Virus record (IMG/VR): IMGVR_UViG_3300046517_002304
Coordinates: 447,234-511,233 of that record
Reading direction: 5' to 3' (one strand)
Length of the DNA stretch: 64,000 nucleotides
The notes under the pieces: generated by a model
Seen by the model: the letters and a program-made list of their open reading frames with translations, nothing else
What the model was told of the DNA's origin: nothing
The model's database searches: none
Shown: piece after piece, positions 1 to 64,000 of the stretch
Layout of the letters: every line of letters starts with the position of its first letter
How positions within the stretch are numbered: position 1 is the stretch's first letter
Translations under genes and position numbers: made by a program

Positions 1-289
1 AAATTATCTCATGTGTATCCATTCGCATTCGTGGTGGATATAACTTCCACTTACTGTCAGAAGGAGGGTATTTAATCTCATTATTATAAGAAACATTATG
101 AAGTGGCACCCCCAAAGATGCTATCTCATTTACCTGAGATTCATCTAAGCTATTATGAGCAATTACATAGTCAAAGGTATCAGTATAAATATTAGTAAAT
201 GAATTAACCGCTTCTTTAAGTGTCCTAAAACCAAGCGCGTGAACCTGTCCTATAGTCCAACGAACCAAAGGCTTCATTGTTTCCGTCAT
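1..289 (-). CDS. Partial CDS (runs off window start), glycosyltransferase-like hypothetical
   Basis: Not in ORF track. ATG at 287-289 overlaps the upstream TGA (ATGA). Open to the edge: MTETMKPLVRWTIG...WKLYPPRMRMDTHEII. Lies in a GT cluster. Confidence 0.6.
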   Translation of the reverse strand, partial: MTETMKPLVRWTIGQVHALGFRTLKEAVNSFTNIYTDTFDYVIAHNSLDESQVNEIASLGVPLHNVSYNNEIKYPPSDSKWKLYPPRMRMDTHEII

Positions 290-1110
290 AGAAATTTCCT
301 TGTGTCTAGTTCTCTAAAAATATCTACCAGGTCTTGCGGGAATAAATGCAAGCTATTTCTTACTTCATGCAGCAAAATACTACTTTCTCTGTCAATCGGC
401 AGCTTACATTTCTTAAAATATTTGACAGCATTAATAGCGGTCATAATTTTAAAATTGTCAACTTTCTGCCCTTTCCAATAAACATTCTTATGATGATATA
501 AATGAAGTTCGTCGTCGTCCAAATATACTTGCTCATATCCCTTGCTTATTATATTATGAGTTTGATAATTATCTGTAAATCCATACCCAGAAAAGGTTTC
601 ATCCATTCCATCGGTCGCCAGGTAATCGTTCTTATAAAAAACTGTATTCCCAGAAAACAAATTTTTACTTCTACCTACGTTTGCAATAGAGCGATAATCC
701 TGCACTTTGTCAATATGATTAGATTCAATTTCATAATCAGAATAAGGCTTGGCCAAATCATACAAATACTTAGTTGTTATAAACTGCTTAGGACGAAGCC
801 CGTTCACGCATTTATGGAAATAACCATGAGGAAGAATGCGATCAGAGTCTAGTAATACAATGACGCTACCGGAGGCATTTTGTACTCCATAATTACAGAA
901 CTTGGCCTTATTATACGTTAAATCGCCAAAATTGTAAACACTATTTACGGCAAATTTAGTGTCAATTTTCTCGCAATTATCGTGGCACAGCAAAAAAAGC
1001 TCACTACCTAAAAGATCAGGTTCCCGATTTTCCAGGAACCTGATAGATTGGCACAAATTATCTAACCGAGAAGAATGAAAGTAAATAACAAATGAAACTG
1101 TGTTTTGCAT
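286..1110 (-). CDS. GT2/GT7-like glycosyltransferase
   Basis: YNKAKFCNYG, LLDSD (DxD), GMDETFSGYGFTD (GT7 C-terminal-like), HLYH. Confidence 0.8.
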   Translation of the reverse strand: MQNTVSFVIYFHSSRLDNLCQSIRFLENREPDLLGSELFLLCHDNCEKIDTKFAVNSVYNFGDLTYNKAKFCNYGVQNASGSVIVLLDSDRILPHGYFHKCVNGLRPKQFITTKYLYDLAKPYSDYEIESNHIDKVQDYRSIANVGRSKNLFSGNTVFYKNDYLATDGMDETFSGYGFTDNYQTHNIISKGYEQVYLDDDELHLYHHKNVYWKGQKVDNFKIMTAINAVKYFKKCKLPIDRESSILLHEVRNSLHLFPQDLVDIFRELDTRKFL

Positions 1111-1139
1111 CTGCTCATTCCACTCAATAACCTATTTTT

Positions 1140-1286
1140 TTATAGACTCTGCTGGCATACATTGATAGCAGGGAGATAAGCGAACGAAAAAGTGCTGCAA
1201 AACAAGTTGTTTTTAGGGCAATTTGCGTAGAAAATCTTCCAATTTACCTGTGTTTGTGAAGCATCACCGTGTTTACAATTAATCAT
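1140..1286 (-). CDS. Small 48-aa Cys-containing peptide
   Basis: Hand-translated MINCKHGDASQTQVNWKIFYANCPKNNLFCSTFSFAYLPAINVCQQSL; AGGAG RBS upstream; fills an intergenic gap. Confidence 0.5.
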   Translation of the reverse strand: MINCKHGDASQTQVNWKIFYANCPKNNLFCSTFSFAYLPAINVCQQSL

Positions 1287-1377
1287 TTTAAGTCTCCTGA
1301 GCTGACATCAATATATATTCACTTTATCTAGGTAAATTTTAAAACGTCAAAACAGCCGCCTTATATCACATATATCG

Positions 1378-2880
1378 TCAAATAATGTCACTCTTTTTAT
1401 AATATTTCTTATACATGCTAACCAAGTCATTTTTAATCTGGCCTTCGGGAATATCCGACCAAGATAAGCTGCACATATCTACAACAGAATTACACTTGGT
1501 ATTCTTATAATAATTTAAACTATTCTTCCCTATCAGCTTAATAAAGCTTACTACGTTGTTTTCTACACAAAACCTAATATACGGCTTTTCTTCTTTTACG
1601 GACTCTATCATCTGATTCCAATGCACATAATAATATGCTGCACGAAGCAATGGGTCAGAAATATCCCGTAATTCAGGCAGATATTTTAAAATGTATTTTT
1701 CGTAATCACTCTCAAAATCCTTAAAGTACCCGATACCATTCACAAAAGAATTAATCACATTTATCGGATGCCTCACTAAATGCACTACTCTTGCTTCACC
1801 GAGAAATTCATCACGCAAATATGGCGCTGCCATATAACTAGCTTCGGCATCTAATGGAATAGTAGGATCTTTAATCTGCTTTATACCAGCCCATTCTGAT
1901 GATCCGCTGTTATATCCATAATTTTTATAAGTGCATCCTTTATTAATGAATATTCTTTCATGACCACAAGAAACGCCAACACTATTAAGCAAGCCGGTAA
2001 AATATGCAGTTCCGCTCCTGCCAGTTCCGCATACAATGTACTGTAGCTTCTTATCTGGAGGATTAATTTCAACGCCTTCAATCACCTTATCCGACCAAGA
2101 CAAATACTTCTCTCTCATCTTCTTGTATTTAATTCTCACTGAACAATCAGAAATAACCTTAAGCGGATGAACAACAGATGCATTGGTCGCAAGGTCTGTT
2201 ATTTCAATGTTCGGACGAAACCTCATTAGGTATCTTGTGTTAGACCAAACATCCTTCCGCCATGCACCAATCTCAAATACGTTTCCGCCAAAATGCTTAA
2301 CAAGAGTGGGGTAAAGAGTTTCCTCAAAAGCATATCCTCTATAATCTGGAAATTTACCTTTCTCAAATGTAGATGTAGCTTCCAAAAATCTATTAAAAAA
2401 ATTAGTGTCAATTAACTTTTTAATAAACTTTCCAGAATAAAAAACACAACACCCAAGCATCGTAGAGTATTTCTCTATTTTTTCACCTATAATTTTATCT
2501 AATACCGGCAAGTCTCCACTATGATGCCTAATATCACAAGCCAGACAAGATATGCCGGTCTTATTTTTTAAATCATCTAAAAAACTACTAGAAGTAAAAA
2601 GACAATCATATTCAACATAAATGTACCAATCATAATCTGGAAATAATTCGTATATCTTCTGAAGTCCAAAAGAAACACTACGATAAGGAGATTTATGAAA
2701 ATTATGAAAAAGACCCCTAATAACCTTTGTATTACCCCAGTGTATGAAGGAAAACTTATTCCATCCAGCATCATCTATCATTATAGCAACATCGTCCGAA
2801 ACCCATGTCCGAATAGACTCTAGTGTATCCAAAACAAGGTTGGGATAATCATGACAATTTAATAATACGGCAATTTTCAT
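1378..2880 (-). CDS. Glycosyltransferase-like N-domain fused to a sulfotransferase-family C-domain
   Basis: N-half is GT-A-like (YVEYD). C-half has the PAPS-binding motifs CGTGRSGT and VHLVRHPINVINS. Confidence 0.7.
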   Translation of the reverse strand: MKIAVLLNCHDYPNLVLDTLESIRTWVSDDVAIMIDDAGWNKFSFIHWGNTKVIRGLFHNFHKSPYRSVSFGLQKIYELFPDYDWYIYVEYDCLFTSSSFLDDLKNKTGISCLACDIRHHSGDLPVLDKIIGEKIEKYSTMLGCCVFYSGKFIKKLIDTNFFNRFLEATSTFEKGKFPDYRGYAFEETLYPTLVKHFGGNVFEIGAWRKDVWSNTRYLMRFRPNIEITDLATNASVVHPLKVISDCSVRIKYKKMREKYLSWSDKVIEGVEINPPDKKLQYIVCGTGRSGTAYFTGLLNSVGVSCGHERIFINKGCTYKNYGYNSGSSEWAGIKQIKDPTIPLDAEASYMAAPYLRDEFLGEARVVHLVRHPINVINSFVNGIGYFKDFESDYEKYILKYLPELRDISDPLLRAAYYYVHWNQMIESVKEEKPYIRFCVENNVVSFIKLIGKNSLNYYKNTKCNSVVDMCSLSWSDIPEGQIKNDLVSMYKKYYKKSDII

Positions 2881-3777
2881 TTAATGCCTTAAAACAAACT
2901 CGCAAAACCTTTGCTCTATCTGAAATATCGGCAATCTGCGGCCAGAGCTTAAGTCGTCATCTGGGGATAATAACCACCTTTGCTTAATTCTATTGGCAAT
3001 AATAGGGGTTTGAAAAAATGGCTCTACGTGGTCTTTCACTATCTTTTCATTCACTCTCCGCAACCCAGCCATATCAAACATTTTATAATATTCACCAAGA
3101 GGATGTATGATTTTTCTGGTATAAGTAAGCTTATATCCCATTTTTTCTATTTCATCGTCAGTAAAAACAAGATGAATATACGCCTTATTAATTTGTTGAT
3201 ACAAATGAGAGCCATGCTTAGAGCACCACGGATGACATACTACGTAAATCTTACCAGAATCGGCTAAGATAGATTTAATGCTTTGCATCATACTATACGG
3301 CGAAAGAGAGTGATCTATAACATCATATAAAAAAATAACATCATACTTGCGACTTGATATACTTTGGAAATCACCGGTCAAAAACAAATTATCATTTTTA
3401 GCCCGCTTATCCCATCCAGAAGAAGAAATATCATATCCATAAGACGCCTTAACTCCCCAGTCTAGCGCTCTTTCACAAATATGCGCCTCTCCGCACCCGA
3501 AGTCAAGGAATACCTTATCTTTTAATTCGATAGATGCCTCGGCCAAAATAGCATCGGCTCTACTAAATTTATCATCTTCGGAATTAGAGTCACATATAAA
3601 AGACGGATCAACCGCTGCTGGCCAAGCATCACTATGGAGCATTTTTACAAGACTTTGATATTCAATTTCTCGTAAAAACGAAGATATGTCGCTTATTTTT
3701 ATATTGTCATCCAGTATTATGTCTGGATCTAAGGACGACAGCAACGGCCAAGTGTTATTAAGTTCTGATATTCTCAC
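2881..3777 (-). CDS. Class I SAM-dependent methyltransferase
   Basis: LDFGCGEAH motif I, YDVIFLYDVIDH, ILADSGKIYV. Confidence 0.85.
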   Translation of the reverse strand: MRISELNNTWPLLSSLDPDIILDDNIKISDISSFLREIEYQSLVKMLHSDAWPAAVDPSFICDSNSEDDKFSRADAILAEASIELKDKVFLDFGCGEAHICERALDWGVKASYGYDISSSGWDKRAKNDNLFLTGDFQSISSRKYDVIFLYDVIDHSLSPYSMMQSIKSILADSGKIYVVCHPWCSKHGSHLYQQINKAYIHLVFTDDEIEKMGYKLTYTRKIIHPLGEYYKMFDMAGLRRVNEKIVKDHVEPFFQTPIIANRIKQRWLLSPDDDLSSGRRLPIFQIEQRFCEFVLRH

Positions 3778-3787
3778 ACACTATTTA

Positions 3788-4699
3788 TCATTCATTCCGA
3801 AAACTATACCATACACCGTAGTTATAGAATAAACTAAACTCACCTCTACAGGGAATTCGCGCCCATTCAACGTCTGCTGTTTTAATCTGCTGAATAGTGT
3901 TAACTTGATCAAAGCCATATATTCTATAGTATTTAAGCGATTTGGTAGCAACATCAAGTCTAGTAAATCCGCCTAATGGCAAAATATCACCAAACATTTT
4001 CTTTCCAGCAAACATCAAGCATTGATAAAAATCTGGAATAAACGGAAAATTCCTTCTTCCGTTCAGCTTATCCACACGGATCAAATGATATGACGATTTT
4101 ATCTTGTGGACTTCTTTATCTTTATCAAGCGCACCCATTTTAGCTGGCACCCAATCGGGCGCAGGGATATGTTTTTTGTTCTTATCTATGAGAACAACCG
4201 ACGCACAGGAAGCAAGGCTGCTATGTGCAATTTTTTCTATCTCAATTACGCTTACGGTATGAGGGATATCTGATATAGGAATCTTACTGCAATAACGACC
4301 ATCCATGTATTCTTCAAGATAATCAACTGGACTATCATGGTCCTCACAACAATTATATTTAAAATGACGCAGTGTCTCTGGGCCACCGTTATCATCACCG
4401 TAATAATGGCTTCCTACAATCTTACTTCTGTAATTATCAGACTTTCCATTTAGCCACTTCCCGCCGCGCCACAAAATACAATCTTCTTCACCATAATCAA
4501 GGACAAAATCTTTTATGCATGACCGCCAATTCACATCGTCTAGCGTGCTGTATTCATAGTACTTCTTAATATCCCCCCTATAGCAAACTAAATAACTCAA
4601 ATCATAAAGATCTATATTAGCCGGCATATTATAGCCGCAATCTATGAATTCAAATACCGTATCTTCACTCAGTTTTTGGGCTTTGCGTCTTCTAGACAT
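3788..4699 (-). CDS. Hypothetical protein
   Basis: 303-aa ORF, tightly packed with neighbours. Confidence 0.6.
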   Translation of the reverse strand: MSRRRKAQKLSEDTVFEFIDCGYNMPANIDLYDLSYLVCYRGDIKKYYEYSTLDDVNWRSCIKDFVLDYGEEDCILWRGGKWLNGKSDNYRSKIVGSHYYGDDNGGPETLRHFKYNCCEDHDSPVDYLEEYMDGRYCSKIPISDIPHTVSVIEIEKIAHSSLASCASVVLIDKNKKHIPAPDWVPAKMGALDKDKEVHKIKSSYHLIRVDKLNGRRNFPFIPDFYQCLMFAGKKMFGDILPLGGFTRLDVATKSLKYYRIYGFDQVNTIQQIKTADVEWARIPCRGEFSLFYNYGVWYSFRNE

Positions 4700-4701
4700 T
4701 G

Positions 4702-7578
4702 TTAATTTTCTAAGAACGCTTTTATTCGGACGATCTTACCAGTGCTAGACATAAAAATTAACCAATCGTCTGCTGTAGCAGGCGCTAAGGATGTGTTAAC
4801 TCTAAACACAAAAGTCCTCTTGGTTTCTGTAAAATATACACCCAGTAAATTAAGCCAATACGGCATTACTATAGGGTGTAAATTCATCTGATCATCAAAA
4901 GACATACGATATTCCTGATTACTACACAGAGTAACATTAGAAATATCCGTATAATTATTCAACTCCACCACTTCTAAGTCACTAGACTCAGGCATATTTA
5001 CTTCTAACTGATCGGCAAAATATTCCGCATATAAATATAACTTTTTAACATATCTCTGTCTTGTTTTAACTAATGTTCCTCCCACCACTCTTTCTTGTGG
5101 CACTATATCGCTTCTAAAAATTATTTCACCGATAGGAAGATTCAAAACACCATAATAATCATGGTATAGCTCTGTCATTTCATTAAACAGCGGCTGGTAC
5201 TTTTTAGGCGATGCTAATGTAAAGCTACGAACGGCTGACGAAGGAAGTAAGTCTTCTGGCCACCATGGATTTAATCTGTCAACACCAGATGCATCCTTTA
5301 ATTTATCCCAAACTTCATCGGGAATAGGATACTGCTTAAGACTAATGTTCCATTTACCATTTGCAAAACTTAAATCCAAACTATCTTCTTTTATGGTAGG
5401 CAAATTAATAGTCAAAGATGAATCCCAATCAAGAGATATGCCAGCCTCATGTTTTAAATTAGATGCTATAACGTCCTTGTTTTCTATGGTTTTACAAATG
5501 CCTATCTGAGGGAATTTAGCCGCATTTGCACCATCGGCTACATCTAGATAATTAGACACTAACCCATTTTTATTAAATGACACCGTTTCGTCAATCGCAC
5601 TGTTGTTAATCAAATGAACGGCAACGTACTTAGTCTTCAATCCCTTATTAAATTTAATTCCACCAAGGAATATAGGCCATTCATTACTAATAGGTAGATA
5701 GCTTGGATTTAAACTAAACTCAAATTCTTGCACAAACCTAGAATCGCTCTTATATGCGATCAAGCTAGTCTGAAGAATAAATGTTTTATCCTGTACAACA
5801 TTGCAGACCCACATACTAGGGCCTTCACTTACAGCATCATCCATCACCAAACGGATTTTCTCATCCCGCGTCATCCTAACCGGAGTAACGACAGCAACAG
5901 GATTCACATGAATGACATTACCTGTTCTGGCAGATGAAGTTGAGGATGTTGCGGAGCAGGTAGTGCTCTTCGTGTTTTTTTTTACGTCTATGGGAACCGG
6001 ATGATTATAAATAGCCGGAGTAGACACAGCGGTCTTCGCAGACGTAGTGGTATATTCTGCCCTAATATCGGACAACTTCTTAATTAAGAACTTATCATCT
6101 TTGCTTATTTTATTAATCTTAACATCAGCAAGATAATCGGTATGAACATGATTACCATATGAGCTGCTACCAGTTTGATCTGAATTATAATACCCGCTTG
6201 TACGAGGCGCCCTATTTTTATAAGAGCTTCTTTTAAAAGCATTTATAGAAACTTCAATCTCACGTTGAAAAGTAGTCCCATTAAATTCACAACTTAAAAT
6301 TACTTTACCGAAAATTGACCGATATGTCACTTTGCCGTGAGTATTAACATATACTCGGAATCTACTAATTTTATATTTATTTGTGTTGTCAACTGAAAGG
6401 TCGCAAAAATTATCTGGCAAAGAAGATATGGTAAAACTACTAGGAAATCCAACGGAATGAATAGACGTTAACTGAGAGCTAGCAGTCCATTTTAACCCAA
6501 TTTCCTTAACCTCAGGAAACCAAAGGCTCGGATCAGAAATTTCAATAGTAAAATCTAAATATGGCTCATAAATCTCAATAGAATCACGACTATTCGGATT
6601 TACCAGAACTCTAGTTTCACTATCCCAATATTTGGTAGTCAAAGCATTCTTAGTAAAGTCCTTGATGCATATCTTATTCTGCTCAACGCTGCTTTTTGAG
6701 AATTTCAGCGGAACCATCAGTTGGAGAAACCCGGAATCTTTAATCATGATGTCTTGCCCATCAAGACAACGTTTTTCATTACCGGTGAACTCAATTGTTC
6801 CGCCATGGTAAACATCATCGCAAATTTTGTCAATTTTAAATCCATGTTTCGGCTTTACCTGAAAGAAATACTGACACTCATTTTTAGGTACAGACTTATC
6901 TGAACCATCTAGAGAAAGCATTCTTCCTTTTAATAAAGGTAAATTGTTTGTCAAATAATTGATCAACACAGTAGGGCCAGCTTCCGTGCTGCCATTTGAA
7001 TGTGAAATCACAATTCTTCCGGCATCCTGCAAGTCAAAGTTCTCAGACTCTTTATTAATATTATAGCAATATTCGGCACTGTCAATAGCAGAATCAAACA
7101 ATACTACGTGTAAAATACTATTAATTGGCACTTTGACAATAGAGTTTTTTGGGTTGATCACCGTGGTTATATGACGACTCTTCTCGTTAGACGACAACAA
7201 ATATATCTGACTGCGAACATAAGTGCCTGCGGTATTAACCCATATTTCTCCCAAAAATAAAGACGAATGCAGCGCCCAAGAAGACAAATCATACTTTTGA
7301 TTTACATGATACTGTACGCTAACCTCCTCTTTGCCATTAACAACTTTGGCCTTGGAATGCTCTATTCTATCTAAATATAAAAAATCACTATCAATAATTA
7401 CCCTATCTTCTTCAGCAATACCTTTAATCTCTGACAAACTAAAATAAAAATCTTGTCTCGGATGAAGAACAATAGAGTAGCCGTCACCTACCGATGGATC
7501 TTTGACTCTAACTGGGTTCATGTGCCGGTTCACTCTCGGCCATTTTTTACCTGGTAAGGCTACGGTTTTCATCGGCAA
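4702..7578 (-). CDS. Large beta-rich hypothetical protein (958 aa)
   Basis: Long ORF with a central S/T-rich linker. Confidence 0.7.
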   Translation of the reverse strand: MPMKTVALPGKKWPRVNRHMNPVRVKDPSVGDGYSIVLHPRQDFYFSLSEIKGIAEEDRVIIDSDFLYLDRIEHSKAKVVNGKEEVSVQYHVNQKYDLSSWALHSSLFLGEIWVNTAGTYVRSQIYLLSSNEKSRHITTVINPKNSIVKVPINSILHVVLFDSAIDSAEYCYNINKESENFDLQDAGRIVISHSNGSTEAGPTVLINYLTNNLPLLKGRMLSLDGSDKSVPKNECQYFFQVKPKHGFKIDKICDDVYHGGTIEFTGNEKRCLDGQDIMIKDSGFLQLMVPLKFSKSSVEQNKICIKDFTKNALTTKYWDSETRVLVNPNSRDSIEIYEPYLDFTIEISDPSLWFPEVKEIGLKWTASSQLTSIHSVGFPSSFTISSLPDNFCDLSVDNTNKYKISRFRVYVNTHGKVTYRSIFGKVILSCEFNGTTFQREIEVSINAFKRSSYKNRAPRTSGYYNSDQTGSSSYGNHVHTDYLADVKINKISKDDKFLIKKLSDIRAEYTTTSAKTAVSTPAIYNHPVPIDVKKNTKSTTCSATSSTSSARTGNVIHVNPVAVVTPVRMTRDEKIRLVMDDAVSEGPSMWVCNVVQDKTFILQTSLIAYKSDSRFVQEFEFSLNPSYLPISNEWPIFLGGIKFNKGLKTKYVAVHLINNSAIDETVSFNKNGLVSNYLDVADGANAAKFPQIGICKTIENKDVIASNLKHEAGISLDWDSSLTINLPTIKEDSLDLSFANGKWNISLKQYPIPDEVWDKLKDASGVDRLNPWWPEDLLPSSAVRSFTLASPKKYQPLFNEMTELYHDYYGVLNLPIGEIIFRSDIVPQERVVGGTLVKTRQRYVKKLYLYAEYFADQLEVNMPESSDLEVVELNNYTDISNVTLCSNQEYRMSFDDQMNLHPIVMPYWLNLLGVYFTETKRTFVFRVNTSLAPATADDWLIFMSSTGKIVRIKAFLEN

Positions 7579-8642
7579 TGTTTTCTACCGCTTACCATTA
7601 TATGGTCATCTTCAAAAGAAATATAAACCCACATTTTTCTTTTATGCAAGTTTAAGTTTAAAGCACCGTCTGATAAAGTAGTGATAATACCATCTGCGGA
7701 TGTAATTTTAAAATGAGATAAGGACTTGCCGCGTAATTCTAGAACCAAACGATCTAAGCTGGCTGTATATACGTAAGTATGTGAAGCGCCTTTATGATAA
7801 GAGCATTTTAAATAACCTGTTCCATCATCAACCGGAAAGGTAAGTATAGTTGACCCTGGACGATCATCCAAATTTCCGTCCACAAATACTGCCGACCCAG
7901 GAGCGCTGGATTCGTTCAGGCACTTGTAAAGTGAATGTCTAAGCTGTACGTCGGCCTTTGTTAAATGAGAATGAGATTCTGATTTAAAAAATGAAAAAGA
8001 CTTGTCATTCACAGAATGCTCCAACGTAGTAATCAGATGAAGCTTCTGCATATGACTACTCGGAATAAAAATTCTTTTGGGGTTATCGTTAATAAACACT
8101 ACGGCATTATTTAACAAACCTTTAGCGCCATGCTCGTCTCGGGCTATATTAAATGTAATAATGTCATTCTTTTTATAAGTACGACCTTCATAATGAATCG
8201 GGGCATCAAATGGTGATATAATATGCAAGTGGCCACTCAAAAAACTATCCTGAAAAAATATCAAAAATCTTTGTTCTGAATAAGATTGATTGCCTCTTTT
8301 AAAGTAGGCTCTCGTCGCCTGATTCTTAATAAAAATACCTTCCGACCAGGTCAAAGAATCCCACCAATCAGAGCGATCTATCGGAACATGAGAAGTGGAT
8401 TTCAAAAATATTTCAAGGCACTTTCGGCCATTTATAATAATAAAAGACTGATCATTCGGACAATCAATACCCATATATCCTGATGAATCTTCATCGTAAA
8501 CAAAGTATGATGAAGATTCACTGGACTTTTTAATTTCCGATAAAGTCGTACATTCTACGCCATTAGGTAGCGGTTCTCTAATTTTTGTAAGAGAAACGAC
8601 GCACGAAAGCTTCGGACCATAATCACATGTTCCTGACCACAT
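7569..8642 (-). CDS. Hypothetical protein
   Basis: 357-aa ORF overlapping the next gene. Confidence 0.6.
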   Translation of the reverse strand: MWSGTCDYGPKLSCVVSLTKIREPLPNGVECTTLSEIKKSSESSSYFVYDEDSSGYMGIDCPNDQSFIIINGRKCLEIFLKSTSHVPIDRSDWWDSLTWSEGIFIKNQATRAYFKRGNQSYSEQRFLIFFQDSFLSGHLHIISPFDAPIHYEGRTYKKNDIITFNIARDEHGAKGLLNNAVVFINDNPKRIFIPSSHMQKLHLITTLEHSVNDKSFSFFKSESHSHLTKADVQLRHSLYKCLNESSAPGSAVFVDGNLDDRPGSTILTFPVDDGTGYLKCSYHKGASHTYVYTASLDRLVLELRGKSLSHFKITSADGIITTLSDGALNLNLHKRKMWVYISFEDDHIMVSGRKHCR

Positions 8643-8672
8643 GAATCAACACTTTCAGTTAGTCCGTGGTTA

Positions 8673-9266
8673 CTAAAACCAAGTCTTAATCCAACTACAA
8701 TAGTTGTCTGGCGAAACATATTTTTTAACCTGCTTCCATGATTCGTTTAGTGCTGTCCTATCGCCCATCTGCAAAAATGTTTTCTCAAATTTATCAGCAG
8801 CGTGAACCCGATCCTCAATATCTGTTGCCGGATTAACCACATCATAATACGTAGGCAAAACAGTATCTTTATGGGACTCAATAAAATGAGAGCACCACAT
8901 ATAAACAAACATTTCTACAGCAGCGACCCGAGCCTCTGCTAACCCAAATACCGGCAAGTATTGATTTTTCCGATAGGCATCAATTTTTGCCTTGATGGTC
9001 GGCTGATAATTATCAAAATTCATAGGGGTGTGCTGCGTATTATACGCCCCCTTATGATTATTATAGCCATTGTAATTAGGCGTATATTCCAATAACAAGC
9101 TATCGCTTGGATGGTTGTTCTGCGGCTGTTCTTGTATGCCAAGAATAGCCCACTTCGGCTTAACATCACGTTTTTCCGAACGAAGAATCAAATATCCTTC
9201 TTTGACATACTTAACAACCGGACATTTCAACAAATGCCTTTTGAAATATTCTTCTTGCAGATTCAT
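8673..9266 (-). CDS. Hypothetical protein
   Basis: 197-aa ORF. Confidence 0.6.
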   Translation of the reverse strand: MNLQEEYFKRHLLKCPVVKYVKEGYLILRSEKRDVKPKWAILGIQEQPQNNHPSDSLLLEYTPNYNGYNNHKGAYNTQHTPMNFDNYQPTIKAKIDAYRKNQYLPVFGLAEARVAAVEMFVYMWCSHFIESHKDTVLPTYYDVVNPATDIEDRVHAADKFEKTFLQMGDRTALNESWKQVKKYVSPDNYCSWIKTWF

Positions 9267-9314
9267 GGTTTTAGCACCTTGAGACTGATGTTATTGATTA
9301 CGCAGATTACAATT

Positions 9315-10136
9315 TTAATACAAAGGGGAGTAAATGTCAAGATAGTATTTCTTTGGAGTTTTGCCAGACTTCATATCGTGCGATAAATCAAATACATACT
9401 TCTCAAACTGATGATTGAACTCTTCGTATGAAGAAAAACCGTAATATTCCTTCACTACTTGTAGTGGCCCCATCGCACAAAAAGACTCCATGTCTTTCGC
9501 TGGAAATTCTTTTTTCAGAAAAAGACACAACATTGTGCTTTGCACTCTATTCCATTTGTCAATATTTTTAGAATTAACATCTTGCTGAAGAATTTCATCC
9601 GCCGTGCAATGCTCATCTTTCAACATGTCCTCTGCCTGCATAAGAGTTTCATATATGTCTGATTCGCTTCCATTCAAAACAGAAATGCCAGTAATCATCC
9701 ACTTAGGAAACTTTATCTTATTCGCTATTTCATATTCACGCAAACATGCTTCCGTCAATTTTTCTGATAAATCTGAGTCTCTCCAATCGCCATCTACGCA
9801 AGTCCAAATAACAGAAATATCTTTTCCATCATGTATTAACGAAGCGCGATAAACTGACTTGTCAAGGTTAAAAAACTTCTTATATAGATCCTTATTGTCA
9901 ATACAAATAACCATACACTTTCTTGAGAATTTAATATCATCAAATCCCCATCGCTTAAATATAGACTCTTTCATAAACTCTACGTGCTGAGACAAATACT
10001 CAGATTTGCCTTCGTGGTTTGATAAGATTTCAAAATTATTCGTCTCATTAGAATAAAGCTTAACCTTCTGATCGCCAATTTCTACATGAGTATCTGCCGC
10101 AACAAACAAAAGTGCGAAAGCAAGCAAGTTATACAT
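9315..10136 (-). CDS. Secreted protein, degenerate gluzincin/peptidase MA-like fold
   Basis: Signal peptide MYNLLAFALLFVAA; FPKWMITGISVL resembles the PxWxxEGxA motif, but there is no HExxH. Confidence 0.4.
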   Translation of the reverse strand: MYNLLAFALLFVAADTHVEIGDQKVKLYSNETNNFEILSNHEGKSEYLSQHVEFMKESIFKRWGFDDIKFSRKCMVICIDNKDLYKKFFNLDKSVYRASLIHDGKDISVIWTCVDGDWRDSDLSEKLTEACLREYEIANKIKFPKWMITGISVLNGSESDIYETLMQAEDMLKDEHCTADEILQQDVNSKNIDKWNRVQSTMLCLFLKKEFPAKDMESFCAMGPLQVVKEYYGFSSYEEFNHQFEKYVFDLSHDMKSGKTPKKYYLDIYSPLY

Positions 10137-10776
10137 TTACGCTACTCTCCTTAAAAAAAGATTGATTTGTTCTAAAAAAGTGAATTGACCTTGGACTAGA
10201 TACATCAAAAATATCATGCTGAGAATCAGCATAAACATTTTTAATAATATCTCTAGCCTCAGATGCAATCTGTGAAATACGTGAATCACAAACACCAATT
10301 TTACTCCCGATTTCCTTCATAGATAATCCCAAAACATAATATGAGTATATGATCTTCTGTTGAATTGGTGTTAGATGCTTCATAATTTTCTTATATGAAT
10401 CATCATTGTCCACTCTAGAAATTCCATCATCTTTTGCTATTAAATTCTCGCTTATGGGTGAAGACTGATGAAAATTAATGCTGTAGGTTGGGACATCAAG
10501 CGACCAAGATGTTATTCTATGTCTTTTTCTACTTCCGCTATACTTCCGTAAAAAATCATTGATTTCGCCATGTATTCTATACCGAGCATACATGGCGAAA
10601 ACGCCTTTGGTTTCATCAAACTTAGTTGCTGCATCAATTAATCCCATATATGCAGCAGATTTTAATTCCGATAATTGTATCCCTCTAACACACCCAGACT
10701 TTCTTTTTTTAGCAATTTTATCCGCAAGGTGCTTGTACTCCACAACTAATTTGTTTCTTTCTTCAATACTTCTCAT
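10129..10776 (-). CDS. Sigma-70 family RNA polymerase sigma factor (FliA/WhiG-like)
   Basis: Region 2 ELKSAAYMGLIDAATKFD...FAMYARYRIHGEINDFLR; region 4 HTH LSMKEIGSKIGVCDSRISQI. Confidence 0.92.
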   Translation of the reverse strand: MRSIEERNKLVVEYKHLADKIAKKRKSGCVRGIQLSELKSAAYMGLIDAATKFDETKGVFAMYARYRIHGEINDFLRKYSGSRKRHRITSWSLDVPTYSINFHQSSPISENLIAKDDGISRVDNDDSYKKIMKHLTPIQQKIIYSYYVLGLSMKEIGSKIGVCDSRISQIASEARDIIKNVYADSQHDIFDVSSPRSIHFFRTNQSFFKESSVNV

Positions 10777-10796
10777 AATAATAAATTTTCAAATCA

Positions 10797-11840
10797 TTAA
10801 ATTAAATCTCCAAGAGTCTTTTTTGCCTCGTCAATTAATGACAAATTAGTTGAGTACTTCAAAATTCTTCTTAGAAACCATATCTTCGTAGCCCGAAGAT
10901 GTTTACTTAGTATATAAAACTGATCACTTCCTTGCAACCCCAATATTTCAAGGGTTTTAGTCAAATTTGCCGGAGACACATCTAATTTGTCTGCCACCTC
11001 CTTGTATTCAGGCGCATACTTTTTAAATCGCTCCATAGATGCCGCTAATAATTCTGTATCATCATAATCATAGCCATATTTCGTAATGTCCGGTCTCTTT
11101 TTCTCATTATTCTTAACCTCTGCCCGCTTAGAAATTGCAACAAAGTTAATAAACAAACGAATCCAGTGCTTTACCGTATAATGGTTAAGCGTACTCTCTG
11201 GCAAACGCAATTCTACAGTCCTAATATCACCACCCTGAACGTAATTGCAGAAATTCAACGAAACCCTTCTATCATGTTCGGCGGCTGTGTGTGTCCCCAA
11301 TCTACTTTGTAATTCTGTGCTTGATAAGTAATCTAGTTTGCCAAGTTTAATTTTTTTACGCATTGACACACAATATATGTTTTCTCTGCGATGTTCAGGA
11401 ACTGCCTCATAAACTATCGGCTCAATCCTCAGCCAATTAGCCAAAAGTTGCGTTGCCATTTTAAATGAATAATCACGAATATCTGCATGAATATGAAGTC
11501 CACAATTTTTATTAACCTGAGCGCCAGCTACTCTCAAGGCATTTACAGCGCGACCCACTGCACATAAGTCTTTATACCCGCTGGCGACAAATGACGCGAC
11601 TTCAAAACCACCAGTATCTTTTTTATATCCTAAATCTCCACAAGTAGAGTCTGTCTTAACATGCCAATAACTGTTATTTCTTGTGTGGCCCCATCCACTA
11701 ACCACAACCTCACGAACAGGATCAGTCTTTTTGATCGCGTTCTTAATGATTGCTTGGCTAATAGCAGAGTTCATTTCAATTTCAACGCCAAAATGTTTTT
11801 TTGACGTAAAACCGACATAACGAATTTTGGGAGTGGTCAT
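10797..11840 (-). CDS. Putative amidoligase (COOH-NH2 ligase type 2)
   Basis: FGVEIE, WHVKTDST, GFEVAS, VNKNCGLHIH and TVELR motifs. Confidence 0.85.
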   Translation of the reverse strand: MTTPKIRYVGFTSKKHFGVEIEMNSAISQAIIKNAIKKTDPVREVVVSGWGHTRNNSYWHVKTDSTCGDLGYKKDTGGFEVASFVASGYKDLCAVGRAVNALRVAGAQVNKNCGLHIHADIRDYSFKMATQLLANWLRIEPIVYEAVPEHRRENIYCVSMRKKIKLGKLDYLSSTELQSRLGTHTAAEHDRRVSLNFCNYVQGGDIRTVELRLPESTLNHYTVKHWIRLFINFVAISKRAEVKNNEKKRPDITKYGYDYDDTELLAASMERFKKYAPEYKEVADKLDVSPANLTKTLEILGLQGSDQFYILSKHLRATKIWFLRRILKYSTNLSLIDEAKKTLGDLI

Positions 11841-11864
11841 TCAGCACCTAAGGTCCATACGCCA

Positions 11865-11893
11865 ATTCTACCACAATTTCAAAGTACCGCAAG
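11865..11893 (-). promoter_or_regulatory. Sigma70-type promoter with extended -10, upstream of the amidoligase/sigma operon
   Basis: Minus strand TTGCGG-N16-TAGAAT, with TGTGG preceding the -10. Confidence 0.5.
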
Positions 11894-11914
11894 CGGATTT
11901 TTTACTGCAAAAAA

Positions 11915-14900
11915 TCAAGAACAGTCAGAAACCGCAAAAAATTGGGCCGTAACATCAGTCAAGGTATTGCAATTTACGCTTTGCGTTTTGGTAAAATCAC
12001 TAAGAAAAACAGGGTTGCTGTACATTTTTACGCTTGCGATGTTCGTTATTATACCAGCTTTTTTCAACTTTGAACAGACCTCTTCCAAAGAACGCGCCGG
12101 AATTGTCATGACTTGACGAGACAAGCAGGATGCAGTGCTGTCACTAAGCGGAGGGCATGTTTGAGTAGAACAATTTGTTTCCACAGTATAAAACATCATT
12201 GACCCTTGCCCAATGCTCCATGACAAAACAAGCGTCGTAGAAAGATTGGCGTTCACATTCCAGCTTATTGGAAGACTGATAACATACGTAACTTGTCCGC
12301 CGGTAGATCCGCCACCGAATATTAGGCCGCCGGTTCCAGTATATGAATGTGATAAAACAATACAATCGGCTTGTCCACCGAAGATAAGACCGCCAGTACC
12401 AAAATATATCCTTGTCTCAACATCAGCATCAGCGCTACCACTAAATATCAATCCGCCTGTTCCGATGTAAGAAAGTTGGAAGCTGGCATCACTACTACCA
12501 CTAAATATCAATCCGCCAGATGTGTTGATCCACGTAAGAATATGGTTCACTATTCCTGTACCGCCCAGCATAAGACCGCCAGAGCCGTCTACAACAAAGT
12601 TAGGAATATAATACCCTGATGGGAAAGACGCATGATAATCAAATGCAATTTCATCGGGATCTGAATAATCACTATAAACTATGACTTCATCAATTAAATT
12701 ATTAAACCGATTTCCGCTGCCTGTTGACGGACCATCAATATACCTTGTGCCATTATTCTTAGCACCAATACTAATCGCATCGTGCGACCCAACATTATCT
12801 GCAAGACCGCCATGAATGCCAAATAAAACGCCGTTCAAATACCCGGCGATAACATGTCCGGCAGCGTGGAACGATAATGCAGCATGATATCTTTGATGTG
12901 ATTGTAAAATTGGGGAACTAAAGACATAGTGGAATCCCCAAGCCGGACTGCCGGAATCAGCCGTCATGTTCCAAACAATCATGACAATTACATAAGAATC
13001 TAAATATATCCCAAACCCGCGAGTAATATCACCTTCTTCATAAAGAGTTCGGCGAGTAACAACATCGGCGCCGGTCCTAAACCAAAGTTCGATAGTTCTC
13101 TGAGTATATGGAGTACTGCTATTTATCGCGACATTATCCGGCGATAAAAGATAACTACTAGTTCCACCAAACAGAACAGAAGCATTACTAGGATCAGACA
13201 AAATTAAACTTGTCTGATTTAAAGTAAAGTCACCATGGTAAGTCCCATTCATCGCAGAACCAAGCGAGCCTGAGTTTACCGCAGTTGTCCCAGATGGATC
13301 GTCCAACCTATACCACACTAACGGATTTCTTGACGTAATAGCATTAGCAAATGACGGAAACGTGTTAAAGAATATCCCGCCAGATGGATAAAAATTCATT
13401 ACGGGATAAGAATGAGCGCTGCCCCCAAAATTTAAACCACCACTGCCAAAAAATGGCGTAATAACAAATCCGTTTGCGCCTATAAATGAATTGGCTCTTA
13501 TGGCACACGTAGCAATGTGATTTACCATCGGCATCGCACCAATACTGGCTACACAAAGTAATGGAGCTGCGGCAGGACCATAAACAAAACTAAAATTTAT
13601 CGGTTTGCTAGTTCTATTTATTAAATTAGGATATGACGCCAAGCTATTTGTATAGCTGGCAAGTACCGTGTTCGCTGGTAAAGCACGATTATAAATCCTA
13701 ACATCATCTAAGTACCCTGTAACAAATGATGTGATCTGGTTATAAGATCCGATAACCAAAGGTTGCCCGGAGTCAGATCCATGTGTACCAGTCCCGTCTG
13801 TCGCCCCGGAATAAGATACTTCCACACCATTATAATAAACATGAATATTAGATGCTGCGCTTCCCCCGCGCCATGTAACCACAACATGAGTCCAAGATCC
13901 AAACGGTGGAGGTGCACAACTTCTGGTGCAGTCTGTTCCATTAAATACAACAGCAACAAGTAGAGACGGAATGTTTACTTGGATGTATAGACCAGCGCTA
14001 GCGTTATTGTCGGTCTTATAAATAACCGTACCACTAGAAACTCCCATTATCCAAAAACTAACAGTAAATGGCCCAGTACCGATTAATTCATTGGGTGGAC
14101 CAACTGCCCCCTGTGATGCTCCTCCGAAAAATAAAATGCTACCAAAGCCACCCTTGCGGGATGTGGGGCGATACCCCCCAAGAAAACGTTGTTGCAGATT
14201 TGCAAATAATGCATGATGCTTGCCGACTATATCATACCAATATAAGCCTTGGCTGGTTACCGGCGATGCCAAATACCACGCAGTCAGCCCCTGCGCTAAC
14301 GGATGTTTAAAGTTAACTTGTCTGGCAAAGTTAGTGTTGTTAATCGTAATAGGAAAAGTGCGACTGGCGTTTTGCGCAAACCCGGCTCTTTGTAGAGTAT
14401 TGCCGCCTTCTACATGATCTACTCTTGCATTTAAAATAGCAGATGAACTATTGGCTACTCTGCATATCTGGCCCTCAATTATTACACAATCGCCTCTGCA
14501 TACAATATGAGTAGTTGCTATATGGGCCACTCTGGCGTTGGGCGTAGCGATATTAGAGACAACCGTTAAGTGAGCAGTGCCAACACGTTGACCGGGACTG
14601 AATGCTATAATTGTGGAATTACATATTACGGCACAGGCGCTCTTAATAGTATTCTTGGCCCGGGGATTTAGGCTAACGCTATTTAATACTACACATGTTG
14701 CTACGTGAGCCACTTTAGATCCAGCAGTGCCAATACTTGACGAACAAATAATAGATGTATTGTTGTTAGATGCTACGTGTCCGCTAGCCCCAATGAATGA
14801 ATTACAAACTATCGTCCAATTACCGGGGGCAACTATAGTATTAAAATTTATATATTTATTAGCCCTATTGATAAGTCCAGGGTATGATGTAATGCTATTC

Positions 14901-16852
14901 TGGTAAAGTAAGTTGGTTTCGCCACGAGATAGTTCTCGGTTATAGATCCTAATGTCGTCCATATAACCAGTTAAATTCTGAGTTGACTGGTTATACGAAC
15001 CTATAACTAACGGAGATCCAGCATCAGTTAATCGCGTTCCGTTTCCATCAGATGTAGTTTGATATGCTTGTTCTACACCATTATAATAAATGTGAATGCC
15101 AGAAGCTAAACTAGACCCATTCCATGTTAAAGTTATATGTACCCAAGCATTAACTGGAGGTACTGGAGAAGACCTGATACAATCATTGTTTTGAAAAGTA
15201 ATATTCAGCGCAAGTCCGCCGCTATTATAATCTATAAACCATCCCGATTGAACATCATTATCTGTTTTATACAAAAGAGTTGTGGCGGTTGATATTGAAA
15301 TATACGTCCAAAAACTAACCGTGAACGCACCGGTACCAGTTAAAGCAGTTCTAGGGCCAAGTATATAAGATGTTCTGCTGCCCGTAAAATGAAAACTACC
15401 AAAACCACCTCTGTGACTAAGGACATTAAATCCATCGCCTTGGGCAGCAAACATATTTGTCAACACACCATTATTACTGCGCGTAGTCAAATCATATACT
15501 ATGGTAGATCGACTCTTCTGCGGTAGAGCCATATACCACAAAACTAATCCCTTAGACAAACAATTACCGCTATTAACCGGATAGCTAAAATTAATATTAT
15601 TAGAATCAGTCGGAAAACTCTTTCTATACTTTTGAACAAACCCAGCATTTTGCGTAACTATTCTAAGTCCAGAAAAATGAGACACCCTACAATTAGGTGT
15701 AGATATACTGGAATTACAAATAACAGCGACGGAATCAATGTGGGCTACTTTAGCGCTAGCCCCAATGTTACTATTACATTTTACTGCACAAGTCGCAACA
15801 TGTGTAACTCTACAATTAGGCGTCGTAATGCTAGAGCTACACTTAACATCACAAATACCAAAAACAAAGTTTTGTAATGCAAAGTAAGGTATAAGAGAAG
15901 GCTGAGAATAAAGTTCGTCAGGGTACCGCCAAAGTTCAAAAACCTGTCCTGCCGTAAAAGGTTCGGCGTAAAGACGGAAGTCACGTATCGGTCCTACGAA
16001 GTCATGGCTTGCACTAGCTCCGCTAGTGGCAACCTGCCCACCGATGGTAATAGCCTGATTAGCACAAGATAATACTCCAGCAGCGTTTGCGCTGCTGGAG
16101 TTACTCGTAGCAATTAATTGTCCATTAATATAAAAAGACTGAGGTCGTGGTGATGGAAATCCTGTAAACTTACTTACAACACAAGCATGTATCCATTCGC
16201 CAGGATTATCATCAATCCTAATAACAAAGTCATTACCGGCATAAATGTTATCGATCCAGTGTAATTCACGAGTATGAGGATCGTACCAGAGGTACCATCC
16301 TTGAATTGTCGCTGGCCCACTATCATGAGGAACATGATTGCCAACAATAACATAGGTAAAACCAATAGAAGCTTGGTCCGGCGGTATCATAAACCAAATT
16401 GACATTGTCCAGCCGACTGATTCTGAATTTACAATTTGCGGAATAGAGCACTGGGTAGGTACAGTAATATAATTACTGACGGCGGTCATATTAAACACCA
16501 TACCGAAATATGTGTCATATATCCACTGACCAGTTAGATGACCTGTCAACGAGCCGTTAAAGTGGTTTGGTCCTACGTCCCTAACTGGCCAGCCGCCGGA
16601 AGTGCTGGTCCCGTTGGAATCTCCAGAACCATCGTTCAACGGCATGGCCAACACAAGTGTTGGCGTGAACTGTGAACTACCTTCGTTAATGCCAGGACAC
16701 CAGCGTCCTCCCCACTCTACGTTTGTAATACAAGGACGAACATCGGGGACTGAGCCAGAGAACGACTGGATAGAAACTAGCTGACCGTCCGTACTGGCCG
16801 TGAAAGTAGGATTAATAGTAGAAAATGTGGGCAAAGTACGGACTAGGGCCAT
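11915..16852 (-). CDS. Large virion protein with four LamG/ConA-like lectin domains and beta-repeats (tail fibre/adhesin-like)
   Basis: Repeated FTVSFW...W.H....W......Y.NG...G.DD.RIYNR LamG signatures; YxGxGGLIFxG repeats; TAAATA motif upstream. Confidence 0.85.
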   Translation of the reverse strand: MALVRTLPTFSTINPTFTASTDGQLVSIQSFSGSVPDVRPCITNVEWGGRWCPGINEGSSQFTPTLVLAMPLNDGSGDSNGTSTSGGWPVRDVGPNHFNGSLTGHLTGQWIYDTYFGMVFNMTAVSNYITVPTQCSIPQIVNSESVGWTMSIWFMIPPDQASIGFTYVIVGNHVPHDSGPATIQGWYLWYDPHTRELHWIDNIYAGNDFVIRIDDNPGEWIHACVVSKFTGFPSPRPQSFYINGQLIATSNSSSANAAGVLSCANQAITIGGQVATSGASASHDFVGPIRDFRLYAEPFTAGQVFELWRYPDELYSQPSLIPYFALQNFVFGICDVKCSSSITTPNCRVTHVATCAVKCNSNIGASAKVAHIDSVAVICNSSISTPNCRVSHFSGLRIVTQNAGFVQKYRKSFPTDSNNINFSYPVNSGNCLSKGLVLWYMALPQKSRSTIVYDLTTRSNNGVLTNMFAAQGDGFNVLSHRGGFGSFHFTGSRTSYILGPRTALTGTGAFTVSFWTYISISTATTLLYKTDNDVQSGWFIDYNSGGLALNITFQNNDCIRSSPVPPVNAWVHITLTWNGSSLASGIHIYYNGVEQAYQTTSDGNGTRLTDAGSPLVIGSYNQSTQNLTGYMDDIRIYNRELSRGETNLLYQNSITSYPGLINRANKYINFNTIVAPGNWTIVCNSFIGASGHVASNNNTSIICSSSIGTAGSKVAHVATCVVLNSVSLNPRAKNTIKSACAVICNSTIIAFSPGQRVGTAHLTVVSNIATPNARVAHIATTHIVCRGDCVIIEGQICRVANSSSAILNARVDHVEGGNTLQRAGFAQNASRTFPITINNTNFARQVNFKHPLAQGLTAWYLASPVTSQGLYWYDIVGKHHALFANLQQRFLGGYRPTSRKGGFGSILFFGGASQGAVGPPNELIGTGPFTVSFWIMGVSSGTVIYKTDNNASAGLYIQVNIPSLLVAVVFNGTDCTRSCAPPPFGSWTHVVVTWRGGSAASNIHVYYNGVEVSYSGATDGTGTHGSDSGQPLVIGSYNQITSFVTGYLDDVRIYNRALPANTVLASYTNSLASYPNLINRTSKPINFSFVYGPAAAPLLCVASIGAMPMVNHIATCAIRANSFIGANGFVITPFFGSGGLNFGGSAHSYPVMNFYPSGGIFFNTFPSFANAITSRNPLVWYRLDDPSGTTAVNSGSLGSAMNGTYHGDFTLNQTSLILSDPSNASVLFGGTSSYLLSPDNVAINSSTPYTQRTIELWFRTGADVVTRRTLYEEGDITRGFGIYLDSYVIVMIVWNMTADSGSPAWGFHYVFSSPILQSHQRYHAALSFHAAGHVIAGYLNGVLFGIHGGLADNVGSHDAISIGAKNNGTRYIDGPSTGSGNRFNNLIDEVIVYSDYSDPDEIAFDYHASFPSGYYIPNFVVDGSGGLMLGGTGIVNHILTWINTSGGLIFSGSSDASFQLSYIGTGGLIFSGSADADVETRIYFGTGGLIFGGQADCIVLSHSYTGTGGLIFGGGSTGGQVTYVISLPISWNVNANLSTTLVLSWSIGQGSMMFYTVETNCSTQTCPPLSDSTASCLSRQVMTIPARSLEEVCSKLKKAGIITNIASVKMYSNPVFLSDFTKTQSVNCNTLTDVTAQFFAVSDCS

Positions 16853-16880
16853 ATATTATTTAGAGAATCTCAACTATATT

Positions 16881-17732
16881 ATGGGCATGCCGCCAGATAT
16901 AGCTCCAATAAGAAATAAAACAGCAAAAGATAAACCATGGGAAGGCAATATAAGTAAGAAACCATGGGATTATCAGGTGAGCGCCACGATAGCAGTATTA
17001 GACGCTGTAGAGCCACTAAAACTCGCCGTCCAGTTACTACAACTACAAACAATCAAGCCTTATATCATTTTAGTAGATACTGGGAGTACGCCAGAAAACT
17101 ACAAGGAAATAGAACAACTAAGATCTGAAAACATAGAAGTCCATTCTTTAAAACTAAATGCAGTAGAGCACCCCTCAGACTTTGTGGCGATGGCATGTGA
17201 TTTAGCCGGGTCGGTATGTAGAACAAAGTATATGCTATGGACACATGCCGATTGTTTCTTAACACGAAGAGATGTAATAGAAGAATTACTTGAATTATGC
17301 GACACAGAAAATCCGGTTGTCGGCTACCGATTATCGCCTAGAGCACACGACAACTGGAAAGATATGTTCGGCCATACGCTGACTATGACTGAAATGAGCA
17401 AGTACTTAGAATACAGAATAATGTGGAATTTAAAACAATTCTGTAATTTTTATGGCTTCCCAAATCACAAGCCAGATGAATCGCGGCCCAATTTACCAGA
17501 CACAGAATATTTTGCTAATTTAATATACCAAGACTGTGGGGTTAAAGCCACACTAATCGGCGACGAAGAAAACTTCAAGAGAAATATAACAGATCATTTT
17601 GACCATTGTAGATCTTTTGCATCAGGCATGCTGTACGCGCCGGAATACTATAAAATATGCCAAACATGGATGAATGATGCCATGAAAGATGCGAGAGCTA
17701 GAATTAAAGAGTGGGGAAAAGATGGATTGTAG
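16881..17732 (+). CDS. GT2-like glycosyltransferase
   Basis: ILVDTGS, WTHADCF. Start moved from 16800 (which overlaps the divergent gene) to ATG 16881 or 16887. Confidence 0.7.
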   Translation: MGMPPDIAPIRNKTAKDKPWEGNISKKPWDYQVSATIAVLDAVEPLKLAVQLLQLQTIKPYIILVDTGSTPENYKEIEQLRSENIEVHSLKLNAVEHPSDFVAMACDLAGSVCRTKYMLWTHADCFLTRRDVIEELLELCDTENPVVGYRLSPRAHDNWKDMFGHTLTMTEMSKYLEYRIMWNLKQFCNFYGFPNHKPDESRPNLPDTEYFANLIYQDCGVKATLIGDEENFKRNITDHFDHCRSFASGMLYAPEYYKICQTWMNDAMKDARARIKEWGKDGL

Positions 17733-17748
17733 AATGTTTTAGTATATT

Positions 17749-18432
17749 CTACATCTCTAATCTTGTTAATATTCTACTGATAATTTCATGACGAACAATA
17801 TCTTCTGGTCCAAGTCTGATAACGCTTATTAAATCTAGGCCCTCTAATTTAGATGCCAATGATTCTAAAGCGCCCTGTTTAAATTTAGGAAGATCAGACT
17901 GGACCGTGTCTCCAGTAATCACCATCTTAGAACCCTCGCCGAACCGAGTTAACAACATTTTAATCTGTTCAAGTGTAGCATTCTGGCATTCATCCGCGAT
18001 AATAAATGCATTTTTAAATGTACGACCACGCATATAATTAAGAGGCAATATTTCAATCTGCTCTATTTCAGAAACATCACGCCTTGACGAGTTTTTAATT
18101 TCATCAAATAATGGGTGCATATAAGGCTCTATTTTTTCCAGGGCTGACCCAGGAAGATATCCGAGACTTCCGCCGGCTTCAACAACTGGCCTTGTCAATA
18201 TAATTTTATCAACAAACTTATTGTGAAGATGCTCGGCGGCCGTCGCGGCTGCAATAAAAGTTTTGCCGGTTCCAGCACCACCAAGAACAAATGTAATTAA
18301 ATTAGCGTTAATAGCATCAATTAATAAAGCTTGATTTTTAGTCCTAGGAATTAATTTTCTAGGAGGCAAAGGCTGATTTTCAGGTTTCCCTTTCCCCGAC
18401 GACGCTTTTGCACGTTTGCGATTTGCCATCAA
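17749..18432 (-). CDS. phoH: PhoH-family ATPase
   Basis: GGAGTGKT Walker A, LTRPVVE, LGYLPG, YMRGRTF, DECQN, GDTVQSD. Confidence 0.97.
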   Translation of the reverse strand: MMANRKRAKASSGKGKPENQPLPPRKLIPRTKNQALLIDAINANLITFVLGGAGTGKTFIAAATAAEHLHNKFVDKIILTRPVVEAGGSLGYLPGSALEKIEPYMHPLFDEIKNSSRRDVSEIEQIEILPLNYMRGRTFKNAFIIADECQNATLEQIKMLLTRFGEGSKMVITGDTVQSDLPKFKQGALESLASKLEGLDLISVIRLGPEDIVRHEIISRILTRLEM

Positions 18433-18455
18433 GTATATTTATCGTTATCAATATC

Positions 18456-18489
18456 AAAAAAAAATAGCCGTCATTTGACGGCTATTTTT
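18456..18489. terminator. Bidirectional intrinsic terminator
   Basis: AAAAATAGCCGTCA-TT-TGACGGCTATTTTT perfect stem with A/T tracts on both sides. Confidence 0.9.
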
Positions 18490-18735
18490 AGCGAAAGACT
18501 TCGTAAACTTAAGCCGTTAGGCTTGCGGAAGAGAAGAATCACATAATATTGGATTCCTAGAATGAAATAAAACTTTGCGAAGATTTAACCTGTGATGAAT
18601 CAAATCTAGTTTTAGATCATTCCGAAAGGCAATAAAGCATACGCTAAAAACAATTTAATCAAAATCCTACCGCAACTATCTTGCTCTTTAACGTAAGCAA
18701 ACTTCCCAACAACAACGATTGGTCTCGCTTATTAA
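18456..18735 (-). ncRNA. Candidate structured non-coding RNA (~270 nt), family unknown
   Basis: No meaningful minus-strand ORF; promoter directly upstream, terminator downstream; 5'/3' ends pair and several nested helices are visible. Confidence 0.6.
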
Positions 18736-18741
18736 TTGTGT

Positions 18742-18769
18742 ATTTTACCAGAAAAATCAATAATGTCAA
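18742..18769 (-). promoter_or_regulatory. Sigma70 promoter for the ncRNA candidate
   Basis: TTGACA-N16-TAAAAT with extended -10 TG. Confidence 0.7.
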
Positions 18770-19521
18770 GACGACTTTACCAAAGACGATATCTCTGGCA
18801 TTTTACGCATCTGAGCAGGAATTTCTAGTGCGGCTTGCTCAGCAAATCTTTCATACAAAGAAACATCTAGTCCCGAAATATGATAATGATGAACAATGGA
18901 TGCTTTCACGGCACGCGGCTTATACCCCTTACCCGTCGCAGAAAGAGTGAATAAGAAAGATGCTCCAATGTGTGGTAGCGCTTCATTGAACGGCCCAACC
19001 TCGTCCCAGCACTTCCTGGTGACCATCAGGCACCAATCCTGCAAATAGTCAATCTTCTGATCCTGCATTACATAATGATGCATCTGTGTTCCTACAATAC
19101 CAGAATCCGATGAATCAGATACGCCAATCAATAAATCAAGCCAAGCAGGATTGAGAACGCTAGTATCGGCATGCATAAAAACTAAATACGCCGAATTCTT
19201 ATCCGCTGCTTTTGCGCCTTGATTAGCAGCTTTGGTCCAGTAAAGGTTCTTCTCATTTCTGATTATCTTAATTCTACCATCATCTAATGTATCAAGGTAA
19301 TCCTTAGAATCTTTGCTGGTTGACCCATTATCTACGACAATAATTTCATAATTATTATTCACGCTACAAATAGAAATCGTTTGTAGGCACACACTAAGAT
19401 ACTCAGGCTTATCATTATGAACTACGATAATAGAAACTTGCTCGTCGGTTGCATCGCCAGTTAAATCAATTACTAAATCAGGTCTAGCACCTTCAAGTGG
19501 GTTATGTGGTTTATTTGCCAT
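18766..19521 (-). CDS. GT2 glycosyltransferase
   Basis: VSIIVV...YEIIVVDNGS, IRNEKNLYWTKAANQG, FMHAD. Confidence 0.9.
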   Translation of the reverse strand: MANKPHNPLEGARPDLVIDLTGDATDEQVSIIVVHNDKPEYLSVCLQTISICSVNNNYEIIVVDNGSTSKDSKDYLDTLDDGRIKIIRNEKNLYWTKAANQGAKAADKNSAYLVFMHADTSVLNPAWLDLLIGVSDSSDSGIVGTQMHHYVMQDQKIDYLQDWCLMVTRKCWDEVGPFNEALPHIGASFLFTLSATGKGYKPRAVKASIVHHYHISGLDVSLYERFAEQAALEIPAQMRKMPEISSLVKSS

Positions 19522-19551
19522 TTTTATAACATTCCTTCAAAACTATTATAG

Positions 19552-19761
19552 TCAATCAATCTCTATTTTGTATACTCCCACTTCACAAGCACAAGAAATA
19601 GAACCGGCACCAGGCACATCTATCTTTTGTCTCGGATTAACTGCAAGAGCCTTGGCATATTCTTCTGCCTTAGCCTTATCCGAAAAGCCTTTTTCTGACT
19701 TAATAAAAATCATTTCACCATACTCTTGGCGAGCTACCGTCATCACTACCCATGCCGTCAT
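19552..19761 (-). CDS. Small hypothetical protein
   Basis: AGGAG RBS, ATGA coupling. Confidence 0.65.
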   Translation of the reverse strand: MTAWVVMTVARQEYGEMIFIKSEKGFSDKAKAEEYAKALAVNPRQKIDVPGAGSISCACEVGVYKIEID

Positions 19762-19976
19762 GAATTTTTACTCCTTATATTTTGAATTTTATTATTTAAT
19801 CCTTGCATAAAACCACTCAAAGCACTATCTGGACAAGCGGCCATATCTTTAAACAAAGTATTATATGTCTTTTCGTCTAAATTCAATGATTTCAGATAAG
19901 ATATAGAGCAATCCCTACTTACCCCTATATTTTGAGCATCTATTTGCTGATTATAATTTATGGCAATTCTTGACAT
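19758..19976 (-). CDS. Small hypothetical protein
   Basis: 72-aa ORF coupled to the next gene. Confidence 0.55.
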   Translation of the reverse strand: MSRIAINYNQQIDAQNIGVSRDCSISYLKSLNLDEKTYNTLFKDMAACPDSALSGFMQGLNNKIQNIRSKNS

Positions 19977-19994
19977 TTATCTAAATATAGTAGT

Positions 19995-20276
19995 ATGAAC
20001 TTTTTGGAATTCTTATATCATCATGGATCGGGCGTAAGCCTAGCTCTGCCAACCGATATTATCATCGGCAAAATTACCGGAATATCGTATAAGACTAATC
20101 CTATACAACTAACGGTGCAAAAAAAGGACGGCGGAAGTATTACCGCATCCTTTAAAGACAGATTTGTATATGACTATATGGTCAGAAAGCAAAACCCAGA
20201 AGTGGGCAAAAATATAGAAATGCATCTGGGACCAGATAAAGTAATCAAATCAATAAAGATTACTTCTTCTCGCTAA
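19995..20276 (+). CDS. Small protein with capsid-targeting-like N-terminus
   Basis: MNFLEFL N-terminus; TAAATA at 19982-19987. Confidence 0.6.
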   Translation: MNFLEFLYHHGSGVSLALPTDIIIGKITGISYKTNPIQLTVQKKDGGSITASFKDRFVYDYMVRKQNPEVGKNIEMHLGPDKVIKSIKITSSR

Positions 20277-20493
20277 GAAATTTTTTCCAAGCATCTTGTC
20301 CGGGTCCGTATGGAGAACGATACCCGTCAGACATATGATGAGAGACTCCCTTAATTAATCCATCATGATTAGAGAGCTTGTCTGCCAACTTAGCAACAAC
20401 AAAATCAGACAAAGAAAACTGTGAAAAGCGAACGCAATATAGGATTACGGATAGAACTAAGATAACGGCTATTTTTTTAATCATACTTTTCAT
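20260..20493 (-). CDS. Small membrane-anchored protein
   Basis: N-terminal hydrophobic helix; ATGA overlap with dnaJ. Confidence 0.55.
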   Translation of the reverse strand: MKSMIKKIAVILVLSVILYCVRFSQFSLSDFVVAKLADKLSNHDGLIKGVSHHMSDGYRSPYGPGQDAWKKFLSEKK

Positions 20494-21551
20494 GCTCCAA
20501 TAGTAAATTCAGTAACACTTTCTCTGAATATATCTATTGTTTTGCACGATAAGTTATTATTCTGCGTTAAGAAATCCTTGTAATTATCATTTATCTCATC
20601 TGGCAAGCATAATTTAACCCTTACGATGAATTGGCCTGCATTACAATCACATATCACAAACTCTTTTCCATGCGAAGTAAAAGCAGGAATAGCCAAATTA
20701 TGTAATTTTCCGTTAATATGAGGAACGTCTATGCTGCCGCCCAACACAGCCAAATGATATGAAATCGGCAAATCGCAAATAACATTTTGTTCTTCTCTAT
20801 AAAAAAGCGGATGATTGGCAACATTAATAGTACAATATATGTCTCCATACTGACCATACGACCAACAGTTGCCAGCTCCAGCTAAGACAAACTGAGAATG
20901 ATTATTGGTTCCAGCCGGTATTTTAACCTGGAAAGTTTCAGTATTAGATTTCAGGCAACTTCCCGAACATGACTGACATTTCTCTTTAATTGTTCTTCTC
21001 GCGCCGCCACAAGCCGCGCAGGATGTAGATACTACAAACGGGCCTTGCCTGGTAGTAGACGAACCAGTGCCATTACAAACAATACATGTATTAAATGAAT
21101 TTCCTAAATGGGAACCATTCCCCTTACAATCTTGACAAGCATTATGTCTGTTGACTATGATATGCTTATCACAACCAAAAGTAGCTTCCAAAAAACTAAT
21201 TTCCATATCATATGCGATATGGGGATCTACATTATAAGTTTGTTGGCGATGATTATGGTTAAAGAATCCATTAAAGAATCCTCCAGCCATATCTGCGCCG
21301 AATGGATTACCGTATCCAGAAACACCATCTCTCTTATCCACGCGGCCATACATATCAAACTGACGCTTAGATTCAGCATCGCCTAATATGTCATATGCTT
21401 CACTCACATCCTTGAAATTATCGGAAGCACCGGTATCCTTATTGGAGTCGGGATGATATTTTTTAGCAAGCTTTTTATAAGCTTTTTTTATTTCGTCTGC
21501 CGATGCGTTCGGATCAACATCTAATACTTCATAAGGATTTAAATTAGGCAT
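20490..21551 (-). CDS. dnaJ: DnaJ chaperone
   Basis: J domain with HPD, G/F region, four CxxCxGx zinc repeats, C-terminal domain. Confidence 0.95.
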   Translation of the reverse strand: MPNLNPYEVLDVDPNASADEIKKAYKKLAKKYHPDSNKDTGASDNFKDVSEAYDILGDAESKRQFDMYGRVDKRDGVSGYGNPFGADMAGGFFNGFFNHNHRQQTYNVDPHIAYDMEISFLEATFGCDKHIIVNRHNACQDCKGNGSHLGNSFNTCIVCNGTGSSTTRQGPFVVSTSCAACGGARRTIKEKCQSCSGSCLKSNTETFQVKIPAGTNNHSQFVLAGAGNCWSYGQYGDIYCTINVANHPLFYREEQNVICDLPISYHLAVLGGSIDVPHINGKLHNLAIPAFTSHGKEFVICDCNAGQFIVRVKLCLPDEINDNYKDFLTQNNNLSCKTIDIFRESVTEFTIGA

Positions 21552-21572
21552 ACAATATAATAGCGAAAGCTA

Positions 21573-21875
21573 TTACTTCTTATCAAACGATATACCAACA
21601 AGATTGCCGTCATCTACGAAATCAATCGTAGTTCCCTTGACCTTTTCTTTGGACTCTTGGTCGCATATAAACTTTAATCCACCGTGCTCACAAACTAAAT
21701 CACCAGAATCCTTTTCCGATGTAATTTGAAACGTATACTGAAAATCATCATCGTCAGAAATAACGCCTATTCTAACAAAAATATCAGCCCCACCCTTTTT
21801 GGCATCTGCCCAAATTGGCGAAGAGTCAATAGCCTTTTTAATTTCCGTAGACGCCTTATCTGTAATCGTTAGCAT
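21573..21875 (-). CDS. HesB/IscA-like protein lacking canonical Cys motifs
   Basis: MLTITDKA...VRIGV...YTF...GTTIDFV scaffold; GGCSG replaced by DDDDF and no C-terminal CGCG. Confidence 0.7.
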   Translation of the reverse strand: MLTITDKASTEIKKAIDSSPIWADAKKGGADIFVRIGVISDDDDFQYTFQITSEKDSGDLVCEHGGLKFICDQESKEKVKGTTIDFVDDGNLVGISFDKK

Positions 21876-21900
21876 GTTTTTTTCCTTACCTTAATTAATT

Positions 21901-23115
21901 TCAGCACCAGTAGCACAAGAAGAAGCACTCACCGTTTCGTTCACCGAGAACGACAGGAGTTATAAATTCTGATTTAGTCAAATGCTGGTCAAGTGCAACA
22001 GAGGCAGGGTTAATTTCACTCTTTTCCTTGCTCTGGTGCCAATTTACCGCTACTTCTTTTCCGTCAATCATCAAGAGCCATTTTTCAGATTTTTTATCAT
22101 GACAAAACTCACGAGCATCAAGATGAAAGCTCGGACAAACAACCCAGTAATGATCAAAAATTGCTTTGCCGCCGGTCGCCGGGTAATGCTCAACTAACTT
22201 AAGAAGCTTCTCAACGCGAGGAGGCATAGGGGCATCAAAGGAATAAAGAGGATACTTATTAGGCTGATACTTTAAATTAGGTAAACCATAAGTATCAGCA
22301 ATTTTCCAGAAAGCCAATTTGGCAGGAACCAAATCTCTAGAAACCTGTATGCAACGAGCGCCACTTTCCCATCTGAGGCCCATAGATTTAGCTAAGATCA
22401 TTGCCGCGTCTACCATTTTTAATCTTACGAACCCATAATATTGTTCGGATACTCTTTTCTTTGTGTAATCCATTTTAGTAGAAATCGCTCTACTAAAGGC
22501 TGCTGCCTGCACATCATCAAATGCACTAAGCATTTTCTCTTGCGCGGCCAGTTCATCTACGTAATCATATCCACAATAATATGATTTAAAGGAATCAGGA
22601 TGTACAGAGCATGGAGTCGCTTCCAAAACTCCGGCAAACGGAATACTATTTGGCTTTTTGATCTGCCTGGCTTTAATCCGCTCTTTATCGCTCTTTAAAA
22701 TTCTAACTGGGGGACGAGAAATTTCGTGACAAAAGTTCTTAGAAACTTCTTTAAACTTAGTAAACTGACTACGAATTAATTCTGATAATTCAGCGGTATT
22801 GTGGTCCCTAATATAAGCCGCAGATCCAATGGCTTCGCAAATCAAGGAAAACTTCTTGCGAGTTATGCCATGCTGACTAATAAAAGTAGCTAAATGTGGG
22901 TGGTCAACATCCACTCTCTGACAGAATGAATTGATGCTTCTGCCAAACTTGCCCAAAACCAACTGGCAATCTTCTTCCTCTTGCCTAGCAATCCACTCCA
23001 TCTTGCCGCTAATTTCGCGGTCTATAACGGTAGTGTCGCCATGTTTATTCTTAGCAATCTTGCCAGCGTCGGCTAAAATTGCTTCCTGAAATTCATCAAC
23101 TTCTCTAACCGCCAT
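21901..23115 (-). CDS. Hypothetical protein
   Basis: 404-aa ORF. Confidence 0.65.
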   Translation of the reverse strand: MAVREVDEFQEAILADAGKIAKNKHGDTTVIDREISGKMEWIARQEEEDCQLVLGKFGRSINSFCQRVDVDHPHLATFISQHGITRKKFSLICEAIGSAAYIRDHNTAELSELIRSQFTKFKEVSKNFCHEISRPPVRILKSDKERIKARQIKKPNSIPFAGVLEATPCSVHPDSFKSYYCGYDYVDELAAQEKMLSAFDDVQAAAFSRAISTKMDYTKKRVSEQYYGFVRLKMVDAAMILAKSMGLRWESGARCIQVSRDLVPAKLAFWKIADTYGLPNLKYQPNKYPLYSFDAPMPPRVEKLLKLVEHYPATGGKAIFDHYWVVCPSFHLDAREFCHDKKSEKWLLMIDGKEVAVNWHQSKEKSEINPASVALDQHLTKSEFITPVVLGERNGECFFLCYWC

Positions 23116-23749
23116 TAGGCACCTTATTTTCGCTTGTTAAGGATTTAGGTGAGGGAGTAATCGCCTTCTTAGGCGAAAGTTTCGCTATAATAGAACGTTC
23201 ACTAAACGCAGGCTTACTCGTAACTTCAGATACATCAGAAACGGCAGCTATTACAGAATTAATAATTTCAAACCACCTGTCTTTATGTGGTTGTATTTTT
23301 CTCTTCTTGGCTCTGACCTTCAACTGAACATGAAAGCCTTTGGCAAGAAATTCTCTTAGTTTATTAATCTGAACATCTAAGTCATGTTGTTCAATATTAG
23401 GCGAAAACAATAACTCTTTTTCCGAAACAGAAACTTGACTTTTCCGTTTCTGCTTTTCCTTAAGACACTGTTCGTATTTAAACTTTCCATAATCTGCAAC
23501 AATGCATATTGATACATTATCCTGTTTCGTAATTTCAATTAAGTCCAATCCGAAACCTTTTGCATATGTCAAAGCATCTTGCTTTGACATAACGCCTATC
23601 TGCTCCCCGTCTTTAACAACACGGATCTTAAATGCGTAAATAGAATGGTTAATGTTGTTAGTCGCGTTTTTTGCAGAAAAATCTGAATTTCTCAAAGATT
23701 GTTCCTTAGAAGTACCCTTCTCGCTCAAGTTCCACGAACCTGAATTCAC
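23105..23749 (-). CDS. infC: Translation initiation factor IF-3
   Basis: IN..I...IRVV.DGEQIGVM, A...GLDLIEI, DYGKFKYE, KE..FSPNIEQHDLDV. True start is probably TTG at 23695. Confidence 0.92.
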   Translation of the reverse strand: MNSGSWNLSEKGTSKEQSLRNSDFSAKNATNNINHSIYAFKIRVVKDGEQIGVMSKQDALTYAKGFGLDLIEITKQDNVSICIVADYGKFKYEQCLKEKQKRKSQVSVSEKELLFSPNIEQHDLDVQINKLREFLAKGFHVQLKVRAKKRKIQPHKDRWFEIINSVIAAVSDVSEVTSKPAFSERSIIAKLSPKKAITPSPKSLTSENKVPNGG

Positions 23750-23993
23750 CAGAATTCATCATATCAGTAGCGATGGAAAGAGTCAATGCGGATTCTACGT
23801 AAATTTCAAAAATACCAGGCTGAAAAAAACTTCTAATAGTACAATTTGGAGCAAACGATTTTACTAAGTACGATCCATAATCTTGCTCCACTCCAAGCTT
23901 TGTGCAGACATAAAGCTTCCCTGGTCTAAACTTAACCTCGCGACCGTTCCAAGTAGTCGTTTCACTTTTTCTGAAAAAACCATCACTCTTCAT
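23706..23993 (-). CDS. Hypothetical protein
   Basis: 95-aa ORF in the operon. Confidence 0.6.
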   Translation of the reverse strand: MKSDGFFRKSETTTWNGREVKFRPGKLYVCTKLGVEQDYGSYLVKSFAPNCTIRSFFQPGIFEIYVESALTLSIATDMMNSGEFRFVELEREGYF

Positions 23994-24008
23994 AAAGACC
24001 TAACTTTC

Positions 24009-25631
24009 TTAAATAATTTTTTGCAACTTAGATGTCATACGCTCTAGTGTAGCAGAACGATCTTTTTTGTCAAGAACAACATTGATAATATACAAATCTT
24101 TACTCAATAAAGCTTCAGAGAAGGCAGAGTCTAATTCTGTTTCGGTGTTAACAAGCCGCCCGACACCACGACCAATAATCTGAGGCAACAAGTGGTACTG
24201 CCAATTAGGAATATCGTTAAAACTACCGTCAATCAAAAATCGCTCTACCGTATAGCCGCCGTTATTCAGCACAACAATAATAGGATTTAGCTTATTGCTA
24301 GCTATCGTTGATATTTCCATTCCAGTCATCTGAAATGCTCCATCGCCAACCAATACAATCGGTCTAACATCCGGTTTAGCAATCTGAACACCCAGGGCAG
24401 CAGGAATAGAGAATCCCATGGATGTATAAAATGCCTGTGATAAAAAGTTGTTACTGTGATGAACAACTAGCTCATTAGAGCCGAATAAGCTGTCGCCTAT
24501 GTCTGCAATTATTGCCATATTCTTGTCTAAAACAGCATTAATTTTTTCAAATAATCTCTTGACCGTAATTTTCTCATTCTTAGGAGAAAAAACTGCTCTT
24601 GTCTTCATTTCGCCAACAATCGGAATTCGATCAGAAGAAATATTAGACTTAATTAACCCATTAACAAAATCTTGGAAAAGAACATTTTCATAGTAATGAT
24701 TTCGCACTCCCATTTTTTCAGTAGTGCAAAATATCGTTCTATCTTTACGAAGAACAGATGGCTTAAATCCAAAGTTAATGTCAGTAATCATCACGCCCAA
24801 CATAATTAAGCAATCTGATTCCTCAACCTTTTGCTTAACTTCTGGGCTACTAGCATCCCCACAATAAACACCTATAGATATCGGATGATTTTCATTTGTC
24901 AAACTCTTACTCAACATAGTTGTAGCAATGGGAATATTATACTTTCTAGCAAACTTGGTAATGACTTCGCCCATACCAAATCTAGCTAATTCAATGCCCG
25001 CCAAAATTACAGGGTTTTTACTTGAGTTGATCCAATTAATAGATTCCTGCAAAGCTTCCGCTAAATTTATCTTATCACTCTCTGTAGCTTTAGGAGAGCC
25101 GACCGTAAATGCATCATAGCTAATAGTTGTGTCCACCATATCTCTGGGGACTTCAATATAAACAGGTTGCTTATGCTGCTTCATGGCCAGAAGCACCCGA
25201 TCAATTTCATAAGCCGCCATTACCGGATTATCTAATACACAAGAAGCGCAGGTCACATGTTTAAAAATCTCAAACTGAGTATCATAAGAACCAACAGCAT
25301 GATGCAGCGTCATTCCGCCGGCTCTCTCCTTTTTCCCGGGAGAACCGCTAATAACAACAACCGGAGATTTTTCTGCGAAAGCGCCCCCGATAGAATTTAA
25401 TAGTTTAAACCCACCGACGCAATAAGTGGTGCATACACAGCCAATACCGTTAACTCTGGCATATGCGTCAGCGGCGAACCCAGCGCACTGTTCGTCAGTA
25501 GTGCCGATTACAGGAAGAGATTTAGAAAACTGATTATACAAATTAAGAACGAAATCGCCAGGAACTCCAAAAATATGCTTTACACCACACTCTTTAAGAC
25601 GAGAAATCAAAAATTGTGCAACTGTTGGCAT
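24009..25631 (-). CDS. TPP-dependent alpha-keto acid decarboxylase (indolepyruvate/pyruvate decarboxylase family)
   Basis: IFGVPGDF, E..AGFAADAYAR, LHH, GDGAFQMTGME...NNGGY TPP motif. Confidence 0.93.
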   Translation of the reverse strand: MPTVAQFLISRLKECGVKHIFGVPGDFVLNLYNQFSKSLPVIGTTDEQCAGFAADAYARVNGIGCVCTTYCVGGFKLLNSIGGAFAEKSPVVVISGSPGKKERAGGMTLHHAVGSYDTQFEIFKHVTCASCVLDNPVMAAYEIDRVLLAMKQHKQPVYIEVPRDMVDTTISYDAFTVGSPKATESDKINLAEALQESINWINSSKNPVILAGIELARFGMGEVITKFARKYNIPIATTMLSKSLTNENHPISIGVYCGDASSPEVKQKVEESDCLIMLGVMITDINFGFKPSVLRKDRTIFCTTEKMGVRNHYYENVLFQDFVNGLIKSNISSDRIPIVGEMKTRAVFSPKNEKITVKRLFEKINAVLDKNMAIIADIGDSLFGSNELVVHHSNNFLSQAFYTSMGFSIPAALGVQIAKPDVRPIVLVGDGAFQMTGMEISTIASNKLNPIIVVLNNGGYTVERFLIDGSFNDIPNWQYHLLPQIIGRGVGRLVNTETELDSAFSEALLSKDLYIINVVLDKKDRSATLERMTSKLQKII

Positions 25632-25642
25632 TATACTCTCTC

Positions 25643-26443
25643 CTATGTAAGAGATTCCGATGTTGGTGATTGTTGAACCTTGATGACAAAACTGCCATCT
25701 GTAGGAAACCTACGAACCCATTCCACGCCTTCGCCAATAAAACATCCATATTCACTAGGAGTAAAACTAGTAAAGCTTGGTGTTGAAATTGATAATGAAT
25801 TTACCATACTCATAGATGTCGTCATCTTTAATAACTTAAACTCAAAATTAAAACACCCAGGAACACAAGTATCATTAGAGAGCCATTCATAAACAAGTTG
25901 GCTTTTAGTTAAAACATTAGTAGAAACTGTTCCATCAACCTGAAGCTGATCTTCGTAAGTTAACTCCGTCTGAGCAACAGAATTCAAAACCCTAAATATT
26001 TTTAAACAAGTGCCCTTTTTATAATCGCCAACTGGTGTACCATTATACCCTCTAAGAACTTGCACCAACTTAAGATTTTCGTCAAACCCAGTAATTAGCA
26101 TCTGCTCTGGATTACGAACTCTACTCACAACTATAATATCGCCAACCAACGCCTGCTGAAAACCAATACCGTCTGCTAAAGCAAAATAAGTGTCTGTAGA
26201 CGTAATAGCTGATTTAAGCTTCGCATTCGCCCACATACTCGCTTCTAATACAAGTCCAGTTAAATCTATCGGACCATTACAATCTGAAATAGCAACTTTA
26301 AACGGAGGCTTGGTGTCATGCTGTTTGATCTGGAAATCTGGGCAACTTCCATCACAATTAAACTCATCGGGACACCCGCCATTACAATTAGTTGAACTAG
26401 CAAAACTGTTTAAATTACTTGAATTACTTTGAGAGCATGTCAT
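25643..26443 (-). CDS. BppU-like (baseplate upper/adaptor) virion protein
   Basis: IKQHDTKP...DCNGPIDLTG and YEW...DT..PG.F.FEF bracket a BppU-type Ig fold with an insertion; late-type motif upstream. Confidence 0.5.
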   Translation of the reverse strand: MTCSQSNSSNLNSFASSTNCNGGCPDEFNCDGSCPDFQIKQHDTKPPFKVAISDCNGPIDLTGLVLEASMWANAKLKSAITSTDTYFALADGIGFQQALVGDIIVVSRVRNPEQMLITGFDENLKLVQVLRGYNGTPVGDYKKGTCLKIFRVLNSVAQTELTYEDQLQVDGTVSTNVLTKSQLVYEWLSNDTCVPGCFNFEFKLLKMTTSMSMVNSLSISTPSFTSFTPSEYGCFIGEGVEWVRRFPTDGSFVIKVQQSPTSESLT

Positions 26444-26466
26444 ACCATTATATATCTTGCACTAAA

Positions 26467-27012
26467 TCAAGAAAATAATTCTGGCACTTGCAACTCCATA
26501 ATCCCTATCTTATCTTTAACCCAATGAAGGTTGCCGCCATATCTCTCTATTTTAACGCTATGATAAGATTTGCTTAAAAACTCAAAAGTTTTTTTATAGT
26601 CTTTAGGCAGACCATAAGGCTTTTTAGGTGCATATACAATCCGCCGAATGCCACGATCAAGTATGTTTACCACCGAGTCAGGATGAGGAATAGTAGTAAT
26701 ATACAAACTAAACGCAAAAAAATTAGTTTCCTTATCAGAAAGCGCTCTTAAAACCTTGATTTCAGCAGGAACGATAAAATCATAAATTTTTGGATTGTCC
26801 CAAGACAATTTAAACGGATTGGCAGCATAAGTTGGGACATCACCTATCGGATAGGTGAAAGCCATAGCTCTTATTTCTTCCTTATCCGCTAAAACAGCTC
26901 CAGACTGGCAATAAGGATCTACCGATGCCCATGACGCAATTACAGCGTGCATCATCATCCGATGATCTAATGCGACAATATCCCTGGCATTCTTTTCCTG
27001 AAACTGAAACAT
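26467..27012 (-). CDS. dCMP deaminase-like protein, zinc ligands altered
   Basis: S.DP..Q.GAVL, PAE (for HAE), LYITTIPHPDS (for PCxxC), GIRRIVY. Confidence 0.7.
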   Translation of the reverse strand: MFQFQEKNARDIVALDHRMMMHAVIASWASVDPYCQSGAVLADKEEIRAMAFTYPIGDVPTYAANPFKLSWDNPKIYDFIVPAEIKVLRALSDKETNFFAFSLYITTIPHPDSVVNILDRGIRRIVYAPKKPYGLPKDYKKTFEFLSKSYHSVKIERYGGNLHWVKDKIGIMELQVPELFS

Positions 27013-28178
27013 TATTCCGTCTTCAGCAGGTAAGACTTAGTTTCTTCCGTAAGCTCTTTAAGCCACTTAACATAGGGCGTTCCACCAGTACCGGTAGGAT
27101 TATCACACTTTTTCTGGATATAGTCAACAGCATACCCAAAGTGAATTTCCCGAAATCGGCATAACTGAAGAATGATGTTATTATAAGTAGCTCTTACATA
27201 CTTGTCAAGTTTATTATTAATAATTCCATCTCTGATATTAACCGATGATCCTTCAAGGTGCGAAACAAACCCACGGTGATTCCTGGGCATATACTTTCTC
27301 ATATCATCAAGATGATGAGTCAAAATAGACTGCTGATGCTTAACTCCGAAAGCTGCCAATACAGCAGGAACAATAGAACTTTGAGCACCCGTTTCGCCTC
27401 TAAAAGACTGCTCTTTTGCACCACTAAAGAACGAACAGCTCGGAACATTTTCATACACTACATTTTCAAAACCAAAAATATAAGGTCTAACCTTACGGAA
27501 ATAAACATCTGGGCTACACTTTTCTGGCATCCTTTCTAAAACCGTATTAATCCCTTTAAAAGAACTGCATATAACCTCTAGATTCTCGGCAAAGAAATCA
27601 TCATTTGGCGCTTTACCGCTATCAAGAAACTCCGTTAAATTATAAATGCTTTTCAGCAATCTCCCTGCCCTAGCTTCAATTTCAACATGAACTAGAATAA
27701 ACCAATCTTCATCATAAATATTATTAAATTTTTGAATTAACTGAATATTACCAAGCGATATATCAGAATTCTTATCGATTCTCTTCCAGTTGTTCAATGC
27801 ATAATCAGCATACGACAAAATCGGCGGTCTACCAACAATCTCTGACAAAGCACAAAGAGGACGAGCAATCGCACTAGGGATATGCTTAACAACTCCAGCT
27901 TGGCCGTGCACATAAGCAGATGCAAAATAAGCATAAATCATCCTAAGTCGGTTTAAAACACCGCGCTCTTTATGCTCTTTAAGAGCCGAATAAGAGATAT
28001 CGTATATCGGCAAGGTGTCTAGGGTAATTCTTACCTTACTGGACTGAACATGAGAAGGTAATTCATAGGCCACCTTATCCAAATAACTAAACCCAGAACC
28101 ACTGGGCAATCGCTCAATCGGGTCTGGGCTAGCAAGAAATCCTCTGTCTTCATGAACGGTGGGATAAAATTCAGTCAT
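27012..28178 (-). CDS. Indoleamine 2,3-dioxygenase family heme enzyme
   Basis: RPPILSYADY.L.NW, DEDWFILVHVEIE, FRGETGAQSS, MRKYMP..HR, FR..H...A..YI, GTGGT. Confidence 0.92.
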   Translation of the reverse strand: MTEFYPTVHEDRGFLASPDPIERLPSGSGFSYLDKVAYELPSHVQSSKVRITLDTLPIYDISYSALKEHKERGVLNRLRMIYAYFASAYVHGQAGVVKHIPSAIARPLCALSEIVGRPPILSYADYALNNWKRIDKNSDISLGNIQLIQKFNNIYDEDWFILVHVEIEARAGRLLKSIYNLTEFLDSGKAPNDDFFAENLEVICSSFKGINTVLERMPEKCSPDVYFRKVRPYIFGFENVVYENVPSCSFFSGAKEQSFRGETGAQSSIVPAVLAAFGVKHQQSILTHHLDDMRKYMPRNHRGFVSHLEGSSVNIRDGIINNKLDKYVRATYNNIILQLCRFREIHFGYAVDYIQKKCDNPTGTGGTPYVKWLKELTEETKSYLLKTE

Positions 28179-28567
28179 TGTGATTTAGACCTTAAAAAAG
28201 AAGGCGGGGAATTTGCGAGTGAAACTATACCGTCCATAGCAATATACTTTATTTTTTTTCTTTTGCCGATATACCGAGAAATAGGCCACAAATTGTCAAA
28301 TTCTACCCAATAATAGCTATCATCGGCATACTTCAACAACTTTACAGCGCCGGAATCACCCTGATAAAAATCTGGGGCTAAAATCGCCATCTTATTAAAA
28401 AATACTTTATAACAAGACCCTTTGCACCAACTATAAACAAAAGCACCAAAATTCTCAGCATTAACGCCGTCAATAATTTCTTGCGACCAAAACCCTATAT
28501 TATGCTTATGAAAAACCTGAAACGGGCGCATCGGGAGTGCTACTGGCATTTTACTTTCTCTGACCAA
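28175..28567 (-). CDS. Hypothetical protein
   Basis: ORF coupled to the IDO gene (ATGA). Confidence 0.55.
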   Translation of the reverse strand: MVRESKMPVALPMRPFQVFHKHNIGFWSQEIIDGVNAENFGAFVYSWCKGSCYKVFFNKMAILAPDFYQGDSGAVKLLKYADDSYYWVEFDNLWPISRYIGKRKKIKYIAMDGIVSLANSPPSFLRSKSQ

Positions 28568-29127
28568 GCATAGTGGGTGCCCTTTTTACAAATAAGATTG
28601 ATGCTGTTCGGGTTCTTATTAGAAATAAACCAACTACATTCTTCAAGACTACAATTTCGGTGCTTTCCTGTTGATACTTGAATTTTTTCTTTTATCCTAC
28701 TAACCTGTTCTGGATATTTCTCCAACGCATCGCAATAATCAATACGCTTGTCAAAAGCGAACAACTTTTGTTCACTGAATAATCTAATTTTGGCTGAATG
28801 TAAATCGCTAAGAACTTCAAAGTCACAATTCAATTTAGCACTCTTCATAATTCTATCTAAATACTCAATTTTGTCAATAGCTTTATAGAAAAACGTGGCG
28901 TACGTTGTTTCACCAGTAAAATCTCTAAAACAAGTCAGCAATTCGTACTTTTGATTTTTATAATCACTGTAAAATGGCTGCAATAGGCATAAAAAAACCA
29001 AAATGCGCGATTCTTTCTCGCCTAAATAAATCTCCATCCACTTTTTATCTTCGGGCAGGAAGTCATAATGAAGTGAGTTTTTGGAGTAAATTCTTAAAAA
29101 TACTAAGTCTTTTTCACTAACACGCAT
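28540..29127 (-). CDS. Hypothetical protein
   Basis: 195-aa ORF. Confidence 0.55.
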   Translation of the reverse strand: MRVSEKDLVFLRIYSKNSLHYDFLPEDKKWMEIYLGEKESRILVFLCLLQPFYSDYKNQKYELLTCFRDFTGETTYATFFYKAIDKIEYLDRIMKSAKLNCDFEVLSDLHSAKIRLFSEQKLFAFDKRIDYCDALEKYPEQVSRIKEKIQVSTGKHRNCSLEECSWFISNKNPNSINLICKKGTHYAWSEKVKCQ

Positions 29128-29653
29128 CGGCCAGTTCTGGTGTTTTCTTTGTTTCTTTAACCTTAACCATTAATGCAGTCCAATCTAACGGAATTCCAAC
29201 AACAACATCCAAATAAATCAAAAGTATTCCGCCGATTCTATTTTGAGGAATCCGCTTTGCCTCACATTCCAGCATCAATTTACGAAGGAGTACCATATCA
29301 TAGTATTTCCCATCACTAAAAAGCTCTCCACACAGCCTAAAATCAGGATTTTTATCAGCCATCAACTTAATGGCCTCATAAAACAAATCCACGGCCGTCA
29401 CAAACTCAATCTGTTCAATAATATCAATTTTTTCTTGGGAAATCAACGCTCGCTGCGGAATAGCTCCGCCGCAATGCCATTTACGCCCTTCAAAAAAGTG
29501 CAAAATACATTCCTTCGCATGTTCATCAATTTCCGCCATTAAGTCAATTACGTTTTGCTCAGCGTCTGTCCATTCATCATCAAAATCGTCATAATCGTCG
29601 TCGTTAAAAACAGGGCTTTCGGAAATCGGCATTTTGTTCTCCGTGATGTTCAA
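29117..29653 (-). CDS. Hypothetical protein with acidic N-terminus
   Basis: 178-aa ORF. Confidence 0.55.
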   Translation of the reverse strand: MNITENKMPISESPVFNDDDYDDFDDEWTDAEQNVIDLMAEIDEHAKECILHFFEGRKWHCGGAIPQRALISQEKIDIIEQIEFVTAVDLFYEAIKLMADKNPDFRLCGELFSDGKYYDMVLLRKLMLECEAKRIPQNRIGGILLIYLDVVVGIPLDWTALMVKVKETKKTPELADAC

Positions 29654-29713
29654 ATCGTTTACTTAACAATACTCCAAAAATTTCAAAAAGGAAGTAAAAT
29701 CCATAAATATTTT

Positions 29714-30184
29714 ATGAAATACCTACTTGCTGCATTTGTGTGTCTATTCGTTGCCGGTTGCAATGTGTCCCCATTTTCTCCTAATACCAAACAAGAGGTA
29801 CAAAATCAAGGGGGAAGTATCGATGAAATAAAAAACAATACCAATGGTATTATGTCAGAAATTGGAACGATGAAACAAAAATTGGATATTCACGCCAGTA
29901 AAATAGGCGAAATCCAAGAGGGGATTGCAAACCTAAAAGTAAAAATAGGAGGGAATGAAAATAACGGAACACAAATACTGTCCGGTGACGGTGCTCTTTT
30001 ATCCATATTTGCCATAGCAGTGATAGGAATGCTTCTTTTCTACTTCTACAAGGAAAAGAAAATCACTAAGATATTGGCTACAGAAATCAAAAACAGAAAC
30101 GATGTATCTTTACACGAAGGGGTGATTCGCGCAGCATCATACACAATGGTTGAAAAAGATGTTTATAATTTATTGTATAAGTAG
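29714..30184 (+). CDS. Lipoprotein with coiled coil and C-proximal transmembrane helix
   Basis: MKYLLAAFVCLFVAG-C lipobox from ATG 29714; TM segment GALLSIFAIAVIGMLLFYFY; TAAATA 4 nt upstream. Confidence 0.7.
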   Translation: MKYLLAAFVCLFVAGCNVSPFSPNTKQEVQNQGGSIDEIKNNTNGIMSEIGTMKQKLDIHASKIGEIQEGIANLKVKIGGNENNGTQILSGDGALLSIFAIAVIGMLLFYFYKEKKITKILATEIKNRNDVSLHEGVIRAASYTMVEKDVYNLLYK

Positions 30185-30274
30185 ACCATTTAACATAGGC
30201 GAAAATACGCCGGTAAGCCAAATTACAACAATCAACGAAATAAGAGCGAAAAACCAAATTTTATCTTTTTTCAT
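30170..30274 (-). CDS. 34-aa single-pass membrane peptide
   Basis: Hand-translated MKKDKIWFFALISLIVVIWLTGVFSPMLNGLLIQ; AGGAG RBS. Confidence 0.6.
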   Translation of the reverse strand: MKKDKIWFFALISLIVVIWLTGVFSPMLNGLLIQ

Positions 30275-30283
30275 AATCCACTC

Positions 30284-30385
30284 CTAGTTAATACGATATA
30301 AAATTAAAACACCCACAGCCAATGCTGTAAAAACCAAAACTGCTAAAAAAGCAGCCCCCTTCCAATCATCGTCTGGCGATTCCAT
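30284..30385 (-). CDS. 33-aa single-pass membrane peptide
   Basis: Hand-translated MESPDDDWKGAAFLAVLVFTALAVGVLILYRIN; AAGGAG RBS. Confidence 0.6.
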   Translation of the reverse strand: MESPDDDWKGAAFLAVLVFTALAVGVLILYRIN

Positions 30386-30396
30386 TATCAATCTCC

Positions 30397-30537
30397 TTAG
30401 TATCGTTCATCTTCGTAGTCGTCGTAAGAATCTTCTTCGCACCATCCACAGGTGCACCAATATAATTCATCGCCATTATAATCATACTTGCTAGTGGCAG
30501 TAATCTGACAGTTTTTACCACAATTAGGGCAAATCAT
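30397..30537 (-). CDS. 46-aa zinc-ribbon peptide
   Basis: MICPNCG...WCTCGWC plus acidic tail; ATGA coupling. Confidence 0.6.
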   Translation of the reverse strand: MICPNCGKNCQITATSKYDYNGDELYWCTCGWCEEDSYDDYEDERY

Positions 30538-30839
30538 ATAATCTCATCTCCAGAAAACATCGGGAAATAACCAGTCATATTAAACTTGGCTCTGTGTTTT
30601 TTAAGATCCAAATTCATTTCTTCTTGGCGGTCTTTTGCATACTGTAACGCTAATTCTACCTTATTTTTAGAAAGGCGAGCAGTATATTGTTCTCTACATA
30701 ATTCTTGAACGTTCATCCCAGCCCTATGATTAAACCAAATATGCCATACTGGAACCTCAATAATATGCGGAATACCATTATTGGATTCAACTTTTATAAC
30801 CATCTGGCCAGAATCATTTTTTTCTAAGAACTGGGCCAT
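30534..30839 (-). CDS. DUF433-like HTH protein
   Basis: GIPHI..VPVW.I......GM...EL....Y...L....V..AL.Y pattern. Confidence 0.6.
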   Translation of the reverse strand: MAQFLEKNDSGQMVIKVESNNGIPHIIEVPVWHIWFNHRAGMNVQELCREQYTARLSKNKVELALQYAKDRQEEMNLDLKKHRAKFNMTGYFPMFSGDEII

Positions 30840-30844
30840 TTTGC

Positions 30845-31030
30845 TTACTTCCTATTAGCTGATTTTATAGTAATAGCAGAACATTCTTCGTCGTACCAAT
30901 GCCTCTCATTAGGACAACCACAATGCCAACCTTCTATAATTCCGTCATACCAAAATGGCTTGCAGCCATTAGATTTTGCAATTTTATAAATCAATTTATC
31001 GTGTTTGGTTTCTTCGGGCATTACTGACAA
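30845..31030 (-). CDS. Small Cys/Trp-rich hypothetical protein
   Basis: ORF in a tightly packed cluster. Confidence 0.5.
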   Translation of the reverse strand: MSVMPEETKHDKLIYKIAKSNGCKPFWYDGIIEGWHCGCPNERHWYDEECSAITIKSANRK

Positions 31031-31284
31031 TCCTCGCTAGAATTTTGCATATCCTTAACTGCACTTGCAACATCATCTAAAGATAACCCATATACATCCC
31101 AAAGACTTTCCTCTAATGTAACTAATCGCTCTAATCTTTCGCTCACACATCCAGTATGATGATATTTAACAACCCCAGGTTCATCTGAATGGCATAATGG
31201 AATGGGCCACAAATTAGGGTTTCCATGAAGACTATTACATGGCTCTCCGCAATAATAGCATGGCTCTTTATGTCCTTCGCTCAT
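31021..31284 (-). CDS. Small zinc-binding hypothetical protein
   Basis: CYYC...HTGC. Confidence 0.55.
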   Translation of the reverse strand: MSEGHKEPCYYCGEPCNSLHGNPNLWPIPLCHSDEPGVVKYHHTGCVSERLERLVTLEESLWDVYGLSLDDVASAVKDMQNSSEDCQ

Positions 31285-31574
31285 TATTTCACCTTAACAT
31301 AATTGTTATCATCAGAGCAAACGGACAAATAATGAATTTCATACTTTCCGTTTTTTCTCTTAAATTTAACCTTATACCAAGGAGTTCCATGTTCATCAAT
31401 TTCATCAATTAAAACAGGTTTGCCTCTAGCAATAATTTTATTGAACACTCTTACAGTATCTTTGTGAATACAATATCCTGGCGTACCATGTAGAACTGGC
31501 AAAGATACAATCTTAATTGTATCGCCGATTTTTAACTTTTTATTCATTACAACATCGCTCCACAAAATGGACAA
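31284..31574 (-). CDS. Small SH3-like hypothetical protein
   Basis: LKIGDTIKI beta-barrel-like start; likely begins at MNKKLK. Confidence 0.5.
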   Translation of the reverse strand: MSILWSDVVMNKKLKIGDTIKIVSLPVLHGTPGYCIHKDTVRVFNKIIARGKPVLIDEIDEHGTPWYKVKFKRKNGKYEIHYLSVCSDDNNYVKVK

Positions 31575-31768
31575 TATTTAATTTTAATAAAACTACTTCC
31601 ACCATCTAAAACAGGCATGCCCCAACGATGCTTGCCATGCCACTCAATCCTTACCTCATACTGACACGCGCTCGTAGCTCTTGCGAATCTTTCACAACAA
31701 GCAATCCAGCCGCGTTTAGGGGCCTGCGGAATACCTTCAAGGCATTTACTGCCATCAGGATGCTTCAT
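31547..31768 (-). CDS. Small zinc-binding hypothetical protein
   Basis: CC...IKYCPFCG, a common phage motif. Confidence 0.6.
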   Translation of the reverse strand: MKHPDGSKCLEGIPQAPKRGWIACCERFARATSACQYEVRIEWHGKHRWGMPVLDGGSSFIKIKYCPFCGAML

Positions 31769-31771
31769 AAA

Positions 31772-32080
31772 TCACCCAAGTATGTTCCAGTTAGAGATAA
31801 ACAAGAAGTTACCATTGTAGCCATAGACATCACCGCTGCACTCAATTTTATGACCAACTAACTGACGCAATATATCATCATGAAACGGACTTCCGCCTGG
31901 ACGACGCATCTCAATATCTCTGTTGTCAAGGTATCTACTATTTTTGATATTAGCCAAAAAAACAGCATCGCGCTCGGACTTACTGCCAATATCAACCTTT
32001 TTAAGAACAACATCTCCGCGGTACTGCATCACTGATGATGTCCATACCTCATCGGGATAATAATTACGGCTTCTTGACAT
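31772..32080 (-). CDS. Hypothetical protein
   Basis: Start moved to MSRSRNYY to limit overlap with the upstream gene. Confidence 0.5.
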   Translation of the reverse strand: MSRSRNYYPDEVWTSSVMQYRGDVVLKKVDIGSKSERDAVFLANIKNSRYLDNRDIEMRRPGGSPFHDDILRQLVGHKIECSGDVYGYNGNFLFISNWNILG

Positions 32081-32351
32081 TTTGATCATACCCCTGCTTA
32101 ACAGTTTTGAGATATGGGTACCCGGGACAGTTTCCGCCGTCGCCACAAGGCACACCAAGCATTGAAATGTCTTGGCCGTTTTTCTTGTTCTTGGCTGTGA
32201 AATCTTTTACCTTAGCATCAATAGATGCTTTTTGACCTGTTAGTTTTAAACAAACGCAGGTCGTGTAATTAATTTCGTCCAAGTACCTACAGGTCTTCGC
32301 CCCGCCGTAACGGAGACAGACATTCTTAAGCTGTTTTTCGCTAAGAGCCAT
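32064..32351 (-). CDS. Cys-containing hypothetical protein
   Basis: 95-aa ORF. Confidence 0.6.
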   Translation of the reverse strand: MALSEKQLKNVCLRYGGAKTCRYLDEINYTTCVCLKLTGQKASIDAKVKDFTAKNKKNGQDISMLGVPCGDGGNCPGYPYLKTVKQGYDQNVKKP

Positions 32352-32353
32352 GC

Positions 32354-32851
32354 TTAATTCCTTGCTTTTGCAGGGGAACCAATTTTGTCAATTGTAATTC
32401 CAAAACTATGATCAATCTCATGGGCATAAACAGCCGCAAAATCTGAGACTACCATATCAACATCTTTCAACACAATTTCATTTTTAGCAATAATTTGCTT
32501 ACCAATCACTCGGATGCTTTTATGACGAGAAACGACGTAAAACTTCAAGTTACCACTGGCATCTTTCAAAGATAAACATCCTTCATAAGATTCATACACT
32601 TCTTCGCCCACTGGCTCGTACCTACAGTTTACCCAATGCGAAAAGCCATGTAAATAGTTTTCTGAAGAAAGACTGTTTTTTATCACAAAAAGATTAAGCG
32701 GAATGCCAACTTGTGTTGCGGATAATCCAACGCCCTGCTCTTTTACGCACAAAACACTTAGCGCTGTAGCCAGCTTAAAAGCATCAACCAACTTGGTTTC
32801 ATCAACAGCTTCAGCTAACGGAATTTTATCAGGAGCAACCAGCTTATACAT
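32354..32851 (-). CDS. def: Peptide deformylase
   Basis: GVGLSATQVG, EGCLS, HEIDH motifs. Confidence 0.93.
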   Translation of the reverse strand: MYKLVAPDKIPLAEAVDETKLVDAFKLATALSVLCVKEQGVGLSATQVGIPLNLFVIKNSLSSENYLHGFSHWVNCRYEPVGEEVYESYEGCLSLKDASGNLKFYVVSRHKSIRVIGKQIIAKNEIVLKDVDMVVSDFAAVYAHEIDHSFGITIDKIGSPAKARN

Positions 32852-33233
32852 TTTTGCTTCCTAACTTGCCAACAATCTTGTCTACTCGCTCTTTAAACCA
32901 AGTGGTTAAAGCAGCAACATTCATTCCCTTTGGGATATTCAAGATCACAGTATGCATTTTATCATTTGGCAAAACTTTGTCAAGTAGATTTGCCAAAAAT
33001 AATTCAATAGCAACACCTTCTTTTTCAGCCGCAACCTTCAACTTCTGAATAACTGCATCGGCTAAAACCAATCCGTTATTCACAGCCGGGGGCAATCCGT
33101 CCATTCCACTACTGCCAACAGCCCAATTCTCCATAATGGTTTTAGCCATCACAGATGCAGGAACTGCTTCGCCAGCCTGTGCTTTAATAGCATCAAATAC
33201 TGAATCCTCTACTTTAAACCTTAACTCTTTCAT
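32844..33233 (-). CDS. Hypothetical protein, possible ribbon-helix-helix repeats
   Basis: LRFKVEDSVFDAIKAQA and LADAVIQKLKVAAEKEG resemble RHH units. Confidence 0.45.
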   Translation of the reverse strand: MKELRFKVEDSVFDAIKAQAGEAVPASVMAKTIMENWAVGSSGMDGLPPAVNNGLVLADAVIQKLKVAAEKEGVAIELFLANLLDKVLPNDKMHTVILNIPKGMNVAALTTWFKERVDKIVGKLGSKNV

Positions 33234-33475
33234 AATCGGTCCTTTTGCTTGTGCTGTGCGCGGTTTCTTTCGATCTTATCACGTTGCCGACGTTTTTCAG
33301 ATGGCTTGCAGTATCGTTCATACTTATCAATTTGATCCTTCACGCCGCCTGTCTCTGAATAGAGAGTACGAAACATCTTCATCATCTTGTCCAAGTTACG
33401 CTTCTGTTCTTCATAAGAAGCGTTCGGACTTAACCGACTAGTAATTTTAATGTTAACCACACTCATAATTTTCAC
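33230..33475 (-). CDS. rpsU: Ribosomal protein bS21 homologue
   Basis: LDKMMKMFR.....GGVKDQI..YERYCKPSEKRR matches the bS21 pattern (YEKPSxKR). Confidence 0.75.
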   Translation of the reverse strand: MKIMSVVNIKITSRLSPNASYEEQKRNLDKMMKMFRTLYSETGGVKDQIDKYERYCKPSEKRRQRDKIERNRAQHKQKDRL

Positions 33476-34611
33476 ACCTTTTCATTATTGACCTTAATAA
33501 AATTTAGACCAATCTTTCTGGTCTTTCTCTTGCGTACATTGTCGTACACTAATATATCGTCCGTCTCAACGGCAGACTTGAGATTATTTCGGTCAATAGT
33601 CGGAAGAAACTGCTTTAGCTTAATCAGAACTTGTATTAGAGCATAATTCCAATCAATTTCAATAGCATTATTGAATAAAAATGCATATTTTTTCTGGATT
33701 CCTACGGCACATAAGTCATCTAACTCATACTCTTTTGTACCAAAATACCTTTGGCGTATATCCGCACATAAATATGGAGCGCGAGCCATAATGGCAAACT
33801 TTGATAGACCTGAACAGATGTCTAGCACGCAACTGCTGGCGCGCATAGCCGAAAGCACAGATAAAGAGTTCGCCTCCGTCACATAAGCGCACTTGTCGGT
33901 AAAAATACTAGACACATCGTATGCCGATGAACTAAGCCAAACTACTGGAAAAACTCCTTCGGCAATAAGAGAATTAATTAGTGTGTGCCAAAGATGAATG
34001 CTTACAGATGCGATTTCTTCACGCCCATTACGCCATATCTTAATCTGCGGAGATGGACAAATAAAAACACTATAATTAAACTTAGATATCTTTTTAGCCA
34101 ACTCCAAAGATGGTGAAGGAATAGAAGGCAAAAAGTAATTAATTTCCTTATAATCATCAAAGAATTTTTGTGTAAGTCCATTATTGTAATAAATCGCAAA
34201 CATAGATCCATTAATTACTTCGCCAGGAAAATATCGTAATAGATTAGACTCATACACAGAAAGTGATGAAGAGTTATTCTTAAACCCATCTGCCTTTTTG
34301 AAAATCTCAGAAGCTGAAACAGAATCGGTTAATTGCCAGTATTCATTCACGCCAGCATATGGAAATAAACTAGAATTCCCTGGGTGTGAACAAAGTATAA
34401 CATACCTTGGCCTACGAATCTTCTTAATATAATTCTTTAGCAATAACGACGACAAAATAAAGGTCGCTTTGCAATCACCGAAAAAGAATATTACCAATAT
34501 GTCGCTAAGATTCGTTGGTATCTGCGACTCTTCATATTTTACTCTAGTAAACCCGGTGCGCTCTGCTGCTCTAGAAAGAAACTCGGCTGGATTAAAAATT
34601 TCAGATGTCAT
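33472..34611 (-). CDS. GT9 (heptosyltransferase)-like GT-B protein
   Basis: FFGD, W..LI..L, SAMRASSCVLDICSGLSKFAIMARAP. Confidence 0.55.
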   Translation of the reverse strand: MTSEIFNPAEFLSRAAERTGFTRVKYEESQIPTNLSDILVIFFFGDCKATFILSSLLLKNYIKKIRRPRYVILCSHPGNSSLFPYAGVNEYWQLTDSVSASEIFKKADGFKNNSSSLSVYESNLLRYFPGEVINGSMFAIYYNNGLTQKFFDDYKEINYFLPSIPSPSLELAKKISKFNYSVFICPSPQIKIWRNGREEIASVSIHLWHTLINSLIAEGVFPVVWLSSSAYDVSSIFTDKCAYVTEANSLSVLSAMRASSCVLDICSGLSKFAIMARAPYLCADIRQRYFGTKEYELDDLCAVGIQKKYAFLFNNAIEIDWNYALIQVLIKLKQFLPTIDRNNLKSAVETDDILVYDNVRKRKTRKIGLNFIKVNNEKV

Positions 34612-35726
34612 TTTGGAATTAAGAATTCATTTTGCTTGAGTAGAAACTTAATATAGTCCGGATTTTCTACTTGTCCTATAATCGGAGCAAAATTATTTTG
34701 TTCAATCTCTTGGAGCGCTTGAAGGACTAGCTCTATACATTTATCCTGTGCATAATAAGCATTCCAAAAATGCGAGATAATAATCTTACGCTTGTTATCT
34801 TTATCGGCCAAGAACATTCTATAGCCTTCTTGTCCACTAGCCGTTTTAGACAGGACTTGCTGATCTGATTCTGTAATAATGTGTGGCGTGCCCGACATCG
34901 CAGCTATTCTATGCGATGCAGTAAAAAATTGCACAGTTGCCTTAACCTGACTAGTTAAGGCAAAAGTACATTCTATATCTTTAGACTCAGGTGTTTTAGT
35001 AAAATCAATTACATCGCCAGGAGGACACGGCAAGCTCGTTTCATCTCCGGTCCATATCACATTATAGCCTTTATCTTTTATAGATTTAATTAAATTTCCA
35101 TAAAACTCAGGACTTAGGTTTCTACCATAACAAGCACGATTCCTACCGGTGACAATCACGCTATTTGACTTGATGTACTTTCTAATAGAATCCATCTTAT
35201 CTTGAGAAGGTGTCGGAGGAAAAACTGTATCTAATTTAACATCGGGTATCTTCGGATATATTTCCGTAAGAGCAATCTTTCCTAGTTCATTAGCACCAAT
35301 GACCGTTCCATGATAATCTAATAAAACTTCTAAGCGTTTTAAGTTCTTGCTGTTGTGATGAAATGCACGAGTATATTCTTTTAAATATCCATGCTCTGGA
35401 AAAATCTCTATTATTTCATCTACCAAATGTTTGTATAAATAAGAAGTTCCTGGCCAAGTCAAAACAGTAGAATATTTCCCAGCATAACGGTCCCGCATCA
35501 AAAAACTGATACAGGCTATTCCAGCGATTGTGTTAGATCCGAATTCGCCCATTAAACTAAATATTACACAATTACGCCTGCCTGGTTTAGGGCGATTATT
35601 ACACTTTATAATCTTGAAATTCATGCTGCCCAGCATTTTTTCTACTGGTGTGGGCAATCTTGAACCAACATTGTATATCTTGCCATCAACTATCGTATGT
35701 GGATATATTTTGGTCTGGAACATCAC
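34608..35726 (-). CDS. GT9 (heptosyltransferase)-like GT-B protein
   Basis: GEFG, RNLSPEFY..LI..I..KGYNVIWTG, TASHRIAAMSGTP. Confidence 0.6.
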   Translation of the reverse strand: MMFQTKIYPHTIVDGKIYNVGSRLPTPVEKMLGSMNFKIIKCNNRPKPGRRNCVIFSLMGEFGSNTIAGIACISFLMRDRYAGKYSTVLTWPGTSYLYKHLVDEIIEIFPEHGYLKEYTRAFHHNSKNLKRLEVLLDYHGTVIGANELGKIALTEIYPKIPDVKLDTVFPPTPSQDKMDSIRKYIKSNSVIVTGRNRACYGRNLSPEFYGNLIKSIKDKGYNVIWTGDETSLPCPPGDVIDFTKTPESKDIECTFALTSQVKATVQFFTASHRIAAMSGTPHIITESDQQVLSKTASGQEGYRMFLADKDNKRKIIISHFWNAYYAQDKCIELVLQALQEIEQNNFAPIIGQVENPDYIKFLLKQNEFLIPK

Positions 35727-35757
35727 AAATTAACCTAGTAATTCGTCCACAGAACTT

Positions 35758-36183
35758 CTAGCCATCTAAACAGCAATCCTTTATTTCAACTACAAATAAA
35801 CCCTTCGTTTGCTCAATTTCGGGAGGATCGTATCCATCCATTTTAGCACTGCCTTCTCGTAAATAATTTCCAATTTTATCTTTAAAGTTATTTTTGTTCG
35901 TTGTTCCGTATTGCCAGCCATTTCGGAACTTTACATTCTCATGGAGCCAATCATAAAAGTGGGCATCTGGAATATTAATATTGTCAACAAATGTTCCCGT
36001 ATAATCCATTTTTTCTTTTACACACTTTGCAATATGCTTGCCTGCTTGATCTATAAAATTTGTAGCATCTTCTTTCGATGCAAATGATGCTACAAAATCA
36101 ATATATTCAATATATGAAAAGTCATCCGCCACAGGTGAGGGATAATAAGAACAATTCGGTCTAACTACAGCAAAACAACTCAT
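35758..36183 (-). CDS. Hypothetical protein
   Basis: Coupled ORF. Confidence 0.55.
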   Translation of the reverse strand: MSCFAVVRPNCSYYPSPVADDFSYIEYIDFVASFASKEDATNFIDQAGKHIAKCVKEKMDYTGTFVDNINIPDAHFYDWLHENVKFRNGWQYGTTNKNNFKDKIGNYLREGSAKMDGYDPPEIEQTKGLFVVEIKDCCLDG

Positions 36184-36491
36184 TGAATCTTCTCCATTTC
36201 CTTAATCTGCTTGTACATGTTATATCTTTTAAACCCATCGAAAGTAGTATTCCTACGAATATCGGAATACTTGTCACTCCAAACAATTCCATATCTTATC
36301 TGCGCAATCCCACTAGCCATGCATCCATCATAATCATCTGGAATATAAACATAATCATCGCTAGCAAAAACATAACCTGCGTCTAAAACGATCTGCTTCT
36401 CCTCAAGAGATAAGGGGCGATTCATGTATTCATTAAATTCTTTAATCTCTTGTTCTGTAGGCATAACCTGCACATTACTCTCAATTTTCAT
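36180..36491 (-). CDS. Hypothetical protein
   Basis: Coupled ORF. Confidence 0.55.
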   Translation of the reverse strand: MKIESNVQVMPTEQEIKEFNEYMNRPLSLEEKQIVLDAGYVFASDDYVYIPDDYDGCMASGIAQIRYGIVWSDKYSDIRRNTTFDGFKRYNMYKQIKEMEKIQ

Positions 36492-36897
36492 AAATCAAAT
36501 TTTTTTCTTTTAAAAATGAAACAATGCTAAAATGATTGTTATCTTCAAGTGCATTACTTGCCACCTTGCCATAAACATCCACCAAAATACCATCTTTTGA
36601 TTTAGAATGCACAAACAAATTAGCACTGCTACAACTCTGAAGCACATCTGCCATAGCGTCACGGCCACCTTCTTTGACCTTTAAATATAACTTTACAAAG
36701 TACGACTTTCCATCAATCATAACAGACAAATCGTTATCAGATAAAATATTAAGATTTTCCAGCGGGTATTCTTTGCCAACATCCAATGAAGACATAACTG
36801 TAGCTGTCGGCGTATGAAAGTAATTCTTAATTCTCTCTCTTCCAAGCCATAACACTAATAAAAGCAACGCCGCTAATGCCATGAGTTCAATTTTCAT
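36481..36897 (-). CDS. Membrane-anchored protein, possibly degenerate thermonuclease OB-fold
   Basis: N-terminal TM helix; SNase-like strand pattern without the DGDT and RYGR motifs. Confidence 0.35.
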   Translation of the reverse strand: MKIELMALAALLLLVLWLGRERIKNYFHTPTATVMSSLDVGKEYPLENLNILSDNDLSVMIDGKSYFVKLYLKVKEGGRDAMADVLQSCSSANLFVHSKSKDGILVDVYGKVASNALEDNNHFSIVSFLKEKNLIYEN

Positions 36898-37424
36898 GCC
36901 TGCTTCTCCTCATGCTCATCAATAGCCTGCTTAATCTGAAGCAAGTCTTCATACCAAAGACCGTACCGAGAAATTGACTTGGAGAATACAGAGATATCAA
37001 GTTGCGCAACTTCCCAGCATACGCTTCCATCATCATTGTACTTAATGTTTGTAGAGTATTTTGTACAACCGCGTTCATCCTTTACTTTTACCTGCTTACC
37101 GTTCTCCTCTATTGTCTCGGGAAGATACTTCGGACTTATCCTTGATAAATTAAGATCTAAAAGTGCTTCGCGCTGAGCGTCATTGCATATATCAAGCCAG
37201 GCATCAGATGAAATAACAATCGCCATTTCATACTGTTCGCCAATCCATATCTTGGATAGCGGCGAAAACTTAGATACCTTACCCCAATTAAATTTATTTC
37301 TTATAAACGGCTTAGCATCACAAAAAGCCAGCGCAATCGTGGCCAACTCAAGATTTGGGTGATTCTTTAATTTAACTTCCTGAAGCTTAGCTGCTTCAAC
37401 TGGACCGGCTTTCCAAATTAACAT
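36894..37424 (-). CDS. Putative phage metallopeptidase-family protein, HExxH lost
   Basis: HP.L..A.I, GK..K, W......QREALLD(LNLSR), D...F...I.RYGLW. Confidence 0.6.
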   Translation of the reverse strand: MLIWKAGPVEAAKLQEVKLKNHPNLELATIALAFCDAKPFIRNKFNWGKVSKFSPLSKIWIGEQYEMAIVISSDAWLDICNDAQREALLDLNLSRISPKYLPETIEENGKQVKVKDERGCTKYSTNIKYNDDGSVCWEVAQLDISVFSKSISRYGLWYEDLLQIKQAIDEHEEKQA

Positions 37425-37485
37425 ATATCTCTCCTAATTGTTTTAGATAATATGTTATCGGTAGAATAAAGAAAGGAGTTTAACC

Positions 37486-37950
37486 CTAAACTCTATCGCC
37501 CATTAAATCATCACTCAAGAAATCAATCTTGGCGCGCATTTCATCAAGGAGCTTTTTAACTTCGGCTGCACTTTCCTTAGTTAAATTAGAATTTAAGGCA
37601 AATATTCCATTAGTAGAGATGTGATGTAATCTTTCAAGTACCTCAACAGAAACCTTAAGATTATGCAACGCATCTAACTTTGGACCAAAAGAAAAATCGG
37701 GAGTCGCCTTATTATCGCCGTCATTTCCAAGCGTATATGTATCAACTGGATTATCGGCCATTCCTTTAGGCTTAAAAGAAAGCCTATGAACCTTCTCTTC
37801 TGGACTATACTGATCTTTGTCATAGTAATCAACAGACTGATTGCCGAAAGCATCATTGGCTCTCTGTGTGCCATTCATTAGCTCTGCCTCCTGCTCTTCT
37901 TTAGACAGTGCCGCAGAATAAGCCTCAATCAATTCTCTCATAGATTCCAT
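37486..37950 (-). CDS. Late acidic hypothetical protein
   Basis: TAAATA (37969-37974) and GGAGG RBS upstream. Confidence 0.65.
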   Translation of the reverse strand: MESMRELIEAYSAALSKEEQEAELMNGTQRANDAFGNQSVDYYDKDQYSPEEKVHRLSFKPKGMADNPVDTYTLGNDGDNKATPDFSFGPKLDALHNLKVSVEVLERLHHISTNGIFALNSNLTKESAAEVKKLLDEMRAKIDFLSDDLMGDRV

Positions 37951-38005
37951 ATAGATTTTCCTCCATATTATTTATGCCGCCCACAACAAAAACCGATAAA
38001 CTAAC

Positions 38006-40456
38006 ATGGAAGATTGTAAGCGACTAGTACTTCTGTGCCAAGAAGCACTAAAAACAAAAGGCATAGACGACACAATACACAATAACCGCCTCAGGTGGGA
38101 ACTCAAGGAATTACAGGTCAAAAATGACTGCGGATATTTCCTGAACATCCATGATAAAGGCGTTAAAAACCAACCTAACCATAAAAATGTATTAGTTCCC
38201 TATTTGCTTGATATCTGTAATGAATTTGATATTACCAAGCTTCCAGAATTCCTAATGGGAGAAATGCCAGATATTGACGTTGACTACCTCCCAGAAATAC
38301 AACAATATCTCAAAAATGATTATGTTCCCAAAGCGTTCGGAGCAGAATACGTTTGCAATATAGGAAGCCACAATACGCTTGGCGTAAAATCTGCGCTTAT
38401 CGACACAGTAAGAATTTATAGCAAAGATAGAGACGAAATTCTTAAGATTACAACTAAACTCCAAGACAAGAATGACGAAGGCAAGCCTATTTCCTTTGAA
38501 GAAGCGATTAACTCTAATTCCGACTTAAAGAAGTATTTGGCCGAAAATCCAGAAATTAAAGAAGCAGCGGGAAAGCTGGTCGGTAAAACTAGAAGCTTTG
38601 GGCAACATGCGGCTGGTGTTATCATATCCAGCGTACCTTTAAAAACCCTAGTGCCACTTATTTCCGGCAAAGATGGGATGCAATGTAGCGCATGGGGCGA
38701 AGGACAGCATAGCCTAGATTTAAGTACAGTAGGATTAATTAAATTTGACTTTCTAGGAAGCGAATCCTTAAACAAAGTCATGCAATGCCTTAAGCTTATA
38801 AAAGAAAGACATGGTATTGAAAAAGTATGTGCGGCACCAGGTGGAGACAACTGGTCAGACATTTCTTATCTTAACGATCCAAAATGCCTAGAAATGGCTA
38901 GTAAAGGCGATCTCAAAACTATTTTCCAGTTTGATTCCGACGTTGCGCGTAAAATGTGCAAAGATGGTGGCGTTGATAGATTTGAAGATTTGGTAGCCTA
39001 TACGTCATTAAACCGCCCAGGATGCTTGGAAATGGGTACAGATGTGGAATTCATCAAGCGCAAAAAGGGCGCTTCATATGAGGTCCACCCGCTTCTAGAG
39101 CCTATCCTAAGAGATACTTACGCGCTAATGTTATATCAGGAGCAACTCTTCCGTATTCTTAACGTGGTGGGCAAAATTCCAGAACATCAATGCATGGAGG
39201 TTCAAAAAGCAGTATCTAAGAAAAAAGTAGATAAGTTCGCAAAATATAAAGAAATGTTCGTAGAAAATGGCCAAAAAGTATTAAACCAATCAAAAGAAGA
39301 ACTAGAAAAACTTTGGGCATTAATTGAAGCGTTCGCCAAGTACTCCTTCAACCTCGCGCACGCCTGTAGCTATACCTATGTTTCTTCCAGAATGTTATGG
39401 TTAAAATGCCACTACCCACTTGAATGGTATGCGGCCTGTATGTCGTCTTTAAAAACAGCCGATTCTAAGCTACAAGAGTATCGTTACGATGGTGTTAAGC
39501 ATGATATAGTTTTTAACCGTCTTGACATTAACAAATCCAAGAGTAATTTTGCTATCGCAGAAGACAACTCAATCTACTATGCTTTCTCTAAGATTAAGGG
39601 AATCGGTGATGATATTGCGGATAGAATTACATCATTGCAACCCTATGCTGATTTAAAGGATTTTCTACATAAGTTCGGAGTTCTTTCTAATACACTAAAG
39701 CCGCTTATAGCACTAAGAATATTCGGCGATGACACAGTTTCTCTATGGAAGGAATATGAAAGATTTAAAGATGGCATTGACCAGAAAATAGAAGATTTAA
39801 ACACTAAGCACGCTGAAACAATAAACAAGCACGCTTCGGAATTAATGTCTCTGCTTCCAGAACAATTGATGGATATCAATTCAATAAGTGAAATAGACAA
39901 ATTAGAAAACATTATAGATGCTAAAATCTATAAGAAGTTATTAAAAATTAAAGAAAAAAACGGCAAAACGATTGAGACATTTAATAAGAAACTAGCCAAA
40001 CTTGAGAATTATGAAGTTAAAATTGAGCCTGAATACGAAAAGCTACTCCTAGACAAAGATGCAGCGGAAATCGCATTTTACGGATTTCCTTGGGACAGCC
40101 CATTATCCAAATACGTATCGGCAGAAGAACATCACTTTGACTGGATGGATGCTAACGGATTAGAAGTAGCGCCCATTAATGTAAGAATTACAAACATACA
40201 AGAAAAACAGGGAAAAGTTAAGTTTTATCAATTAACGGTTCAGGATATTTTAGGTGCGGAAAAGAAAGCAAACATATGGAACTCTGACTATAATATCTGG
40301 AAGGAATTGTTAGTAGTTGGTGCGCTAATAAGAATACAGTTAAAGGCTCCAAATGGCGGTTTTCCAACTTATACGATGACATCGGAACGATTTAAAAAAT
40401 ATGTACGTGGAGTTAACGATTTTAGAATAGTGAATTTAGCAGGAGAAGTAAAATGA
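38006..40456 (+). CDS. dnaE: DNA polymerase III alpha, C-terminal half (palm catalytic Asp, fingers, HhH, OB)
   Basis: MPDIDVDY, GQHAAGVII, GLIKFDFLG, IFQFDS, SLNRPG, YQEQ, YSFNLAHA, KIKGIG; no PHP domain. Confidence 0.95.
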   Translation: MEDCKRLVLLCQEALKTKGIDDTIHNNRLRWELKELQVKNDCGYFLNIHDKGVKNQPNHKNVLVPYLLDICNEFDITKLPEFLMGEMPDIDVDYLPEIQQYLKNDYVPKAFGAEYVCNIGSHNTLGVKSALIDTVRIYSKDRDEILKITTKLQDKNDEGKPISFEEAINSNSDLKKYLAENPEIKEAAGKLVGKTRSFGQHAAGVIISSVPLKTLVPLISGKDGMQCSAWGEGQHSLDLSTVGLIKFDFLGSESLNKVMQCLKLIKERHGIEKVCAAPGGDNWSDISYLNDPKCLEMASKGDLKTIFQFDSDVARKMCKDGGVDRFEDLVAYTSLNRPGCLEMGTDVEFIKRKKGASYEVHPLLEPILRDTYALMLYQEQLFRILNVVGKIPEHQCMEVQKAVSKKKVDKFAKYKEMFVENGQKVLNQSKEELEKLWALIEAFAKYSFNLAHACSYTYVSSRMLWLKCHYPLEWYAACMSSLKTADSKLQEYRYDGVKHDIVFNRLDINKSKSNFAIAEDNSIYYAFSKIKGIGDDIADRITSLQPYADLKDFLHKFGVLSNTLKPLIALRIFGDDTVSLWKEYERFKDGIDQKIEDLNTKHAETINKHASELMSLLPEQLMDINSISEIDKLENIIDAKIYKKLLKIKEKNGKTIETFNKKLAKLENYEVKIEPEYEKLLLDKDAAEIAFYGFPWDSPLSKYVSAEEHHFDWMDANGLEVAPINVRITNIQEKQGKVKFYQLTVQDILGAEKKANIWNSDYNIWKELLVVGALIRIQLKAPNGGFPTYTMTSERFKKYVRGVNDFRIVNLAGEVK

Positions 40457-40815
40457 ATGTAATGTTATTTGTGTTAGGAACAATTGGAGCTTCGTTTATT
40501 CTAGTAGACAGCACTTTATTTGCTCCAATTAGAAGCAAGCTAGAAAAATATGAATACCTATATTCTATGGTTACTTGCTATCAATGCAACTCTTTCTGGC
40601 TCGGAATGCTATTTGGATTCTTTTTAATTTCCAGTAATTTGTTTAGCGTATTTGCTTGTGGTTGCGCTGCAAGTTTTCTTAGCATCTTTGCGGCAGCTTT
40701 TATCAATGTATTTGAATCGTTTACTAGCAGAATGCAATCGCTTGGATCTCCCTTCCCGCAAAACGTTCCATGCGTTAACTGCGGCAAGAAACAAACAGAA
40801 GAAGCGTCTAAATAA
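40453..40815 (+). CDS. DUF1360-like membrane protein
   Basis: F.PIR...L..CYQC.SFW motif between TM helices. Confidence 0.65.
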   Translation: MNVMLFVLGTIGASFILVDSTLFAPIRSKLEKYEYLYSMVTCYQCNSFWLGMLFGFFLISSNLFSVFACGCAASFLSIFAAAFINVFESFTSRMQSLGSPFPQNVPCVNCGKKQTEEASK

Positions 40816-40818
40816 CAT

Positions 40819-41499
40819 ATGACGTGCAGAAAATACGTACGCGGATCATACCCCACTAAAGGGAAGTGTTCGCCTTGTGGCGTTTCATTGTGTAATTCTA
40901 AATTGCTACAATGCTGCGGTAAAATCTGTCCGCCTCCAGCGTGCCCGCAAATAGAAAATCAATATGGCATCGGCTGCTGCGCAATCATTGTAGATGGCGC
41001 AAGAACTATGAATTACTCTATAGAATCATCGTGTCCATGCCTAGATGGACTTACCGGCACATTTCAAGCTCTGGGGAATGGGGGTGAGGTAACATCTTGG
41101 GGAGAGGATGGCCATCACCTCGCTAGCCCTCAGTGCGACTGTCGGGAAGGCGGATGCCTAGGACTTCCAGATACATTCAATAAATCTACATTCAGCATGA
41201 CGATCAGGTGCGACAGTGGTGGATTTTCGCTACTGGCGCAAACTTTCGGCGGGAACAACCGAATGTGCGAAGGCGGCTCCTGGGTATGCCAAATGTCTGC
41301 AAATGCATCATGGGTGTGCTGCGATACATCCATGCCGTTACCACTAGAGCCAATAGGCATTGACGGACAAGCATGCGATAGTTTTTCTTACACCTTTGAG
41401 GGATTTATGATGAAGCCTGATTCTTTTTTTAATAGAAATACATGTGGCTGTCCATGTGCTCAAGGATCTTCTATATCCGTTACAGTTACAAATATATAA
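40819..41499 (+). CDS. Cys-rich late (probable virion) protein
   Basis: More than 25 Cys; TAAATA 4 nt upstream. Confidence 0.65.
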   Translation: MTCRKYVRGSYPTKGKCSPCGVSLCNSKLLQCCGKICPPPACPQIENQYGIGCCAIIVDGARTMNYSIESSCPCLDGLTGTFQALGNGGEVTSWGEDGHHLASPQCDCREGGCLGLPDTFNKSTFSMTIRCDSGGFSLLAQTFGGNNRMCEGGSWVCQMSANASWVCCDTSMPLPLEPIGIDGQACDSFSYTFEGFMMKPDSFFNRNTCGCPCAQGSSISVTVTNI

Positions 41500-41502
41500 A
41501 AT

Positions 41503-42027
41503 ATGACAAGATGTAACACGCCAGGCAATCAAAAGTCCTGTTATGTAATAATAGGATTTACAAGTAACATCAAACTAGAGGCCGGAAGCCCAAATACATT
41601 TGACCTCCATTGCGTAAATCAATTCTACTCAATCGGCGATCAAACAATAACTGAAAATGATATCATAAAAAAATATTACTGTAGTGATGGTAGTGACGGA
41701 CATCTACCCTGCAATGTATCATCGGAATGGGCGAATTGTAGCGTACAAGGTGTAACAGTATATCTCAATATCGGAGGACCATACTTAACGCCGCCGGTTG
41801 ATGTGCATGATGGAGACAATATAACAGTGATAGTCACCTTTCCCGGAGATGCACCAATAAACCCCCCCCTGTCCTTAGGAAGATTTCCTGACGGCATTGA
41901 GTGCGTACAGTCTATGCCTATGTTCGTCTTTAGCTACTATAAGCCTAGCCAAAACAAGATAGTTATAAACAGACAGGCATTAATTAGACAAATTAAAGCC
42001 GACCAAAAACGTAGAAATATCCGATAG
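41503..42027 (+). CDS. Cys-containing probable virion protein
   Basis: Follows the Cys-rich gene. Confidence 0.55.
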   Translation: MTRCNTPGNQKSCYVIIGFTSNIKLEAGSPNTFDLHCVNQFYSIGDQTITENDIIKKYYCSDGSDGHLPCNVSSEWANCSVQGVTVYLNIGGPYLTPPVDVHDGDNITVIVTFPGDAPINPPLSLGRFPDGIECVQSMPMFVFSYYKPSQNKIVINRQALIRQIKADQKRRNIR

Positions 42028-42090
42028 TCTTAAAATATACCTTTTCCACAATATATAATACGTACAGTAATTTAATAGGATAATCTAAAA

Positions 42091-42963
42091 ATGAGTCTAA
42101 AATCATTCGAAGAGTTTGTAAAAAATAAAGGTGGAGTTCCTTACGTGTTTTCGGAAAAGATTCCACCAAAGTCAATTTCTGCTGATTCAGAAGGCGATGA
42201 AGAAGGCATGGGATTGCTTGGAAGTCCTCAGATGATGGACAAAGAACAACCCCCACTAACGCGGGTTGAGAAAAAGGACATGGCCGATCCAGAGTATACG
42301 AAGAATGGCGAAAAACTAAAGACTCAAAAAGAAGGCGTTGAACTAGTTGAGCATCGTGGCGAAAGCGATGATTTATCAATGTCAAGTATTGATGGCGGAA
42401 AATTTTCGCCATCAATTAGCGAAGTTGCTTCATATACGGCTAAGTTAATTAAGAAGCACCCTCATACAGCAGAGCACTTTGTTAGAAACCTAAAGAAGCA
42501 CGGCAGTTTTGAGGGATTTATCGCTGAGGCCGTTGAGCACCCAGAAACATTCGCGTGTCTAGCAAATCACATCGGGCATGACGAACATGGTCCCCGCCAT
42601 TCAAAAAAGATGGTCAAGGCCCTAATGGCGCATCACACTGCAAAACATGCTATTAAAGAAAGCGTTGATGGTCCTCGTGGTGGCGATTTCGGTGGCGGAA
42701 TGCCTTCGGCTCCTCCAGCACCAATGGGAGTTGCGCCAATGCCAGTTAATTCAGATCCTACCGGGCTTTCACCAACGACCGGAATGAGTGGGATGGGTGG
42801 AAGCGGGAACCTGAGTACAAGCCAAGCGCCGCCGGCCGTTCAGATGCCTGCTCCATCCGAGTCAGCACACAAGGGCGAAGGGTACCACAACCTGGTATCA
42901 GAAATGAGCAAGGAGCCGGAAATGCACGATGCGATGCGTGAATGTTGCGGCATGGGATACTAA
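42091..42963 (+). CDS. Probable head/internal protein with low-complexity P/G/M tract
   Basis: MSLKSFEEFV N-terminus resembles a T4 capsid-targeting sequence; followed by a terminator. Confidence 0.6.
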   Translation: MSLKSFEEFVKNKGGVPYVFSEKIPPKSISADSEGDEEGMGLLGSPQMMDKEQPPLTRVEKKDMADPEYTKNGEKLKTQKEGVELVEHRGESDDLSMSSIDGGKFSPSISEVASYTAKLIKKHPHTAEHFVRNLKKHGSFEGFIAEAVEHPETFACLANHIGHDEHGPRHSKKMVKALMAHHTAKHAIKESVDGPRGGDFGGGMPSAPPAPMGVAPMPVNSDPTGLSPTTGMSGMGGSGNLSTSQAPPAVQMPAPSESAHKGEGYHNLVSEMSKEPEMHDAMRECCGMGY

Positions 42964-42977
42964 CTTAGTCATAAGTT

Positions 42978-43006
42978 AAAAAAAGCCGCTTTAAGCGGCT
43001 TTTTTT
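42978..43006. terminator. Bidirectional intrinsic terminator between convergent genes
   Basis: AAAAAAAGCCGCTT-T-AAGCGGCTTTTTTT. Confidence 0.9.
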
Positions 43007-43012
43007 ATTCGA

Positions 43013-43555
43013 TCAATCCCCATTACCCTTTTTGTAAATTTTCTTGATCTGGGATAAATCTTCCTTAGACGGCTTGCTACCACGATACTTCTGATATAAT
43101 GGCTGCGCCTTGCACTTATGCTTCCAAAACTTCTCAGTAGCAATCTGTATTTCACATATCATGCCACCAATTACAATATCTACATGCACAGTTCCATAAT
43201 AGCCAAACTCATACTCATTAGGACTATCATTATGGGCGACCTTCTTAACAATGAAATGCTTCTTGATATTATCAACAATTTTAGATATTTGATTTTTGGT
43301 ATCTACAAGAATCGCGGCCCTTAATATGTCAAATACCTTAGATGGAGACTTATTCCTTTTCTTGGTTTTATTATTAAACGACTTCTCGCTTTTAATATCT
43401 ATGACAATCTTATGTCCATCAGCAGAATGCTTGAGTAGCGTAGCAAATTTTGGCTTCAATTCTAAAGCCATTTTCTTTGCTTTATCATAAGTTTGAAAAT
43501 CCTGCTTTTTAGCAATCGGCTGAGGATTTTTCTCTATCCATTCTTTAAAGTCCAT
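43013..43555 (-). CDS. RelA/SpoT-domain small alarmone synthetase-like protein
   Basis: IKSEKSF..K, DILR, GYYGTVH, EIQIAT, LYQKYR. Confidence 0.85.
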   Translation of the reverse strand: MDFKEWIEKNPQPIAKKQDFQTYDKAKKMALELKPKFATLLKHSADGHKIVIDIKSEKSFNNKTKKRNKSPSKVFDILRAAILVDTKNQISKIVDNIKKHFIVKKVAHNDSPNEYEFGYYGTVHVDIVIGGMICEIQIATEKFWKHKCKAQPLYQKYRGSKPSKEDLSQIKKIYKKGNGD

Positions 43556-43569
43556 ACATTATTTATGAA

Positions 43570-43764
43570 CTAGGATTTCTTCTTTTTCTTTTTACGATGT
43601 TCGGCCCTATCACCAGCACTACCAATCGGCCAACCTTCCATTGAAACTCCGGCAACACCTGCCGAGCCAGCAATATTAAAACCGAGTTTCTGCAACCTGC
43701 TTTTTGGCACGGTCCCTACAATAATTGCCCCGCCTTCTTTTAGCCATTCTTGAAACGTTTTCAT
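43570..43764 (-). CDS. Small internal-protein-like peptide
   Basis: MKTFQEWLKE matches the T4 internal-protein CTS; poly-Lys C-terminus. Confidence 0.7.
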   Translation of the reverse strand: MKTFQEWLKEGGAIIVGTVPKSRLQKLGFNIAGSAGVAGVSMEGWPIGSAGDRAEHRKKKKKKS

Positions 43765-43775
43765 ATATTATATAA

Positions 43776-43806
43776 CAAAAGCGGCCTAGGAAATTCCTAG
43801 GCCGCT
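43776..43806 (-). terminator. Intrinsic terminator after the paralog array
   Basis: AGCGGCCTAGGA/TCCTAGGCCGCT 12-bp stem followed by TTT on the minus strand. Confidence 0.8.
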
Positions 43807-43867
43807 CACTATCCAAAAAGGAGACTTGGCTCCTGACAGAAATTATATACCAACTACGCTTTAATAA

Positions 43868-44362
43868 TTAAAAGCCGCCAACTATTTCATGCACTTCATC
43901 AACACTAATTCCTAACACTTTAGAAGCATTTTTAATCTTCTTATGAAGAAGGGTATAATTAGCCTTCATTCGCTTTACGTGCTCTTTCAACTGAGGGTGA
44001 TCGGTATTATATAAAGCGTCCTCTCCCGCGTCCCAAACATCAGCATATGCATCGGCAACATCAATTTCACCAGAGCTAAAATAAGCACAAGCCAAAGATA
44101 CATTATACACAATCGGGTGTTGAACTGTGACCTGTATATCGGTACTAGCCGTAACCGAAATAAGAGACTTTATTTCTCGTATAAGAGGATGTCCCGCTAG
44201 TTTGTTTTGTTCATCATACTGAATATGGTAAATTTTCTGATTAATCTTGCTCTGCAACGCCTGCAAAGCTTTTAAATCATTAACGCTATCTATATCAACG
44301 CCTTTTTTAGCGCCCTTGATTTTAGTTTTAATAGCTTTAACTTTAGTTTTCATATTTTTCAT
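43868..44362 (-). CDS. Hypothetical protein, paralog family A (copy 1)
   Basis: Shares ND.K.L..L...I..KI, HP..K and GIS...V..IV with 44893..45354. Confidence 0.7.
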   Translation of the reverse strand: MKNMKTKVKAIKTKIKGAKKGVDIDSVNDLKALQALQSKINQKIYHIQYDEQNKLAGHPLIREIKSLISVTASTDIQVTVQHPIVYNVSLACAYFSSGEIDVADAYADVWDAGEDALYNTDHPQLKEHVKRMKANYTLLHKKIKNASKVLGISVDEVHEIVGGF

Positions 44363-44914
44363 TTAATCGCCTATTAATTGTTCAAGATCATGCATTCTAA
44401 GATTTGATACAAAGCCACATCTATCATTATAATGGTATCTTGTATTCACGCAACCAGATGCAAACCGATTAATAAACTTACGCTTTTTACCAAACGGCCA
44501 AACTCTATATTTTAACAAATAACTTAATACCGACCATCGCATAGAACTACCGCGCCAAAACTCGCCAGGCTCAATGCAAAAGGTGTGCTGGTTGGTAGTA
44601 CAGTAAATCACAGCAGGGTTTTTTAACTTTAACTTGGCTTCAATATCGGACACGACCTTAATGCGTCCTGGATTATTTGTCGTAATAAAAAATGCTTTAA
44701 ACTTTCCACTTCGGAAGTAATGTAAGTAACCCTGAAAAGAATCCCGACATGACATAGGATTCCATCCATTGGCCGAATAAACACTAGGAAGATAAAAACT
44801 AAAAGATGAGTCTACCGGAAACGGAACTCCTTCTGGAAGTTCCGGCAAACTTTCTATGTAATTACGAGAAAACATGGCATCTCTCATTGTCCTCATAAAT
44901 TGACTATGTCCCAA
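44363..44914 (-). CDS. Hypothetical protein, paralog family B (copy 1)
   Basis: CRDSFQ, FW..S.MR.S, F.SGCVNT..HYN. Confidence 0.7.
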   Translation of the reverse strand: MGHSQFMRTMRDAMFSRNYIESLPELPEGVPFPVDSSFSFYLPSVYSANGWNPMSCRDSFQGYLHYFRSGKFKAFFITTNNPGRIKVVSDIEAKLKLKNPAVIYCTTNQHTFCIEPGEFWRGSSMRWSVLSYLLKYRVWPFGKKRKFINRFASGCVNTRYHYNDRCGFVSNLRMHDLEQLIGD

Positions 44915-45354
44915 ACATCGCCCTCTGATATGCCGAATTCTTTCGCAGTCTTTAATACTTTTTCTCTAATCTGTTTTTGAATTATTCTAATATCCTTAAT
45001 CCTTTGTTTTATTACAGGATGATTGCCACCCTGTATTTTATTCTCTTCTACAGCAGGATAATAATCCCCTTTAAGTTCCACGTAGTCTACTGCAATTTCG
45101 CTGCCTTGATCGTATGAATCTACGATTAGAGAAACTCTAAATTCCAGTGCTTTTTTAGAGGGCACAGTAACATCAAACTCACACCTTCCATTAATCTGCT
45201 GTGCCAATAAACGAATTTCTTTTACCAATGAAAAGCTTGAAAGCTTATTCTTCTTAGCACGATCCTGACTATCAATCTTAGATATTTTATTATCAATACT
45301 TTCTCTAAGCTTAGTCAAAACCTTACGATCATTAATTTTTTCAACATCAATCAT
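44893..45354 (-). CDS. Hypothetical protein, paralog family A (copy 2)
   Basis: See copy 1. Confidence 0.7.
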   Translation of the reverse strand: MIDVEKINDRKVLTKLRESIDNKISKIDSQDRAKKNKLSSFSLVKEIRLLAQQINGRCEFDVTVPSKKALEFRVSLIVDSYDQGSEIAVDYVELKGDYYPAVEENKIQGGNHPVIKQRIKDIRIIQKQIREKVLKTAKEFGISEGDVWDIVNL

Positions 45355-45971
45355 ATCGCATCTCCCATAATTTTCTTGAGTTCTTTACGATTCACAAAGC
45401 ATTTATCAACTTGCTTCGGAGTTAAATTATAAAAATGATCACACCAGCCAGTAAATTTAGGCGCATCATAATAACTATAACCATTATTATGCCTAAAAGT
45501 CTGATAGCGTACATAATGATTGCCGTTTAAAAACTTATTAACGGCAACCCTCGTATTGCGCGATGAAAAATACTCTGACCTACGTATCGTAGAAACAACG
45601 TTGGCCCTATAGCTTCTACCGGCTCTTATTAAAGCTGTCAGTAAAGAAAACCTAACTCTCTTCATCCAAAAACCGGTCAGCTTAATACAAACAATATTCT
45701 TTCCGTCAGTTCTATATCCATTACACCGAAATCTTTTGGGTACCTTAGACTTAATCTGAAAATCTTTCAAAAATTTTATAATATTTCCTAAGTGAGCGCC
45801 ACTCTTACACTGATAAAACAATCTTCTCGGATACGGATTATAGCGAAACGTATCATCCACAGATTCACGACAATACTCCCAATACTGGTAATTGTCGTTT
45901 ACTAAATAAAATGAATCTTTATATTCTCCATAAATATCATCGTTAGATGGAGCTTTAATCAATCTTTTCAT
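45351..45971 (-). CDS. Hypothetical protein, paralog family B (copy 2)
   Basis: CRESVD, FW...VRFSLLT. Confidence 0.65.
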   Translation of the reverse strand: MKRLIKAPSNDDIYGEYKDSFYLVNDNYQYWEYCRESVDDTFRYNPYPRRLFYQCKSGAHLGNIIKFLKDFQIKSKVPKRFRCNGYRTDGKNIVCIKLTGFWMKRVRFSLLTALIRAGRSYRANVVSTIRRSEYFSSRNTRVAVNKFLNGNHYVRYQTFRHNNGYSYYDAPKFTGWCDHFYNLTPKQVDKCFVNRKELKKIMGDAI

Positions 45972-45975
45972 TAAG

Positions 45976-46515
45976 TCACCTACAGATTAACTTGGAAACA
46001 TCAGGAAGTAATTTTAAATTTTCAAAAATACCAAAATCAGGATTGTAATGAATCGCCGTGTTCACACAGCCTGATTTAAACTTTGCTAAAAATTCTTTTT
46101 TCAAATCAGTATCAAAGTATGGGCCAACATACCCCCGAGCCTTAAATACAGAACTAAAAACAGAAAGCCTCATCGGACTAGCAAGCCAAAATTTGCTCAT
46201 TTCAATATAAGTGATACGTTTCTCATCAGTAGGAAAAAAATTAGTGCGATCTAAAGTATCAATATTTAATTCTTGTTCAATATCTTGAACCGGCTGAATA
46301 TGCATTTTAGATGCACCCTCTGGTGCTCTCAAATAAAGAATGTGTCTTTTATCTTCGCTAATTTTCAAAATTCTGCTCTGAAATACGTCCCTGCAAAGAT
46401 ACCACGCTTTATCTGTAAAGCTGAGAAAGTCAGCTATTAAAAATGGATACGACGAGAAATCATAATTAGCATGTGTTGGGGGTATCTTTACACTAGATTT
46501 AAATGGCCAAAACAT
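45976..46515 (-). CDS. Hypothetical protein, paralog family B (copy 3)
   Basis: CRDVFQ, FWLASPMRLS, FKSGCVNTAIHYN; start moved to MFWPF after the GAGG RBS. Confidence 0.7.
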   Translation of the reverse strand: MFWPFKSSVKIPPTHANYDFSSYPFLIADFLSFTDKAWYLCRDVFQSRILKISEDKRHILYLRAPEGASKMHIQPVQDIEQELNIDTLDRTNFFPTDEKRITYIEMSKFWLASPMRLSVFSSVFKARGYVGPYFDTDLKKEFLAKFKSGCVNTAIHYNPDFGIFENLKLLPDVSKLICR

Positions 46516-46516
46516 A

Positions 46517-46750
46517 TTAGACCTCTTTATAACCTTTTGCCGTTTTCTCTTTAACCATCTTAGACACATGCTTAATGGCATCGTCGTTACTTGAGAATTC
46601 CTTAATACTAAAACTGCCAGCAGCGCCTATCTTGCCATACTTAAAAAATACTACGTCTTCTTCACAAAAAACGCTCCAGAACTTATTAGACCGCCCCTTC
46701 GTAAATTCAAACCTACGAAAGACTTCTTTAACGCCATCTAGTTTTTTCAT
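46517..46750 (-). CDS. Stand-alone WGR domain protein
   Basis: RRFEF..G.SNKFW...YGKIG..G...K.F......A.......EK..KGY. Confidence 0.9.
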   Translation of the reverse strand: MKKLDGVKEVFRRFEFTKGRSNKFWSVFCEEDVVFFKYGKIGAAGSFSIKEFSSNDDAIKHVSKMVKEKTAKGYKEV

Positions 46751-46776
46751 AATTGTACTTTTAGAAAGGAAGGCCA

Positions 46777-46805
46777 AATATACCACATTTTGTCAAGCCG
46801 GTCAA
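46777..46805 (-). promoter_or_regulatory. Sigma70 (early-type) promoter of the WGR/paralog operon
   Basis: TTGACC-N17-TATATT with TGTGG extended -10. Confidence 0.65.
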
Positions 46806-46839
46806 TCTCTCCTAAGCAGAATTTTTGTGGTAAAGCCGC

Positions 46840-47319
46840 CTATTGTGATACAAAAACAGCACACCAATAATACATGCTATTATCGCCGCAGGCAACACCT
46901 ATTCCAATATGAGAATAATCTCCTAGCATATTTTTTCTATGACCAGAAGAATTTTCCCACATAGTAATTACTGCTTCGGGGTCATACCAAGATTCGTCGG
47001 CGATATTTTCACCTATCGCACTAAAAGACTTTCCGACTTTCTCTACTCTGTCCCATGGCTCTTCGCCATTATCATTTTTGTGAGAAAGCTTGCCTGCACG
47101 CGCCATCCAGTCAGCATGTCGTTGAGCAACAGAACAAATAATAGCATCCTTAGTTAAATCAGCTTTCCCATTATTAAAACGAAAAGCATTAACGTAATGG
47201 AGCAGCTTATCTGTTTTTTCATCATAGGCTGACACCGCAGTATTAAACGGCGTCTGATGATGGCAACTTACCGCGCAACATAAGAAAAGAATAATAACGA
47301 TTTTTTGGAACATTTTCAA
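46840..47319 (-). CDS. CAP/SCP domain lipoprotein
   Basis: Lipobox-like N-terminus; AQRHADWM...SH, GENIA, W.NSSGHRKNML, IGIG. Confidence 0.92.
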   Translation of the reverse strand: MKMFQKIVIILFLCCAVSCHHQTPFNTAVSAYDEKTDKLLHYVNAFRFNNGKADLTKDAIICSVAQRHADWMARAGKLSHKNDNGEEPWDRVEKVGKSFSAIGENIADESWYDPEAVITMWENSSGHRKNMLGDYSHIGIGVACGDNSMYYWCAVFVSQ

Positions 47320-47322
47320 TCC

Positions 47323-47529
47323 CTATAAATGGCTAATGTCTGCATCATGCTGCCTTGGCAGATTCTTAGCATCATTTTCATCCATGATGATAAGCTCGGG
47401 AACCCCATCTTGCCAAACAGTAATGCCAATTACGTTGTCTAAGTTAGAGCACTTGACGCAGGTCTTGGTACTAGGAAGAGCTTCAAGGCGCTCTTTAGGA
47501 ATCTTCTTACCGCAGGTTTCGCACAACAT
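47323..47529 (-). CDS. TraR/DksA C4-type zinc finger protein
   Basis: CETCGKKIPKERLEALPSTKTCVKC. Confidence 0.9.
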   Translation of the reverse strand: MLCETCGKKIPKERLEALPSTKTCVKCSNLDNVIGITVWQDGVPELIIMDENDAKNLPRQHDADISHL

Positions 47530-47552
47530 AATCTGTATCTAGAATAGTAGTC

Positions 47553-47747
47553 CTAGTTTTTAAAATCACTACGACTAAAAATTATAATAGGAAACGCTAT
47601 AAAAAAATACAAAGATGCTGCGGCACAAACCCATATTGCCCTACCGTCTAATACATTCAACCAGCACATAGCTTGCAAAAGCCAAGCCCCAATGTAGTCA
47701 AAAGAAAACCAAGTTTTCTTAAAGTACTTAAAGTACTGGCGAAACAT
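47553..47747 (-). CDS. Small membrane protein
   Basis: Two hydrophobic segments. Confidence 0.5.
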   Translation of the reverse strand: MFRQYFKYFKKTWFSFDYIGAWLLQAMCWLNVLDGRAIWVCAAASLYFFIAFPIIIFSRSDFKN

Positions 47748-47749
47748 GA

Positions 47750-48001
47750 TTATCGTCCGAATCGGAACCCGAAGCCAAAATATGGCTGGTAGTATGGCTG
47801 ATTATAGTAATAAGGGTTATTATAATAATACGGCTGGTTGTAATAGGGGCGATTGTAGTATGGGTTCCCATAATACTGGCGACCATATGGGCGATTATAA
47901 TTGTTATTCGGCCCACCTACACCAACTCCAAGTCCCCATCCCGCATCACTTACGGCGGGAGCACACAAAAATAAAGCAACAGCAATCAATAGTTTTTTCA
48001 T
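47750..48001 (-). CDS. Secreted Tyr/Asn/Pro-rich low-complexity peptide
   Basis: Signal peptide ending SDA, (N/Q/R)PYY repeats; TATAAATA and GGAG upstream. Confidence 0.7.
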   Translation of the reverse strand: MKKLLIAVALFLCAPAVSDAGWGLGVGVGGPNNNYNRPYGRQYYGNPYYNRPYYNQPYYYNNPYYYNQPYYQPYFGFGFRFGR

Positions 48002-48022
48002 GATTTTTTTCTCCAATTATAT

Positions 48023-48307
48023 TTATATTTCCGAACGAACATCTTCAACAAGCATCACGTACTCTTGTGCTTTTTTCAGTACTTTCAGACAAAGACTTTT
48101 GACAATGCTATCATAATTATTCCGCAAAGTGCCAACCTCAAACCTGTTATAAACTAAATAACCGCCATTATTAGTATCAATAATACCTATATTCCATAGG
48201 CCCATATCGTATATTCCAACGGATAATCCCCGGCGTGAAAACTGGTAGCCATTCAGGCTCTTCCTTGCGAAACCTTTTTCCATCAAATAAGCCATATCAT
48301 CTTCCAT
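48023..48307 (-). CDS. Hypothetical protein
   Basis: ORF in the cluster. Confidence 0.5.
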   Translation of the reverse strand: MEDDMAYLMEKGFARKSLNGYQFSRRGLSVGIYDMGLWNIGIIDTNNGGYLVYNRFEVGTLRNNYDSIVKSLCLKVLKKAQEYVMLVEDVRSEI

Positions 48308-48310
48308 ACT

Positions 48311-48670
48311 TCACCATCCCATAGTTCTTTTAGCGCCATCACGATATTCTTTGGTCAAATGATTTAACTGAAATAAAGTACGATTTGCGTTGAATTGCTT
48401 AAGCACTTTATTATCGTGAGACGCCATCATCTTGTCACTAATCGCATCAACGCCTTCAAGGCCAGAGTCTATATTTCGCATGTCTACCATAATTCTATAC
48501 TCAGAAGAATTACGCCACTCTTGAATTGACTTAAACTTTTTTCCGTCAACAATGAATCCAGAAGTGCTTCTTTTCTCAAAAAGGCCAGGGCGAGGTGGAT
48601 GAGGAATCTTATCCGCAGCCATAACCAAAGTAGAACTCCACACCAACACCGCAAACGTAAAAATACGCAT
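48311..48670 (-). CDS. Secreted hypothetical protein
   Basis: Signal peptide, AGGAG RBS. Confidence 0.6.
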   Translation of the reverse strand: MRIFTFAVLVWSSTLVMAADKIPHPPRPGLFEKRSTSGFIVDGKKFKSIQEWRNSSEYRIMVDMRNIDSGLEGVDAISDKMMASHDNKVLKQFNANRTLFQLNHLTKEYRDGAKRTMGW

Positions 48671-48779
48671 GATCTTTCTCCTGTATTAGAAAAAATAGTT
48701 CCAGTGCTTTTTAACCCATCGGTAAGCAAATGGAAAGCCAATGATGCAAGCCAAAATAACAAACAATTGAAGTATTAAA

Positions 48780-49106
48780 TCAAACATTTTTTAACTCCTC
48801 CCGCCAATCATTCAAGCCACAAATAATTTCATAATATTCCAAAATTGATTTTCTTAAACTATTTTCTAGTTGTTCCTCAAGCTGGCCCAGGGGAACATAG
48901 AAGGCAAATTTTCCGCCAACAGCAATAGTCCAATTACCATAACCAGTATTGGTAATTTTTATTTTACTGTTTTCATATGTTTCAGCAGGTGTTTGGAATG
49001 AAAATAAGCTAACAGAATGGCTATTGACCGAAAACGGAGAGTTAAGATTAGCCTTAACCGCAATTTTTTCAAATCCAATGCTTAATAAATAATCATAGTC
49101 ACTCAT
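48780..49106 (-). CDS. Hypothetical protein
   Basis: ATGA coupling. Confidence 0.55.
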   Translation of the reverse strand: MSDYDYLLSIGFEKIAVKANLNSPFSVNSHSVSLFSFQTPAETYENSKIKITNTGYGNWTIAVGGKFAFYVPLGQLEEQLENSLRKSILEYYEIICGLNDWREELKNV

Positions 49107-49390
49107 TGCTTGTACTCATCTAAATCGCCATTTTTAACAATACACTTATCCTCATACGGAGCCACTAGTCTACGATTAAACTCTAAGCCAGCAGCATTGA
49201 ATACTTCCTGTGCTCGGCTAAGATTAGCGTATCGCCAGCCGGCATCTGGCTTCATTGAAGCCGCAACAATTCTAGTAATCGTATAATTACAATTACCCTC
49301 TAAGCTATCTGGATAAGACTTCAATAAAGTAATTAGCTCATCAATTTTAGGATTTAATACTGATCGAATATCAATAGGAACGTACGGCAT
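49103..49390 (-). CDS. Conserved phage hypothetical protein (MPY...G..NY.IT...EF.RR.VAPYED.....NGD family)
   Basis: Recognisable widespread phage motif. Confidence 0.75.
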   Translation of the reverse strand: MPYVPIDIRSVLNPKIDELITLLKSYPDSLEGNCNYTITRIVAASMKPDAGWRYANLSRAQEVFNAAGLEFNRRLVAPYEDKCIVKNGDLDEYKQ

Positions 49391-49416
49391 AATAACTACC
49401 TTTAATAAAAAACTAA

Positions 49417-49638
49417 TTAATCAACTGTAAAGCTTGCAATAACATCATTATCAAAACGAACTTCTACATCCACATATTCACCACCAGCATGACTTACTTG
49501 CTGAAAAGTAAGTCTTTGTTTTAAAACCTGCTTTACCAATTCGGTAAAGCACTCCATTTGTTTCACAGACTGATTGCTACCCGGCAACCAAGTGCAGTTA
49601 TTGCCAAACAAACCCGCCAACGCTTGTTCTGTTTTCAT
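49417..49638 (-). CDS. Hypothetical protein
   Basis: Downstream of a sigma70 promoter. Confidence 0.55.
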   Translation of the reverse strand: MKTEQALAGLFGNNCTWLPGSNQSVKQMECFTELVKQVLKQRLTFQQVSHAGGEYVDVEVRFDNDVIASFTVD

Positions 49639-49670
49639 GACTTGTTCCTAGATTATGGATACTTTTACCA

Positions 49671-49699
49671 ATTTTACTAGAAAAAACCCAACAATGCAA
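49671..49699 (-). promoter_or_regulatory. Sigma70-type promoter
   Basis: TTGCAT-N17-TAAAAT. Confidence 0.5.
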
Positions 49700-49701
49700 T
49701 A

Positions 49702-51081
49702 TCAATTTTTGGGTTTTGAGAATTTTGTTAAAAACTCATTAACTGTTTGATCAAAAACATTTTTAGTTTTTTTAGTGAAGGCGCATGGCAATGAAACCTG
49801 TTTAATCGCTTCCACAATCTTCTGGTCACTTTTAGCCAAAACATCCTTCAACTTATCAAAGAAGACACTAGAGTTTGCTTTAGTGATTTTCTTCATTCCA
49901 CTAAAATTCTCCTGCCATATCTTTTGAGTAATTTGCTTATTCTCCTCATACTTTTCTTTATACTCGGCATTTATCTGATTAACTTTATCAATAGAATCTT
50001 GCGCTAAAGATTTAGTCCAGTTCCATGCCTGTAATGCAGGAATGGTACAAATAAACTTCATCATCTGATCTTCTAGCTCATACATTTCGTCCGGGCCATC
50101 GCCAGCAAAAAAATCTTCTATCTGCTTAGAGTTCATGCCTTTGAGAAATTCTTCTTCTAACGTTTCGCTGATTAATTCAAAAACATCAAAATCATATGTG
50201 ATATGGCGCACTTCGCGGCCTGGTTCATGAACATCAAAAGACTCGCCAGTATAACAACTATAAAGCCACTCGCCCAAAAACTCAAAACTCAAAAGACGAT
50301 CTGATTTTCCAGTATTAACAAACTCTAGTTCGCCAGAACAATCCCACTCTGGATCTTTATCATAATTAACATTAAAAGTTGGTCCTTCTAATACCCACTC
50401 GGAATACATCTGACAAATAACAAGAGCAATTTTCTTTCTTAGAGAACATCTAACTTTTAGAAAATCAAACTTATCTCTATTTTTTGCGTACCAAGTAGAT
50501 TCATTAAATATAACTTCTTTATACTTAACTTCCTCCGAATGCATCAATTCATGTTCTGAAAATTGTTCCTGCAATATATCAGACGTTCGCTCTGGATAAT
50601 CGTACTCCAACAAAGCCTGGTTTAAAAAACTATCGGCATAAAATTTCTCCCCACAAGTGTCGCAAGTAGAGAATATATTAAATAAATTATGATCATCTAA
50701 TTCTGCCGGAAGCCTATGGCCATGATGAATTTCTTTAGAAAGATACTCTACAAACTCTTCTTTACGCTCTTCTAAAGTTTCAGTTTTATATGGAGACATA
50801 TAACTATCAATAACATTAATCTCGTCTGCCACTTCGTCTAACCATAAGTTAGCATTCCCAGTTAGTTGCTTAATCTGCTTTTCGGTAGATGCGTAAAAGA
50901 AATTACCACATTGAAAACAAATGCACACAGGACCATTCTTAGTTGCGTCATGTTTTAATAAATGATTCTGACAAGACGGACAAGTTAAGAAGTGACTTTT
51001 GTCAGAACTCTTCTGACGACTTATAGTTCCACGCTTAACTAATTTATCAAATAAATGTTTATTCATACAGTTAGTCTCCAC
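49702..51081 (-). CDS. Hypothetical acidic protein with zinc ribbons
   Basis: CPSC..CFQC and CDTC; directly downstream of dnaE-N. Confidence 0.65.
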   Translation of the reverse strand: METNCMNKHLFDKLVKRGTISRQKSSDKSHFLTCPSCQNHLLKHDATKNGPVCICFQCGNFFYASTEKQIKQLTGNANLWLDEVADEINVIDSYMSPYKTETLEERKEEFVEYLSKEIHHGHRLPAELDDHNLFNIFSTCDTCGEKFYADSFLNQALLEYDYPERTSDILQEQFSEHELMHSEEVKYKEVIFNESTWYAKNRDKFDFLKVRCSLRKKIALVICQMYSEWVLEGPTFNVNYDKDPEWDCSGELEFVNTGKSDRLLSFEFLGEWLYSCYTGESFDVHEPGREVRHITYDFDVFELISETLEEEFLKGMNSKQIEDFFAGDGPDEMYELEDQMMKFICTIPALQAWNWTKSLAQDSIDKVNQINAEYKEKYEENKQITQKIWQENFSGMKKITKANSSVFFDKLKDVLAKSDQKIVEAIKQVSLPCAFTKKTKNVFDQTVNEFLTKFSKPKN

Positions 51082-51083
51082 TA

Positions 51084-52418
51084 TTATTTATCGGCTACTG
51101 GCTCCAATAAATTAATATCAAACTTATAGTCAATAGCCCGGCCTCGTGCCTCGCTCAAAAACCTACTAAATAGCAATCCGTGGTGCACACTATCAATATC
51201 TGTAATGCCCATTGTATAGAGCACTAGGCTTGACGCTGCACTACCTCTGCCTGGATTAATAGCATTGGTTTCACTAGTTCCCAAAACATCTCTACAATAC
51301 CTGCGAGCTTCATCAATCACTTGTTGTTGTATAAGAAAATACGATGAAAATCCTTTACGGGTAATCAAATCATACTCTTCCGCAATTCTCTTCTTGTACT
51401 CAGTTGTGTTAGGAAGATTTCGTTTTTTAAAACCAACTTTAATTGCTTCTTTTAACTTTTCGTCAGCATCAGGTATTTCCGGCAGTTTAATAGATCGGTC
51501 AATCCTAACGCCTTCTGCCATCTGACAAATTCTTACAGTATTACGCTTTGCTTCTTGATAAATGTCTAGTGGAATAATATCACTAAAATCGTTCTCCCAC
51601 TTTTCATTTAACTGTTGTTCATTCTTGAAATAAATTTGCTTATCTTGTACCTCAAACATATCGTTACCAGCCGCAACTAACTTATCTAGTTCAGCTCTAG
51701 TTCTCTTACTTTGAACCAACAGTAAATTTGTTTGCGCTTCGTGATCTTGCTGGTCCACATAATGCACATCATTAGTTAATACCATATGAATGTTGTGCTT
51801 TAAATGCATCTTTACCAAAAACTGGTTGAACGCTCGTTGTGGCGCATAATCAATCATCATCATTTCAAGATAATAATTATCACCAAACACAGAACGATAA
51901 TCTAGAATCATTGCTTCGGCTGCATCTTCACCATGATTAACAAATGCCTGTCCTACTTCCCCCATAATACAGCAAGAGCCAACAATTAATCCTTCAGAAA
52001 ACTTCTTAAGAACGTCCCAGTTAACTCTAGGCTTGTAATAAAAGCCATGTATCTCGGCAAAACTAGTAATCTGTACTAGGTTGCTGTATCCTACATTACT
52101 AGCCGCAATTAAAAGAAGATGATAAGATTTCTTAATCTTAACTCGTTCTTCTGGGGGTAGGTCAGCAAAAGTATCTGGGTTATGCGCTCGCTGTATGTAT
52201 ATTTCACAAGCAATTACCGGCTTTGTCCCAAATTTATCACATGCTCTTAGCTGTGATGGAACAGCAGCCATTGATCCATGATCGCTCAAGCAAAGATACT
52301 GATGATTATTTTTCTTTGCTTTCTCAGCGTATTGATGGCAGAAACCAACAGCATCTAGAATACTCGCTTCAGCACTATGAAGATGAAGATGCTCAAATCC
52401 AGTAATTTCCTGTTTCAT
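51084..52418 (-). CDS. dnaE: DNA polymerase III alpha, N-terminal half (PHP domain plus first palm segment)
   Basis: HLHLHS, SDHG, HLLLIA...GY.NL, FYYKPR, YYLE, TNDVHY, GFSSYFL, PGRGSAASSLV.Y..GITDID, LLFSRFL. Confidence 0.95.
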   Translation of the reverse strand: MKQEITGFEHLHLHSAEASILDAVGFCHQYAEKAKKNNHQYLCLSDHGSMAAVPSQLRACDKFGTKPVIACEIYIQRAHNPDTFADLPPEERVKIKKSYHLLLIAASNVGYSNLVQITSFAEIHGFYYKPRVNWDVLKKFSEGLIVGSCCIMGEVGQAFVNHGEDAAEAMILDYRSVFGDNYYLEMMMIDYAPQRAFNQFLVKMHLKHNIHMVLTNDVHYVDQQDHEAQTNLLLVQSKRTRAELDKLVAAGNDMFEVQDKQIYFKNEQQLNEKWENDFSDIIPLDIYQEAKRNTVRICQMAEGVRIDRSIKLPEIPDADEKLKEAIKVGFKKRNLPNTTEYKKRIAEEYDLITRKGFSSYFLIQQQVIDEARRYCRDVLGTSETNAINPGRGSAASSLVLYTMGITDIDSVHHGLLFSRFLSEARGRAIDYKFDINLLEPVADK

Positions 52419-52624
52419 TACTTCTTAATCATTTCTTTCTTGCGAGTTTCCCAAGAAAGAAGCAGCGCCTTAGCTTCGGCCTCTAGCTTAAGCTTATCTT
52501 CTTTATAAGTATCTAAAACCTTCTTTACAGTTTCATTTTTAGTTTTTAAAAGATTATGGATTTCCGAAATCTTAGTACTAAACTGCACGAAATCATCTGT
52601 TAAAAGTGATTCTAATTCATTCAT
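52418..52624 (-). CDS. Small coiled-coil protein
   Basis: GGAGA RBS; stop overlaps the dnaE-N start. Confidence 0.65.
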   Translation of the reverse strand: MNELESLLTDDFVQFSTKISEIHNLLKTKNETVKKVLDTYKEDKLKLEAEAKALLLSWETRKKEMIKK

Positions 52625-52629
52625 GATAT

Positions 52630-52662
52630 TTTCTCCGATTAGGTATTAATATATCGGAGAAA
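52630..52662 (-). promoter_or_regulatory. Hairpin sequestering the RBS of the gene leading dnaE-N
   Basis: TTTCTCCGAT / ATCGGAGAAA 10-bp inverted repeat; the 3' arm on the minus strand contains the GGAGA SD. Confidence 0.55.
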
Positions 52663-52679
52663 TGCAGAAGAAACCTTAA

Positions 52680-53279
52680 TTAAATTATGCTATCGGCCAA
52701 ACCTATATCAACAGTTTCTTTGGCATTAAGAATTGTGTCGGTTTCCAGCATCTTTTGAAGCTCTTTACGGTCAAAATCTGGATGCTTTTCTATAATTCTC
52801 TTGAAGTATATTTCTTCAAGCTCTAAGTCTGTTTTATCCATCTCTTTAGTCCAATTTTTAGCAATCTTAGAATAATCAGAAATTTCAAATATCCCATAAT
52901 GCATCATAAAACGACTATGGGCAGAAATCCTCCGCTCACCAGTGGCACCTTGTAATATCACCCCAGTAGCAGAAAAGGCTGGACCAAAAACATCAATATT
53001 AACTTTTGGCTTACATGTGGCGATAAAATCGTATATGGCACCGCAATAATACCAATCCCCTCCAAGGCCACTTAATACAATTCGTATAGGGCCTGGAGGG
53101 GCGAGGTTATCAAGGAAATGCAGCCCTTTTATAGCGTTAGCTGCAAAATCAGAGTTTATTTCTAGCTCATTTCCGTCAGGATCAGACGGATTACCCATAT
53201 AAAGCGTTCTAGTACTGGTATGAATTCCATGGTCATACCAGAGAAGCGCTTCATTGAATACGAAACTTTTAACAGCCAT
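52680..53279 (-). CDS. ClpP-family protease
   Basis: RTLYM, I.I.L...GG, AFSA (Ser), RFMMH (His), D..LNA.E.V..GLAD.I. Confidence 0.88.
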   Translation of the reverse strand: MAVKSFVFNEALLWYDHGIHTSTRTLYMGNPSDPDGNELEINSDFAANAIKGLHFLDNLAPPGPIRIVLSGLGGDWYYCGAIYDFIATCKPKVNIDVFGPAFSATGVILQGATGERRISAHSRFMMHYGIFEISDYSKIAKNWTKEMDKTDLELEEIYFKRIIEKHPDFDRKELQKMLETDTILNAKETVDIGLADSII

Positions 53280-53331
53280 ATAACGTCCTTATCAGACGCT
53301 ATATTATAGTCATTTGGCTGTTAAAAATTGC

Positions 53332-53499
53332 CTACTTGTCCATAATTAGGTATAAAAGCAGGTATACCAAAATACCCAGTCCTGCGGCATGTGCTAAAAG
53401 CACGAATAAAATGCGTACAACCCAAGGATTCCACCCTAGATCTGCCGCGATCCCGCTACAAACTCCCAACAATAGCTTCCTACTTGTATCAATCTTCAT
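53332..53499 (-). CDS. PspC domain membrane protein (55 aa)
   Basis: Not in ORF track: MKIDTSRKLLLGVCSGIAADLGWNPWVVRILFVLL...GILVYLLLYLIMDK, a classic PspC signature; AAGG RBS. Confidence 0.88.
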   Translation of the reverse strand: MKIDTSRKLLLGVCSGIAADLGWNPWVVRILFVLLAHAAGLGILVYLLLYLIMDK

Positions 53500-53525
53500 A
53501 ATAATTACCTTTCTTGTTTTTAAAC

Positions 53526-54350
53526 TTACTTCTTAACAGAAACCTTTGTCTCTATGTACTTATCCATAAAAGAACCAAATCGCTCTAAAACTTTTCTAGA
53601 AGGAGTATTAGTATTATAGTCAATTTCAGGATGGAATTGCGCTCCAATCCAAGGCGCGGTTTTGCCGCACATTAGTTCAACGATCTGCTCACAGTCCTTA
53701 ACTCCGGTAGCAGCAATGCCAATCACAGACAATGCATCGGTAGCCCATTTTCTACCCTGATCCTTTGCGCCATAATATTTAATCGCCTGGTGGTGGTAAG
53801 AATTCACCCAGATAAGATCTGTATCATATTTGAACGATTCGCGCACAAAGAACTTGCGCTCTTCCGGCACATCTGGATTAAAATAATCTTTATATTTTTC
53901 CAACAATCTCACGGCATGAGACGGTTCATGATTTCTAAGAGTAATGTCTTGCCTATGAGGCGTATGCGCAATTCGGCCATGTGTAATATCAGCGAAAAGT
54001 TCCATTCCATGGTAAACGCCTAAGAGTTGCATACCTCTACAAACTCCAAGCATCGGAATCTTATCTTTAATACAATTCTCAATCAAAAACAATTCTCTAA
54101 TATCTCGGTCAATATCAAACTTTCCAAAGTTATTGTGGTTCGTCACATTATGACCATAAGCAGACGGGTGAATGTCAACACCGCCCGAAAGAATAACACC
54201 ACTACATCGCTTGAGCCAATATTTCAAATTATCTTTGTCGTTGTGATAAAGCAACACAAAGTTAGCATTGAAAAACTTCTCAACCATTTCCAGCATTTCT
54301 GCCGTAAAGCTGGAAGGTCCAGAGACACCGATGAGCTTGCGTATCGTCAT
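53526..54350 (-). CDS. Peptidase C26 / gamma-glutamyl hydrolase (class I glutamine amidotransferase)
   Basis: LSGGVDIHP..YG, RD..E, LGVCRGMQ, VNSYHHQA, QFHPE. Confidence 0.93.
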   Translation of the reverse strand: MTIRKLIGVSGPSSFTAEMLEMVEKFFNANFVLLYHNDKDNLKYWLKRCSGVILSGGVDIHPSAYGHNVTNHNNFGKFDIDRDIRELFLIENCIKDKIPMLGVCRGMQLLGVYHGMELFADITHGRIAHTPHRQDITLRNHEPSHAVRLLEKYKDYFNPDVPEERKFFVRESFKYDTDLIWVNSYHHQAIKYYGAKDQGRKWATDALSVIGIAATGVKDCEQIVELMCGKTAPWIGAQFHPEIDYNTNTPSRKVLERFGSFMDKYIETKVSVKK

Positions 54351-54658
54351 TATTTATTCCCGTAAAGAGAAAAGACCAAATCCATGCTGGGCTGGTCAAG
54401 GTGTTTGTAGTTTCGCAACATGATAGCAGTTAAAGCCTTCTCTGTCCATCCCGATTTCATCGCGGCCAGATATGCTCCAGAACGCTCAATTTCATTAGAT
54501 TCAGACCACTCCATTGACCCCATATCAAGCCAGCCTCTTACCCCTATTTTAAATCCGGCGGCCTGAACTACTCCATCAATGCTATTAATAATGTGTTCAT
54601 CGCCATAATCCTGTCCATAAACAATCGGATCGCCGCAATCTTCGCCACAGTTTTTCAT
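54350..54658 (-). CDS. Hypothetical protein
   Basis: Coupled to the C26 gene. Confidence 0.55.
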   Translation of the reverse strand: MKNCGEDCGDPIVYGQDYGDEHIINSIDGVVQAAGFKIGVRGWLDMGSMEWSESNEIERSGAYLAAMKSGWTEKALTAIMLRNYKHLDQPSMDLVFSLYGNK

Positions 54659-54670
54659 TTGATGCCTTTC

Positions 54671-54689
54671 TTGACTATATTATAGTCAA
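54671..54689. promoter_or_regulatory. Palindrome between divergent genes (bidirectional promoter or operator)
   Basis: TTGACTATA-T-TATAGTCAA, 9-bp perfect arms. Confidence 0.55.
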
Positions 54690-55309
54690 TGATTTCTTCA
54701 ACTGGTGATAATCTTAATATCCTTATCTGCACTGAATACGCTCCACATAACGACTGGATGTCATTTGTAGCTTGGTATTCAATTCATAAAGCTATGCCGT
54801 CCAGCCAAGTTGCCATTTCTTGTTCTCGCGTAAAAGGCAACACTCACTCGCTTTTTAACTGGACCACAAGGTGTGGAGTTAAATGTTTTCAACATAAAAA
54901 CAGTGGATTTGAGAATTGTATCAGCACTGCAATAAAAAATCAAGTCATATCTCTACCAATTTTGGCAATTCCACCTTCTTATTTAGCTGTAAAAGAATTG
55001 TCTCAACTATGCGCGAATCAATTAAACGAAATCAATGCTGGCAGAAATCCAAATGGAGATATTTTGTTTCTTAAAAATGAACAGACCAATGACGCAACAA
55101 TAATCAGTGAACTAGATAACACATTCGTAAACCACGATGCCCTCCAAAAGTTCTCATCCAAAGACTGGACAAAAAACAAAACATCGCCACCATTTAATAT
55201 CTTCTGGAAGTTTTTCCACGAAAATATGACGGTGCAAGAAGCAAAAATTTTACACATTTGGAAAAGAGCGAAGTATATTTACGAAAACCTGAGATTTGTG
55301 GAGTTATGA
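54689..55309 (+). CDS. Hypothetical protein (GT-like N-terminus)
   Basis: 206-aa ORF. Confidence 0.5.
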   Translation: MISSTGDNLNILICTEYAPHNDWMSFVAWYSIHKAMPSSQVAISCSRVKGNTHSLFNWTTRCGVKCFQHKNSGFENCISTAIKNQVISLPILAIPPSYLAVKELSQLCANQLNEINAGRNPNGDILFLKNEQTNDATIISELDNTFVNHDALQKFSSKDWTKNKTSPPFNIFWKFFHENMTVQEAKILHIWKRAKYIYENLRFVEL

Positions 55310-55323
55310 TACTAATATAAGGT

Positions 55324-55659
55324 ATGAGGAGAATCAACATGAGCAATAGAGACGATAGTAATTTCTTTTCTGAAGAAGAATACGACGAAAACTTCGATGA
55401 AGGCGATGAAGATGCCAACGACGAAGACGCAAAGGATTTTATCAATAAAAACGAAGTCCTTTATACGATGGAATTAGACCACTTAGATAATCGTCTGCAC
55501 AAAGAAACTAATGTCGCAGTAATGAAAGAAGCAGTGAAGCTTGCCAAAGACACGCTCTTATGGCGTTTTCGCACTAAAACCAATAAACTCAAAATCATAC
55601 TCGGTTTTTATTACGATATTATTCCACATGTGAATTTTGACAAAAGTGATATTGAATGA
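55324..55659 (+). CDS. Acidic hypothetical protein
   Basis: GAGGAG RBS before the internal ATG 55339. Confidence 0.6.
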   Translation: MRRINMSNRDDSNFFSEEEYDENFDEGDEDANDEDAKDFINKNEVLYTMELDHLDNRLHKETNVAVMKEAVKLAKDTLLWRFRTKTNKLKIILGFYYDIIPHVNFDKSDIE

Positions 55660-55687
55660 TTCGGCCACTTGTGCTATCTTATGAACC

Positions 55688-56266
55688 ATGACAAACGAAC
55701 AAACCAATGCGATCTCGCCAATGAATGCTCAAACGATAACCATAGACAAATCGCCCGTTAAAGAAATTGTCGTGGAAACAAATAAGAGAGTTTTACCTAG
55801 TAAAATCGGCTCGGCGGAGTTTGAAGCGGCTCTTCTGCTGGAGTTCACTGGCAAACACGAATGGAGAAGTTCAACAGGACTTGCCAAAAAGCTTGGCGTA
55901 GACGCAAAAGAATTAGAGTCTTTTCTAGATAAAGATAAGAGATTCGTTCGTTCTGCTGGTGAAGAGGACGGTTCTTGGTTTTACGCCGTAAAAAAGAGAC
56001 TTGACACTGGCACCGAAACCTGCTCTAATAAGACAAAGGTAAAGACGAAAATTACCCTCAGTCCTGAAGATCGCTACGCATTAGGACAACTCAATCTTTT
56101 GTCAGTAGTTTTAGACAAGGTTCTTGACAACTATGCGTTGCGAGTAATGGAACAAAGCGAAGAAGCATTATCCCACCTAACAAGAGCGTTAAAGCATTTA
56201 AAAGCTGGCACCGCTCTGTACGCCACCGAAACTAAAGCCAATCCCGAACACCTTATTACCCTTTAA
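55688..56266 (+). CDS. Hypothetical protein with probable winged-helix domain
   Basis: WRSSTGLAKKLGVDAKELESFL. Confidence 0.55.
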   Translation: MTNEQTNAISPMNAQTITIDKSPVKEIVVETNKRVLPSKIGSAEFEAALLLEFTGKHEWRSSTGLAKKLGVDAKELESFLDKDKRFVRSAGEEDGSWFYAVKKRLDTGTETCSNKTKVKTKITLSPEDRYALGQLNLLSVVLDKVLDNYALRVMEQSEEALSHLTRALKHLKAGTALYATETKANPEHLITL

Positions 56267-56272
56267 TTAATC

Positions 56273-56563
56273 ATGCCAATATACGATCTAAGATGTAAAA
56301 AATGTGGAATAGAGTTTGAAGAATTATGCAAACTAGATGATGTTATCACTTGTTTATGCGGAAGTACTGAAACGGAAAAATTAATCTCAGGTTTTGCCGT
56401 TACCTTTACAAATCCTATCGGAACAAGTAAAATGGATTCGTTCGGGTATCGTGCCGGTCACAACATGGAAAAAGCGAAAGCGGAAAGACGACACGCCCAA
56501 AAATTAGACCCAAAGGGCGGAAGCGTTTACAAAGAAACTAAACTCCCTCGCACCGAAATCTAA
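56273..56563 (+). CDS. FmdB-family zinc ribbon protein
   Basis: MPIYDLRCKKCG.EFE...C.CGS..TEKLIS. Confidence 0.88.
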   Translation: MPIYDLRCKKCGIEFEELCKLDDVITCLCGSTETEKLISGFAVTFTNPIGTSKMDSFGYRAGHNMEKAKAERRHAQKLDPKGGSVYKETKLPRTEI

Positions 56564-56594
56564 GAAACAAATCCCCTGACAAAACGGAGATAGC

Positions 56595-58673
56595 ATGACA
56601 GTCAGTCCACTCAAGAGTCGGTTTGACAATCTGGCGGAAAAGTTCCCCAAAAAGGAATTTGACACCCTTCACGAAACGATGACGTTTAGTGAATACTATG
56701 ATCTGGTTCACAAGAACCCTGCCTTGGCAAGAACCTCGCACCAACGCATATACGATATGATTTTGGTCAAGGGCACCGAAACAATCAAGCGATGCAACAA
56801 GACGGTGACCATTTACAAGTTCTTCAATGATTCACAGTTTCCTATCTTCGGACTGGAAAACACTCTTGAAGAACTTGTGCGGGTCTTCCGTTCGGCTGCC
56901 GGGTTTTACGGAACCGAAAAACGAATTATTCTTCTTCACGGACCTGTGGGTAGTTCAAAGTCAACTATCTGCCGCCTGATTAAGAAAGAGCTTGAGGCGT
57001 CCTCCAAGACTGACGCTGGAGCACTTTATAGCTTTTCTTGGAAGGATCTTCCTCCCGATCTGGAATCGGAAAGCTGTATCAACTGCCCCATGCACGAAGA
57101 CCCACTGAATTTAATTCCTAAATTCATGCGTGCCGACTTGGAGAAGGAACTCAACGAAATTCACCAGGAGCAGTATCGTGCTCGCTTCCCTGGCGAAACC
57201 CCATACCCCATCCGCATTCGCGGTGAACTTGATCCGCAGTGCCGATTCTTCATGGAGCACTTGCTCAAGCAAGAAAAGGGCGACCTGAAAGCGGTTCTAG
57301 ACAAGTACATTGAAGTACGCCGAATCTGCTTCTCTGAAGCTGACCGTTGTGGTATCGGCACCTTCCAGCCGAAAGATGAAAAGAATCAGGACTCAACCGA
57401 ACTTACTGGAGATATTAACTTCCGTAAGCTTGGCGAACTCGGCAAGGATTCTGACCCCAGAGCGTTCAGCTTTGACGGTGAATTCAATATCGCCAATCGC
57501 GGTGTGATTGAATTTATCGAAGTGCTGAAGCTTGACAAGGCGTTCCTGTATGACCTGCTCGGTGCTGCTCAGGAACAGCAGATTAAGCCTAAGAAGTTTG
57601 CACAAACTTCTATTGACTTGGCAATCATCGGGCATACGAATAATCCTGAATTCCAAAAGCTTCAGGCAGACCGAACGATGGAAGCTATCAAGGATAGAAC
57701 CATCAAGATTGACGTTCCTTATCTGCTTGAAGTAAGCAAGGAACTGATGGTCCTCCTGCAAGATTACGGGAACGGCAAGGTGCCTCAGCACATCGCTCCC
57801 CATACTTTGGAAGTAGCCGCACTTTGGGCGGTTTGCACTCGCCTCAAAGACCCTCAGGACAAGAGTTGCTCGCTGATTGAAAAGGCCAAACTCTACGACG
57901 GGAAGATCCTGCCTGGATGGACCGAAGACAGAGTGAAGGAACTGCGGTTGACGGGTGGCGAAGGAATTGAAAAGGGCATGTCGGTGCGATATACCCAAAA
58001 TAAGATTTCCAACGCCCTTGTTAATAACAAACAATACATCAATCCATTCATTGTCTTGAACGAAATCCAGAATGGATTAGACAAGACTCCGCTGATTGAT
58101 GACAAGAAGGACTTGGAATACTATCTGACCTGCATCACCCATGTGAGAAATGAATTAAACAACATTCTCAAGAAGGAAGTGCAGGAAGCAATCTCTCTTG
58201 ACGGAAATCAGATGGAACGGCTCTGCCAAAAGTATATGAATAACGTTGTCGCCCACATTGAAGGGACAAAGATAACGGACCCGTATACCAACGAAGAGCA
58301 AGACCCAGACGAACCGTTGATGCGAGCGATTGAGGAAAAGATTGACATTCCCGAACCTCTTGCGGATGACTTCCGACGCTCTCTCGCTGGCTTCGCTGGT
58401 GGACTGGCGATGAAAGATAAGAAGTTTGAGTGGGATAGCAATCCCAAACTCAAGAAGGGTCTTGAGAAATACATGTTTGAAATCAGCAAGGATACCATCA
58501 ACATTGCCAAGCTGAACAATGGTGGACAAGTTGTCGGCCACGATCAGCAGGAAAAGATTGACACTATCCGTGGGCGACTCATTGAGCGCTTCGGATACAA
58601 CGAACAGTCGGCAACCGATGTGATGAACTACGTCAGCCAACTCTTTGCCCGAGGCGACATCGCCGAAGAGTAA
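56595..58673 (+). CDS. prkA: PrkA/YeaG AAA+ serine protein kinase
   Basis: LHGPVGSSKST, CPMHEDPL, GIGTFQPKDEKNQD, DPRAFSFDGE...ANRG..EF.E. Confidence 0.97.
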   Translation: MTVSPLKSRFDNLAEKFPKKEFDTLHETMTFSEYYDLVHKNPALARTSHQRIYDMILVKGTETIKRCNKTVTIYKFFNDSQFPIFGLENTLEELVRVFRSAAGFYGTEKRIILLHGPVGSSKSTICRLIKKELEASSKTDAGALYSFSWKDLPPDLESESCINCPMHEDPLNLIPKFMRADLEKELNEIHQEQYRARFPGETPYPIRIRGELDPQCRFFMEHLLKQEKGDLKAVLDKYIEVRRICFSEADRCGIGTFQPKDEKNQDSTELTGDINFRKLGELGKDSDPRAFSFDGEFNIANRGVIEFIEVLKLDKAFLYDLLGAAQEQQIKPKKFAQTSIDLAIIGHTNNPEFQKLQADRTMEAIKDRTIKIDVPYLLEVSKELMVLLQDYGNGKVPQHIAPHTLEVAALWAVCTRLKDPQDKSCSLIEKAKLYDGKILPGWTEDRVKELRLTGGEGIEKGMSVRYTQNKISNALVNNKQYINPFIVLNEIQNGLDKTPLIDDKKDLEYYLTCITHVRNELNNILKKEVQEAISLDGNQMERLCQKYMNNVVAHIEGTKITDPYTNEEQDPDEPLMRAIEEKIDIPEPLADDFRRSLAGFAGGLAMKDKKFEWDSNPKLKKGLEKYMFEISKDTINIAKLNNGGQVVGHDQQEKIDTIRGRLIERFGYNEQSATDVMNYVSQLFARGDIAEE

Positions 58674-58707
58674 TCTGACTTGTGTCCTTGGTAGAGAATT
58701 TTATAAA

Positions 58708-58747
58708 CGCCTAGTAGGTAAAACTTCACTGTGATACCTACTAGGCG
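58708..58747 (+). terminator. Intergenic hairpin (attenuator or mRNA stabiliser) between prkA and yeaH
   Basis: CGCCTAGTAGGTA / TACCTACTAGGCG 13-bp stem. Confidence 0.65.
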
Positions 58748-58786
58748 AATTATTTTAAATACAAACATCAAAATAAGGAATCAATC

Positions 58787-60016
58787 ATGCCTAACGGTAT
58801 TCAAGAAGACTTTGATGATTTCCAGCAAATCATCGGTGGCAAGAAGCGAGAAGAACTTAAGCGACATATCCAAACTGGAGAAATCTTTGGGCAAAGACCA
58901 AACGGTCGCGGTGCTCTCAGTATTCCCATCAAAAGAATTGAACTTCCTTATATAACTCACGGTGAAGAAAAAGACGGTGTAGGAAGTGGTCCCGGCAAAC
59001 CTGGCGATGTCATCGGCAAAAAGCCAGGCAAGGGCGACGGCAAGGGTGGACACAAGCCCGGCACAAATCCTGGCGAAGGAATGTTGGTTGACGTTGACAT
59101 GGAAGAAATCTGGAAGGAACTTCAGGAAGAATTGAAGCTTCCTAATATGCAGCCGAAGGATACACCTACGTGGGAAGATATAGAAGTTAAGTATAACGGC
59201 ATTTCCCGACTTGGCCCCAGATCGCTTCTGCATCCGAGAAGAACATTCAAGGAATGTCTGAAGCGCGAAATCGCCCAGACTGGTGGAAAATTAGAAAAGA
59301 AAATAGTGCCTGGGTGTAATCGCCCCGTCACGGTTTTCCATCCAATCAAGGACGATTTCAGATACCGTCAGTATAATGAAATTAAGAAACCGTCATCCAA
59401 TGCCGCCATCTTCTTCGTAAGAGACGGCTCTGGCTCCATGGACGATAATAAGTGCGAAATAGTAAGCGATGTATCTTTCTGGATTGATGCTTGGATCAGA
59501 AGGTTCTACAAAACCACCAAGAAGATTTATGTCTGGCACGATACTGAAGCGAAAGAACTCAGTGAGAAAAAGTTCTATAACCTCAGGTACGGTGGCGGAA
59601 CATACGCAACATCTGCAATGGAATTCGTTGAGAGACAGCTTTATCACAGAGTACCTCCCCAGAAGTGGAACATCTACGTATTCTACTTCGGCGACGGTGA
59701 AACTTTCGGTAGAGACAACGACGCCTTTGTTGAATTGCTAAAAACTAAACTCGGGCCTCAGGCCATTAACCTGACTGGTGTTGTCCAGATTCTCAGTTAT
59801 TCTTATACAGGAACTTTGAAACATTCTATTGACTTGGCTCTGGAATCTGGTAAACTGGATAAGAAGTTTGTGAGAACTGTTTCTGTGGGCGATGAAAAAG
59901 ATCACGGATACGGCAGCTACCAAACTATGACTCCGGAACAAAAAGGACAGGCTGTTAAAAAGGCTATATCGGCTTTGCTTGGAGCAAAGGCAACAGAAAC
60001 TACGGCCAAAGCTTAA
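58787..60016 (+). CDS. yeaH: YeaH/YhbH (DUF444) vWA-like protein
   Basis: Gly-rich GxGxG tract, L.LPN..PK, DDFRYR, RDGSGSMD, GGT, WNIY.FYFGDGE. Confidence 0.93.
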   Translation: MPNGIQEDFDDFQQIIGGKKREELKRHIQTGEIFGQRPNGRGALSIPIKRIELPYITHGEEKDGVGSGPGKPGDVIGKKPGKGDGKGGHKPGTNPGEGMLVDVDMEEIWKELQEELKLPNMQPKDTPTWEDIEVKYNGISRLGPRSLLHPRRTFKECLKREIAQTGGKLEKKIVPGCNRPVTVFHPIKDDFRYRQYNEIKKPSSNAAIFFVRDGSGSMDDNKCEIVSDVSFWIDAWIRRFYKTTKKIYVWHDTEAKELSEKKFYNLRYGGGTYATSAMEFVERQLYHRVPPQKWNIYVFYFGDGETFGRDNDAFVELLKTKLGPQAINLTGVVQILSYSYTGTLKHSIDLALESGKLDKKFVRTVSVGDEKDHGYGSYQTMTPEQKGQAVKKAISALLGAKATETTAKA

Positions 60017-60064
60017 TTTTAAATTTTATCAGTAAAAATCAAGCTTTCACAAGAAAGAAATAAA

Positions 60065-61630
60065 ATGCACGTTGCACCGATGCTTTCTGGCGACAACACA
60101 ATTCCGGGAGAACTCATTCCTCCCGATGTTCAAAAAAGAATCCCCGAAATTTTTGACGCTTGCGCAAAATTCGGATTAGACTATCCGCCGACAGTCGTTG
60201 AATTCCTTGACTGGGATACGATGGCCGAAATCTGTTCTTACGGCGGATTTCCCAGCCGATACCCTCACTGGAAGTGGGGTATGGAATGGGCAGATTTCCG
60301 AAAGAATTATCTCGCTGGAAGAATGCGAGTTTATGAAATAGTAATTAATTCAAACCCAGTTGAGCTGTACTGCCTCAACAGCAACACTCACACGGATAAC
60401 GTTACGGTAATTGCTCACGCTCTGGGACATGCTGACTTTTTTAAGAACAATATATTCTTTAAATCTACGAGCCAGAATGCAGTCAATGAACTTGCCTGCC
60501 ATGGTACCAGAATTCGCAAATACCAAAGTCGTAGAGGGCGTGAACAAGTCAGTAAGTTTCTTGATAAGCTGCTGATGATTGAAACCCTCATTGATCCGGC
60601 TGCGGCGTGGGATAAGCCTAAGTGCAAGGATGTTATTGTTTCTGATAAAAGAGACTACAAATATCCAAGGAAGCACAAGATTGCTGATGGGCATGAATAT
60701 ATGCATGACTGGATTAATACTCCAGAGCATATGAAAAAAGAAGAACACAGAATTAAAATGGACGAAATAAAAGCTGAGCTTTCTATTTTCGGACAAGCCA
60801 CCAGAGATATCTTCGGCTTCCTAATGAAGAATGCTCCCCTTAAACCTTGGGAGCAAGATATCATGGCTATGATTTACAGAGAAGGACTTTACTTCTCGCC
60901 TCAGCGCCCCACCAAAGTCAGCAATGAAGGATTCGCCTCTTGGGTTGATTTTAATATTATGGCGAGACTAGGCATGGCCGACTCTTCTGGAATCATGGAT
61001 TACTCTCACCACAAAGCGGGTGTGCTTGGTGGGAAATACTCAATGAATCCATACAAGTTAGGATTTAACATCCTGCTTGACATTGAGGAGCGTTGGAATA
61101 AGGGCCGCTTCGGCGACGACTACGAAAAGTGCGACAGCTACGATGAAAAGAGAAACTGGGACAAAAAACTTGGTCTTGGAAAAGAAAAAGTTTTTGAAGT
61201 CCGCGAATACTACAACGACATGATGCTGATTCATGAGTTCGTCACCGAGGACTTCGTCGCGAAAAATGAGATGTTTGAATGGGCGTTACTGCCTAACGGC
61301 GAATATCAAATTGTTTCTCGCAATGCGAAGGAAATTAAGAAGAAGTTGCTCAGGAAATTCATGAATGGCGGACTTCCAGATATCCACCTTGAAGATCCTA
61401 ACTACAAGGGTAAGAACTACCTGTTGTTGCAACACAACTGGGATGGACGACTTCTTAAAGACAAATGGATAAGAGAAGTCTTGCCGTCTCTCTTCTTCCT
61501 TTGGAAGCGACCCGTATTCCTCGCTACTAGAAACAAAAGCGGCGAAGAAATGGTCTATGTATGCGACAGCGATGATTACAAGAAAGTGCAATACGTCACC
61601 AGGAAAGAACTGGACGCAAGCATACGATGA
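60065..61630 (+). CDS. spoVR: SpoVR/YcgB family protein
   Basis: G.P.RYPHW.WG, YEIVINSNP, AHALGHADFFKNN, YF.PQ..TK..NEG.AS, NPY.LG. Confidence 0.96.
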   Translation: MHVAPMLSGDNTIPGELIPPDVQKRIPEIFDACAKFGLDYPPTVVEFLDWDTMAEICSYGGFPSRYPHWKWGMEWADFRKNYLAGRMRVYEIVINSNPVELYCLNSNTHTDNVTVIAHALGHADFFKNNIFFKSTSQNAVNELACHGTRIRKYQSRRGREQVSKFLDKLLMIETLIDPAAAWDKPKCKDVIVSDKRDYKYPRKHKIADGHEYMHDWINTPEHMKKEEHRIKMDEIKAELSIFGQATRDIFGFLMKNAPLKPWEQDIMAMIYREGLYFSPQRPTKVSNEGFASWVDFNIMARLGMADSSGIMDYSHHKAGVLGGKYSMNPYKLGFNILLDIEERWNKGRFGDDYEKCDSYDEKRNWDKKLGLGKEKVFEVREYYNDMMLIHEFVTEDFVAKNEMFEWALLPNGEYQIVSRNAKEIKKKLLRKFMNGGLPDIHLEDPNYKGKNYLLLQHNWDGRLLKDKWIREVLPSLFFLWKRPVFLATRNKSGEEMVYVCDSDDYKKVQYVTRKELDASIR

Positions 61631-61833
61631 AAAAAGCATTCCTAGATGGCCTGAAGGGCATGTCGTTAAAAACTGCTCAGCAAATATGTCTATCAGAAGG
61701 ATTTGATGTCTACATCATGGAAGATGGACTGCCTCTAGGAATGGCTGCGGTGCCTGATCTAATCGTGCTTTGGCATAAACATGATGTAATTACCGAAGCG
61801 TTTGCAGGCGACCCTTGCCAGATAGAAAATTAA
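61627..61833 (+). CDS. Small hypothetical protein
   Basis: ATGA coupled to spoVR. Confidence 0.55.
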   Translation: MKKAFLDGLKGMSLKTAQQICLSEGFDVYIMEDGLPLGMAAVPDLIVLWHKHDVITEAFAGDPCQIEN

Positions 61834-61845
61834 TAATGAAACTAT

Positions 61846-62793
61846 TTAACCGCCAACTAGTTTCACCCAAATACTAATAGCCTTGCCCAATTTCACATAA
61901 TACTCGTCCATAGTTTTTTGCAATCCATCTGCAATCTCTAGCATGCACTCGCTTGGCGTACTGCCCACCATAGGAATATCATCTATAACTTTCCAAAAAG
62001 TTTCATTCCTCTGAATTCCAGCAGCTTCTTTAATCAAATTAACAAAGCAATTACTTGCTCTTGAGTGATTCACAAAAGGCTCGCCAACGGCCACCAATAA
62101 ATTTAAATGATGGCAAACCTTTAATAAAATTACCCCGCACCAGATATCATCAAACCTTGAGAACATCTGATCTTCTCCCATTAATGGAAAATACATTAAT
62201 GGGAGAATTTCTTTTTTAAAACATAAATTCATTCCGCAAACTGGCATATATTTACCATTAGGGACAATCATAGTTCCATTCGGAACAGAGTCGCACTCAG
62301 GATTTCTCAACCGATTAAGTTCTTGTGGAGCATCATAATCAAGATTATTAATCCATAGGCCCGCATTCAAAACAACATTATTCATCAAACCCAAATTTTG
62401 ATATGGAAATCCCCTGGTCTTAATATTAGGCACTGATTCAATCCACTTAGACTGTTCTGACAACTGCTTAACATGCTTCTTTACGAAATCGTCACCTACC
62501 GGCATGCAATCATCGTCTAAAGTAAAAACGTAGTCCGCGCCAAGTCGCCTCACTGCTGCATAAAATCCAAAATTTCTTACGGCAGAATCTTTCTTGCTAA
62601 TAATCCATGAATTATCTTTAAGTGAATCTTGTATCTCTTGCCAAGAATAATGACAGTCAACATCTATATTAAATGTTTTCTTTGGGCCATCTTCAACAAC
62701 AACAATATAATCCCACTGTTTAAGATCCCATGATCCAAGAAACTTTTTTAAATTACTTTCACGATTAGAAGGAATTACTAGGGCTGTGGTCAT
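61846..62793 (-). CDS. Reversibly glycosylated polypeptide / UDP-arabinopyranose mutase family (GT75)
   Basis: KDSAVRNFG, TLDDDC, RGFPY, GLW...DYDAP, P.CGMNL.F, MYF.LMG, RFDDIWCG, HSRASN.FVNL.KE. Confidence 0.88.
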   Translation of the reverse strand: MTTALVIPSNRESNLKKFLGSWDLKQWDYIVVVEDGPKKTFNIDVDCHYSWQEIQDSLKDNSWIISKKDSAVRNFGFYAAVRRLGADYVFTLDDDCMPVGDDFVKKHVKQLSEQSKWIESVPNIKTRGFPYQNLGLMNNVVLNAGLWINNLDYDAPQELNRLRNPECDSVPNGTMIVPNGKYMPVCGMNLCFKKEILPLMYFPLMGEDQMFSRFDDIWCGVILLKVCHHLNLLVAVGEPFVNHSRASNCFVNLIKEAAGIQRNETFWKVIDDIPMVGSTPSECMLEIADGLQKTMDEYYVKLGKAISIWVKLVGG

Positions 62794-64000
62794 AAAGAAT
62801 TTTATCAATTATATCTGTAGTAGACGGTAAATCAAACTTAGGAGTCAAGATTACGTTATCTTCTCCAACTATAGAGCATCCTACTATTTCACTTTTAGAA
62901 ACATAGTCGCCACCTTTACATATGTAATTTGGGACTATTACTTTAATTATTTGCTCAGGAGTAACCTCGTCAAACGAAACAACAAAATCAATACAATCAA
63001 GCAAAGATAATGTTGTCATCCTATCATTCAATGAAATGACTGGCCTGCTATCGCCCTTGAGCTGTTTAACACTCTTGTCAGAGTTAACCCCTACAACTAG
63101 CTTGCATCGTCTCTTATCCGCTTCACTTTTAGCATACTGTAATTGCTTAATATGAGACGCATGCAACAAATCGTAGCATCCATTCGTAAAAACTAAACCA
63201 AAATCTCTCAGCTTTAAATCTAACGGATTTACTATTTTGCCGGACAAATCGGCAGGACTCACTGGCTGGTTCATACCTTTTTGCACATAAGATGCACCGG
63301 CGTTCCATGCAATTTCAATCGCATCCGGTATTTCAAACCCATGTCCTAAAGACAAGGACATAACCGCAACAAAGGCATCGCCGGCACCTACTGAACTTTT
63401 GGCTTTTACCATACGCTTAGGCTCATAACAAAAATAATCTTTATTATAAACTCCAGAAACGATTCCGCCACTGTGCGTAATTACAACAGACTTACACTGA
63501 AGTATGTTCTGTAAATAAACAGATTGCTCTTTCCAGTTTTTAAGGCCAGTAAATCTTTCGGCCTCAATAGCATTAAGCTTAAACACAGTACAGCCAATCC
63601 ATTTAGATAAATCTCCATCTTTTGGATCTACTATCGTAATATTATTTTTAAATGGCTCAATGTAATTAAAATCAGGCTTAGAAAAAAATCCCTTTGAGTA
63701 GTCTGATAGCACAATTACCGTAGACGCACTACATTTAGTTTTTATATTATTAATAACTTGATTTACCGCATTCTCAATATCACTTTGTGTCGTCCCGTAT
63801 AACGGTGGCTCAATATCATGTCTAATTATCTGAATGCCTTCGCTGGTTAAAAATCGTCTTTTAACAGGCATAGAAAAAAACGACTCATCTGATGGATACA
63901 GACATTCAATCTGATTTTCACGAAACAACCAATTGTACCTCGGGTCGTAAAGACATCCTAGCTTAACCGACGAATTAAAATACTTAAACTGCGCAGCAAC
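62765..64000 (-). CDS. hldE: Bifunctional ADP-heptose synthase HldE (PfkB kinase plus cytidylyltransferase-type domain), 5' truncated by window
   Basis: LSDYSKG, VDPK, VGAGDAF, FTNGCYDLLH..H, GVNSD.SV..LKG..RP, KGGDY; frame stays open to 64000. Confidence 0.93.
   Translation of the reverse strand, partial: VAAQFKYFNSSVKLGCLYDPRYNWLFRENQIECLYPSDESFFSMPVKRRFLTSEGIQIIRHDIEPPLYGTTQSDIENAVNQVINNIKTKCSASTVIVLSDYSKGFFSKPDFNYIEPFKNNITIVDPKDGDLSKWIGCTVFKLNAIEAERFTGLKNWKEQSVYLQNILQCKSVVITHSGGIVSGVYNKDYFCYEPKRMVKAKSSVGAGDAFVAVMSLSLGHGFEIPDAIEIAWNAGASYVQKGMNQPVSPADLSGKIVNPLDLKLRDFGLVFTNGCYDLLHASHIKQLQYAKSEADKRRCKLVVGVNSDKSVKQLKGDSRPVISLNDRMTTLSLLDCIDFVVSFDEVTPEQIIKVIVPNYICKGGDYVSKSEIVGCSIVGEDNVILTPKFDLPSTTDIIDKILYDHSPSNSF

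What the first reader, a model, noticed from the sequence alone, without database searches (positions are those of the whole stretch)
61846..62793. Plant-type RGP/UDP-arabinopyranose mutase (GT75) in a phage, coupled to hldE
Seen: strong motif-by-motif similarity to plant reversibly glycosylated polypeptides, including DDD and the RG(F/Y)P arginine; it overlaps the 3' end of hldE. Known: RGPs interconvert UDP-Arap and UDP-Araf and self-glycosylate on Arg; HldE makes ADP-heptose. Inference: it may be a ring-contraction mutase supplying furanose sugars, possibly on NDP-heptose, to the phage GTs.
Basis: partly seen in the sequence, partly recalled or inferred. Interest (0 to 1): 0.65.

Follow-up and report, generated by a model that had tools for sequence, protein, structure and literature searches.

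The report
Megaphage GT75 sugar ring-contraction mutase
A 511-kb soil phage encodes what looks like an intact enzyme of the plant "RGP" family, which converts activated six-ring sugars into five-ring sugars. The gene is real and belongs to a large, unstudied phage and bacterial branch of that family, but its position next to a heptose-activating gene looks like a recent rearrangement rather than a conserved pathway.

Summary
**Observation: confirmed.**
- Window 61846-62793 (-) encodes a 315-aa protein that matches Pfam RGP/GT75 over nearly the whole profile (E 2e-40).
- Its AlphaFold model matches only the two solved GT75 enzymes, rice UAM2 and MtdL (TM 0.74-0.78). Every catalytic residue defined for MtdL is present.
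- Its ATG lies 29 nt inside the 3' end of a full-length HldE-like gene.
- The record is a complete 511-kb soil/rhizosphere phage.

**Interpretation: partly supported.**
- The protein is not specifically plant-type. It is 23% identical to rice UAM2 and 21-22% to actinobacterial MtdL, but 44-54% identical to more than 1000 metagenomic proteins. At least 99 IMG/VR viral contigs carry a relative, and the query sits in a clade of viral contigs that includes several huge phages.
- The link to hldE is not conserved:
  - none of the 80 best phage HldE loci has a GT75 gene within 10 kb;
  - only one other viral contig pairs the two genes;
  - three related huge phages carry both genes more than 100 kb apart;
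  - in relatives, HldE sits in a ThyA-DHFR-HldE-PrkA-DUF444-SpoVR block that has no GT75.

**Best reading.** An active, metal-dependent NDP-pyranose/furanose mutase that feeds phage glycosyltransferases. The residues at the base and sugar sites favour a UDP-sugar. The acceptor is unknown. An NDP-heptose substrate is possible but unsupported. It is a new member of a known kind.

The parts
61846..62793 (-). GT75/RGP-family CDS, 315 aa from ATG 62793 (an alternative TTG at 62808 gives 320 aa), stop at 61846-61848
   Evidence: ORF list. Pfam PF03214 E 2.3e-40. The start was chosen by alignment to 40 homologs and by reading the sequence. AF2 model pLDDT 93.2. Foldseek top hits are 8cid and MtdL.
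62509..62517 (-). DXD motif D98-D99-D100, equivalent to MtdL D109-D111 (Mn2+ and sugar binding)
   Evidence: Codons checked. Invariant in A1 and, apart from substitutions at the middle residue in seven loci, in 85 loci. Role taken from PMC9937993. HMMER alignment to MtdL.
62401..62415 (-). R132-G-F-P-Y. R132 is equivalent to MtdL R159 and the plant RGP Arg that is self-glycosylated and proposed as the nucleophile.
   Evidence: R132 is conserved in all 85 loci. The alignment to 8cid places it on VRGYPF. Role from PMC9937993.
62146..62157 (-). R218-F-D220-D221. R218 is equivalent to MtdL R257 (beta-phosphate and sugar binding). D221 is equivalent to MtdL D260 (proposed general base).
   Evidence: PMC9937993. 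The inactive class-2 enzyme OsUAM2 (8cid) has Thr at the R218 position.
62059..62067 (-). H248-S-R250. H248 is equivalent to MtdL H287 (Mn2+ ligand). R250 is equivalent to MtdL R289 (diphosphate binding).
   Evidence: PMC9937993. OsUAM2 has Arg in place of the His.
62338..62340 (-). D157, equivalent to MtdL D195, which is essential for mutase activity
   Evidence: PMC9937993.
62584..62589 (-). D74-S75 at the base and sugar specificity site. MtdL has S86-D87 here; active UDP-using plant RGPs have D-S.
   Evidence: HMMER alignment to MtdL. The paper's S86D and D87S mutants were made to match active RGPs. D74 is invariant across 121 close homologs and S75 is nearly so (114 of 121).
62765..62793 (-). 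29-nt overlap between the hldE 3' end and the GT75 5' end. The hldE stop TAA (62765-62767) lies across GT75 codons S14 and N15.
   Evidence: Sequence read and codon check.
62765..64000 (-). HldE-like bifunctional sugar kinase/nucleotidyltransferase. Residues 63-473 lie in the window; the first 62 residues lie across the record's terminal-repeat junction (G000 bases up to 313).
   Evidence: PDB best hits are HldC 5x9q (E 6e-23) and HldA 4e84 (E 1e-11).

Best explanation
**What it is.** The gene encodes a catalytically competent GT75-family enzyme. This is a divalent-metal-dependent, flavin-independent NDP-sugar pyranose/furanose mutase. In characterised family members a conserved arginine is self-glycosylated and is proposed to attack C1 of the sugar, which opens the six-membered ring and lets it re-close as a five-membered ring. 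Here that arginine is R132.

**Where it belongs.** It sits in a clade of GT75 genes carried by soil and freshwater viral contigs, including several huge phages. It is not a recent plant import.

**Inferred role.** It supplies an NDP-furanose donor to phage-encoded glycosyltransferases, as part of a phage sugar toolkit. This genome also holds an HldE-like gene, an HldD-like SDR and several GT2-like genes.

**Most likely substrate.** A galacto-configured UDP-sugar taken from the host pool (UDP-L-arabinopyranose or UDP-D-galactopyranose). The reasons are that the base and sugar-site residues match UDP-using plant enzymes rather than GDP-using MtdL, and that the phage encodes no pathway for such a sugar itself.

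**What is shown and what is inferred.**
- Shown: family membership, fold, conserved catalytic residues, clade and gene context.
- Inferred: mutase activity, substrate and acceptor.

**The overlap with hldE.** It probably reflects co-transcription within a glycan-related gene pair that arose by rearrangement in this lineage.
For: **Family and fold**
- Pfam RGP E 2.3e-40.
- Profile search of the PDB: UAM 1e-29, MtdL 1e-26.
- The AF2 model has pLDDT 93.2.
- Foldseek gives TM 0.78 to OsUAM2 and 0.74-0.77 to MtdL. The next hits are generic GT-A enzymes at TM about 0.4-0.5.

**Catalytic residues**
- Every residue shown by mutagenesis to be needed in MtdL is present: D98 (the first Asp of the D98-D100 DXD motif), R132, D157, R218 and D221. 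The Mn2+ ligand H248 is present as well.
- Each of these residues is conserved in all 85 loci.
- H248 and R218 are exactly the residues lost in inactive class-2 plant RGPs.

**Specificity sites**
- P13 and D74-S75 match active UDP-using RGPs.

**Distribution**
- More than 1000 homologs at about 45-54% identity.
- At least 99 viral loci.
- The query lies in a 22-row clade that includes contigs of 332-595 kb.

**Context across loci**
- GT75 genes commonly sit beside NDP-sugar SDRs, GT2 or GT4 transferases and methyltransferases.

**Own genome**
- GT2-like genes and an HldD-like SDR are present.
Against: - No biochemical data exist for any phage GT75.
- Position 42 is Pro, which is neither the plant Asp nor the MtdL Asn. 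Position 15, the residue that stacks on the base, is Asn instead of the usual Ile. Nucleotide specificity is therefore uncertain.
- The phage encodes no UDP-xylose or UDP-arabinose pathway and no GalE. Only one SDR was found. A UDP-sugar substrate would have to come from an unidentified host.
- The nearest glycosyltransferase gene is more than 40 kb away in the window.
- The operon partner is an HldE-like enzyme, which points to a different sugar.
Confidence: 0.68

Rival explanations
1. **The first reader's idea.** The GT75 enzyme acts on the product of the overlapping HldE-like gene. It would ring-contract ADP- (or another NDP-) heptose to an NDP-heptofuranose for phage glycosyltransferases.
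For: - The two genes overlap by 29 nt on the same strand.
- An independent viral contig (L077, 229 kb) has the order HldE, GT2, GT75. Its proteins are only 32% (GT75) and 26% (HldE) identical to those here.
- All four huge phages checked that carry a close GT75 relative also carry an HldE-like gene.
- The genome has an HldD-like SDR (TIGR02197, E 9e-39).
- Small-phage cassettes join an RfaE-domain-II-like nucleotidyltransferase, a 4,6-dehydratase-like SDR and a GT75 gene.
- Heptofuranose exists in nature: 6-deoxy-D-altro-heptofuranose in C. jejuni HS:41 (PMC12369002).
Against: - None of the 80 best viral HldE loci has a GT75 gene within 10 kb.
- The closest GT75 relatives have no HldE neighbour.
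- In three related huge phages the two genes lie more than 100 kb apart.
- The ancestral HldE position lacks GT75.
- The GT75 specificity residues here match clade members that are not linked to HldE, and differ from those in L077.
- The one derived change, I15N, is forced by the embedded hldE stop codon.
- Known GT75 substrates are all galacto-configured, and MtdL is inactive on GDP-glucose.
- No GmhA-like or GmhB-like gene was found in the phage.
Confidence: 0.15
2. The furanose donor made by this enzyme is used to hypermodify phage DNA, by furanosylating a hydroxylated pyrimidine. The GT75 enzyme would then be a flavin-free counterpart of the UDP-galactopyranose mutase carried by some phages.
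For: - In a 114-kb contig, a 47%-identical clade member (P0081, locus L118) lies two genes upstream of two TET-associated DNA glycosyltransferase (TAGT, PF20691) genes.
- Phage DNA carries arabinofuranose chains on 5-hydroxycytosine. Pootjesviridae encode a UGM proposed to make UDP-Galf for DNA glycosylation (PMC13326640).
- In relatives, HldE sits beside ThyA-like and DHFR genes.
Against: - This phage's genome shows no TAGT and no thymidylate-synthase homolog. It shows no Tet/JBP hit either, but the control for that search was uninformative.
- No DNA glycosyltransferase family was identified near the gene.
- This reading concerns the acceptor, so it is compatible with the main explanation rather than opposed to it.
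Confidence: 0.1
3. The protein is not a mutase in vivo. It would be either an arginine-directed glycosyltransferase or self-glycosylating protein, or a non-catalytic RGP-like subunit like plant class-2 RGPs.
For: - GT75 enzymes do carry out arginine glycosyl transfer (PMC9937993).
- Plant class-2 RGPs are inactive as mutases.
Against: - Inactive class-2 proteins lack the equivalents of H287 and R257. Here H248 and R218 are present and invariant.
- All residues needed for the MtdL mutase reaction are kept.
- Only one GT75 gene is present in the genome, so there is no catalytic partner.
Confidence: 0.07

Closest known systems
Plant reversibly glycosylated polypeptides / UDP-L-arabinopyranose mutases (GT75; OsUAM1/3, AtRGP1-3; structure of OsUAM2, PDB 8cid)
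   Same: - Same Pfam family and the same fold (TM 0.78).
- Shared DXD motif, RG(F/Y)P arginine, Mn2+ histidine, and equivalents of R257 and D260.
- Base and sugar-site residues P13 and D74-S75 are as in active UDP-using plant enzymes.
   Different: - Only 23% identical to OsUAM2.
- About 30-45 residues shorter.
- Pro at position 42 where plants have Asp.
- Asn at the base-stacking position 15.
- It sits in a phage and bacterial clade, not among plant sequences. It is encoded by a 511-kb phage next to an HldE-like gene.
MtdL and Hyg20, actinobacterial GDP-L-galactose / GDP-L-fucose pyranose-furanose mutases (GT75; PDB 7xpr, 7yua)
   Same: - Same fold (TM 0.74-0.77).
- All residues shown to be essential in MtdL have equivalents here, apart from the two substitutions listed on the other side (D87, Q229). 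The Mn2+ ligands are also present.
   Different: - 21-22% identical.
- The guanine-recognising residues T13, N42 and S86 are replaced by P, P and D.
- The sugar-site residues D87, S228 and Q229 are replaced by S75, G192 and M193.
- There is no antibiotic-cluster context.
FAD-dependent UDP-galactopyranose mutase (Glf/UGM), including phage-encoded copies in Pootjesviridae
   Same: It performs the same kind of reaction, NDP-pyranose to NDP-furanose. It sets a precedent for a phage carrying its own ring-contraction mutase, there proposed to supply UDP-Galf for DNA glycosylation (PMC13326640).
   Different: The fold and cofactor are unrelated: flavin there, against metal plus arginine here. No homology.
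HldE (RfaE) / HldA + HldC, ADP-heptose synthesis; viral heptose biosynthetic enzymes (Tang et al. 2024, as summarised in PMC11461863)
   Same: - The overlapping upstream gene has the same two-domain architecture.
- Its best PDB and NCBIfam matches are the heptose enzymes.
- HldE-like genes are common in phages: at least 444 IMG/VR loci.
   Different: - It scores below every NCBIfam HldE cut-off (222 bits against 521).
- The (F/L)XXGXSTT motif is degenerate (FDLPSTT).
- The phage has no GmhA-like or GmhB-like gene.
Phage UDP-D-arabinofuranose pathway: arabinose-5-P isomerase, bifunctional kinase/pyrophosphorylase AfhE, HAD phosphatase AfhF (RB69, DLP3, HY126)
   Same: A phage-encoded route to an NDP-furanose donor, built around a bifunctional anomeric kinase/nucleotidyltransferase. 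The logic parallels the heptose pathway (PMC13326640).
   Different: That route builds the furanose directly from a pentose phosphate and needs no mutase. Its enzymes are not homologous to HldE or to GT75.

Membership tests
GT75 / RGP (Pfam PF03214) | Sequence matches the family profile above the curated cut-off over most of its length | tested here: met
   139.3 bits against a cut-off of 23.8, E 2.3e-40, profile positions 9-336 of 342. Found again in the whole-genome scan.
GT75 / RGP (Pfam PF03214) | GT-A Rossmann-like N-terminal region, a family-specific core and a C-terminal helical region, as in MtdL and OsUAM2 | tested here: met
   AF2 model pLDDT 93.2, pTM 0.92. The top seven Foldseek hits are all GT75 structures (TM 0.74-0.78). 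After them comes a gap to generic GT-A enzymes at TM about 0.4-0.5.
GT75 / RGP (Pfam PF03214) | DXD motif that binds Mn2+ and the sugar (MtdL D109-D111) | tested here: met
   D98-D99-D100. The first and third Asp are invariant in 85 loci; the middle residue is replaced in seven.
GT75 / RGP (Pfam PF03214) | Conserved arginine that is self-glycosylated and proposed as the nucleophile (MtdL R159, OsUAM1 R158) | tested here: met
   R132 in RGFPY aligns with VRGYPF of 8cid. Conserved in 85 of 85 loci.
GT75 / RGP (Pfam PF03214) | Residues that separate active mutases from inactive class-2 RGPs: the Mn2+ histidine (MtdL H287) and the beta-phosphate arginine (R257), plus D195 and D260 | tested here: met
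   H248, R218, D157 and D221 are all present. OsUAM2 (class 2) has Arg and Thr at the first two positions. Roles from PMC9937993.
GT75 / RGP (Pfam PF03214) | NDP-pyranose/furanose mutase activity and reversible arginine self-glycosylation | not testable with these tools
   Needs purified protein, Mn2+ and NDP-sugars.
Plant-type (UDP-L-Ara) subgroup of GT75 | Groups with plant RGPs rather than with prokaryotic or viral GT75 | tested here: not met
   23% identity to OsUAM2 and 21-22% to MtdL, against 44-54% to phage and metagenomic proteins. The query lies in a viral clade. No plant sequence was included in the tree, so this rests on identities.
Plant-type (UDP-L-Ara) subgroup of GT75 | UDP-type residues at the three base-selectivity sites (MtdL T13, N42, S86, which are P, D, D in active RGPs) | tested here: inconclusive
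   P13 and D74 match the UDP type. Position 42 is Pro. The base-stacking Ile15 is Asn.
HldE (bifunctional heptose 7-P kinase / heptose 1-P adenylyltransferase), for the overlapping neighbour | PfkB kinase domain followed by a cytidylyltransferase-like domain, scoring above the NCBIfam equivalog cut-off | tested here: inconclusive
   The architecture is met. HldE is the best hit (E 1e-65), but the scores are below the cut-offs: 222 of 521 bits for the whole protein, 128 of 345 for domain I and 130 of 181.5 for domain II. The best PDB hits are HldC and HldA.
Complete ADP-heptose pathway in the phage | GmhA (SIS isomerase) and GmhB (HAD phosphatase) present alongside HldE and HldD | tested here: not met
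   No SIS_2 hit and no TIGR01656 hit in the 511-kb genome. There is an HldD-like SDR below its cut-off. The summary in PMC11461863 reports the phosphatase as absent from viruses.

The most novel reading that the evidence does not exclude
In this phage, and independently in the 229-kb viral contig L077, a flavin-independent GT75 mutase has been recruited next to an HldE-like kinase/nucleotidyltransferase. The pair would make an NDP-heptofuranose. That would be a nucleotide sugar with no known biosynthetic enzyme, and a new manno-configured substrate class for GT75.
Probability: 0.12. Interest if true: 0.75.

Novelty: new member of a known kind. Interest (0 to 1): 0.42.

Why it matters
**State of knowledge.** GT75 enzymes are the only known flavin-free route to NDP-furanoses. 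They have been characterised only in plants and in two actinobacterial antibiotic pathways (PMC9937993).

**What this adds.** An intact GT75 gene is a recurrent feature of large environmental phages: at least 99 IMG/VR contigs, including genomes of 430-600 kb. It often sits beside NDP-sugar dehydratases or epimerases and glycosyltransferases, and in one case beside DNA glycosyltransferases. This suggests phages make their own furanose donors.

**Why that is timely.** Furanosylated phage DNA (arabinofuranosyl-5-hydroxycytosine, and Galf proposed to be made by phage UGM) has only just been described (PMC13326640).

**Practical value.** These compact phage enzymes (about 315 aa) could become tools for making NDP-furanoses enzymatically.

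**Caveat.** The gene in this window is an ordinary member of that clade. Its link to hldE is probably local and recent.

Tried and rejected
1. **Synteny with hldE, from both sides.**
   - tblastn and jackhmmer with the phage HldE against about 92 GT75 loci found HldE only in the phage's own contig, in L077 and in L007, a bacterial MAG where it lies 6 kb away beside a true HldD.
   - Searching 80 viral HldE loci with nine diverse GT75 proteins found nothing.
   - I therefore rejected conserved coupling.
2. **Asn15 as a marker of HldE linkage.**
   - All three HldE-linked GT75 proteins have N15.
   - However, 25 of 121 close homologs have it too, and three of those that I checked have no HldE neighbour.
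   - In this phage the Asn codon AAT overlaps the hldE stop codon TAA, so the change is explained by the gene overlap.
   - Rejected as a specificity signal.
3. **GmhA and GmhB in the phage genome.** Neither was found.
4. **GT9 heptosyltransferases.** There are six weak hits, but each covers only 30-60 profile positions apart from the weakest (about 120, E 0.004). Two of the proteins also carry TPR repeats, and the ORF next to the HldD-like gene gave no Pfam hit. This is not solid evidence for heptosyltransferases.
5. **GT4 (Glycos_transf_1).** None found.
6. **DNA-modification enzymes in the own genome.** No TAGT, thymidylate-synthase homolog or Tet/JBP hit. For Tet/JBP the control rang nowhere, so that absence is not informative.
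7. **Other searches.**
   - Megablast of 24 kb of the window against cultured and deposited phages found no match.
   - PHROGs gave only a weak 'glycosyltransferase' hit.
   - NCBIfam has no model for the protein.
8. **Promoter and terminator scan of 61400-64000.** Counts were no higher than in shuffled sequence, so the scan is uninformative.
9. **STTR5 motif of HldE nucleotidyltransferases.** The motif is degenerate here, with Lys five residues before STT. No conclusion on NTP choice is possible.

**Tools and rules.**
- Not used: the large representative protein search, read laying and complex prediction. No claim in this report depends on them.
- No alternative genetic code was needed.
Full report
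**1. What is in the sequence**

- The minus strand of window 61846-62808 holds an ORF of 320 codons from a TTG. An ATG at 62793 gives a 315-aa product starting MTTALVIPSNRE.
- It matches Pfam RGP (PF03214) at E 2.3e-40, 139 bits against a cut-off of 23.8, over profile positions 9-336 of 342.
- The upstream gene on the same strand has PfkB and cytidylyltransferase domains. Its stop codon, TAA at 62765-62767, lies 29 nt downstream of the GT75 ATG, so the two genes overlap.
- The window is the last 64 kb of a 511,233-bp virus record with direct terminal repeats, rated 100% complete. After joining the 127-bp repeat, the HldE-like gene is complete at 473 aa. It faces a divergently transcribed class-III aminotransferase.
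- Downstream, the GT75 stop is 12 bp from the end of a convergent operon of PrkA, DUF444, SpoVR and a 68-aa ORF.
- The same DNA is held by soil and rhizosphere metagenome runs from six studies, two of which may be the source of the assembly.

**2. Is it a real, intact GT75 enzyme?**

Yes, as far as sequence and a predicted structure can show.

- A profile built from the protein and 40 homologs finds only GT75 chains in the PDB: rice UAM2 (8cid) at 1e-29 and MtdL at 1e-26.
- The AlphaFold2 model is confident (pLDDT 93.2, pTM 0.92).
- Foldseek returns OsUAM2 (TM 0.78, 23% identity) and MtdL (TM 0.74-0.77, 21-22% identity). After these there is a large gap to generic GT-A transferases at TM about 0.4-0.5.
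- The MtdL structure paper (PMC9937993) defines the functional residues. Each has an equivalent here, read from the HMMER alignments and checked codon by codon:

| MtdL residue | Role | Residue here |
|---|---|---|
| D109-D111 | DXD motif | D98-D100 |
| R159 | self-glycosylated, proposed nucleophile | R132 (in RGFPY) |
| D195 | essential for mutase activity | D157 |
| R257 | beta-phosphate and sugar binding | R218 |
| D260 | proposed general base | D221 |
| H287 | Mn2+ ligand | H248 |
| R289 | diphosphate binding | R250 |

- Apart from R250, which is Lys in many loci, and the middle residue of the DXD motif (replaced in seven loci), these residues are conserved in all 85 viral and bacterial homologs examined.
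- The paper notes that inactive class-2 plant RGPs lack H287 and R257. The class-2 structure 8cid indeed has Arg and Thr at those positions, whereas the phage protein keeps His and Arg. The protein therefore resembles active mutases.

**3. Is it 'plant-type'?**

Not specifically.

- It is about equally distant from the plant and the actinobacterial structures.
- It is 44-54% identical to a very large set of metagenomic proteins: 1071 hits at E 0.001 or better in the word-indexed search.
- IMG/VR holds at least 99 viral loci that encode a relative. A deposited 595-kb uncultured phage has a 47%-identical copy.
- In a FastTree of 91 sequences, the query falls in a 22-row clade (local support 94). 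The clade is made of viral contigs and a few NCBI metagenome-derived proteins, and includes contigs of 332, 436, 572 and 595 kb.
- The closest hits that carry an organism name in either protein search are Planctomycetes, for both GT75 and HldE; GT75 copies in Alphaproteobacteria and Actinomycetes MAGs are about as similar. The Planctomycetes names are a weak hint about the host.
- GT75 has been listed among soil-phage auxiliary genes (statement in PMC12016548). I found no study of a phage GT75 enzyme.

**4. What the specificity sites say**

- The MtdL paper identifies T13, N42 and S86 as base-selectivity sites, which are P, D and D in active UDP-using RGPs. It also shows that D87, which is S in RGPs, contacts the sugar.
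- The phage protein has P13, P42, D74 and S75. D74 is invariant and P13, P42 and S75 are nearly invariant across 121 close homologs. Three of these four positions therefore look like the UDP-using plant enzymes and none looks like MtdL.
- The base-stacking Ile15 is Asn here. Asn occurs in 25 of 121 close homologs.
- In this phage the Asn codon AAT shares two bases with the hldE stop codon TAA. An Ile codon at that position would remove the stop. The gene overlap therefore explains the substitution.

**5. Is the link to hldE a pathway signal?**

Evidence in favour:

- The overlap itself.
- An independent case in a 229-kb viral contig (L077) with the order HldE, GT2, GT75. Its proteins are only 32% (GT75) and 26% (HldE) identical to those here.
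- Small-phage cassettes in which an RfaE-domain-II-like nucleotidyltransferase and a 4,6-dehydratase-like SDR precede a short GT75 gene.
- Presence of both genes in all four huge phages checked.
- An HldD-like SDR 14 kb away across the record junction.

Evidence against:

- The closest GT75 relatives sit next to unrelated genes: PAS, PIF1-like helicase, DnaJ, methyltransferases and homing endonucleases.
- In the three other huge phages, GT75 and HldE are more than 100 kb apart (with GT75 positions).
- The closest HldE relatives lie in a conserved block of ThyA, DHFR, HldE, small ORFs, PrkA, DUF444 and SpoVR, with no GT75. In this phage the hldE-GT75 pair is inverted relative to the PrkA block, so the juxtaposition is derived.
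- HldE-like genes are very common in viral contigs, with at least 444 loci. None of the best 80 has a GT75 gene within 10 kb.
- The phage has no GmhA-like or GmhB-like gene.
- Chemically, every characterised GT75 substrate is galacto-configured (L-Ara, D-Gal, L-Fuc, L-Gal). MtdL does not convert GDP-D-glucose, and the authors ascribe this to the position of the C4 hydroxyl. Manno-heptose has the gluco-type C4. That last step is my inference.

I conclude that the adjacency supports 'same glycan-related gene set, probably co-transcribed'. It is at most weak support for 'HldE product is the GT75 substrate'.

**6. Context across the family**

- I clustered 1925 ORFs from the loci. The commonest neighbour of GT75 is an NAD-dependent SDR, present in 22 of 86 loci and often overlapping the GT75 gene.
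- These SDRs are mixed:
  - GDP-L-fucose-synthase-like next to a 48%-identical clade member (L019);
  - NDP-hexose 4,6-dehydratase-like in the small-phage cassettes;
  - a true GalE in a Xanthobacteraceae MAG.
- GT2, GT4 and FkbM-type methyltransferase genes follow in frequency.
- One clade member (P0081, L118) lies two genes upstream of two TET-associated DNA glycosyltransferase genes and a sulfotransferase-like gene.
- This is notable because phage DNA is now known to carry arabinofuranose chains on 5-hydroxycytosine, and Pootjesviridae carry a flavin-dependent UGM proposed to supply UDP-Galf (PMC13326640).
- In this phage's genome I found no TAGT and no thymidylate-synthase homolog. I found no Tet/JBP hit either, but that control was uninformative. 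DNA remains only one of several possible acceptors.
- The genome has one solid GT2 gene in the window (18766-19521, E 1e-17) and several marginal GT2-like and GT9-like hits.

**7. Verdict**

- The gene is best read as an active GT75 NDP-pyranose/furanose mutase of a phage-borne clade. It would feed an NDP-furanose to phage glycosyltransferases, and a UDP-sugar substrate is favoured (confidence about 0.68).
- DNA furanosylation as the end use is a further, compatible possibility (about 0.1).
- A non-mutase role is unlikely (about 0.07).
- It is a new member of a known enzyme kind in an under-described setting. I rate it as moderately interesting rather than surprising.

No alternative genetic code was used. 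The large representative protein search, read laying and complex prediction were not used.

Noticed in passing
window 56595-61833 (+); loci L113, L114, L115: A PrkA (AAA plus kinase), DUF444 (YeaH-like), SpoVR module is encoded by the phage. In related huge-phage contigs of 116-618 kb the same module lies downstream of ThyA, DHFR and HldE in conserved order. It is a bacterial stress and sporulation-type module kept by a phage lineage.
   Followed up: partly
window 51084-52418 (-) and 38006-40456 (+): The DNA polymerase appears split into two genes about 11 kb apart on opposite strands. The 444-aa product matches positions 42-439 of PHROG 405, and the 816-aa product matches positions 441-1045.
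   Followed up: no
window 62765-64000 plus G000 bases 1-313: The hldE-like gene straddles the ends of the linear record, which has a 127-bp direct terminal repeat. Any annotation of the unjoined record would truncate it.
   Followed up: yes
G000:C1:338-1648 (+) (locus L101): A class-III aminotransferase lies 25-60 bp from the hldE start, depending on which start codon is used, and is transcribed divergently. Its best NCBIfam hit is L-lysine 6-transaminase at E 3e-99, below the cut-off.
   Followed up: no
G000:C1:9848-15543 (locus L101): Just past the record junction lie several genes of note: a phiEco32-like COOH-NH2 ligase, an HldD-like short SDR (262 aa), a Methyltransf_23 gene and several ORFs without a family. 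A subtilase and a trypsin-like peptidase lie nearer the junction.
   Followed up: partly
locus L118 6001-10418: A 47%-identical GT75 gene is followed, two genes on, by two TET-associated DNA glycosyltransferase (TAGT, PF20691) genes and then a sulfotransferase-like gene, on a 114-kb contig. This is a lead that some phage GT75 enzymes serve DNA glycosylation.
   Followed up: partly
loci L058, L063, L076 (and L060-L074 in part): Roughly 40-kb phages share a compact cassette close to the terminase gene. Its order is cytidylyltransferase-like NTase, NDP-hexose 4,6-dehydratase-like SDR, a short GT75 (about 290 aa), an unknown 289-aa protein and an FkbM methyltransferase.
   Followed up: partly
window 62173-62207 (+): A 14-bp-stem hairpin followed by a T-run lies on the plus strand inside the GT75 coding region, about 340 nt past the end of the convergent PrkA-SpoVR operon. 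The count of such sites is no higher than in shuffled sequence.
   Followed up: no
phage records PV340852.1 and PV340853.1 (hits H2, H3): Synechococcus phages Sf-CH5 and Sf-CH8 (host WH8102) carry a distant GT75-like gene (27% identity over 70% of the query) annotated as hypothetical. They are a possible experimental handle.
   Followed up: no
loci L015 and L016: These are two closely related phage contigs. L016 carries an extra IS605 OrfB/TnpB (Cas12f-like) gene, inserted about 2 kb upstream of its GT75 gene, that L015 lacks.
   Followed up: no
window 11915-16852 (-): A 1645-aa ORF has only a weak PHROG hit of unknown function.
   Followed up: no
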